Translations under genes and position numbers: made by a program
In this document: positions 1 through 37,205 of the stretch, in pieces
Layout: every line of letters begins with the position of its first letter
Position numbering within the stretch: the first letter of the stretch is position 1
The notes under the pieces: generated by a model
The model's database searches: none
What the model was told of the DNA's origin: nothing
The model's input: the letters and a program-made list of their open reading frames with translations, nothing else
From: Gammaproteobacteria bacterium
Lineage (GTDB): Bacteria > Pseudomonadota > Gammaproteobacteria > Chromatiales > Chromatiaceae
Length of the DNA stretch: 37,205 nt
Reading direction: 5' to 3'
Assembly (NCBI GenBank): GCA_007135625.1
Contig: SLIM01000028.1
Span: forward strand, 1 to 37,205

Positions 1-2417
1 GTAGCGGCTGGCGGTGCTGCGGGTGTAGCGGCTGGCGGAATGCCCTTGCTCTCGGCAACTGGCGCGGCAACCGGTGGTGGGGCAGCGGGGGTGCTATGCG
101 CTCCACTCGCCTTCTCCGAGGAGAGCTCGCTAAACATCTGTTCAATGGTTGCGATCTGCTGTTCGCTGCTCTCCAGGGTCGGGCGCTCGCCCTCAACCAG
201 AGCAAAGTGAGCGCTGTCGAGCTCCTCCAGCCAGTTATTGCAGAATGCAACCGGCTCTTGATACCCCATATAAGCTGCGGCGTGGCGCAGGTGGCGGACA
301 TGCTGTTCAATCTCGGCGAGAAGCGGTGCCGGGGTCTCGCTGTTTCGGTAGCGTTTGAGGTCGCTGCGCAGTGCGGCCAGCAGTTCGCCGGCACGGTTGA
401 GAAAGATCTGGTACAGCTCTTGGTCATACGGCTCATCATCGGCACTGCGCGGGGCAACTCCGAGAAGATCGTTGGCATCAAACGTCTCGGCGGCAATTGC
501 CCGCTCCAAGCTGCTGATGATATCCTCAGTCGGCGACTGTTCGTAACCATATTTGGTTAGGTCGTCGGTAAGACGCTCCAGGCGATCACGAGCGGTGAGC
601 AGGATGGTAATCAACTCGGGGCTGGCGTTTTTGTCGCCCTGGCGGATTTGGGCCAGTAGATCTTCCATGCGATGGGCGACTGCGGCGATGCGGTGGAGGC
701 CGACAAACTGGGCCACGCCTTTGATGGTATGCGCTGCGCGAAAGACATCCTCTAGGTGCGTGGTCTCCTGCGGCTCCGCCTCAAAGCGAAGCAGACCCTG
801 CTCCATGTCGCCGAGGTGGTCACTCGCTTGGTCAACAAAGTCATGTACCTCGTCGCTATCCAGCGCATCTTCGGCGGCGGCGGCGCTCTCCATCTCCTCT
901 GCGCTACGACCACTACCCGCCATTTCACCGTCAACCTGTAGCTCTTCTGCGGCTAATTGCGGTATCGCTGCGACCAGTCGGTTGATCGCTTCGGGCATGA
1001 AGCGGGGGGAGTAGTCGGCACCCTGCTGAAGCTGTTCGATAGCGCCATGGATCTGCCCGATCCACTCATGGTAGTAGTCAACCAGGCGCTCATAGCCCAT
1101 GTAGTTGGCGGCGGAGCGCAGTCGGACGATATGCCCTAGACACTCCTCCAGCACCCCTTCATCCTCTTCGGAACCGTCTAGCGCACGGGTTAACATGCCG
1201 AGCAGGCCGAGTTTGTCGCGCAACTGTTGCAGGAAGATTTCGAACAGCTCTTGGTCGTACTCCTCTTGCAGCACCAGCGGTGGAAGCTGCATTATTTCCT
1301 CGCCACTGGTGCTTATCTCCTCTTCACTTGGCGGTTCTGCTACCTGCAGGGAATCCTCTGCAAGTGCATCCTCTTCCAGCTCGCCCTCCCACGCCTCGGC
1401 GGCGAGAGCATCTTCTTCGAGAGCATCTTCTTCGAGTGCATCCCCTTCCAGCTCGCCGTCCCACGCTTCGGCGGCGAGAGCATCTTCTTCGAGTGCCTCC
1501 TCTTCCAGCTCGCCCTCCCACGCTTCGGCGGTTAGGGCATCTTCTTCGAGTGCCTCCTCTTCCAGCTCGCCCTCCCACGCTTCGGCGGTTAGAGCATCTT
1601 CTTCGAGCGCATCCTCTTCCAGCTCGTTACCCCACTCTTCAGCGGTGAGAGCATCTTCTTCGAGCGCATCCTCTTCCAGCTCGCTACTCCACTCTTCAGC
1701 GGTGAGAGCATCTTCAGCGGAGAGAGCATCCCCGGCGGCGAGAGCATCTTCTGCGGCAAGGGCATCTTCAGCGGCGAGAGCATCTTCGGCGAACGCCGAC
1801 TCCTCTAGCTCATCATCAAGAGCGGACTCTTCCAGCTCCGTGGCGGCGAGATCGAAGCCGCCATCCTCCTCTTCGGCGGCATCGGCCTCTGCCAGCAGGG
1901 CATCCAGGTCGCCGTCGTCCAGCCCATCCTCGTCCCAGGAGTCTGCCAGCAGATCATCCTCAGGGGTGTCGTCACGCTCCGTCGAGCGGGTGGTCGAGTT
2001 GGCGCTGGGGTGGCTCGCAACCACCACACCACCATGCTCGATGGCATCGCTAATTTTGGCGACCAGGTCGTGAACCTCGGTCTCCTCACTCTGGTTTTTC
2101 TCCAGATCTTTAACCAGGGAGGCGATGCGATCACGCCCTTCAATGAGCAGATCGACGACATCTCTGGTGGTCGGCAGGGTTCCCTGGCGCAGGAGATCGA
2201 GCAGATCCTCTAGTCGGTGAGAGAGGCTGGAGACCTGGTCGAGACCAACAAACTGGGAGGCACCTTTGATCGTGTGAATCGGTCGGAAGATGTCATTGCA
2301 GAGATCTTTGTTATCGCTCCCGGGCTTTAGCTCCAGTAACTGGTTCTCCATCTCTTCGAGGTGCTCGCTGGCCTCGATAATAAAGTCGTCCAACAACGAA
2401 TAATCGATATCACCCAT
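1..2417 (-). CDS. CheA/ChpA-like chemosensory histidine kinase, N-terminal multi-Hpt region (partial; 3' part lies beyond the left edge)
   Basis: Absent from the ORF track because no stop falls inside the window. The minus strand from ATG 2417 is open to position 1: MGDIDYSLLDDFIIEASEHLEEMENQLLELKPGSDNKDLCNDIFRPIHTIKGASQFVGLDQVSSLSHRLEDLLDLLRQG... The first Hpt signature HTIKG has its His codon at 2274-2276. A second Hpt, EDVFRAAHTIKGVAQFVGLHRIAAVAHRMEDLL, has its His codon at 729-731. I hand-translated codons at 2161-2417 and 990-1013, and both stretches are in the same frame. Confidence 0.85.
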   Translation of the reverse strand, partial: MGDIDYSLLDDFIIEASEHLEEMENQLLELKPGSDNKDLCNDIFRPIHTIKGASQFVGLDQVSSLSHRLEDLLDLLRQGTLPTTRDVVDLLIEGRDRIASLVKDLEKNQSEETEVHDLVAKISDAIEHGGVVVASHPSANSTTRSTERDDTPEDDLLADSWDEDGLDDGDLDALLAEADAAEEEDGGFDLAATELEESALDDELEESAFAEDALAAEDALAAEDALAAGDALSAEDALTAEEWSSELEEDALEEDALTAEEWGNELEEDALEEDALTAEAWEGELEEEALEEDALTAEAWEGELEEEALEEDALAAEAWDGELEGDALEEDALEEDALAAEAWEGELEEDALAEDSLQVAEPPSEEEISTSGEEIMQLPPLVLQEEYDQELFEIFLQQLRDKLGLLGMLTRALDGSEEDEGVLEECLGHIVRLRSAANYMGYERLVDYYHEWIGQIHGAIEQLQQGADYSPRFMPEAINRLVAAIPQLAAEELQVDGEMAGSGRSAEEMESAAAAEDALDSDEVHDFVDQASDHLGDMEQGLLRFEAEPQETTHLEDVFRAAHTIKGVAQFVGLHRIAAVAHRMEDLLAQIRQGDKNASPELITILLTARDRLERLTDDLTKYGYEQSPTEDIISSLERAIAAETFDANDLLGVAPRSADDEPYDQELYQIFLNRAGELLAALRSDLKRYRNSETPAPLLAEIEQHVRHLRHAAAYMGYQEPVAFCNNWLEELDSAHFALVEGERPTLESSEQQIATIEQMFSELSSEKASGAHSTPAAPPPVAAPVAESKGIPPAATPAAPPAA
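1366..1790. repeat. In-frame tandem repeat inside the kinase gene: six units (72, then 5 x 57 bp), degenerating into 15-21 bp sub-repeats
   Basis: Units start at 1366, 1438, 1495, 1552, 1609 and 1666, e.g. gcctcctcttccagctcgccctcccacgcttcggcggttagggcatcttcttcgagt. On the coding strand each unit encodes an acidic 19-aa repeat of the type EDALEEDALTAE(A/E)W(E/G/S)(G/N/S)ELE. Confidence 0.9.
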
Positions 2418-2632
2418 GACACCATCTCACTCTCGCGTTATAGCTGTTTAAGCGCTTGCCTGAACGCCACTGGCGTATCAGATAGCACCTGCTGACTCGA
2501 CCGGGAAGACAGGGGTTCGCAGCGCTTCGCGATGGTGTTCCCATGCCTTGACACCGTAGAGAGTACAGACCAAGAGCGCAGGTGCAGCATCCCTTGCGGG
2601 GTAGCGGCGTGTACACCTCTCCCTTTCCGAAC

Positions 2633-3004
2633 CTATACCCGATCGACCATGCTTAAAATCTCGGCCGCCTTATGTTTGTTGACCAGACCAACACCACCTA
2701 TGGCATCGATCTCCGCCCCATATTTGTCTTCGTTCAAGTTGGAGAGGAAGAGGATGCGGGCCTGAGGATCGATCTTGAAGATCTCCTTCGCTGCGGTCAG
2801 GCCATCCATGCCGCGCATAGTAATATCCATGGTGACAATCTCCGGTGAGACAGTACCGTAGAGTTCGACTGCCTGCTCTCCGTTGGTTGCCTCGCCGACC
2901 ACCTTATGCCCCGCATCTTCGAGTACCTTGACGATCATTTTGCGCATCATCATGGAGTCGTCAACGATCAATATCTTTTTGCCCATGGTACCTCTACCCG
3001 CCAT
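2633..3004 (-). CDS. cheY: CheY-like single-domain response regulator
   Basis: REC domain only: KILIVDDSMMMRKMI...PEIVTMDITMRGMDGLTAAKEI...ILFLSNL. The likely true start is ATG 2986 (MGKKILIVDD), preceded by GAGG. It sits between cheW and the kinase. Confidence 0.9.
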   Translation of the reverse strand: MAGRGTMGKKILIVDDSMMMRKMIVKVLEDAGHKVVGEATNGEQAVELYGTVSPEIVTMDITMRGMDGLTAAKEIFKIDPQARILFLSNLNEDKYGAEIDAIGGVGLVNKHKAAEILSMVDRV

Positions 3005-3044
3005 AACCGCTGCGTAAAATCGCTCCTCTATCCCTTCTCTTCAA

Positions 3045-3572
3045 CTAGGAAGCATCCAGTGCCTCGCTTTTGACCTTTTTCAGGCGCTTGATCTCATCCA
3101 GTAACAGGATGCGATTAAAATCCAATAGGATCAGCAGATCACCTTCAATATCGATCACCCCTCGAATATATTGGCTCTCCAGTCCGGCCACGATAATCTC
3201 GGGGGCGTGTTCGATATCTCCCTCGTCAATCTTGAGCACCTCGGTCACCGAGTCAACAATAAACCCGGTCACTCGACCCCCGATGTCGAGAATCAGGATC
3301 CAGGTACGGTTCTGCTCGGAGTTTTCATCGAACAGGTTAAGCCGCTTGCGCAGGTCAATCACCGGAATGATATCGCCACGCAGGTTGATTACCCCTTCGA
3401 CAAAATCGGGTGAGTTAGGGACTGCGGTAATCGGTGCCGAGCGGATGATCTCCTGTACCATCAGGATATCGACACCGAAGAGTTCGTCGGCAATCTTGAA
3501 GCCGACCAACTGCATCAGGCTTTCGGACTCCTCTTGGGTAATCCGTGAATAAGCGTAGCCTTCTGTAGCCAT
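3045..3572 (-). CDS. cheW: CheW-like coupling protein
   Basis: 175 aa with a typical CheW core: QLVGFKIADELFGVDILMVQEIIRSAPITAVPNSPDFVEGVINLRGDIIPVIDLRKRLNL. A GGAGGAG Shine-Dalgarno lies 5 nt upstream of the ATG. Confidence 0.9.
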   Translation of the reverse strand: MATEGYAYSRITQEESESLMQLVGFKIADELFGVDILMVQEIIRSAPITAVPNSPDFVEGVINLRGDIIPVIDLRKRLNLFDENSEQNRTWILILDIGGRVTGFIVDSVTEVLKIDEGDIEHAPEIIVAGLESQYIRGVIDIEGDLLILLDFNRILLLDEIKRLKKVKSEALDAS

Positions 3573-3664
3573 CGTTTCTCCTCCGGCTGCAATAGAACAG
3601 GGTTACGGACAGCAACCCCGCCACACCCCCCTACGCAGGGAAGTGCAGCGGGAGTGGCCGTGCC

Positions 3665-6600
3665 TCAGATCTTGAACTGCCGCACCTGCTGGGTTAGCTG
3701 CTGGGAGACCTGCTTCAAGTCCTCGGTGATCTTCACCACGGTACCGGCCCCTTCCACCGTCTGGGCGGCAGCTTCGGCAGTCTCGGTGGAGATCATGCTA
3801 ACATTCTGCGCACGGCGGGCCTGTTCGTTGGTCAAGTTACCCATCTCCGAAGAGCGCTGCAGAATGTTCTGCATCTCCTTACCAATCATCTGCGCATCGG
3901 TGTTGACCTGGGTCACCAGCGAGCCGATGGTACGGGTATGTTCGATCATCGAACGCAACGAGTTCTCTGCCGCCTGGCGACGCGGTGCCTGCTCACGCGC
4001 CATGGTTCCAATCTCCTGCGCCAGTCGGTTCAGTTCGGTCATCAACGCCTGCACGTCGGTCGCTGAGGAGTTGAGAACGTGAGAGGTCTTGGCAATCGCC
4101 TCAATCGCTTCCATGTTGCGGCGACCGCCCTCGTCGATCTGCACCAGCGAGCGTTGCGACTCGTCGGAGAGGCGCGAACCCTCACTCACACGTCCGGTGG
4201 AGTCCTTGATCAACTGGGTGATCTCTTTGGCCGCCTCGGAGGAGCGCTGGGCCAGCTTACCCACTTCGTCGGCAACCACCGCAAAGCCCTTACCGTGGGC
4301 CCCGGCACGCGCCGCCTCAATGGCGGCGTTCAGTGCCAGCAGGTTGGTCTGCTCGGCAATTTCGGTAATCACCACGATGATTTCAGAGATCTGCTCGGAG
4401 GATTCGGCGATGGCCTTCATACCTTCCACCGTCGATTGCACCGTCACACGACCCTGGCGGGCTGCGTTAAGTACCGAGTCACCCTCTTGGGTCGCCTGGG
4501 CCACCGTTTTGGTCATCTCCTGCACCGCTGCGACCATCTCGTTCATGGAGGCCGAGACCTTGGCCACCATTTCGCCCTGCTGCTGGGCGGTGCTGCCGAC
4601 GCGGGCACCGGTCTGCCCCATCTCCTGAACGCGCTCCATGGTCTGCCCCACCTCTTCGTTCTGGGCAATCGCGGCGCGGGCTACGTTATCCATCGACTTC
4701 AACATCTTGGTAACCGCATCGTTGGCTTTCATCGCCGCCGAGTTCTGTTCGGCGGTAAAGGCGGCCACCTGACCGGCAGTGGTTCCCATTTCGCTAATAA
4801 TGCCCTTAGCGTTTTCGGCCCGCTCTTTCTGCAGGGTAGCACGTTCGCGGTTGGCGCTAGCGCGTTGGGCCACATCCTGCGAGGATTTGTCCACCCCGAG
4901 CGCACCGCTCTGCACCACCTTCATCGCCCCTTGCAGCACCTCGACCATGTGGTTAAAGGAGTGGGTCATCACACCAATCTCATCCTTACTCTTGGCTTCA
5001 GCACGCAGGGTGAGGTCTTGATCAGCAGCGATCTTGCGCACCACCTGAGCGACGTGAACAATCGGACGGGCGATCCCTTGGGCGATCAGGAAGGCGATCA
5101 CAATCACCAGTGGAATCACAATCGCGGCAAGAATGGCGATATCCCGCTCAAAGACCGCTACCGCCGTCAGCGCGTCACTCTCATCCTCTTTACCGATCAC
5201 CGCCCACTCAAACTCCGTTCCAGGAATAAGGCTTGATAACCCAACTGGTTGATAGCCGATTACACTCGCAACCCCTCGGTAGTCTCCCCCTCGCATCACC
5301 CCGGTTTCACCGCGCAGGGCTTGTTGTGCAGCGGCACTTTCAATTCGTGTGAGGACATCATCTCTACCGCTATAACGCAAGTTGGTACGTGCTGTCATGT
5401 CGGAGGCGACCACATAGACCTCGCCACTTTCGCTCAAACCGGTCAGTTGCCCAACCTCACGCTGAAGATCTTCCGCCACAATCTGCACGGCGATCAGCAT
5501 GGTGATTTGTCCCCGCTCAACGACTGGCTTGATCATAAAGGCGCTGGGCAGGTTGTTGGAGGGTGCGTAGCGGGCAAAGTCGGTGAGGGTCAGTTGGCGG
5601 GTACGTAGCGCCTTCTGCACCCCCCGACTGAGATTGGAATCGGCGAAGCGACCATCCAGAATGTTGCTCTGGAAGTCAGCCTCTTTGCTCACGGTGTAGA
5701 AGATATAGCCGCTAGGATCGATCAAAAAGATGTCGTAGCTTCCGAAGGTTTTGGTATAGAAGCTGAAGTAATCTTCGTTCGTCCCTTCCAGCACCGGCAC
5801 CACCGCATCGGTCAGCTCACCGGTGGTGACGATACCCCAGGTCAATCCATCAATAGTAAGCGGACGGTAGAAGGAGCGGTGCATGGTACCGGTGGCTGTA
5901 GAGATCTTGGTCATCGACCCGCGCTCACCGCGCAGCACCGCATGGGTATCGGCATCGGTCTTGGCATCGTTAATGCGTCCGGGGCGTAGCTCACGGTTGT
6001 TACGGTAGGCAGTGCGCCCATCTTCGCTCTTGCCGACCAGGTAGGTCTCATAGGAGGGACTCATGCCGTCACGCTGCAACACGATCTGATGCAGCGGTAC
6101 CGGGTCGACCTCAAAGGCGGCGACACCGAGAAAGGTACCTGCGGCATCGTGCAGCGGGGTAGCCATAAACATCGCCTGCGCCCGTTTGGGTTCGTAGAGG
6201 GAGAAGTCCTCAATCGCGATCTCCTGGCGTGCCTTCTCAAAGACTCGCCCCAAGCCGCTACGGCGCAACGCCCCACTGACGACATTACTGCCTAAATCTT
6301 GCCCTTTAGCCAAGCTATAGACCACATCACCTTGAGCATTGATAAGGTAGAGATCGGAGAAGGCGAACTGTTCAGCAAAGACCCGCAGACCGACTTCACG
6401 CTCTCGCAGGACAGTCCGATACCCTTCGCTCTGCACCCCGCCACCCGCAAAAGCTTCGGCAAAGGCCGGTAGTCCAGCCAAGAAGCGGATGTTCTGCTGC
6501 ACATCGCTCATTACCGCGTAGCGCTGGGCAAAGAAGTCTTCTAACTGCTTCCCCTTGAGGGCGTTAATCGCATCGTTCTTGAACTGACGATCCGACGCGA

Positions 6601-6862
6601 AGATTCGAGTTGCCTGTTCCAGGGTCACCAACTGCTCAATATCCACCTCAAGCATGTGTTGAATATTCTGTGCCCGCCGCCGGGTTACCCCATCAATCCG
6701 CTGTTCAGCCTGTTCCACCAGACCCTCGGTAGCGTCGATCACCGCAATATAAGCACCAAGCGCAAAGGGTATGGTACCTACCAGCAGGAACGCCATGATC
6801 AGCTTGTACCTCAGGGAGAGGTCACTATACCAACTTACGAGACTATTCATATTTTCCTCCAT
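3665..6862 (-). CDS. Methyl-accepting chemotaxis protein with a very large (~530 aa) periplasmic sensor region, HAMP and a long signalling domain
   Basis: TM1 is [24 protein letters not shown] and TM2 is [24 protein letters not shown]. The canonical MCP hairpin tip is [44 protein letters not shown] 6850 (MNSLVSW), preceded by GGAGGA, is the more likely start. Confidence 0.9.
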
Positions 6863-6944
6863 CGACGACTAAGGCAGACCCCGCCGAACGCACCGAGTCC
6901 GTACACTGCCGGGTAGTATAAGCAAAAGTTTTCACGATTGATCC

Positions 6945-8027
6945 CTATTTCTCTACAAAAAGACGATTCAGTTGATCAGCGACATGGGCATCGCAGATCA
7001 CCCCCCCCTCACCAGAGTAGGCTAGTGCGGTTTCGGCCATCTCCCGCACTAGGCAACTAGCCGGGTCTTGGATGATCGCCACCCCCCCGACCCGGCTCAC
7101 TTCGGCCAACCCTTCGGCCCCGTCATCCCCGCTGCCGGAGAGGACGACCCCTACCACCTGGTGGCCGAGCATATCGGTGGCGGAGTAGAGTACCCGATTG
7201 AAGGAGCCGCGCTGCGACTCAAATGGGGCGGGGTGGACATGCAGCCCGATTCCGTCGCCGACATGGCGCAGTGTGACGTAATCCTCGCCTGCCGAGATGT
7301 AGCAGACTCCCGGTCGCAGCGGGGCACCATCGACCGCCCGCTCCACCTGAATCTGGCAGTAGCGGTTGAGGTAGTCGATGAAGCTATCGACATAGCGAGC
7401 GTGTTCGTAGAGCACCGCGATAAAGGTGAGCGGGGAGCTGGCCGGCAGCCGGGGGAGGATCTTGAGCAGTGAGGCGTAGCCCCCTTGGGCCGCGCCGAGC
7501 GCCACCAGCCGCTCCACCTCGCCCTCGCCCTCTGCGCCAGCACGAGCAAGAGGGGGTAGCGGCAGGTAGCGAAGCGCTTGGACATCAACCTGGGCAGCCC
7601 AGCGTAGCTTGGTGGCGACTTCTGCCTTCTGCCGCTCCAGGTCGCTAATTTCGAGCTTGGAGAGTTTGGGGACAAAGTCGACCGCCCCGAAGCGGATTGA
7701 GTCGAAGGCCTGCTCGGCACCCTCTTGGGTCAGGCTGGAGATCATTACGGTTGGGGTTGGTGAGTGGATCATCAGGTGCTTGAGCGCGGTGAGGCCGCTC
7801 ATGCCGGGCATGACGATGTCAAGGGTGATCAGGTCGGGGCGCAGGCTGGGGATCATGCGCAGTGCCGTAGCGCCATCCCCCGCCTCGCCAATAACCTCAA
7901 AACCTTGGATTGACTCTATAATGTCACGGATCGACTCGCGTACCATCGCGACATCATCGACCACCAGCACTTTTCGCTTCTCCACCATTCTGCTCCCTGC
8001 TATTGCGCCTGCTGTTCTGTCTGTCAC
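6945..8027 (-). CDS. cheB: CheB-like protein (REC + methylesterase-fold domain), probably catalytically degenerate
   Basis: REC: VLVVDDVAMVRESI...DLITLDIVMPGMSG. The C-terminal domain aligns by eye to E. coli CheB: RLVALGAAQGGYASLLKILPRLPASSPL.. versus [28 protein letters not shown].., and ..VVLSGSGDDGAEG versus VILTGMGNDGAAG. The nucleophile position is Ala (GCC at 7488-7490). The start is either GTG 8027 or ATG 7988. Confidence 0.8.
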   Translation of the reverse strand: MTDRTAGAIAGSRMVEKRKVLVVDDVAMVRESIRDIIESIQGFEVIGEAGDGATALRMIPSLRPDLITLDIVMPGMSGLTALKHLMIHSPTPTVMISSLTQEGAEQAFDSIRFGAVDFVPKLSKLEISDLERQKAEVATKLRWAAQVDVQALRYLPLPPLARAGAEGEGEVERLVALGAAQGGYASLLKILPRLPASSPLTFIAVLYEHARYVDSFIDYLNRYCQIQVERAVDGAPLRPGVCYISAGEDYVTLRHVGDGIGLHVHPAPFESQRGSFNRVLYSATDMLGHQVVGVVLSGSGDDGAEGLAEVSRVGGVAIIQDPASCLVREMAETALAYSGEGGVICDAHVADQLNRLFVEK

Positions 8028-8035
8028 CTTACTAC

Positions 8036-9025
8036 CTATTTGAGGTACTTGGCAACTTTATCGACCAGCTCAACCGAAGAGAAGGGCTTGGTCAAATACT
8101 CATCGGAACCCGACATCTTCCCCTTCAGCTTGTCGAACAGAGTGTCGCGTGAGGTCAGGATGATCACCGGAATGGCGGCGAATTCAGGCTTTTTCTTCAT
8201 GTGAGAGAGTACCTTATAGCCATCCATGCCGGGCAGAATCAGATCCAGCAGCACCAGGTCGGGCTTCTCGTTGGAGAGCTGTGCCAGGGCCTGAAAGCCA
8301 TCTCCTGCCTCGGTTATTCGATACCCTCTCGGGACGAGTGTGTTCGTGATTACTTTTCGAGAAATGATACTATCTTCGACCACCAGCACGGTATAGGCTG
8401 CCACCAGCTTGTCACCGCTCGGGGGCGGCGGGGCGGCTCGCTCGTTGCGGCGCTCTACTCCAGCACGTCCGTGCAGTTCGCGAATTCGCTGTCTGCGCCG
8501 TAACTCCTCATTCTGTACCCTTTCGGAGGGGGGGGGTGCGGGGGTGCGCTGCGAGGGTTGCGGGCGTGAGGAGGGGGCGCTCCCGGCAGGTGCCGGGCGG
8601 GCGGCTGGGGTGCGCCGCTGCGCGGCTGCTGCGGTTGCGTTCTGCGCCGTTCGCGCTGCCGTGCCGCCCGCCTCGGAGGGGGGCTTGGTGTCCGCCTCCG
8701 GGGAGGGTGGGCGGGCCAGGAACTGCAAGACTTTTTCCGTCTCCGGCAGTACTTCGCCATCCTTGGCACTCCCCTCTAGCGTCAGACCATCGGTATTAAA
8801 GGAGTATTTGCCCTGTTTGGCGCTGCGTCGTAGCAGTTGCAACGCTTTGATGCCACGCAGGGCGCGGTAGCGAATGCCGACGATTTTGCCTTTTTCGAGC
8901 AAAAATTCGCCCCAGTGACCCTGATCCGTAGCGATGTAAAAGGCACCCGTCATGCCGGCATGGCAGTGCATCCGCAGGTAGTGGACTAACTTGCTAACCG
9001 GCATGAGTACATGTTGATTTTCCAT
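8036..9025 (-). CDS. PatA-type response regulator: N-terminal DUF4388/PATAN-like domain, Pro/Ala-rich linker, C-terminal PilG-like REC
   Basis: The C-terminus, VLVVEDSIISRKV...DLVLLDLILPGMDGYKVLSHMKK..IPVIILTSRDTLFDKLKGKMSGSDEYLTKPFSSVELV, resembles the PilG/PixG subgroup (..DGLFDKARG...GSDQYLTKPF). The N-terminus, TGAFYIATDQGHWGEFLLEKGKIVGIRYRALRGIKALQLLRRSAKQGKYSF, fits the DUF4388 pattern. The REC call is firm; the N-terminal domain call is tentative. Confidence 0.75.
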   Translation of the reverse strand: MENQHVLMPVSKLVHYLRMHCHAGMTGAFYIATDQGHWGEFLLEKGKIVGIRYRALRGIKALQLLRRSAKQGKYSFNTDGLTLEGSAKDGEVLPETEKVLQFLARPPSPEADTKPPSEAGGTAARTAQNATAAAAQRRTPAARPAPAGSAPSSRPQPSQRTPAPPPSERVQNEELRRRQRIRELHGRAGVERRNERAAPPPPSGDKLVAAYTVLVVEDSIISRKVITNTLVPRGYRITEAGDGFQALAQLSNEKPDLVLLDLILPGMDGYKVLSHMKKKPEFAAIPVIILTSRDTLFDKLKGKMSGSDEYLTKPFSSVELVDKVAKYLK

Positions 9026-9683
9026 AATTTCTCTGGACCATTAACGAATCCCAAACAGGGCCTTGGAAGGTATGGGGTAGATCCTACGCTATGCAACCCC
9101 TTGCTCCGCGGCCGGGCCTCCATGGCCTGTTGCAGACCATTCTACCCAACCTGCGCCATAGTGCATAGCTTTTTTCTTTGGCATCTGCACTTTTCTGCAA
9201 AACTACAAGAAAATAAATAGACTACGCATCCTGCTCGCACGGAGGGCCGCAGCAGAGTCTACGAGTAGCCAGGGCGATTCGATACCTCGCAATCGCTGAT
9301 AACATACCACAAATTCGCGCTTTGGGGGAGAGAAAAAACCCCTTAAAAACAAAATATAGGCGACGATTGTACAAGAAAAACCCATGATAATCAAAAAATC
9401 AATGCGCTCTCCTCGACGCACTATGAAAAAATGTGCATTAGGTATATAGTACAAGCAACTGAAGATATTGCAATGATTCAGGCGGGAAGCCTCCTGTAAT
9501 TCTATTTCAATGGGTATTTTGCTTGCGTGATTCCAGGGCTGCGGGTCGATCCGCCCTCTCGGCTGACCGCCCTCCCGGCTGAGTTCTATTCAATTCTTCA
9601 GGGATCTTATGGCGAGACAGCAAAGCGGTCTCGTCACGGGAAGAGTCATTGATGACTCAATCAACTGAACCTAAAAGGGGTAC

Positions 9684-10718
9684 ATGATGTACACAACCAC
9701 AACAGCACTGAAAAAAACCAGGCTACAGCGAGCCTTGGGGATTGCTCTGTTCGGCAGTATTGCCCTAGGCGCATCCGGGATGCTCTCCGCTAACTGGCAG
9801 GAGCATCTCACGATCAGCGGTCATGTCGCGATTGATGCTGTCTACGAAAAGATGGAAGAGGAGAACTATAGCGATCTGATCATCTCGGGGGCAGGACTCC
9901 ATTTTGCGGCGGAGATTGCGGAAAACGTCACGGCAGATATTGCTTTCTACTATGAGGATGGCTATGACCACCCCGATCTGGATGAGGCGACCATCTCCTT
10001 CAATCTTGGTGGCGGGCCACTGACCTTTGTGGCGGGGCGTACCTATCTCCCTTTCGGCGACTTCAGCAGTAACATGGTCTCTGACCCGATCACCCTTGCG
10101 ATGGGAGAGATTCGCGAGGATGCCTTGCTGCTCAATATGGAGATGGAGGGGCTTTACGGCTCGGTCTACCTGTTTAACGGGGATATCGAGAAGTACGATG
10201 CGAACGACACCCTTAGCAACTATGGTCTCCGCTTGGGGTACCACTGGGATCAGGGCGATACTTCGTTAGATATGGGGGTTGACTGGATCAACTCCATTTA
10301 CGATACCGATGGCATTGAGTGGGCGCTGAATGAACTCTACGGCACGAACACCGTCTTTAAGCGGATCAGCGGCTTAGGCGCTCATATCCATGGCCGCTAT
10401 GGGCCGTTTAGTCTCTATACCGGTTATGTCGGGGCGACTGATGATCTGGCTGGCAAGGGAACCAATACCCAGGCTAGAGCATGGAACCTAGAGGCGGGGT
10501 ATGATTTTCTAATCGGCGACATGGATGCCACCGTGGCCCTCGGCTACCAGGAGAGTACCGAGGCGGCGATGCTGGAGCTGCCGGAGAAGCGGATCAGTGG
10601 GGCGGTGAGTATGGAGGTGGCCAACCACACCACCCTCGCCTTTGAGTATCGGCGTGACACCGGCTATGATCGGGAGAAGAGCCACGCCGGAATTGCCCAG
10701 GTGGCCGTTGAGTTCTGA
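9684..10718 (+). CDS. Outer-membrane beta-barrel protein (porin-like)
   Basis: Signal peptide: KKTRLQRALGIALFGSIALGASGMLSA. The body is rich in alternating Gly/Tyr/Asp strands. The C-terminus ...HAGIAQVAVEF ends in the aromatic residue typical of OMPs. An AAAAGGGG Shine-Dalgarno precedes ATGATG. Confidence 0.6.
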   Translation: MMYTTTTALKKTRLQRALGIALFGSIALGASGMLSANWQEHLTISGHVAIDAVYEKMEEENYSDLIISGAGLHFAAEIAENVTADIAFYYEDGYDHPDLDEATISFNLGGGPLTFVAGRTYLPFGDFSSNMVSDPITLAMGEIREDALLLNMEMEGLYGSVYLFNGDIEKYDANDTLSNYGLRLGYHWDQGDTSLDMGVDWINSIYDTDGIEWALNELYGTNTVFKRISGLGAHIHGRYGPFSLYTGYVGATDDLAGKGTNTQARAWNLEAGYDFLIGDMDATVALGYQESTEAAMLELPEKRISGAVSMEVANHTTLAFEYRRDTGYDREKSHAGIAQVAVEF

Positions 10719-10736
10719 TCACTAGCGGCGAAGTGT

Positions 10737-10767
10737 AGCGGTCGGGTGCGCAACGCTCCCGGCCGCT
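10737..10767. terminator. Possible bidirectional stem-loop between convergent genes
   Basis: agcggtcgg (10737-10745) pairs with ccggccgct (10759-10767): 9 bp including one G-U, with a 13-nt loop. There is no good U-tract. Confidence 0.25.
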
Positions 10768-10778
10768 CTTGCCGGTGA

Positions 10779-11753
10779 TCACCTCCGCGATAGCCAGGCC
10801 CCATCAAACGCCTTGCGACCAAGATTTTGCAGGAGGTAGTTGCGGGCGTGTTCGACGCTCTCAAAACCTTCGATCTTGACCCGATAGCCCCCTTGGTGTT
10901 CGAATACAATAGCGATCAATCCCTGATTCTTAATCCCCCCGGCGATCTGCTCGGCGCTCGACCGATCCCGTAAGGAGGGTAAAGTGATCGACCAGTCGCC
11001 ATCTTCCGCACCACCCCGTCCGGCGGTGAGCATAAACGGGTCAGACCAGGAGACTTCGGCAGCCTCAGCGACGTGACGCACGAGCGCTTCGGTTTCGTGG
11101 TTGAGGGTTGAGACGCGCTGATACATCTGCTGCATTAACTGCTGCAGGGCGACCAGATCCCCCCCTTCGCCCAAGCGCACAATTCGCTCCTCAAGCTCCT
11201 GCATCTGTAGGTTGATCTGCTCCAGTTCGGCGGGTAGCCGAAGCAGGCTCTCTCCACTCGGCAGGCGCTGGTTTACCCCTTCGATCTCCGACACCAGCCC
11301 CTCGGTGGTGGTGCGTAGCTCCAAAACACGATTGAACAGCAGGTCAACGCGGTGGCTGACCCCTTTTAGCAGGTCCAGCTCCTCTAGGGCGGTGCGCTGC
11401 CCCTGCTCAATCGACTCGACTCGCTCCCCTAGCGTTCCTACGGTCATTCCGACGCGAACCGCGCCCGCGCCCACGAGCAGCAGGAGCAGGAGCAGAGCCA
11501 CCGGCAGCAGCCACGCTTGCTGCGGTCGTTCGAGGAGGCGACGCAGTCGCGCCTGGGTGTTCGCTAGCGTCACCGCCGAAAAGAGGGTAAGGTGGCTGCT
11601 TAGGAGAGGGTTCGAGTGGGTGGCCTGGGAGCTGCTGCTGCGGCGCCGACTGTGGCGCTTGCGCTTGTGGCGCGGCGGCGAGTAACTTGCGGCTAAGACC
11701 GGTCGTGCGGCATGAGCGGCATAAAGAGGTCGAACTTTAGGATTCCCTTCCAT
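10779..11753 (-). CDS. SPOR-domain membrane protein (basic N-terminus, one TM, coiled coil, C-terminal SPOR)
   Basis: The C-terminus WSITLPSLRDRSSAEQIAGGIKNQGLIAIVFEHQGGYRVKIEGFESVEHARNYLLQNL has a SPOR-like fold pattern. The TM is AWLLPVALLLLLLLVGAGAV. I place the start at ATG 11753 (MEGNPK, AAGGAA upstream). The track ORF extension to 12017 would overlap the divergent yffB start. Confidence 0.7.
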   Translation of the reverse strand: MEGNPKVRPLYAAHAARPVLAASYSPPRHKRKRHSRRRSSSSQATHSNPLLSSHLTLFSAVTLANTQARLRRLLERPQQAWLLPVALLLLLLLVGAGAVRVGMTVGTLGERVESIEQGQRTALEELDLLKGVSHRVDLLFNRVLELRTTTEGLVSEIEGVNQRLPSGESLLRLPAELEQINLQMQELEERIVRLGEGGDLVALQQLMQQMYQRVSTLNHETEALVRHVAEAAEVSWSDPFMLTAGRGGAEDGDWSITLPSLRDRSSAEQIAGGIKNQGLIAIVFEHQGGYRVKIEGFESVEHARNYLLQNLGRKAFDGAWLSRR

Positions 11754-11940
11754 CGCTTTGTTCCTTCTGCTGTAGCGAACATCCTGCTCGCTGTGACTGA
11801 ATACAATTCCAAGTAAAGACTTGTAGCTACCAGTAGCCGAACGCCCGAGAGAGTGCGCTCTGTCCCCTCTATGATAGCGCAAGCGATGCCGTTGTGCCGC
11901 TTTTTTGTTGCCGATAGCTGCTTTCTGAAGAGCAGCCCCG

Positions 11941-11969
11941 TTCATTCGACCACCGAATGCCGTTATAAT
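11941..11969 (+). promoter_or_regulatory. Candidate sigma70 promoter for yffB-dapE
   Basis: TATAAT at 11964-11969, about 40 nt upstream of ATG 12010. The -35 is weak: TTCATT at 11941-11946, with 17-nt spacing. Confidence 0.3.
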
Positions 11970-12009
11970 GCGCCACACGCTGCACCCGTCTCCCCTTTGA
12001 GGTACTCCC

Positions 12010-12354
12010 ATGACCACGCTCTACGGCATTTCCAACTGTGATACAATGAAAAAAGCGCGGCGCTGGCTTGATCAGCGGCAGATTGGCTACCACTTTCACG
12101 ACTATCGCAAGGATGGCCTGGAAGAGCAGGCGTTGCGCCACTGGGTGGCGCAACTGGGGTGGTCGCTGCTGCTCAATCGGCGCGGAATGGCGTGGCGCAA
12201 GCTGGACCCGGCAGTGCGGGAGCCGCTGGATGAGGAGCGGGCGATTGCGCTAATGCTGGAGAACCCGGCGATGATCAAGCGCCCTCTGCTGGAGCATCAG
12301 GGCGAACTCCACTTGGGATTTTCTGAAGAACTGTACCACAGGCTGCTGGCATGA
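12010..12354 (+). CDS. yffB: ArsC-family (YffB-type, Spx/ArsC fold) protein
   Basis: MTTLYGISNCDTMKKARRWLDQRQIGYHFHDYRKDGL...MIKRPLL has the single-Cys ArsC/YffB signature. Its end overlaps dapE by 4 nt, as in the enterobacterial yffB-dapE arrangement. Confidence 0.8.
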   Translation: MTTLYGISNCDTMKKARRWLDQRQIGYHFHDYRKDGLEEQALRHWVAQLGWSLLLNRRGMAWRKLDPAVREPLDEERAIALMLENPAMIKRPLLEHQGELHLGFSEELYHRLLA

Positions 12355-13481
12355 ATGATCCAACCCTTGAACTAGCGATGGCGCTCATCGCCCACCGCTC
12401 GATCACCCCGGAAGATGCCGGCTGCCAGCAACTGCTGGCGGAACGGCTGCAACCCCTGGGCTTTGTTATCGAACCGATGCCTTTTGGCGAGGTCTCCAAC
12501 CTCTGGGCCAGGCGCGGCGAGCAGGCTCCGCTGCTGCTTTTTGCCGGACACACCGATGTGGTCCCGAGCGGCCCACTGGCACAGTGGGATAGCCCCCCCT
12601 TCACCCCGACGCTGCGCGATGGGATGCTCTATGGCCGTGGTGCGTCGGATATGAAGGGGGGGATTGCCGCAATGGTGACCGCCTGCGAGGCGTTTATCGG
12701 TGAGTACCCCGACCATCGCGGCTCGATTGCTTTTCTCATTACCAGTGATGAGGAGGGGCCTGCCGCCGACGGTACGGTGCGGGTGGTGGAGCGTTTGCAG
12801 CAGCGCGCTGAGCAGATCGACTACTGCCTGCTTGGCGAGCCGAGCTGTAACCAGCAACTGGGGGACTGCATTAAGAATGGGCGGCGCGGTTCGCTCAATG
12901 GCGACCTGGTGATCTACGGCACGCAAGGCCATGTCGCCTACCCCCACCGCGCCCACAATCCGCTGCACGCCTTTGCCCCGATTCTGGAGCGGCTCTGCCG
13001 CGAGGAGTGGGATCACGGCAACGCCTTTTTCCCCCCGACCAGTTTTCAAATCGCCAATCTGCAGATGGGTACCGGTGCCGATAATGTGATCCCGGGGGAG
13101 CTGCAAATGCAGTGCAACTTTCGCTACAGCACCGAACTCGATCCGCAGCAGATCGACACCCGCCTTCGCGCCTTGCTCGATCAAGGGGATTTTCGCTACC
13201 AACTCACTTGGCGACACTCCGGCCCCCCCTTCCTGACTCCCAGCGGGGAGTTGGTCCGCGCCACTCAGGAGGCGATTACGGCGGTGACCGGTCTGCGCCC
13301 CGAACTCTCTACTAGCGGCGGTACCTCCGATGGCCGCTTCATCGCCCCTAGCGGGGCCGAGGTGCTGGAGTTCGGGCTGCTCAATGAGACCATCCATAAA
13401 GTCAATGAGTCGGCCCGCTGCGATGACCTTGGCCGCCTCTCGACCATCTACCGTGGAGTCCTCGAGCGGCTGTTACGGTGA
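12351..13481 (+). CDS. dapE: Succinyl-diaminopimelate desuccinylase
   Basis: 376 aa with M20 peptidase motifs: LLLFAGHTDVVPSGPLAQWDSPPFTPTLRDGMLYGRGASDMKGGIAAMV and ...SDEEGPA... Full length is collinear with DapE. Confidence 0.93.
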   Translation: MNDPTLELAMALIAHRSITPEDAGCQQLLAERLQPLGFVIEPMPFGEVSNLWARRGEQAPLLLFAGHTDVVPSGPLAQWDSPPFTPTLRDGMLYGRGASDMKGGIAAMVTACEAFIGEYPDHRGSIAFLITSDEEGPAADGTVRVVERLQQRAEQIDYCLLGEPSCNQQLGDCIKNGRRGSLNGDLVIYGTQGHVAYPHRAHNPLHAFAPILERLCREEWDHGNAFFPPTSFQIANLQMGTGADNVIPGELQMQCNFRYSTELDPQQIDTRLRALLDQGDFRYQLTWRHSGPPFLTPSGELVRATQEAITAVTGLRPELSTSGGTSDGRFIAPSGAEVLEFGLLNETIHKVNESARCDDLGRLSTIYRGVLERLLR

Positions 13482-13531
13482 CGGCGGCGCTAAGGAGAGA
13501 AACCATACCACTGATTTAGGAGAGTACCCCG

Positions 13532-15265
13532 ATGCAGCAGCACCCTACTCCACACGGCGCGACGCTCACCGGCCCCGCCGCTGATCCCGCCGCCCCCTTC
13601 GCGCAGCACTACCGCCGCCCGCAAGAACACCCCTTTCGTGCGGAAGATCGGGAGCGGGTCACGCTGCTGCTGGGGGGCTTGACCCGCAGCCAGGATCGCC
13701 TGCTGCAGGCGGTTTTTGAGGGGCAGGGCTATCGTGCCGCCCTGTTACCGCTGCCTACCCGCGCCGACCTGCAAACCGGCAAGGAGTATGGCAACAACGG
13801 CCAGTGCAACCCCACCTATTTTACTGTCGGTAGCTTGGTTCGCTATCTGATTCGGCTGCGCGATGAGGAGGGGATGGGTACCCAGCAGATTCTGCGTGAC
13901 TACGCCTTTCTTACTGCGGGCAGTTGCGGCCCCTGTCGTTTCGGGATGTATGAGTCGGAGTACCGCCTGGCCCTGCGTAACGCCGGTTTTGAGGGTTTTC
14001 GGGTGTTGATCTTTGAGCAGAGTGGTGCCATCACCCAAAACGGCGAGCGCGGGGGGCTGGAGATCACCCCGGAGCTGTTCCTCGGACTGCTGAATGCGAT
14101 TCTCATTGGTGATACCCTGAATGCGATCGGCTACCAGGTGCGCCCCTACGAGCGTGAGCCCGGCGCACTTCAGCGCACCATGGAGGCGTGTATCCGCCTG
14201 TGCGAGGAGGCGCTGCGCAACCCTCCGCAACCTGCTGCGCCCGGCTTGGTTGCCCACCTCCTCGCCCGCCTGTTTAACCTGAAGCAGCCGCAACACGCTG
14301 CACTGCTCCTCGATCGACTGCGCAGCGGTTACTACTGCGACACCTTGGAGCGCTGCCGCGAGCTGCTGGAGCAGCAGGTCGAGGTCGATTACACCCGACC
14401 GCGTCCGCTGGTCAAGATCACTGGGGAGTTTTGGGCGCAGACTACCGAGGGGGAGGGGAACTACCATATCTTTCGCTTTTTAGAGGGGGAAGGGGCCGAG
14501 GTGCTGGTCGAGCCGGTGGCCACTTGGGTCGACTATCTGCTTCACGACATCGACCTCAAACTGCGTGATCGGCGCGGCCTTCCCGCCTCTCTCGACGGCA
14601 CACCCTACCCGACCCGCACGCTGCGCAGTATGCTCCAAGGATTCAGGCGGCGGGTTGCGGTGCGCCTGGCGCAGTGGGCCTTTGTGCGTGAGCATGAGCG
14701 CATTCGCCACGCCGCTGGCGGTACTACCCATCCGCTGGTGAGCCAGCACGAGCTGCAAGCGCTCGGTCACCCCTACTATAACCCCCGCGCTACCGGTGGT
14801 GAGGGCTATCTGGAGGTGGCGAAGAATATCTACTACTTCCATCGCCACCTCGCGCACATGACGCTCTCCCTCAAGCCCTTCGGCTGTATGCCCTCGACCC
14901 AGTCGGACGGTGCCCAGGCGGCGGTGATGGCGCACTATCCCGACCTTATCTACCTGCCGGTGGAGACCTCCGGGGAGGGGGAGATTAACGCCTACTCGCG
15001 GGTGCAGATGGCCCTTGGCGAGGCCAAGAGTCGCTGTAAAGAGGAGTTTCGCGCTGCGCTTGCGCAGAGTGGCCACACCCTGGAGGAGATTCGTGCCTAC
15101 GTCGCGGCCCACCCGGAGCTGCGCCGTCCGCTGCAACCGATTCCCCACCATCCCGCAACCATTGGCCGCGCCGCTAATTTTATCCTCCATGTTGCGGCCC
15201 GTATGGCGAACGATCCGGCGCGGCACGCCACCACGCCCGGCCAATTTGTCCCCCATGATGCCTAA
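13532..15265 (+). CDS. BCR/HAD-family (2-hydroxyacyl-CoA dehydratase / benzoyl-CoA reductase-like) component, uncharacterised
   Basis: Cys-containing motifs typical of this family: GKEYGNNGQCNPTYFTVGSLVRYL, AGSCGPCRFGMYESEY and LKPFGCMPSTQSDG. It lies 26 nt upstream of the double-ATPase activase-type gene. Confidence 0.6.
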   Translation: MQQHPTPHGATLTGPAADPAAPFAQHYRRPQEHPFRAEDRERVTLLLGGLTRSQDRLLQAVFEGQGYRAALLPLPTRADLQTGKEYGNNGQCNPTYFTVGSLVRYLIRLRDEEGMGTQQILRDYAFLTAGSCGPCRFGMYESEYRLALRNAGFEGFRVLIFEQSGAITQNGERGGLEITPELFLGLLNAILIGDTLNAIGYQVRPYEREPGALQRTMEACIRLCEEALRNPPQPAAPGLVAHLLARLFNLKQPQHAALLLDRLRSGYYCDTLERCRELLEQQVEVDYTRPRPLVKITGEFWAQTTEGEGNYHIFRFLEGEGAEVLVEPVATWVDYLLHDIDLKLRDRRGLPASLDGTPYPTRTLRSMLQGFRRRVAVRLAQWAFVREHERIRHAAGGTTHPLVSQHELQALGHPYYNPRATGGEGYLEVAKNIYYFHRHLAHMTLSLKPFGCMPSTQSDGAQAAVMAHYPDLIYLPVETSGEGEINAYSRVQMALGEAKSRCKEEFRAALAQSGHTLEEIRAYVAAHPELRRPLQPIPHHPATIGRAANFILHVAARMANDPARHATTPGQFVPHDA

Positions 15266-15291
15266 CAATCCTCAACCCAGGAAGTTGTCGC

Positions 15292-18200
15292 GTGCCTGAT
15301 CACCCCCACTCTGTTAGCGTCCCTTTTCACCTCGAACGCCGCCCGGCGGCAACCGCCAGCCCCCGCTTTCGCCCCACCGAGCGCTATCCGCAGGGGGTGA
15401 TGATCGGCCTTGATGTTGGCTCCACCACCGTTAAGGCGGTGGTTATCGACCCTCAGCACGATACCATTTTGTGGCGTGACTACCAGCGCCACGAGACCCG
15501 TCAGGCGGAGAAGAGTCTGGAGTTCCTGCTGCGCATTGGGCAGGCGCTGCCCGCTCTACCGCACAGTGCGATTCGCCTGTTTCTCACCGGCTCCGGCGGG
15601 ACGACCCTACTCCCCCATATCGGAGGGAAGTTCGTTCAGGAGGTGAATGCCGTCTCGCTCGCCGTCGAGCATCTCCACCCTGAGGTGCAGGGGGTCATTG
15701 AGCTGGGCGGGCAGGATGCCAAGATCATCATCTTTAAGGAGAGCGAGAGCGGGAAGAAAAAGATTCCTTCGATGAATGATAAGTGCGCCGGCGGCACCGG
15801 GGCGGTGATCGACAAAATTAGCGCTAAGTTGCGCATTCCCCCCGAGCAGCTCGGCCAGATGGGCTACCACGGCCTCGCCCTGCACCCGGTCGCGGGCAAG
15901 TGCGGGGTGTTTGCCGAGACCGACATTAACGGCCTGCAAAAGCAAGGGGTTCCCGCCGATGAGCTGATGGCCTCGCTGTTTGAGTCGATCATTCAGCAGA
16001 ACCTCTCGGTGCTGACCCGAGGCCATACCCTGCGCCCTAGTGTCCTGCTGCTGGGGGGGCCAAACACCTATATCAAAGGGATGCGGGAGTGCTGGAGCCA
16101 CCACTTGGCGCAGATTTGGGATGAGCGTGGGGTTCCCCTCCCCGACCCGAGCCGCGAACCCGATGAGTTTATTATCACCCCCGACGATGCCCAGTATTTT
16201 GCCGCTATCGGGGCGGTGCTGTTCGGGCAGCAGGAGGTGAGTGAGCATCCCGATCTCGGAGGTTACCTCGGCCCGCAGGGGCTGGAACACTATCTGGCGC
16301 ATGGCCGCGCCGCTGCTCGCGGCGGTGGTAGCAGCGGGTTGTGGCGTAGTCGCAAGGAGCTGGCGCGTTTTCTTGACGAGTACCACCGCCCTCCCTGGCA
16401 GTCGCAACGCCTCGCCCACGGCCAGACCCTGCGTGCTTTTATCGGTCTGGATGGCGGCTCCACCTCGACCAAGGGTGTGCTGCTCAATGAGAAGCTGGAG
16501 GTGGTCGCCAAGGCCTACCAGCTCTCCTGTGGGAACCCGATTGAAGATACTATTGAGATTATCGACTCTCTCGCCCGACAGGTGGATACCCAGGGGGCGA
16601 CCCTGGAGATCCTCGGGGTCGGCACTACCGGCTACGCTAAAGATACCCTTAAAGAGGTTTTGCAGGCCGATAGCGCCTTGGTCGAGACGGTCGCCCATAC
16701 GAAGGCGTGCCTCCACTTTTTTCCCGGCAGTGATGTGATTATTGATGTCGGTGGTCAGGATATTAAGCTGATTACGCTAAAAGATGGACGGGTTAAGGAC
16801 TTTAAGCTCAATACCCAATGTTCGGCAGGCAATGGCTATTTTCTCCAATCGACGGCGCAAGGGTTCGGCTTCGATATCCGCAATTATGCGGACATCGCCT
16901 TTAGTGCCGAGTCGATGCCGGAGTTCGGCTACGGCTGCGCCGTTTTTCTGCAATCTGATATTGTTGATTTTCAACGCAAGGGGTGGCAGGCTAATGAGAT
17001 TATGGCCGGACTGGCCGCGGTGCTGCCGAAGAATATCTGGCTCTACGTCGCCCAGATCCCCAACCTGACCAAGCTCGGGCGGCGCTTTGTGCTGCAAGGG
17101 GGTACCCAGTACAACCTCGCTGCGGTGAAGGCCCAGGTGGACTTTATCCGCTCCCGCTTTCGCTCTAGTGAGCAGGGGTGTGAGGTGATCGTCCATCCCC
17201 ACTGTGGCGAGTCGGGGGCGATTGGTGCCGCACTGGAGGCCCACCGCCTCTACCAGGAGCAGGGACACCGCAGCAGCTTTATCGGTCTCGAACGGGTGCG
17301 CCAGATCCGCTATATTACCCACCGCAGCGAAGAGACCCGCTGCCACTTCTGTAAAAATGCCTGCCTGCGTACCTTTATCGACGTAACCACCACCCTCCCG
17401 AGCGAACTACCGCCCCCCACCCTGCGCGATGAGGGACGCACCAGCCGTTGGGCCTCGAAGATCGCAGTCCAGCCCGGTCATCAGCGGATGATTGTGGCTA
17501 CCTGCGAAAAGGGGACGGTTGAGGATCTCGACCAGATGCGCCAGATTAAGGCGGGACTCGATGAGGTGCGCGAGCGCAACCCCAACTTCGTCGCACTCGC
17601 CGCTAAAGCTGCTTTTCAATCGGTTACCGTCGAGAGTGTCGCTGATCCACTACCCGATCCGCAGTTTTTTCATGTTTTTGGCAAGCGGGCGATGCAGCAG
17701 CGGCGCAGCGCAATGGAGCGCCGTCGCAAGGTGCGGATCGGCATTCCGCGAGTTCTCAACCTCTACTCTCTCGCCCCTTTCTTTATCGGTTGGTTTAGCG
17801 CTCTTGGTGTACCCTACAAAAATCTTGTTTTTTCCGACTACACCGACCAAGAGCTTTACAAGCGCGGGGCCAAGCGCGGCAGTATCGACCCTTGCTTTCC
17901 CAGTAAGTTGGGGATTCCCCATGTGCATGATTTGGTCTATCGCCACCACCAGCGCAAACCGCTGACCCATATCTTTTTTCCGATGATCGATTCGATCCCC
18001 TCAATGCTCCACGGGGTGCTCGATAGCCGCGCCTGTCCAACCATTACCGCCACCCCGGAGGCGACCCATGCCGCTTTTATCAAGGAGGGGGAGTTCTTCA
18101 GCGAGCACAATATTCTCTTCAAAAAGACCTTTCTCAACCTTGCAGAACCGCCGCTGTGTGCCGATCAGCTCTACCGTGATTGGGGTACTGAACTCGGGAT

Positions 18201-18804
18201 CAGCCGGGGGGAGTCACGACGGGCGGTTGCTGCCGGATTGCAGGCGTTAGAGGCGTTCTACCAAGGGCTGCGTCAGCGGCAGTATGCTACCCTGGAGATG
18301 CTGGAGCGTGAGCGGCGCATCGGCGTGGTGCTGCTGGGTCGTCCCTACCATAACGATCCCGGTATCAATCATGAGATTTTGGAGGAGCTGCAACGCCAGG
18401 GCTATCCGATTCTATGGCAAGATGCTCTGCCGCTAGATTCCGCTCTGATGCAGCGTCTGTTTGGTGAGGAGCTGCGTTTGGGAGTGCTGGAGTCGCCGCT
18501 GTCGATTGATGATGTCTGGAAAAATAGCTACTCGGAGAACACTTCGCGCAAGCTGTGGGCTGCGAAGTTTACGGCTCGCCATCCTAATCTGGTTGCGCTG
18601 GAACTCTCCTCGTTTAAGTGCGGACATGATGCCCCGATCTATACCGCAATTGAGGAAATTATCGAGAGTTCGGGAACCCCGTACTTCTGTTTTAAGGATA
18701 TCGACGAGAACAAGCCGAGTGGCTCGATTAAGATTCGTATCGAGACTATCGCTTACTTTCTTTATCGCTATCGGGAGCAGCTTTATGGGGGGGTGGAAGG
18801 GTAA
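15292..18804 (+). CDS. Acyl-CoA dehydratase activase-related protein: two BcrAD/BadFG-type ATPase domains plus a C-terminal 'CoA enzyme activase' (DUF2229-like) domain
   Basis: Two ASKHA ATPase starts: MIGLDVGSTTVKAVVID and FIGLDGGSTSTKGVLLN. Both are followed by ..GGQD(A/I)K.. and CAGGTGA / CSAGNGYF motifs. The C-terminal half has RIGIPRVLNLYSLAPFF..., DPCFPSKL and LSSFKCGHDAPI. The start may instead be GTG/ATG at 15397/15400. Confidence 0.8.
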   Translation: MPDHPHSVSVPFHLERRPAATASPRFRPTERYPQGVMIGLDVGSTTVKAVVIDPQHDTILWRDYQRHETRQAEKSLEFLLRIGQALPALPHSAIRLFLTGSGGTTLLPHIGGKFVQEVNAVSLAVEHLHPEVQGVIELGGQDAKIIIFKESESGKKKIPSMNDKCAGGTGAVIDKISAKLRIPPEQLGQMGYHGLALHPVAGKCGVFAETDINGLQKQGVPADELMASLFESIIQQNLSVLTRGHTLRPSVLLLGGPNTYIKGMRECWSHHLAQIWDERGVPLPDPSREPDEFIITPDDAQYFAAIGAVLFGQQEVSEHPDLGGYLGPQGLEHYLAHGRAAARGGGSSGLWRSRKELARFLDEYHRPPWQSQRLAHGQTLRAFIGLDGGSTSTKGVLLNEKLEVVAKAYQLSCGNPIEDTIEIIDSLARQVDTQGATLEILGVGTTGYAKDTLKEVLQADSALVETVAHTKACLHFFPGSDVIIDVGGQDIKLITLKDGRVKDFKLNTQCSAGNGYFLQSTAQGFGFDIRNYADIAFSAESMPEFGYGCAVFLQSDIVDFQRKGWQANEIMAGLAAVLPKNIWLYVAQIPNLTKLGRRFVLQGGTQYNLAAVKAQVDFIRSRFRSSEQGCEVIVHPHCGESGAIGAALEAHRLYQEQGHRSSFIGLERVRQIRYITHRSEETRCHFCKNACLRTFIDVTTTLPSELPPPTLRDEGRTSRWASKIAVQPGHQRMIVATCEKGTVEDLDQMRQIKAGLDEVRERNPNFVALAAKAAFQSVTVESVADPLPDPQFFHVFGKRAMQQRRSAMERRRKVRIGIPRVLNLYSLAPFFIGWFSALGVPYKNLVFSDYTDQELYKRGAKRGSIDPCFPSKLGIPHVHDLVYRHHQRKPLTHIFFPMIDSIPSMLHGVLDSRACPTITATPEATHAAFIKEGEFFSEHNILFKKTFLNLAEPPLCADQLYRDWGTELGISRGESRRAVAAGLQALEAFYQGLRQRQYATLEMLERERRIGVVLLGRPYHNDPGINHEILEELQRQGYPILWQDALPLDSALMQRLFGEELRLGVLESPLSIDDVWKNSYSENTSRKLWAAKFTARHPNLVALELSSFKCGHDAPIYTAIEEIIESSGTPYFCFKDIDENKPSGSIKIRIETIAYFLYRYREQLYGGVEG

Positions 18805-18807
18805 GGG

Positions 18808-18838
18808 GTGTGACCCAAAGTGATGCTTTGGGTCGCAC
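18808..18838 (+). terminator. Stem-loop immediately after the activase-related gene
   Basis: gtgtgacccaaag (18808-18820) and ctttgggtcgcac (18826-18838) form a 13-bp stem with one mismatch and a 5-nt loop, 4 nt after the stop. There is no U-tract, so intrinsic-terminator function is uncertain. Confidence 0.4.
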
Positions 18839-19011
18839 GACACGACTTCGAAAGGAGGTCTGTGGGTCGCTCTGGGGGGCGACAGGTAGCCTGAAGCACT
18901 GCCCTACAAGGCTTGTGCATCGGTTTGTGTCGCACCCAAGGATCAGTTCAACCTCCCCGCTCCGTCTGTTCCGCGTACTCTACGGCTTTTTGTCAAGGTC
19001 TCCCGTGGGGA

Positions 19012-20570
<1,559 letters not shown>

Positions 20571-20572
20571 GG

Positions 20573-22321
20573 CTACACCAGCTCGCTGTCGGGGGAGAGA
20601 ACCATCTCATGATGGCCCTTGCCCGCCGCAATCATCGGATAGACGTTCTCCTTGGGATCAACGATGATATCCATAAAGACCAGCCGATCCTTCATCGAGA
20701 AGGCCTCCTGCATCGCCGCTTCCAAGTCACCGGGGCGCTCAATGCGCATGCCGACATGGCCGTAGCTCTGGGCTAACTGCACAAAGTCGGGGAGCGCCTC
20801 GACGTAGGATTGGGAGTAGCGGCTGTCGTAGAAGAACTCCTGCCACTGCCGCACCATGCCGAGATAGCCGTTGTTGAGCAGAATGATCTTGATCGGTAGG
20901 TCATACTGCTTGCAGGTGGCCAGCTCCTGGATACACATCTGAATGCTCCCCTCGCCGGTGACCACCGCCACCTCGCGCTCGGGGTGGGCCACTTTGCAGC
21001 CCATCGCCGCCGGTAGCCCGAAGCCCATGGTACCGAGTCCGCCGGAGTTGATCCAGCGGCGCGGCTGCTCGAAGGGGTAGAATTGGGCGGCAAACATCTG
21101 GTGCTGGCCGACATCGGAGCAGATAATCGCGTCGCCGCCAGTCACTTTGTGCAGGGTCTCTACCGCATATTGCGGCTTGATGACCTCGTGGTTGCTTCGA
21201 TCATAGCGCAGACAGTGCATCCCGCGCCACTGCTCAATCTTTTGCCACCAGGCTTGCAGTGTAGCGTGGTGGTTCGGCTGCTGCTGCTTCTGTTTCAGCG
21301 AGCGCATCTGCTTGAGCATATCTTGCAGCACCGAGCGTACCGGGCCGACGATGGGAAGATCGACGCGCACGGTTTTGGCAATCGACGAGGGGTCGATGTC
21401 AACGTGGATGATGCGGGCATGGGGACAGAACTTCTCGATGTGGCCAGTCACGCGGTCGTCGAAGCGGGCACCGATGGCGACCACCAGGTCGGCTTCGTGC
21501 ATTGCCATGTTGGCTTCGTAGGTGCCGTGCATCCCCAACATGCCGAGAAATTGGCGGTCGCTGGCGGGGTAAGATCCCAGCCCCATCAGGGTGCTGGTGA
21601 TCGGTACATTCAGCTCGCGCACCAGTGCGATCAGTGCCTCGCTCCCCTCGCCGAGAATCACTCCACCGCCAGTGTAGAAGATCGGGCTGTGGGCCTCCAG
21701 CATCAGCTCAACGGCCCGTCGAATCTGCCCTTGATGGCCCCTCACCGCCGGGTTGTAGGAGCGCATCTTGATCTCCGTCGGATAGTGATAGGGGATCGTA
21801 ATGCGTGGATCGGTGACATCCTTGGGGATATCGACCACTACCGGGCCGGGCCGCCCAGAGGTGGCCAGATGAAACGCTTTCTTCATGGTTGTGGCGATAT
21901 CCTCGACCCGCTTGATGAGAAAGTTATGCTTGACACAGGGTCGGGTAATGCCGACGGTATCGACCTCCTGAAAGGCATCGGAGCCGATAAAGGGGGTCGC
22001 CACCTGGCCGGTGAGGACGACCAGCGGGATGGAGTCCATATAGGCCGTAGCAATACCGGTCACGGCATTGGTGGCCCCCGGTCCTGAGGTGACTAGTGCC
22101 ACCCCGGGTTTGCCGGTAGAGCGAGCTAACCCGTCGGCTGCATGGACCGCGCCCTGCTCATGGCGGACCAACAGGTGCTTGACGTCGCTCTGCTGAAAAA
22201 TTGCATCATAGATGTGGAGTACGGCCCCGCCGGGATAGCCGAAGACATACTCCACCCCTTCGTCCTTCAGACACTGAACGACGATCTCGGCACCACTGAG
22301 TTCCACGTTACGAACCTCCAC
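20573..22321 (-). CDS. ilvI: Acetolactate synthase large (catalytic) subunit
   Basis: ThDP-enzyme motifs: GYPGGAVLHIYDA, HEQGAVHAADGLAR, SGPGATNAVTGIATAYMDSIP and GGLGTMGFGLPAAMG...GEGSIQM...LNNGYLGMV. The start is GTG 22321 or GTG 22306. Confidence 0.95.
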   Translation of the reverse strand: MEVRNVELSGAEIVVQCLKDEGVEYVFGYPGGAVLHIYDAIFQQSDVKHLLVRHEQGAVHAADGLARSTGKPGVALVTSGPGATNAVTGIATAYMDSIPLVVLTGQVATPFIGSDAFQEVDTVGITRPCVKHNFLIKRVEDIATTMKKAFHLATSGRPGPVVVDIPKDVTDPRITIPYHYPTEIKMRSYNPAVRGHQGQIRRAVELMLEAHSPIFYTGGGVILGEGSEALIALVRELNVPITSTLMGLGSYPASDRQFLGMLGMHGTYEANMAMHEADLVVAIGARFDDRVTGHIEKFCPHARIIHVDIDPSSIAKTVRVDLPIVGPVRSVLQDMLKQMRSLKQKQQQPNHHATLQAWWQKIEQWRGMHCLRYDRSNHEVIKPQYAVETLHKVTGGDAIICSDVGQHQMFAAQFYPFEQPRRWINSGGLGTMGFGLPAAMGCKVAHPEREVAVVTGEGSIQMCIQELATCKQYDLPIKIILLNNGYLGMVRQWQEFFYDSRYSQSYVEALPDFVQLAQSYGHVGMRIERPGDLEAAMQEAFSMKDRLVFMDIIVDPKENVYPMIAAGKGHHEMVLSPDSELV

Positions 22322-22393
22322 ACATACTGCCGGTACAACCCCTGCTATACCGTGCTCAAGGGATCAGCAAAATAATGACTAAACGAACCGTTC

Positions 22394-22422
22394 AACTTAC
22401 TGGCAATCGACGCTCCGGTCAA
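22394..22422 (-). promoter_or_regulatory. Candidate sigma70 promoter for ilvIHC
   Basis: On the minus strand, TTGACC (22417-22422), a 17-nt spacer, then TAAGTT (22394-22399), about 70 nt upstream of the ilvI start. Confidence 0.35.
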
Positions 22423-22494
22423 GCGTGTTTTTTTAGTGACTTTAAAAAGTTTGCCGGGGCGTGGGGTAAGATGAGGAGAATGAGCGGCGACAAT

Positions 22495-22646
22495 TTATGA
22501 TGCATTGTAGCAAATCTGCCCCTCTTGGAGGGCGGCATTGAGGTCGCCTTGCGCTCCGATGCGCTCCCACATTATGATGCATTGTAGCAAATCTGCCACT
22601 CTTGGAGGGCGGCATTGAGGTCGCCTTGCGCTCCGATGCGCTCCCA
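22495..22646. repeat. Tandem direct duplication (2 x 75 bp, period 77 bp, one mismatch) of the 3' end of the sulfotransferase-like gene
   Basis: ttatgatgcattgtagcaaatctgcc[c/a]ctcttggagggcggcattgaggtcgccttgcgctccgatgcgctccca occurs at 22495-22569 and again at 22572-22646. The second copy supplies the stop codon and the last 24 codons of the ORF 22572-23108. Confidence 0.95.
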
Positions 22647-23108
22647 AAAGTGCGGAAATTCGTTCTGGGCGGTTTCCAATTGCAGGGTCATGCAGTGGCT
22701 TTTGTCGCGCAGGAAGTGGCGGATATTTTCGGTGACGGTGTGAAGGTAGTCGGCAGCGAGTTGGGTCGGGTCGTGGGCTGTTTCGTCGCTCATCAGAATG
22801 CCTTGTCGGTAGGCGCGGAGGATGCCGTGTTCTAGCTCGCTGCGACGGCGGAAGCTGGCAATGGTGGCCTCGGGTTGCCGCTGAAGGTGGAGATAGAAGG
22901 CGTGGTCGCCGTAGCGCTGATGCAGGCGACCGAGCAGCCAGCAGAGACGATTGTCGGCTTCAATATGGTTGGCTGGGTAGTCGAGTCGGGCGGCTCCTAG
23001 AAGGCGGGCGCGGCTTTCGTGGGCGGCGCTGTAGTTGCTGATGTGGGAGCAGGCGCGAATGAAGGTGGAGCTGCCGCAGCGGCCACTGTTCAAAATGAAG
23101 ATATTCAT
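22572..23108 (-). CDS. Small P-loop-like protein, tentatively sulfotransferase-family
   Basis: The N-terminal MNIFILNSGRCGSSTFIRAC resembles the PAPS 5'-phosphosulfate-binding loop of sulfotransferases. Its start overlaps the upstream stop (ATGA at 23105-23108). The functional call is weak. Confidence 0.5.
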   Translation of the reverse strand: MNIFILNSGRCGSSTFIRACSHISNYSAAHESRARLLGAARLDYPANHIEADNRLCWLLGRLHQRYGDHAFYLHLQRQPEATIASFRRRSELEHGILRAYRQGILMSDETAHDPTQLAADYLHTVTENIRHFLRDKSHCMTLQLETAQNEFPHFWERIGAQGDLNAALQEWQICYNAS

Positions 23109-24940
23109 GGTTTGAGGGTTCCGTCAAGGAGTTGCTGCCAATTGCTTTGCTGCTGTGGGTAGGCGGCGATGGCGGCGGCGATGCGGGCCTTGTGGGGGGC
23201 GAGCTGGTGGGGGCTGTTAATGAGGGTGTAGCCGGCTGCCTGGGGGGCGAAGTTCTGTTCGATGTTATCAAGAAAGTGGGTGATTGCGCTGCACGCCGAG
23301 GTGAACTGGGGGGCATTCCACCACCAGTTATCTGGGTTGTGAAAGAGCGTGCGCAGGGCGGTGAGGCGCTGTTGCAGTTGCTGCTGTTTGGCGTTGTAGC
23401 GCTCGCTTAGGTCTGCTTCGGTGCGCCCAAGCTGGGCGTGAATTTGCGCTGCGCTCCACGCCCTTTGCGGCGCGTCCTGGTAGAGGGCCTCGATGGTGAA
23501 GAGGGTGAGGTCGCCGAGAAATTGGCGTGCAAACTCTTCGCTGATGTCGGTTCGTTGGGCGCTGCGCTGGATTCCGTGACGGTATTCGGCGCGGCCTAGG
23601 GTGCTGAGGGTGCGGCGGTGGAGCATCGGGAGGTTGGCGCTGCAGAAGGTGGCGCTGGCGGTGGCGCTGAGGATCCGTCCGAGCAGCGGCCCGGCCATGC
23701 GCAGGCGGAGGTGGGCAAGGGGGATGTACCACTGCAGGGCGTTACTGCGTAGGGTGTAGTTGCCGGTGTAGAGGGTGCGGGCGGGTTGCAGGGTGGCGGC
23801 GAGGGGTTGGTGGTGGTAGTAGGTGCTGCGGGTGGGGTGTTCGCCGTCGAAGAAGCGGTCGAGTTGCTGCGCGAGGTGGGTGAAGGTGGCGCTGTGGGGG
23901 TGGCAAGCGTGCAGGGGACAGAGGTAGGGCTGTGGCTGTGGGCGGGTGGGGAGGCCGAAGAGGTCGGCGTGGTCGTGGTAGTCGGCGTGGCCGGGGGTGG
24001 GGTGGTGGTGGAAGGTGCAGTGCTGTTCGGGGTGGCTGGCGGCGAGTTGCTGGAGCAGGGCGTGCAGGTCGAGTAGCAGGTTGTTGGCCATTACGGCGGG
24101 GGCGACCGGGGGGTCGCCGACCACCTTGCCGGTGAGTACCTGGAGTTGGGGGTGGTCGCGGAAGAGTTGGTCGAGGTGGTGGAGGTAGTTGAGGGCGTAG
24201 GGTTCCGCTTCGCCGTCGGCGCTGCGCAGGCGGATGCGAAACTCTTGGTCGCTGTCGAGAAAGTGAAACAGCCGGGGGGTGCCGTCGCAGCGGTGGTGCC
24301 AGAGCCAGAGGTAGGCGAGGTTGCGGGTGGTGGAGGCCCCTTTGTGGCCCATGCGTTGGGGGGTGAGGGCCTGTAGGCTTGGCTCCAGGGCGGCGCGCTG
24401 GCGGGGGGTGAGGCGCTCCAGTTCGGCCCACTGCTGGGGGTGGTCGAGGTGGTGGGTGGTGACTCCGGCGGCGCTGGTTTGGGCGGCGATGGCGTGGTGC
24501 TGGTGGCGGTTGGCGGGGTCGCGGGAGTCGTCAATAAGCACCACTTCGACCAGTGGGTAGCGGCCTTGTTGCTCGCCGCCGTAGGCGTAGCAGTGGCAGA
24601 GTTCGAGCAGGCTGGCGAGGCAGTTGCGAAGCTGTTGCGGGCGGTCGGCGACCGGGATGAGCAGGGTGATGGGGTGGCGGGGCTGCTGCTGTGCGGCTCG
24701 CCATTGCTCCCAGAGGCGGTAGAGCTGCTGCTGCTGGGGGAGCTGGTCGGGAGCAAAACCGTGATTCCAGAGTGCCGCTTCGCTGGCGGCGCGGGCGTGC
24801 TGAAAGAGGGTGGCGCAGTCGCGCTCCTGGAGGTGGGCGAGTGCTGGGGTGGTGGCGCAGTGGTGGCGGAGTTGGGGGCAGTCGTGTGGGTTCATCGGCG
24901 GCGGTAACGTTGCAAAAGGGGGAGTGGGTGCGCGGCTCAT
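23105..24940 (-). CDS. GT-A (family-2-like) glycosyltransferase-domain protein with long His/Gln/Pro-rich N- and C-terminal regions, function unknown
   Basis: GT2-type core: ITLLIPVADRPQQLRNCLASLLELC...LVEVVLIDDSRDP...MGHKGASTTRNLAYLWL...LFHFLDSDQEF (DxD). This motif selects the correct frame among several open frames here. ATGA overlaps are present at both ends. Confidence 0.65.
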   Translation of the reverse strand: MSRAPTPPFATLPPPMNPHDCPQLRHHCATTPALAHLQERDCATLFQHARAASEAALWNHGFAPDQLPQQQQLYRLWEQWRAAQQQPRHPITLLIPVADRPQQLRNCLASLLELCHCYAYGGEQQGRYPLVEVVLIDDSRDPANRHQHHAIAAQTSAAGVTTHHLDHPQQWAELERLTPRQRAALEPSLQALTPQRMGHKGASTTRNLAYLWLWHHRCDGTPRLFHFLDSDQEFRIRLRSADGEAEPYALNYLHHLDQLFRDHPQLQVLTGKVVGDPPVAPAVMANNLLLDLHALLQQLAASHPEQHCTFHHHPTPGHADYHDHADLFGLPTRPQPQPYLCPLHACHPHSATFTHLAQQLDRFFDGEHPTRSTYYHHQPLAATLQPARTLYTGNYTLRSNALQWYIPLAHLRLRMAGPLLGRILSATASATFCSANLPMLHRRTLSTLGRAEYRHGIQRSAQRTDISEEFARQFLGDLTLFTIEALYQDAPQRAWSAAQIHAQLGRTEADLSERYNAKQQQLQQRLTALRTLFHNPDNWWWNAPQFTSACSAITHFLDNIEQNFAPQAAGYTLINSPHQLAPHKARIAAAIAAYPQQQSNWQQLLDGTLKP

Positions 24941-26640
24941 CTTCCCGACTGGTAGTTCGGGTAGATCTCGCGGTCGATGGGGATTTCAATGAGGTTAATG
25001 GCGTGGTGCAGATCGGCTTGGGCGAGGAGCTGGTCGATTGCTGCCGGTTGCTCGATGCGGTAGTGGTGGATGCCGAAGGCTTGCGCAAGGGTGGCGAAGT
25101 CGGGGTTGATGAAGTCGCAGTCGATAAAGCGGCGCTGGTAGTGTTGCTGTTGGTTTTTGCGAATCAGCCCCATGGTGCCGTTGTTGAGCAGCAGGATGTT
25201 GAGCGGGATTTGGTAGTTGACGGCGGTCATTAGCTCCATCGCGCACATTTGAAAGCCGCCGTCGCCGAGAATGGCGAAGGCGGTGCGGTCGCTGGCGAGG
25301 CGGGCGCCGATGGCGGCGGGGATGGCGTGGCCGAGGGAGGAGATGCCGCTGTTGGGGTAGTAGCGGTTGGCGCTGCTGATGCGCAGGAAGTTTTGGGCGA
25401 AGATGATGTTGTCGTCAAACAGCATGATGTCGCTGGGAAAGTGTTCGCCTAGGCGGTTGAAGAGGTATTCGATGAGGCGAATGGCGGCGGGGGGAGTGCG
25501 CTTCTCGACCGGCGGCTTGGCGGCGGGTGCGGGAGCTGGCTGGTCGTGGTCGCTGCCGCTGCTCCAGTGCAGGGCGCTGCCGGGGGCGGCGGGGGGCGGC
25601 TGCTTGGGGGGCATGTCGTGGAGCCGGTCGAGGAGGGCGTTGAGGATGCCGGGGATGTCGCCGTAGAGGGCGAGGTCGGCGTGGTAGAGGCGTTCGAGCT
25701 GCTCCGGGTCGTGGTCGATCTGAATGATCTGTTTGCCGTTAAGGAGCTGGGGATCCCAGAGGTAACTGGTCCGTTCGTTGAAACTGGCCCCGAGGAAGAG
25801 GAGCAGGTCGGCGTGGTCGATCAGGTAGCGGCGGGCGCGTCCGTCGGAGGTGACCCCGAGGGTGCCGAGGGCAAGTGGGGCGTGTTCGTCGATGGCCCCT
25901 TTGGCTTTGAGGCTGGTGGCGACCGGGATGGCGTGGCGCTGGCTGAGGGCGGTGAGGGCGGTGCTGCCGTGGCGGTGGGTTGCGCCGTAACCGGCGATAA
26001 TCACCGGGCAACGCGCTTGGCGTAGGCGTTGTTCGAGTTCGCTGAGGGGGGGGAGGCGGGGGCGGCGCGGGAGGCTGCCGGGCTGCGGCAGGATGTGGTC
26101 GAGCAGGGTGCTATCAACCGCTTCGAGTTGGACGTTAAAGGGGAGGCTAAGGAGGACTGGGCCGGGGCGGGTGGCGGTGAGGGTGCGGGTGGCGCGGTGC
26201 AGGACTTGGGGGAGGTAGTCGCTGCGTTCAATCAGTTTGTGGTAGCGGGTGATGCCGCGAAATAGGGTGACCTGGTCGATGCTTCCCCCTTCGCCGCTGC
26301 TCTCTTGGAGTCCGCCTTTGCCGAAGATGTGGGTGGAGGTCTCGCCGGTGATCGCGAGGAGTGGCTGGTGGTCGGCGTAGGCGTTGGCGATGCCGGTGAC
26401 CAGATTGGTGGCACCGGGGCCGGCAGTGGCGATGCAGGCTCCGATGCGGCCGGATGCGCGGGCGTAGCCGCCGGCCATGAAGGCCGCTCCCTGTTCGTGT
26501 TTGGTGAGGATGGTGCGAATTGAGGAGCGCTGGAGCTGGTCGTAGACCGGGAGGATGTGGGCGCCGGGAATGCCGAATAGGGTGTCGATGCCGAGGCGTT
26601 CTAGGTAGCGGACGAGCAGTTCACTGACGGTGATGCGCAT
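24937..26640 (-). CDS. Thiamine-diphosphate enzyme of the acetolactate-synthase/carboligase family (accessory paralogue)
   Basis: MRITVSELLVRYLERLGIDTLFGIPGAHILPVYDQL..HEQGAAFMAGGYA..AGPGATNLVTGIANAYADHQPLL..., with a C-terminal GDGGFQMCAMELMTAVNYQIPLNILLLNNGTMG ThDP-binding motif. Start set at ATG 26640. The track ORF extension to 26748 overlaps the upstream gene. Confidence 0.85.
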   Translation of the reverse strand: MRITVSELLVRYLERLGIDTLFGIPGAHILPVYDQLQRSSIRTILTKHEQGAAFMAGGYARASGRIGACIATAGPGATNLVTGIANAYADHQPLLAITGETSTHIFGKGGLQESSGEGGSIDQVTLFRGITRYHKLIERSDYLPQVLHRATRTLTATRPGPVLLSLPFNVQLEAVDSTLLDHILPQPGSLPRRPRLPPLSELEQRLRQARCPVIIAGYGATHRHGSTALTALSQRHAIPVATSLKAKGAIDEHAPLALGTLGVTSDGRARRYLIDHADLLLFLGASFNERTSYLWDPQLLNGKQIIQIDHDPEQLERLYHADLALYGDIPGILNALLDRLHDMPPKQPPPAAPGSALHWSSGSDHDQPAPAPAAKPPVEKRTPPAAIRLIEYLFNRLGEHFPSDIMLFDDNIIFAQNFLRISSANRYYPNSGISSLGHAIPAAIGARLASDRTAFAILGDGGFQMCAMELMTAVNYQIPLNILLLNNGTMGLIRKNQQQHYQRRFIDCDFINPDFATLAQAFGIHHYRIEQPAAIDQLLAQADLHHAINLIEIPIDREIYPNYQSGR

Positions 26641-26671
26641 GGGGGAGAGTAGACTCTTTGCAATGAGGGGT

Positions 26672-27673
26672 TCAGGGTTGGCGGCGCTGGTAGATCCCTT
26701 CAACGAGGTAGAGGGGTCGCGCCTTGACCTCGGTGAAGAGGCGGCCAATAAACTCGCCTAAGATCCCCAGTGACATGAGTTGGACTCCTCCAAGAAAGAG
26801 GATGACGGTCATGAGGGAGGCGTAGCCGGGCATATCGACACCGGTGAGCAGTACCCTGGTGACGATGAAGAGGGCGTAGAGGAAGGCGAGTCCGGCGATT
26901 AGGGTGCCGATGTAGGTCCAGATGCGCAGCGGGGCGGAGGAGAAGCTGGTGATGCCGTCAATGGCGAAGTTCCAGAGTTTCCAATAGCTAAACTTACTCT
27001 GGCCGAGCTGGCGTTGCTGGCGGGTGTAGGGGATGCCGATGGTGTGAAAGCCGACCCAGGCAAAAAGCCCTTTCATAAAGCGGTTGCGCTCTGGGAACTG
27101 GCGTAGCGCCTCCACTACGCGCCGGTCGATGAGCCGATAGTCACCGGCATTTTCGGGGATAGAGACCGGGGAGAGATGGTTGAAGATGCGGTAGAACCAG
27201 CCAGCGGTGGCGCGTTTGGTGGTGGTGTCGCTGCTGCGATCTTGGCGGATGCCGTAGACCACGTCGTAGCCTTCGCGCCATTTGACGATAAACTCGGCGA
27301 TCAGCTCGGGCGGGTCTTGCAGATCGACATCCATCGGTACCACCAGGTCGCCGCTGGCGTGTTCGATACCGGCGGTGAGGGCCGCCTCTTTGCCAAAGTT
27401 GCGGGAGAGGTTGAGGCAGCGCAGGCGGGGGTCGTCGCAAATGGCGGTGAGGAGCTGTTGCAGGGTGTCGTCGTGGCTGCCGTCGTTAATGAAGAGGATC
27501 TCATAGCGTAGCGCGAGATGTTCGAGGGTCGGCTGCACGGCGGCGAGGAACGGGCGGATGGTCGCTGCCTCGTTGTAGACCGGAACCACCAGCGAGAGCA
27601 GCGGGTCGGCGGGGCGCTGCGGGTCGCCAAGCAGGTTATCGATCTGCGGGTGGTCGCTCAGCAGTGACGGCAT
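26672..27673 (-). CDS. Polyprenyl-phosphate glycosyltransferase (GtrB/ArnC/DPM1-like GT2 with two C-terminal TM helices)
   Basis: LSLVVPVYNEAATIRPF...EILFINDGSHDDT...SRNFGKEAALTAGIEHASGDLVVPMDVDLQDPPELI..., followed by TM helices IWTYIGTLIAGLAFLYALFIV and LMTVILFLGGVQLMSLGILGEFIGRLF. Confidence 0.88.
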   Translation of the reverse strand: MPSLLSDHPQIDNLLGDPQRPADPLLSLVVPVYNEAATIRPFLAAVQPTLEHLALRYEILFINDGSHDDTLQQLLTAICDDPRLRCLNLSRNFGKEAALTAGIEHASGDLVVPMDVDLQDPPELIAEFIVKWREGYDVVYGIRQDRSSDTTTKRATAGWFYRIFNHLSPVSIPENAGDYRLIDRRVVEALRQFPERNRFMKGLFAWVGFHTIGIPYTRQQRQLGQSKFSYWKLWNFAIDGITSFSSAPLRIWTYIGTLIAGLAFLYALFIVTRVLLTGVDMPGYASLMTVILFLGGVQLMSLGILGEFIGRLFTEVKARPLYLVEGIYQRRQP

Positions 27674-27679
27674 GCGGCG

Positions 27680-28447
27680 TTACACCTTGGCCGGGTGGTA
27701 GGCCCCGGCGTTGCGTCCGACATGGGCGATCCCTTCGCCGCCGTCAACCACTAGGATCTGGCCGGTGATGAAGTCGTTGGCGAGTAGCTGCAGCAGCGCT
27801 TGGGCGATATGGTCGCCCTCCCCTTTGCGCTGTAGCGGAATGGCCTCAATCCGCCACTGGAGATAGTCGGCGCTGCGGCTCTCGGCGGGAAGGGTGACTC
27901 CGGGGGCGATACCGTTGACGCGAATCGCCGGGGCGAACTCTAAGGCGGCCATGCGGGTGAGTTCGGCGAGTCCCTTTTTGCTCAACAGGTAGGCGGCATA
28001 ACTAAACTGGTTGTAGGCGATCTTGTTATCCAGAATGTTGATGATGTTGCCGCGCTGCACTTGGCGGGCGAAGGCTTGGATCAGAAAGAAGGGGGCCTTG
28101 AGGTTGAGGGCGAAGAGCTGGTCAAAGTCGTCGCTCTCGGTGTCGGCGATGGTCGCCTGGGTGTAGCCGGAGGCGCTGTTGACTAACACCTCCAGGTTGC
28201 CCATGCGAACGGCGACCGCCGCCATCCAGGTGGGGAGCGCGGGGGTGTCGCTAAGGTCGAAGCCGAAGAGTTCGCAGCGTACCCCGAACGCCTCAATCTC
28301 GCGTCGGGTCTGCTCCGCCTCCTCCTCGGAGGAGAAGTAGTGAAGGGCGATGTCGTAGCCCGCACGGGCGAGGGCGAGGGCCAGCTCGCGACCGAGTCGA
28401 ATGGCCCCTCCGGTGACCAGTGCGGCACCGCGTCTGGGTCTACTCAT
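27680..28447 (-). CDS. Short-chain dehydrogenase/reductase, pteridine-reductase/FolM-like subgroup
   Basis: AALVTGGAIRLGRELALALARAGYDIALHY (TGGxxRLG), VNSAS, and catalytic Y-LLS-K in SYAAYLLSKKGL. 255 aa. Confidence 0.8.
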   Translation of the reverse strand: MSRPRRGAALVTGGAIRLGRELALALARAGYDIALHYFSSEEEAEQTRREIEAFGVRCELFGFDLSDTPALPTWMAAVAVRMGNLEVLVNSASGYTQATIADTESDDFDQLFALNLKAPFFLIQAFARQVQRGNIINILDNKIAYNQFSYAAYLLSKKGLAELTRMAALEFAPAIRVNGIAPGVTLPAESRSADYLQWRIEAIPLQRKGEGDHIAQALLQLLANDFITGQILVVDGGEGIAHVGRNAGAYHPAKV

Positions 28448-28860
28448 GGGGTATCCCCTTCGCCGTTGTTGGGGAGGTAGGGGCGGTAGTGTTTGCTCTT
28501 GCGCTTGAAGTTGCGCTGGACAATGACCCCTTCAATCTGCCACACTTTGTCGTGCAGCTCAATTGGGTAGTAAGCGGGGTTGAGGGGGAGCAGTCGCGGC
28601 GGCTGCCCCGGCTCCTCGCGCCATTGGCGAAACCAGCGCTCTTCGCCGACCGTGATGACGACGTAGGCACCGCTGGCGCAGCGCTGGGAGGGTTCGATGA
28701 CAATCACGCAGTTTTGGGGAAACTCCGGTTCCATGCTGTCGTCTAGCACCTGTAGGGCGTACAACTCGTTGTAGCTGCAATTTTTGAAGTCGGCGGATTC
28801 GTGCATAGTGAAAATACCCAAAAGTGGCCATGCAGAGGGGGATCCCGGCGCGATGAACAC
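28444..28860 (-). CDS. Stand-alone S24 (LexA/UmuD-type) peptidase-fold protein without a DNA-binding domain
   Basis: WPLLGIF...ELYALQVLDDSMEPEFPQNCVIVIEPSQRCASGAYVVITVGEERWFRQW...LLPLNPAYYPIEL...IEGVIVQ aligns by eye to UmuD (..[22 protein letters not shown]...GEFTVKKL..LIPMNSAYSPI..VFGVVIHVV). The Ser codon is AGC at 28735-28737. The start is uncertain: GTG 28860, ATG 28806 or TTG 29079. The stop overlaps the SDR start (ATGA). Confidence 0.6.
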   Translation of the reverse strand: MFIAPGSPSAWPLLGIFTMHESADFKNCSYNELYALQVLDDSMEPEFPQNCVIVIEPSQRCASGAYVVITVGEERWFRQWREEPGQPPRLLPLNPAYYPIELHDKVWQIEGVIVQRNFKRKSKHYRPYLPNNGEGDTP

Positions 28861-29067
28861 GTGAGGATGGAACTCTGCCGCAAGGGCCGTTACAATCTGC
28901 TGCGACCACCAGATGTGGTCTTTGGCGAAAAACCCAAGTGGCAGGAGAGAGCATATCCCCTTAGTGGCTCCCCTGCAACTATCCAAATCAAGTGGCCACT
29001 CTCCAGCGCGTGCGATTGTCGGCGTGGCGCGGCCACTCCTATAGGCTACCGAAGAGGTTCCCCTCCG

Positions 29068-29256
29068 ATGCCCGAACAAAATTCTAGTACTTTTCTTTTT
29101 GGTAATCTAATTCTCGGCATTGCCTTGCTTTGCTTGCTTTTTATGGAGGCGCTGTGGGCTAGGCTCGGCTCGCTAGCGATGGTGCTGTGGGTGGTGCTGG
29201 TGGCGGTGGGGGTCAGTCTGATTATGAAATCTATGAATCAATCGGGGGATCTGTAG
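29068..29256 (+). CDS. Possible small two-TM membrane protein (62 aa)
   Basis: This is the 3' part of track ORF 28801-29256. From ATG 29068 (GAAGAGG 10 nt upstream) it reads MPEQNSSTFLFGNLILGIALLCLLFMEALWARLGSLAMVLWVVLVAVGVSLIMKSMNQSGDL. There are two clear hydrophobic helices. No homology argument is available. Confidence 0.35.
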   Translation: MPEQNSSTFLFGNLILGIALLCLLFMEALWARLGSLAMVLWVVLVAVGVSLIMKSMNQSGDL

Positions 29257-29407
29257 TCGAGGCGGGCGGCCCGTGTAGATGGGTCGAAGCGCGGAAGGAT
29301 CGGGGTAGAATTGAAATTGCGCATCGCTGCGTAGTCACCTCATGGATAGATTTGGCGATGGTACGCTGTCGCTCACTAACTTCGGTCGTAAGGCCAGGAA
29401 TCAACAG

Positions 29408-30997
29408 ATGCCCAACCTGCACTATCTTGTCACCCATCTGGCAAAGCTGAATGAGATCGGCATTGCACTCTCTGCCGAGCAGGATCTTAACCGCCTCCTG
29501 GAGCAGATCCTGCTGGGCGCGAAGAGTATCACCCATTCCGACGGAGGTACTCTCTACTCGGTCGATAGCGAGCGCCGGGAGGTGCGCATGGAGATTGTCT
29601 CCACCGATTCGCTACAGTTTGCGATGGGCGGAACCAGCGGTAACCCGATCCCTTTTTCGCCAATCCCTCTGGATGACGAAAATGGCAGGCCGAATGAGAG
29701 AATGGTGGTGACCCATGCGGTTCATCATAAGTGTACGGTAAATATTCCAGACGCATACGATGCGGTTGGTTTCGACTTTTCGGGTACCCGCCGCTTCGAT
29801 GAGAATACCGGCTACCGCTCTACGTCGTTTTTGACCGTTCCATTAAAAAACCATGAAGGCGATGTTATTGCGGTGTTGCAACTGCTCAATGCCACCGATC
29901 CCGAGAGTGCGACGATTATTCCGTTTTCCAAGGAGGCCCAGCAACTGGCCGAGTCGCTCGCCTCACAGGCCGCTATCGCGCTGACGAACCGGCGGCTGAT
30001 TAATGATCTGAATCGGTTTTTGGATGCCCTGATTCAGTTAATCGCGGGGGCGATTGATGAGAAGTCCCCCTATACCGGTGGCCATTGCCGCCGGGTTCCG
30101 CTCCTCACCATGCTGCTAGCGGAGGAGGCCCATCGGGCGACGAGCGGTCCCCTGGCCGATTTTCAGATGAGTGCGGAGGAGCGCCATGCGCTGGAGATTG
30201 CCGCTTGGCTGCATGACTGCGGAAAGATCACAACTCCTGAGCATATCGTGGATAAGGCGACCAAGCTGGAGACCATCTTTGACCGTTTGGAGTTGGTACG
30301 TACCCGCTTTGCGGTGCGTCGGCGGGATCTTGAACTGGCCCATCTGCGTGCTGGTGGGGCGGCGGATGATCCGCTGCTGGCGCAGCAACTGGTAGCGCTG
30401 GAGGAGGATCTCGCGTTTCTTGCCCGGCACAATAGCGGGGGGGAGTTTATGGCCGAGGCGGATCAGCAGCGGGTCCATCAGATCGCTCGCCAACGGGTGG
30501 TGATCGACGGGGTTGAGCAACCGCTACTGAGTGAGAATGAGGTCTATAATTTGACCATCTCGAAGGGGACATTGACCCCCGAGGAGCGGGAGGTGATCAA
30601 TAATCATATTGTAGTAACGATTCGGATGTTGGAGGCTCTCCCCTTTCCGAAACATCTCAAAAGTGTGCCGGAGTATGCTGGCGGCCACCATGAACGGATG
30701 GATGGGAAGGGCTATCCTCGCGGCTTGACGGGTGCGCAGATGTCGGTACCGGCGCGGGTGATGGCGATTGCCGATATCTTTGAAGCGCTGACCGCGAGGG
30801 ATCGCCCCTATAAGAAGGGGATGAAGCTCTCCACCGCATTGACGATTCTCGGGCGCATGCGGTTGGAGCAGCATATTGATTCTGATTTGTATGATATTTT
30901 TGTCAAGAGCCGGGTCTGGGAGCGCTACGCCGCCGAACACCTCACCCCGGAGCAGTGCGATGAGGTCGATCTGTCGGCCCTACCGGGGTTTTCCTAG
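29408..30997 (+). CDS. GAF-domain HD-GYP phosphodiesterase (c-di-GMP signalling)
   Basis: N-terminal GAF-like region: LAKLNEIGIALSAEQDLNRLLEQILLGAKSITHSDGGTLY. HD: AAWLHDCGKITTPEHIVDKATKLE. GYP: GGHHERMDGKGYPRGL. ATG 29408 has an AGGAA Shine-Dalgarno. The track ORF begins at 29342. Confidence 0.88.
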   Translation: MPNLHYLVTHLAKLNEIGIALSAEQDLNRLLEQILLGAKSITHSDGGTLYSVDSERREVRMEIVSTDSLQFAMGGTSGNPIPFSPIPLDDENGRPNERMVVTHAVHHKCTVNIPDAYDAVGFDFSGTRRFDENTGYRSTSFLTVPLKNHEGDVIAVLQLLNATDPESATIIPFSKEAQQLAESLASQAAIALTNRRLINDLNRFLDALIQLIAGAIDEKSPYTGGHCRRVPLLTMLLAEEAHRATSGPLADFQMSAEERHALEIAAWLHDCGKITTPEHIVDKATKLETIFDRLELVRTRFAVRRRDLELAHLRAGGAADDPLLAQQLVALEEDLAFLARHNSGGEFMAEADQQRVHQIARQRVVIDGVEQPLLSENEVYNLTISKGTLTPEEREVINNHIVVTIRMLEALPFPKHLKSVPEYAGGHHERMDGKGYPRGLTGAQMSVPARVMAIADIFEALTARDRPYKKGMKLSTALTILGRMRLEQHIDSDLYDIFVKSRVWERYAAEHLTPEQCDEVDLSALPGFS

Positions 30998-31067
30998 TGC
31001 GGTAGAGGAGAGCGCAGATCTCTCTGCCCTCTCGCTGCTCTGTTCTCTGTTCTCTGCTCTCCCCCGC

Positions 31068-32360
31068 TTACTCCTGCTGCAACCACGGCGGTGGGGCTAA
31101 CAACTCGCGTACCGAGCGCTGCTCCACGGCGGGTGGTGGCGGTTCGCGGGGCGGTGCTGCCGCCGGGGCTTGGGGTAACTGTGGGGGGCTACTGCGTACC
31201 GGCGGGCCGGAGCTGGTGTGCAAAAAGGCGACCAGTGCCTGCTGCTCGGCGGCGCTGAGTCCTAGCGGGCGGAGCAGTTGGCTACGCCGCTCCAGATGGA
31301 GTGAGGGGCGACCGTCGGGGTCGCTCCCTCCGCGATCATAAAAGGCGATGACCTGCTCCAAGGTGGTGAAGGCCCCATTGCGCATGTAGGGTGCGGTGTG
31401 TGTCAATTCGCGCAGGCTGGGGGTGCGAAAGGCCCCGCGTTCGGTTTCGCGCCCGCTGACTAGCCAGCGTCCGGGGTCGCTGCGGGTAGAGGGCAGGGCC
31501 GCGTTGGCGACACCGGCTCGCCGTAGGCGATAGCGGTAACGGATCTGCTCTTCCGCTTCGAGCCGCCACAACTCGGCAGTCGGTACGGCGGTAACGTGGT
31601 AGCGCTGGTCGGAGAGCAGCGGGCCGTGGTGACAGCGGCTGCAACCGGCCTTGCCTTGAAACAGTTGCATTCCCTGCACCTGTTGCCGATCCAGGGCGCT
31701 GCGCTCGCCGCGCAGGTAGCGGTCGAGCGGGCTGTCGGCGCGTGCCAGGCTGCGGCTGAAGGCGGCTAGTGCCTCCCAGCTCTGGGCGGCGCTTGGGCGT
31801 GATGAGGTGCCGAAGGCGGCGCTAAACAGCTCCCGGTAACCGGGGAGCAGGGCGAGGCGTGCCTCTAGCAGTGGGTCGTGGCTGTTGAGCACCAGTGCGT
31901 CATGGGCGTGGTGGGCGATCTGCTGCTCCAGGGAGGTGGCGGAGCCATCTGCGTTCCAGGCGCGGTAGTGGGCGACCGGGAGCAGTCCGGGGGCGACCCG
32001 CCAGCTCGTCTCGCCGTCACCACTCCAGCCGCGTTCGGGGCGGTGGCAGTCGGCACAACTGCGCTGGCCATCGCCGCTTAGGCGTGGGTCGAAAAAGAGT
32101 ACGCGCCCGAGTGCCGCCTGTTGCGGGTTGACCGTTGGCAGCGTCTCTAACGGGAGCAGTTGCGGGGATTCAACGGCAGATGGCGGCCCTTTGACTTGCG
32201 GCCCACAGCCGCTGACCAGCAGCACTCCTGCAATGATCAGCAAAAGCGGCGCGGCGCGGCGGCGATATGCTATTCTGCTCCTCACTCTTCTTACCAGCAG
32301 CACTCCTGCGGCGATAAGCAAAAGCGGTGCGGCGCGGCGGCGATATGCGGTTCTGCTCAT
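31068..32360 (-). CDS. Di-haem cytochrome c peroxidase / MauG-family protein, probable lipoprotein
   Basis: Two CxxCH motifs (CADCHRPERGW and CSRCHHGPLLSD) plus FRTPSLRELTHTAPYMRNGAFTTLEQVIAFYDRGG. Lipobox: LLVSGC. An alternative start at GTG 32285 gives a single clean signal peptide. Confidence 0.88.
   Translation of the reverse strand: MSRTAYRRRAAPLLLIAAGVLLVRRVRSRIAYRRRAAPLLLIIAGVLLVSGCGPQVKGPPSAVESPQLLPLETLPTVNPQQAALGRVLFFDPRLSGDGQRSCADCHRPERGWSGDGETSWRVAPGLLPVAHYRAWNADGSATSLEQQIAHHAHDALVLNSHDPLLEARLALLPGYRELFSAAFGTSSRPSAAQSWEALAAFSRSLARADSPLDRYLRGERSALDRQQVQGMQLFQGKAGCSRCHHGPLLSDQRYHVTAVPTAELWRLEAEEQIRYRYRLRRAGVANAALPSTRSDPGRWLVSGRETERGAFRTPSLRELTHTAPYMRNGAFTTLEQVIAFYDRGGSDPDGRPSLHLERRSQLLRPLGLSAAEQQALVAFLHTSSGPPVRSSPPQLPQAPAAAPPREPPPPAVEQRSVRELLAPPPWLQQE
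32215..32358. repeat. Direct duplication (about 66 bp, period 78 bp, about 59/66 identical by my alignment) of the signal-peptide coding segment
   Basis: accagcagcactcctgc..agcaaaagcgg.gcggcgcggcggcgatatgc...tctgctc occurs at 32215-32280 and 32293-32358. It encodes AYRRRAAPLLLI(A/I)AGVLLV twice. Confidence 0.85.
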
Positions 32361-33604
32361 TGCTTTTCTCCTGCTGGGTGGCTACTCCAATAGCGCGTTG
32401 TGGGGTAGGCGGCGGGATAGCCTTGGCTCCAGAGGTAGCGCTCCGAGGTGAGCGGCTGCCCGGAGAGTGACTCCAAAAAGGCGATGAGGTCGTTCAGCTC
32501 CTCCAGGGTGAGGTCTAGCGGCCTCAGCAGGGGACTCTTGCGGCTATCGGGACCGCCGCCAAAGTAGTAGAACTCGACCACTTGGCTGATGCTGTAAAAG
32601 CGTCCATCGTGCATGTAGGGGCCACTGTGGTTCAACTCCCGCAGGCTGGGGGTGATGAAGGCACCCCAGTCATCGCGTCGGCCCGTTACCGTGAAGTGTC
32701 CTGGATCCTGTTGGAGGGTCGCCACCTCCTCCAGATCGTGGGCCAGTGCGTAGGCCAGTAGCGCCTCGCGGTCGGCGAGTTCGCTTAGATGGCCAGGACG
32801 TGCCAGTAACCCGAGCGAGTGGGCTTGGCCATCGGAGAGGAGCGCCCCGGAGTGGCAGTGCAAACAGCCCGCCCGCCCCTCGAACAGCGCCTTGCCGCGC
32901 CGCGCTGCGGCGCTAAGGGTGCCGGTGTCGAGCGGTGCATTGCGTGAGGTGAGAATACGCAGATACTCAGCCACTGCGGCGTAGGCGTTAGCGGCGCTGA
33001 TTTGAGGATAACCGGCTTCGCTAAACATTCGCACATAGTCGGGATCTTGCGCCATGCGCTGCTCCAGTAGCAGGGGGTCGAGTGCTAGGGTGAAGGGACT
33101 CTCAAACATCTCCGCTACCATTGCCGGAAGTTGACGATGTCGCCCTTCCCGTCCCCACTGCTGCTGATGGACGGTATTCATTAGGCTCGGTACGTTGCGA
33201 AAGCCACCACCGGCGACCCCTCCGGGGGAGCGCGGGCGGTTGAGGGCATAGCCCTGTTCCGGGCGGTGACAGTCAGCACAAGACCAGCGACCATTGCGCG
33301 AGAGGCGTTGGTCGAAGAAGAGGCGTTTGCCCAGTTGCACCTTGCTGGAGTCACTGCTCACTGCGGGGAGGAAGGTGATCGGTGGCGGGCTGGCGGCTAC
33401 TCCGGCACTGACCAGTAGCAGGAGCAGAGCGAGTGGGTACAGGGGTGATCTCCTGTGCGAGGGAGTAGAGGCTTTTTCTATAGCGCACGCCCTCTCTTCC
33501 TCCGGTGATCCCCTGTGCAAGGGAGTAGAGGGTGCGAATGATCGCGCCTGCAATGCCCGACGCGGTGATCCCCTGTGCGAGAGAGTAGAGGGTATGCGAC
33601 TCAT
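32357..33604 (-). CDS. Di-haem cytochrome c peroxidase / MauG-family protein (tandem paralogue)
   Basis: CADCHRPEQGY, CLHCHSGALLSD, and FITPSLRELNHSGPYMHDGRFYSISQVVEFYYFGG. The hydrophobic signal segment is PLALLLLLVSAGVAA. The only in-frame ATGs are 33604 and 33658, both upstream of the 28/32-bp repeat array, so the 5' end is uncertain. Confidence 0.85.
   Translation of the reverse strand: MSRIPSTLSHRGSPRRALQARSFAPSTPLHRGSPEEERACAIEKASTPSHRRSPLYPLALLLLLVSAGVAASPPPITFLPAVSSDSSKVQLGKRLFFDQRLSRNGRWSCADCHRPEQGYALNRPRSPGGVAGGGFRNVPSLMNTVHQQQWGREGRHRQLPAMVAEMFESPFTLALDPLLLEQRMAQDPDYVRMFSEAGYPQISAANAYAAVAEYLRILTSRNAPLDTGTLSAAARRGKALFEGRAGCLHCHSGALLSDGQAHSLGLLARPGHLSELADREALLAYALAHDLEEVATLQQDPGHFTVTGRRDDWGAFITPSLRELNHSGPYMHDGRFYSISQVVEFYYFGGGPDSRKSPLLRPLDLTLEELNDLIAFLESLSGQPLTSERYLWSQGYPAAYPTTRYWSSHPAGEKQ
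33444..33591. repeat. Three 28-bp direct repeats separated by two unrelated 32-bp spacers (CRISPR-like geometry), lying in the 5' end of the peroxidase ORF
   Basis: R1 33444-33471 ggtgatcTcctgtgcgagggagtagagg. R2 33504-33531 ggtgatcccctgtgcAagggagtagagg. R3 33564-33591 ggtgatcccctgtgcgagAgagtagagg. Spacers: ctttttctatagcgcacgccctctcttcctcc and gtgcgaatgatcgcgcctgcaatgcccgacgc. The confidence is for the repeat itself, not for CRISPR function. Confidence 0.85.
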
Positions 33605-33636
33605 CTTCCAGACCGAATAGGTGTGCTGCAATACGG

Positions 33637-33969
33637 CTACCAAGAGAATAGAATCCATTTGGGTACCGAAATGTTCTGAATTCCACCCGCCTGGGAGTCC
33701 AACTCGCCATCTCCGGTGGTGTCAAGCAGGTAGTAGGGTTCGCCGACGCGGGGAACCACCTTGACCATGTAGATTCGCCCGCCGATTCGATACTGGTGGA
33801 TCTTCCCTTGCTCACCTTCAATAATAGTAATCTCTGGTGTTAAGGGGTCGCCGCTCTGTAGCGGTGGCGGCAGTGGTGGTGGCTCGGGGTGTTGTACCTG
33901 CTCCCTCGCCTCGCCCCAGGTCGCGGTGGTTACGGCCAGCAGGGCGACGGCCAAAATAGTTTTGTTCAT
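33637..33969 (-). CDS. Secreted DUF2782-like small protein
   Basis: Signal peptide from ATG 33969: MNKTILAVALLAVTTATWG. This is followed by PEITIIEGEQGKIHQYRIGGRIYMVKVVPRVGEPYYLLDTTGDGELD...WILFSW, the pattern I associate with the proteobacterial DUF2782 family. Confidence 0.65.
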   Translation of the reverse strand: MNKTILAVALLAVTTATWGEAREQVQHPEPPPLPPPLQSGDPLTPEITIIEGEQGKIHQYRIGGRIYMVKVVPRVGEPYYLLDTTGDGELDSQAGGIQNISVPKWILFSW

Positions 33970-34039
33970 AGGATATTCCCTTATTGATGGATAAGACAAG
34001 CGTGGGTCGAGCAGCGGTGAGATGCTGCTGCCACCGGGT

Positions 34040-34741
34040 TTAGAGCTGCAAAAGAGTCTCCCGCTCCTGAGGTGATAGGGTCAACTGGCGGTTTTCATAG
34101 TGGGCGAAGATCGCATCCACCACCTGCTGCGGTTCATCGCACACCTGCATCAGATTGAGATCTTGTGGGCTGATGACTCCTGCAGGCACCATGGTGTTGC
34201 GAAACCACTCCAGCAGCCCGCTCCAGAAGATAGAGTCCACTAGGATCACCGGAATATGGCGGGTTTTACCGGTCTGTATTAGGGTCAGTGCTTCAACCAG
34301 CTCATCGAGGGTGCCAAAGCCGCCGGGCATCACCACATAGGCCGATGCGTATTTAACAAACATCACCTTACGCGAAAAGAAGTGGCGAAAATTGAGGGCT
34401 ACATCCTGGTAGTCATTTGGTTTTTGCTCCGCCGGGAGTTCGATGTTCAGCCCGACGCTGGGGGCGCGTCCCTGCATCGCCCCCTTGTTGGCCGCCTCCA
34501 TGATTCCCGGTCCACCGCCGCTGACCACGGCAAAGCCGCTGTTGGAGAGCAGGAGTGCGATCTCTTCGGCCTTGCGGTAGTTGGGATCGTCAACCGGGGT
34601 ACGCGCCGAGCCGAAGAGGCTGATCGAGGGCCAGATCGAGGACATCGTCTCAAATCCCTCAACAAACTCAGACATGATCTGAAATACGCGCCAGGACTCA
34701 CTGGGGGTGCTATTATCCAGGGTAAAGTTACGGCTTGGCAT
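34040..34741 (-). CDS. LOG-family (TIGR00730-type) nucleotide phosphoribohydrolase / 'lysine decarboxylase-like' protein
   Basis: SLFGSARTP..., VVSGGGPGIMEAANKGA, and VVMPGGFGTLDELVEALTLIQTGK. 233 aa. Confidence 0.88.
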   Translation of the reverse strand: MPSRNFTLDNSTPSESWRVFQIMSEFVEGFETMSSIWPSISLFGSARTPVDDPNYRKAEEIALLLSNSGFAVVSGGGPGIMEAANKGAMQGRAPSVGLNIELPAEQKPNDYQDVALNFRHFFSRKVMFVKYASAYVVMPGGFGTLDELVEALTLIQTGKTRHIPVILVDSIFWSGLLEWFRNTMVPAGVISPQDLNLMQVCDEPQQVVDAIFAHYENRQLTLSPQERETLLQL

Positions 34742-35005
34742 GGCGGTCTCGCAAAAAGAGGAACAGGGGACTAAGGATAGTACATTCGGTACCGATAAAT
34801 ACAGCCCAGCTCCACAAGGAAATACTCTTTCATGGAGGGACTATGGGTTGCCCTCCCCTCTCCACCAGGGACTATAAAAAACATGCTTCCCATTCTATAA
34901 CCCATATTCCACATCCCCCCGCGCAACACGCTGATTCAAAAGAGATATCTCCTTTTAGTATGATTATAGAAAAACATAATAATTTATTCGAATCAGTGGG
35001 TTATA

Positions 35006-35034
35006 AGGACAAAGTGCGGAAAGTCGGCTATAAT
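35006..35034 (+). promoter_or_regulatory. Candidate sigma70 promoter for rep
   Basis: AGGACA (35006-35011), a 17-nt spacer, then TATAAT (35029-35034), 40 nt upstream of ATG 35075, in an AT-rich intergenic stretch. Confidence 0.35.
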
Positions 35035-35074
35035 CCCCGCCTCCTTCCTGCCACCTACCCAGCGAGTACCCCGT

Positions 35075-37075
35075 ATGCCCGGACTTAACCCAAATCAACA
35101 AGAGGCGGTAGACCACTTCGGTAGCCCGCTGCTCGTCCTTGCCGGGGCCGGCTCGGGGAAGACCCGAGTGATTACCCAGAAAATTGCCCATCTGATTGCT
35201 GAACGCGGGATTGAGGCTCGCCATATCGCAGCGGTCACTTTTACCAATAAGGCGGCTCGCGAAATGGCCGAGCGGGTCGCCCAACGGGTGCGCGGGCGGG
35301 CAGCTCGCGGGCTGACGATCTCCACTTTTCACCATTTGGGACTTAAAATTATTCGGCGTGAGCTAAAGACGTTAGGTTATAAATCGGGGTTTTCGATTTT
35401 TGATGCGCAAGATAGTGAGACCCTGCTCAAGGAGATGATCAAGCAGCATCAGCAGGATGATCGTGTGGCGACGACCCAGCAGTGGCGTATCTCCCATTGG
35501 AAGAGTGGGCTGCTAACTCCGGAGCAGGCACTCGCTCAGGCCGAAGATGAGCTAGAGCAGGGTAGCGCACTGCTCTATCGCGATTACCGACGGGCGCTGC
35601 GGGCCTATAATGCGGTTGATTTTGATGATTTGATCCTCTTGCCGGTACTGCTTTTTCGGGAACATCCGGCGATCCTCGATCAGTGGCGAGAGCGCATCCG
35701 CTATCTGCTGGTCGATGAGTACCAAGATACCAACAGCGCCCAGTATGAGCTGGTGCGCCAACTGGTCGGAATCCGCCGCGCTTTTACCGTGGTTGGCGAT
35801 GACGATCAGTCGATCTACGCCTGGCGCGGGGCCAGGCCGGAGAACTTAGCCCTGCTGAAGGAGCATTTCCCCGACTTGAAACTGATTAAACTGGAGCAGA
35901 ACTACCGCTCCTCGGTGCGTATTCTGCGCACCGCTAACCGCTTGATTTCTCACAATCCGCACCTCTTTGAGAAGCGGTTGTGGAGTGATTTGGGGGCGGG
36001 GGATCCGGTGCGAGTGCATGAGTGCGGCAATGAGGAGCAGGAGGCGCAGTGGGTGGTTGCCGAGCTGCTGAACGGGCACTTGACCCGCGCTGGCCGCTAT
36101 GGCGATTACGCCATTCTCTACCGCAGTAACCATCAGGCACGGCTGTTTGAGGGGGAGCTGCGTCGCCATGATATTCCCTATTTTCTCTCTGGCGGAACCT
36201 CTTTTTTCGCCCGCACCGAGATTAAAGATGTTCTCTCTTATCTGCGCCTGGTCACCAATCCCGAGGATGATGCCGCTTTTTTGCGCATTGTCAATACGCC
36301 ACGTCGTGAGATCGGCTCTGCCACCCTAGAGCGCCTCGCCCACCATGCCGGTGAGCGGGAGTCGAGTCTGCTCGCCGCAATCGCCGATCCCGCGCTGGAA
36401 GCGTCGATCCACGGACGACCTTTGCAGCGCCTGCGCAGCTTTGCCGCGTGGGTGGGGCGTTTCCGTCAGCGGGTGCAGCAGCAGACCATGGAGACGGTGC
36501 AAGCTATGCTGCGGGAACTTGACTATTCCGCTTGGATACGCGAGAAAAGCTCTAGTCGTAAGGCTGCTGAGCGCCGGATTCGCAATGTCCTGGAGCTGGT
36601 CACTTGGCTGGAGCGTCTCCATCAGAAGGATCCTTCACGCACCCTTGCGGATCTGGTCAATCACCTTGCGCTGCAAGATATTTTGGATCAGCAGAGCGAG
36701 GAGGAGAATCAGGATAAGGTGACGCTAATGACTCTGCACTCGGCAAAGGGGTTGGAGTTTCCCCATGTTTATCTGATTGGTATGGAGGAGGAGATTCTTC
36801 CCCATCGTGGCAGTATTGATGAGGATCGAATCGAAGAGGAGCGCCGCCTTGCATACGTCGGGATCACCCGTGCGCAGCGTACCTTAACCATTACCTACTG
36901 CGCCCGGCGGCGGCGCTATGGGGAGGTGATCAGTTGTGAACCGAGTCGGTTTTTAGAAGAGATGCGGGGTGAAGAGGTGGTGTTTGAGCGACGTGGCGAA
37001 AAACCGGATCCGGAGCAGCAGCGACAACGAGCCACCGCTCACCTCGCCGGCCTGCGGGCGATGCTAGAGGGGTAG
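35075..37075 (+). CDS. rep: ATP-dependent DNA helicase Rep (UvrD/Rep SF1 family)
   Basis: LNPNQQEAVDHFGSPLLVLAGAGSGKTRVITQKIAHLI (motifs Q/I), VDEYQDTN (II), TLHSAKGLEFPHVYL (V) and YVGITRAQ (VI). 666 aa, close to the length of E. coli Rep. Confidence 0.9.
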   Translation: MPGLNPNQQEAVDHFGSPLLVLAGAGSGKTRVITQKIAHLIAERGIEARHIAAVTFTNKAAREMAERVAQRVRGRAARGLTISTFHHLGLKIIRRELKTLGYKSGFSIFDAQDSETLLKEMIKQHQQDDRVATTQQWRISHWKSGLLTPEQALAQAEDELEQGSALLYRDYRRALRAYNAVDFDDLILLPVLLFREHPAILDQWRERIRYLLVDEYQDTNSAQYELVRQLVGIRRAFTVVGDDDQSIYAWRGARPENLALLKEHFPDLKLIKLEQNYRSSVRILRTANRLISHNPHLFEKRLWSDLGAGDPVRVHECGNEEQEAQWVVAELLNGHLTRAGRYGDYAILYRSNHQARLFEGELRRHDIPYFLSGGTSFFARTEIKDVLSYLRLVTNPEDDAAFLRIVNTPRREIGSATLERLAHHAGERESSLLAAIADPALEASIHGRPLQRLRSFAAWVGRFRQRVQQQTMETVQAMLRELDYSAWIREKSSSRKAAERRIRNVLELVTWLERLHQKDPSRTLADLVNHLALQDILDQQSEEENQDKVTLMTLHSAKGLEFPHVYLIGMEEEILPHRGSIDEDRIEEERRLAYVGITRAQRTLTITYCARRRRYGEVISCEPSRFLEEMRGEEVVFERRGEKPDPEQQRQRATAHLAGLRAMLEG

Positions 37076-37084
37076 GAGGGGATT

Positions 37085-37168
37085 CGAGGTGCGAGGTACG
37101 AGGTGTGAGGTACGAGGTGCGAGGTGCGAGGTGCGAGGTACGAGGTGCGAGGTGCGAGGTGCGAGGTA
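37085..37168. repeat. Heptanucleotide microsatellite, 12 units of CGAGGTR, with a higher-order 28-nt unit
   Basis: The array runs cgaggtg cgaggta cgaggtg tgaggta (cgaggtg x3 cgaggta) x2 and starts 10 nt after the rep stop. Confidence 0.95.
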
Positions 37169-37169
37169 C

Positions 37170-37205
37170 TCCGTCCACTCTATCCACTTCGTCCACTTCG
37201 TCCAC
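37170..37205. repeat. Nonanucleotide tandem repeat (4 units, TYYRTCCAC), truncated by the window edge
   Basis: tccgtccac tctatccac ttcgtccac ttcgtccac. Confidence 0.85.

Follow-up and report, generated by a model that had tools for sequence, protein, structure and literature searches.

The closest described counterparts of the proteins considered here come from several systems. For the enzyme dependent on ThDP these are AHAS (IlvI/IlvB), in which the last arginine of the RFDDR motif binds the acceptor carboxylate, and BbmA; for the glycosyltransferases, the lipid-carrier systems gtrABC, Arn and Pgf, the mannosylglycerate synthase (GT78) with the mannosyl- and glucosyl-3-phosphoglycerate synthases, and mycofactocin decoration; and for the smallest protein, the PAPS sulfotransferases, such as the CurM domain, TPST and the bacterial activating enzyme SgdX2. 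All of these comparisons concern a single block of six genes on contig SLIM01000028.1 of a Chromatiaceae genome (GCA_007135625.1), of which a stretch of 37,205 nucleotides (the window) was analyzed. An earlier note on this DNA recognized no described pathway in the block, and indeed it matched no characterized pathway; the treatment of the six genes as one functional unit was not supported, since the comparative context split them into three units. With moderate confidence, we regard the block as a lineage-specific juxtaposition of three modules and not as one pathway, with the chemistry of its three-gene module as proposed below.

Layout, composition and flanks of the block

All six minus-strand ORFs were present in the ORF reading of the window and co-directional. 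The tight packing noticed earlier was confirmed, every junction being either a 4-nt overlap or a gap of at most 31 nt: ATGA overlaps are located at 28447-28444 (S24/SDR), 24940-24937 (ThDP/P611) and 23108-23105 (P611/P178), and the gaps comprise 6 nt between SDR and GT2 and 31 nt between GT2 and ThDP. The latter value holds if the ThDP gene starts at ATG 26640, a start matched by the homologue N-termini (MKIKVSDL...). The start of the first gene had been placed too far upstream, at 28860; ATG 28806 is most likely, because its 117-aa homologues align along their entire length with 66-68% identity. The family calls (Peptidase_S24, adh_short, Glycos_transf_2 and three TPP_enzyme domains) were reproduced by profile searches, and the fold-level guesses by Foldseek, which matched P611 to GT-A glycosyltransferases and P178 to sulfotransferases. 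No convincing internal terminators or promoters were found in the block, their counts being equal to the shuffle expectation, which makes a single transcript plausible in this organism; judging from the sequence, the six genes are probably co-transcribed here. Given such tight coupling, joint action of the six in this particular organism is still conceivable.

On one side the block is flanked by ilvI, ilvH and ilvC, as had been recognized before, all scoring above the NCBIfam cut-offs, and on the other side by a GAF + HD/HD_5 protein. The distinct composition was also evident: the plus-strand GC skew reached 0.3-0.42 at 23.0-26.5 kb compared to approximately 0-0.1 in the flanks. Third codon positions were C-biased in all six genes, with a (G-C)/(G+C) skew from -0.32 to -0.67, and the values for ThDP, P611 and P178 (-0.57 to -0.67) were more extreme than in any of the 80 homologous loci compared, where the minimum was -0.51. 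Such a bias is not block-specific, since ilvC, located outside the block, had a comparable skew of -0.38. The tandem duplication described at the end of the block (22495..22646, no strand assigned) is present, but its unit is 77 nt and not 75 bp: according to TRF and direct reading of the sequence, it consists of 2.0 copies with 98% matches and one mismatch, in which the final ~75 nt of P178, stop codon included, are repeated. Either slippage produced it recently or it is an artefact of the assembly.

The S24-SDR pair and the GtrB/ArnC-like glycosyltransferase

The first gene (28444..28806, minus strand) encodes a stand-alone S24 peptidase-fold protein of 120 aa (Pfam PF00717, E 2e-15 in one search and 6e-16 in another) without a DNA-binding domain. 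In alignment with UmuD, the nucleophile serine was retained (DDSM) and an arginine occupied the position of UmuD Lys97. The next gene (27680..28447, minus strand) encodes an SDR oxidoreductase resembling pteridine reductase/FolM according to adh_short and NCBIfam models; its top NCBIfam matches, PRK09134 (223 bits) and pteridine reductase (192 bits), were both under the cut-off. Many of its homologues, 60-70% identical, carry the JGI label 'pteridine reductase', and two are fusions with HPPK (PF01288), pointing to pterin metabolism. The 117-aa S24-like homologues precede an SDR orthologue in loci L084 and L086; in these two and in L087 the pair is accompanied by a convergent HPPK gene, and at the two nearest SDR homologues that were looked up it lies beside folK (HPPK). 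The two genes would form a conserved pair with a link to pterin/folate metabolism.

The second module consists of one gene (26672..27673, minus strand) for a GT2 polyprenyl-phosphate glycosyltransferase of the GtrB/ArnC/PgfS type, which would make a polyprenyl-phosphate sugar. Similar to the gtrABC, Arn and Pgf systems, it contains PF00535 (E 6e-30), aligns full-length with the PgfS (E 8.5e-89) and ArnC (E 1.9e-57) models and has two hydrophobic segments at the C-terminus. In contrast to them, it scored under the equivalog cut-offs, and the window contains no GtrA-like or other flippase and no GT-C transferase, in line with the missing flippase/GtrA partner pointed out before. Among 80 loci with relatives of 53-67% identity, a class-I methyltransferase gene was a neighbor in 58 and a GtrA-like gene in 22, and none of the other five block genes was found near the close relatives. 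The GT2 gene is an orphan here, being separated from these usual partners.

The ThDP-P611-P178 triad

The AHAS-superfamily ThDP enzyme (24937..26640, minus strand, 567 aa) possesses all three TPP_enzyme domains. Its assignment as a housekeeping acetolactate synthase was rejected, as it scored 356 bits on TIGR00118 (acolac_lg) against a cut-off of 538; the adjacent ilvI, only 29% identical to it, reached 860 bits on the same model and 966 bits on its best one. The sole small-subunit gene nearby, ilvH, pairs with ilvI and not with the ThDP gene. The best PDB relative was BbmA (8x3x, E 4e-90), with roughly 40% identity by our own reading of the alignment. The ThDP enzyme shares with AHAS and BbmA the three-domain architecture, the catalytic Glu (HEQ), the ThDP motif (GDG...NN) and an arginine in the RFDDR-equivalent motif, here FNER; HEQ, GDG...NN and FNER were kept in 70-71 of the 71 orthologues. 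It differs from AHAS in that RFDDR and RQWQ themselves were found in none of the 71. The conserved FNER arginine would, we infer, be better suited to an acceptor bearing a carboxylate than to an NDP-sugar.

The next gene (23105..24940, minus strand) encodes P611, a soluble GT-A (GT2-like) glycosyltransferase-fold protein of 611 aa, for whose family there is no Pfam or NCBIfam model, the only match being a sub-threshold one to DUF6271. The AF2 model (pLDDT 89.9, pTM 0.91) combines a GT-A core with a helical region at the N-terminus, a helical bundle at the C-terminus and one more conserved region. All Foldseek PDB matches at E<=1e-3 were GT-A glycosyltransferases, including GlfT2, TarP, hyaluronan synthase and chondroitin polymerase, with the match restricted to the core (TM about 0.3, E about 1e-5). 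The motifs IPVADRP, DDS and DSDQ were kept in 79-80 of 82 members, and what had been taken for low-complexity arms turned out to be conserved family regions whose composition has shifted towards His, Gln, Pro and Leu. P611 also has invariant Cys and His residues that an ordinary glycosyltransferase would not require, and it might therefore catalyze other chemistry. The family includes more than 1700 homologues and was detected in 301 GTDB species, matching only 380 cluster representatives among 1.84 billion. Distant P611-like proteins (22-30% identity) were encoded among sugar-handling genes (Glf, epimerase/dehydratase, GT1/GT4, PMT_2); one such gene was followed by a PaaK-like gene, another adjoined genes for an AHAS-like ThDP enzyme and a Methyltransf_24 fusion, and radical SAM/SPASM genes were nearby in all four contexts examined.

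The last gene (22572..23108, minus strand) encodes P178, a minimal sulfotransferase-fold protein of 178 aa (AF2 model pLDDT 91.4). In the Pfam and NCBIfam family searches it gave no match. Foldseek matched it to the CurM sulfotransferase domain (TMq 0.71, E 3.8e-5), TPST, 3-OST and SgdX2, with TMq of 0.56-0.71; the 5'-phosphosulfate loop GRCGS[ST]T was kept in 49 of 54 members and the 3'-phosphate motif R-x7-S in 51 of 54.

Taxonomy and codon skew were compared in the best 80 P611 loci, all from Gamma- and Betaproteobacteria and mostly named as sulfur-, iron- or hydrogen-oxidizer lineages, with 72 loci evaluable upstream and 67 downstream. The ThDP gene immediately preceded P611 in 71 of the 72; directly downstream, P178 was present in 44 of the 67, a PaaK-like ligase in 16, neither in 7, and both in none. 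The PaaK-like variant occurred in loci named Sulfuricella, Sulfuritalea, Gallionellaceae, Rhodocyclaceae, Methyloversatilis and others. A Methyltransf_24 gene was present in 30 loci, every one of the P178 type, and is absent from the window. The triad includes no nucleotide-sugar synthase or transporter, and genes for an NDP-sugar 4,6-dehydratase, a nucleotidyltransferase or an exporter are not conserved beside it.

Proposed chemistry, rival explanations and described systems

The ThDP enzyme, P611 and P178 form a self-contained cytoplasmic triad, its likely product being, in our view, a sulfated glycoside whose scaffold is a hydroxy-keto acid from the ThDP step. The AHAS-like enzyme would decarboxylate a 2-oxo acid and ligate it to a second carbonyl, probably of another 2-oxo acid, giving an alpha-hydroxy-beta-keto acid or acyloin; P611 would move a sugar from an NDP-sugar to this product or its derivative via the DxD GT-A site, in the way that mannosylglycerate synthase uses small hydroxy acids as acceptors; and P178 would sulfate the product using PAPS. 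In many genomes the product would be further methylated by the Methyltransf_24 enzyme, and in a second variant a PaaK-like adenylating enzyme takes the place of the sulfotransferase.

The start/stop overlaps and short gaps across all six genes, their shared codon bias and the lack of a convincing internal terminator or promoter fit a single dedicated pathway, for which a branched or keto-modified, possibly sulfated, polyprenyl-linked sugar or a glycosylated pterin had been suggested. We consider this very unlikely: in a tblastn comparison of the six proteins over 83 P611 loci, ThDP and P178 adjoined P611, but no S24, SDR or GT2 gene was found within 10 kb in any of them, and in the MAG GCA_011390365.1 the S24-SDR pair and the triad are on separate contigs. 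The close GT2 relatives likewise lack all five partners, the S24-SDR pair occurs elsewhere, beside folK, at the two SDR homologues looked up, ilvC is skewed outside the block, and the window offers no GT-C, flippase or GtrA partner. The polyprenyl-linked glycoconjugate depends on the GtrB-like gene and the glycosylated pterin on the SDR, neither being a conserved partner of the triad.

Two other explanations concern the triad itself. It might make a branched-chain nucleotide sugar: a YerE-like ThDP enzyme would extend an NDP-4-keto sugar by two carbons taken from pyruvate, and P611 would transfer the resulting sugar to a cell-surface or protein acceptor before sulfation and methylation. An enzyme that is AHAS-like yet not AHAS, the resemblance of P611 to GT2 enzymes acting on polymers and glycans, and the glycan-type clusters with Glf, epimerase/dehydratase and PMT_2 around its distant relatives are consistent with this, but the missing conserved dehydratase, nucleotidyltransferase and exporter, together with the acceptor preference suggested by the FNER arginine, make it improbable. 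Somewhat less probable again is that P178 belongs with the 'activating' sulfotransferases such as CurM-ST and SgdX2, with sulfate as a leaving group and the PaaK-like enzyme adenylating the same intermediate. Its top structural matches and the mutual exclusion of the two genes at the same position speak in favor; against it, a hydroxyl group is the target of one enzyme and a carboxyl group that of the other, no elimination or decarboxylation partner is conserved, and Methyltransf_24 accompanies only the P178 type, suggesting different end products rather than equivalent activation.

For the preferred sulfated glycoside, the described systems provide partial parallels. P178 has the fold and both PAPS-binding motifs of the PAPS sulfotransferases, but it is shorter (178 aa versus about 195-330 aa), gave no significant sulfotransferase match in the Pfam search and is replaced by the PaaK-like ligase in about a quarter of the loci. 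Mycofactocin decoration similarly involves a GT2-type enzyme (MftF) and a methyltransferase (MftM) decorating a small molecule; the match of P611 to MftF was faint (E 1e-3, 18 bits versus a cut-off of 280), and, in contrast to the system with the radical SAM/SPASM protein MftC, neither a radical SAM/SPASM gene nor a precursor peptide is conserved beside the triad. In comparison with GT78 and the 3-phosphoglycerate synthases, P611 differs in its ~600 aa and in a large conserved region outside the core, to which the C-terminal bundle and the invariant Cys/His belong, and has no detectable sequence relation to them, the fold match being weak. It is likewise soluble, with a GT-A fold and a DxD motif, its Foldseek matches include such small-hydroxy-acid enzymes (2bo7, 2y4j, 2wvm and 3kia), and its acceptor could, by a possible parallel, be the hydroxy-acid product of the ThDP enzyme.

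Layout, boundaries and composition of the block

The six co-directional minus-strand genes, described as tightly packed in the earlier note, were borne out by the ORF list: a gene for an S24-like protein (listed as 28444-29079), an SDR gene (27680-28447), a GT2 gene (26672-27673), a ThDP enzyme gene (listed as 24937-26748) and the genes for two proteins of 611 and 178 aa, designated P611 (23105-24940) and P178 (22572-23108). The ThDP gene was taken to start at ATG 26640, since the N-termini of its homologues match there, while the most likely start of the S24-like gene is ATG 28806 (giving 120 aa), because 117-aa homologues align from residue 1 with 66-68% identity; the upstream end of the block, previously placed at 28860, was therefore set about 54 nt too far upstream. 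The 4-nt ATGA overlap of the S24-like and SDR genes (28447-28444) was read directly, and those of the ThDP and P611 genes (24940-24937) and of the P611 and P178 genes (23108-23105) followed from the ORF coordinates. The SDR and GT2 genes are separated by 6 nt and, given the ThDP start at ATG 26640, the GT2 and ThDP genes by 31 nt. The promoter and terminator scan of the block was uninformative, with counts equal to the shuffle expectation; in the absence of a convincing internal promoter or terminator signal, co-transcription of all six genes in the source organism is plausible from the sequence. The flanking ilv genes are real (ilvI, ilvH and ilvC each scored above the curated cut-offs), and the gene on the other flank encodes a GAF and HD/HD_5 domain protein.

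The distinct composition of the block was also evident: the GC skew of the plus strand reached 0.3-0.42 over 23.0-26.5 kb against approximately 0-0.1 nearby, and the coding strand between 23000 and 26600 (ThDP, P611 and P178) was extremely C- and A-rich. The skew at codon position 3, defined as (G-C)/(G+C), was -0.62 in P178, -0.57 in P611 and -0.67 in ThDP, -0.46 in GT2, -0.39 in SDR and -0.32 in S24, with -0.38 in ilvC and -0.12 in ilvI. For P178, P611 and ThDP these values went beyond anything in the 80 homologous loci (minima -0.47, -0.40 and -0.51). The bias has reshaped the P611 protein of the window, which is the most divergent member of the family alignment (mean identity of 42% vs. 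roughly 47-56% for the others), with His and Pro doubled and Lys, Glu, Asp and Gly depleted. This shift in residue content explains the "low-complexity arms" ascribed to P611 earlier, which were rejected as such: the regions correspond to conserved columns of the family alignment and were modelled confidently by AlphaFold2 (AF2). Foreign origin, expression-linked codon choice or local mutational bias are possible causes of the skew.

The tandem duplication reported at the end of the block was found at 22495-22646 (two copies of a 77-nt unit, 98% identity, one mismatch), spanning the 3' end of the P178 gene. A unit of 77 nt equals a k-mer size often used in de Bruijn assembly, and the duplication may therefore be no biological feature but an artefact that arose in assembly from a SNP between strains. 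Several other features were observed elsewhere in the window. A second tandem duplication (32215-32358; 78-nt unit, 1.8 copies, 89% identity) is situated at the 5' end of a gene for a di-haem cytochrome c peroxidase, where it keeps the reading frame and repeats a segment resembling a signal peptide, AYRRRAAPLLLI.AGVLLV. The region 1353-1791, overlapping an ORF at 1105-2073, holds a 57-nt repeat array of 5.2 copies with related 72-nt and 18-nt periods, and a 7-nt array of 12 copies (CGAGGTG) is present at the right contig end (37085-37169). A CoA-enzyme-activase-like protein of 1170 aa with two BadF/BcrAD-type ATPase regions and a DUF2229 is encoded at 15292-18804, and a 577-aa ORF just upstream of it (13532-15265) had no Pfam match.

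Association of the six genes in other genomes

The family assignments made from the sequence were upheld by Pfam and NCBIfam. The stand-alone S24-like protein matched Peptidase_S24 and retains the nucleophile Ser (DDSM), with an Arg in the alignment at the position of the general base of UmuD, Lys97, as in both homologues, so that the Ser-Lys catalytic dyad of LexA/UmuD-type S24 peptidases was found neither in the window protein nor in those two homologues. The SDR, a candidate pteridine reductase/FolM-like enzyme, belongs to adh_short, and its closest NCBIfam models, pteridine reductase and PRK09134, were matched below the cut-off (192 bits vs. 288 and 223 vs. 281, respectively); it is 60-70% identical to many proteins named pteridine reductase by JGI, and in two homologues HPPK is fused to the SDR. 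The same pair, a 117-aa S24-fold gene (3578-3931 in locus L084 and 5646-5999 in L086) and an SDR gene, was present for the two nearest homologues of the SDR (70 and 68% identity), followed by a convergent HPPK gene (folK), while a third homologue (P0269, 63%) had neither an S24-like nor an HPPK neighbor. The GT2 protein, a candidate polyprenyl-phosphate glycosyltransferase of GtrB/ArnC type, contains Glycos_transf_2 (PF00535), and its alignments with PgfS and ArnC were full-length but again scored below the cut-offs (298 bits vs. 500 and 195 vs. 529, respectively). Neither a GtrA flippase nor a GT-C transferase was found among the scanned ORFs of the window. Hundreds of GT2 relatives share 53-67% identity with it; among 80 loci of such relatives, the recurrent neighbors were a class-I methyltransferase (58/80) and a GtrA-like protein (22/80).

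The reading of all six genes as a single dedicated pathway agrees with their packing and plausible co-transcription in the window, but it did not hold in the comparison with other genomes, where they did not co-occur in the loci compared. A tblastn search with the six window proteins against 83 loci of P611 homologues, each including at most 10 kb of flanking sequence, showed no S24, SDR or GT2 homologue within 10 kb in any of them, and the other five block genes were absent from the 80 loci of GT2 relatives. For both of the nearest SDR homologues examined, the S24-SDR pair occurred apart from the ThDP-P611-P178 triad; one of these pairs comes from the metagenome-assembled genome (MAG) GCA_011390365.1, where it is located on contig 66 and the triad on contig 5. 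A single six-gene pathway is thus very improbable. Since the S24-SDR pair, the GT2 gene and the triad each have their own conserved context, the comparative evidence indicates that the block consists of three modules that have come to lie side by side in this lineage. The six-gene "pathway" is not worth pursuing as a unit; what remains is a sharply delimited module of three genes.

Conservation and variants of the triad

The triad appears to be a small tailoring operon, and its order, strand and adjacency are kept across many species: the ThDP gene lies directly upstream of P611 in 71 of the 72 evaluable loci and the P178 gene directly downstream in 44/67. More than 1700 P611 homologues were found, and the family was detected in at least 301 GTDB species. 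The best 80 species/loci all belong to the Gamma- or Betaproteobacteria, and the named lineages include Thiohalomonadaceae, Sedimenticola, Thiodiazotropha, Thiolapillus, Sulfuricella, Thiobacillus, Hydrogenophilus and Gallionellaceae; symbionts of clams and tubeworms and groundwater autotrophs are among the carriers. Cultured hosts of the module are Thiolapillus brandeum, Endothiovibrio diazotrophicus and Parasulfuritortus cantonensis, while in Thiohalomonas denitrificans it was seen only in a MAG assigned to that cultured species.

Clustering of the flanking ORFs of the P611 loci revealed only two further recurrent neighbors. In 30 loci, P178 is immediately followed by a Methyltransf_24 gene in the opposite orientation, which occurs exclusively where P178 is present, and a PaaK/F390-synthetase-like adenylating enzyme is encoded directly after P611 in 16/67 loci. 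P178 and the PaaK-like gene exclude each other at this position (44 vs. 16 loci and none with both among L004-L083). Neither the Methyltransf_24 nor the PaaK-like gene was found anywhere in the window. Rfam screening of the window and five triad loci detected no riboswitch ahead of the ThDP gene, the only matches being tRNAs in locus L009.

Four distant P611-like proteins (22-30% identity; loci L169, L170, L171 and L173) occur in clusters of glycan or natural-product type. One of the genes is followed by a PaaK-like gene with a UDP-galactopyranose mutase near, another adjoins a gene for a ThDP enzyme resembling acetohydroxy-acid synthase (AHAS) and a GT4-Methyltransf_24 fusion, and one lies near a PMT_2 transferase. 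These contexts support a putative role in sugar transfer. A radical SAM/SPASM gene was present nearby in 4/4 of the contexts examined, a hint that the substrates of the wider P611 family may be of peptide or cofactor type.

Predicted chemistry and relation to known enzymes

Fold and motifs point to P611 as a predicted GT-A (GT2-like) glycosyltransferase that would use an NDP-sugar. As the earlier note had suspected, its AF2 model (pLDDT 89.9) has a GT-A Rossmann-like fold, and all 23 Foldseek matches in the PDB with E<=1e-3 were GT-A glycosyltransferases, the match covering the core only. The GT2-like motifs IPVADRP, DDS and DSDQ are conserved in the family; the DxD motif reads DSDQ in 80/82 members, with D229 and D231 invariant in alignment A1. 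Several Cys and His residues are invariant as well (C308, H311, H322, C341, H347 and H368) and might form a metal site. No significant match was obtained with curated GT2 models (PF00535 or similar), the only weak ones being to DUF6271 (E 1.4e-4, 21 bits vs. 25) and MftF (E 1e-3), and an exact-sequence look-up of the window protein returned no record. A profile search of 1.84 billion cluster representatives matched only 380, and the family therefore forms an isolated branch of GT-A enzymes. The sulfotransferase-like call for P178 also proved sound: its AF2 model (pLDDT 91.4) had the CurM sulfotransferase domain (TMq 0.71), TPST, 3-OST and SgdX2 as top Foldseek matches. The motifs GRCGS[ST]T (49/54 members) and HLxR-x7-SF (51/54) are conserved, which we take to be the 5'-phosphosulfate (5'-PSB) loop and, for R-x7-S, the 3'-phosphate (3'-PB) loop of PAPS binding. 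Neither family has a Pfam or NCBIfam model; P178 itself had no match in either, and Sulfotransfer_3 was matched by 1/22 family members (E 0.01). Sequence profiles of both proteins gave only chance matches in the PDB (E 0.39 or worse).

The ThDP protein has N, M and C TPP_enzyme domains (Pfam E-values 1e-40, 5e-32 and 2e-34), and among 71 orthologues the catalytic HEQ (Glu) is conserved in 70 and GDG...NN in all, which marks it as a catalytically complete enzyme of the AHAS/POX superfamily. A housekeeping or spare AHAS was rejected: the protein scored 356 bits on TIGR00118 against a cut-off of 538 (860 bits for the neighboring ilvI), and the signature motifs of AHAS, RFDDR and RQWQ, were missing from 71/71 orthologues, both being present in the ilvI of the window. 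RFDDR is replaced by an aligned FNER. The final Arg of RFDDR binds the acceptor carboxylate in AHAS and is kept in FNER, from which we infer, by analogy, a 2-oxo acid as the probable acceptor.

In the proposed sequence of reactions, the ThDP enzyme would convert 2-oxo acids into an alpha-hydroxy-beta-keto acid or acyloin, P611 would glycosylate this product from an NDP-sugar, P178 would sulfate it with PAPS and, where its gene is present, Methyltransf_24 would add a methyl group; in the PaaK-like variant, adenylate-dependent chemistry would take the place of sulfation. The triad, joined in many genomes by Methyltransf_24, might accordingly make a so far undescribed glycoside, sulfated and often also methylated, of a hydroxy-keto acid formed by the ThDP enzyme; it would be a signature metabolite of chemolithoautotrophic Gamma- and Betaproteobacteria, with a parallel adenylate-dependent variant where the PaaK-like gene replaces the sulfotransferase. 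This proposal is tentative. A YerE-like branched-sugar route is unlikely. An "activating" role of the P178 sulfation would suit the exchange of P178 for an adenylating enzyme at the same position; Methyltransf_24 was confined to loci with P178, and this role is considered quite unlikely. If the sulfated glycoside exists, it could serve, for instance, as a new compatible solute, as a redox cofactor or as a signal. Identification of the triad product could reveal a metabolite specific to chemolithoautotrophs and would allow over 1700 "hypothetical proteins" to be assigned a function; since cultured hosts carry the module, the question is testable.

The triad is not explained by any characterized pathway, Pfam/NCBIfam or defence-system model, or Rfam element. 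A known defence system was rejected, as PADLOC gave no match with any of the six proteins, and the literature search found no paper describing the ThDP-P611-P178 triad, nor, for BbmA/CsmA, anything relevant, including the BbmA reaction. Each of the three enzymes is a member of a well-known superfamily, and the module, far from being unique to the window, is common. P611 resembles, in its core only, hyaluronan synthase, GlfT2, TarP, chondroitin polymerase and mannosylglycerate synthase, while the nearest solved relative of the ThDP enzyme is "BbmA" (PDB 8x3x, E 4e-90), ahead of AHAS (about E 1e-68).
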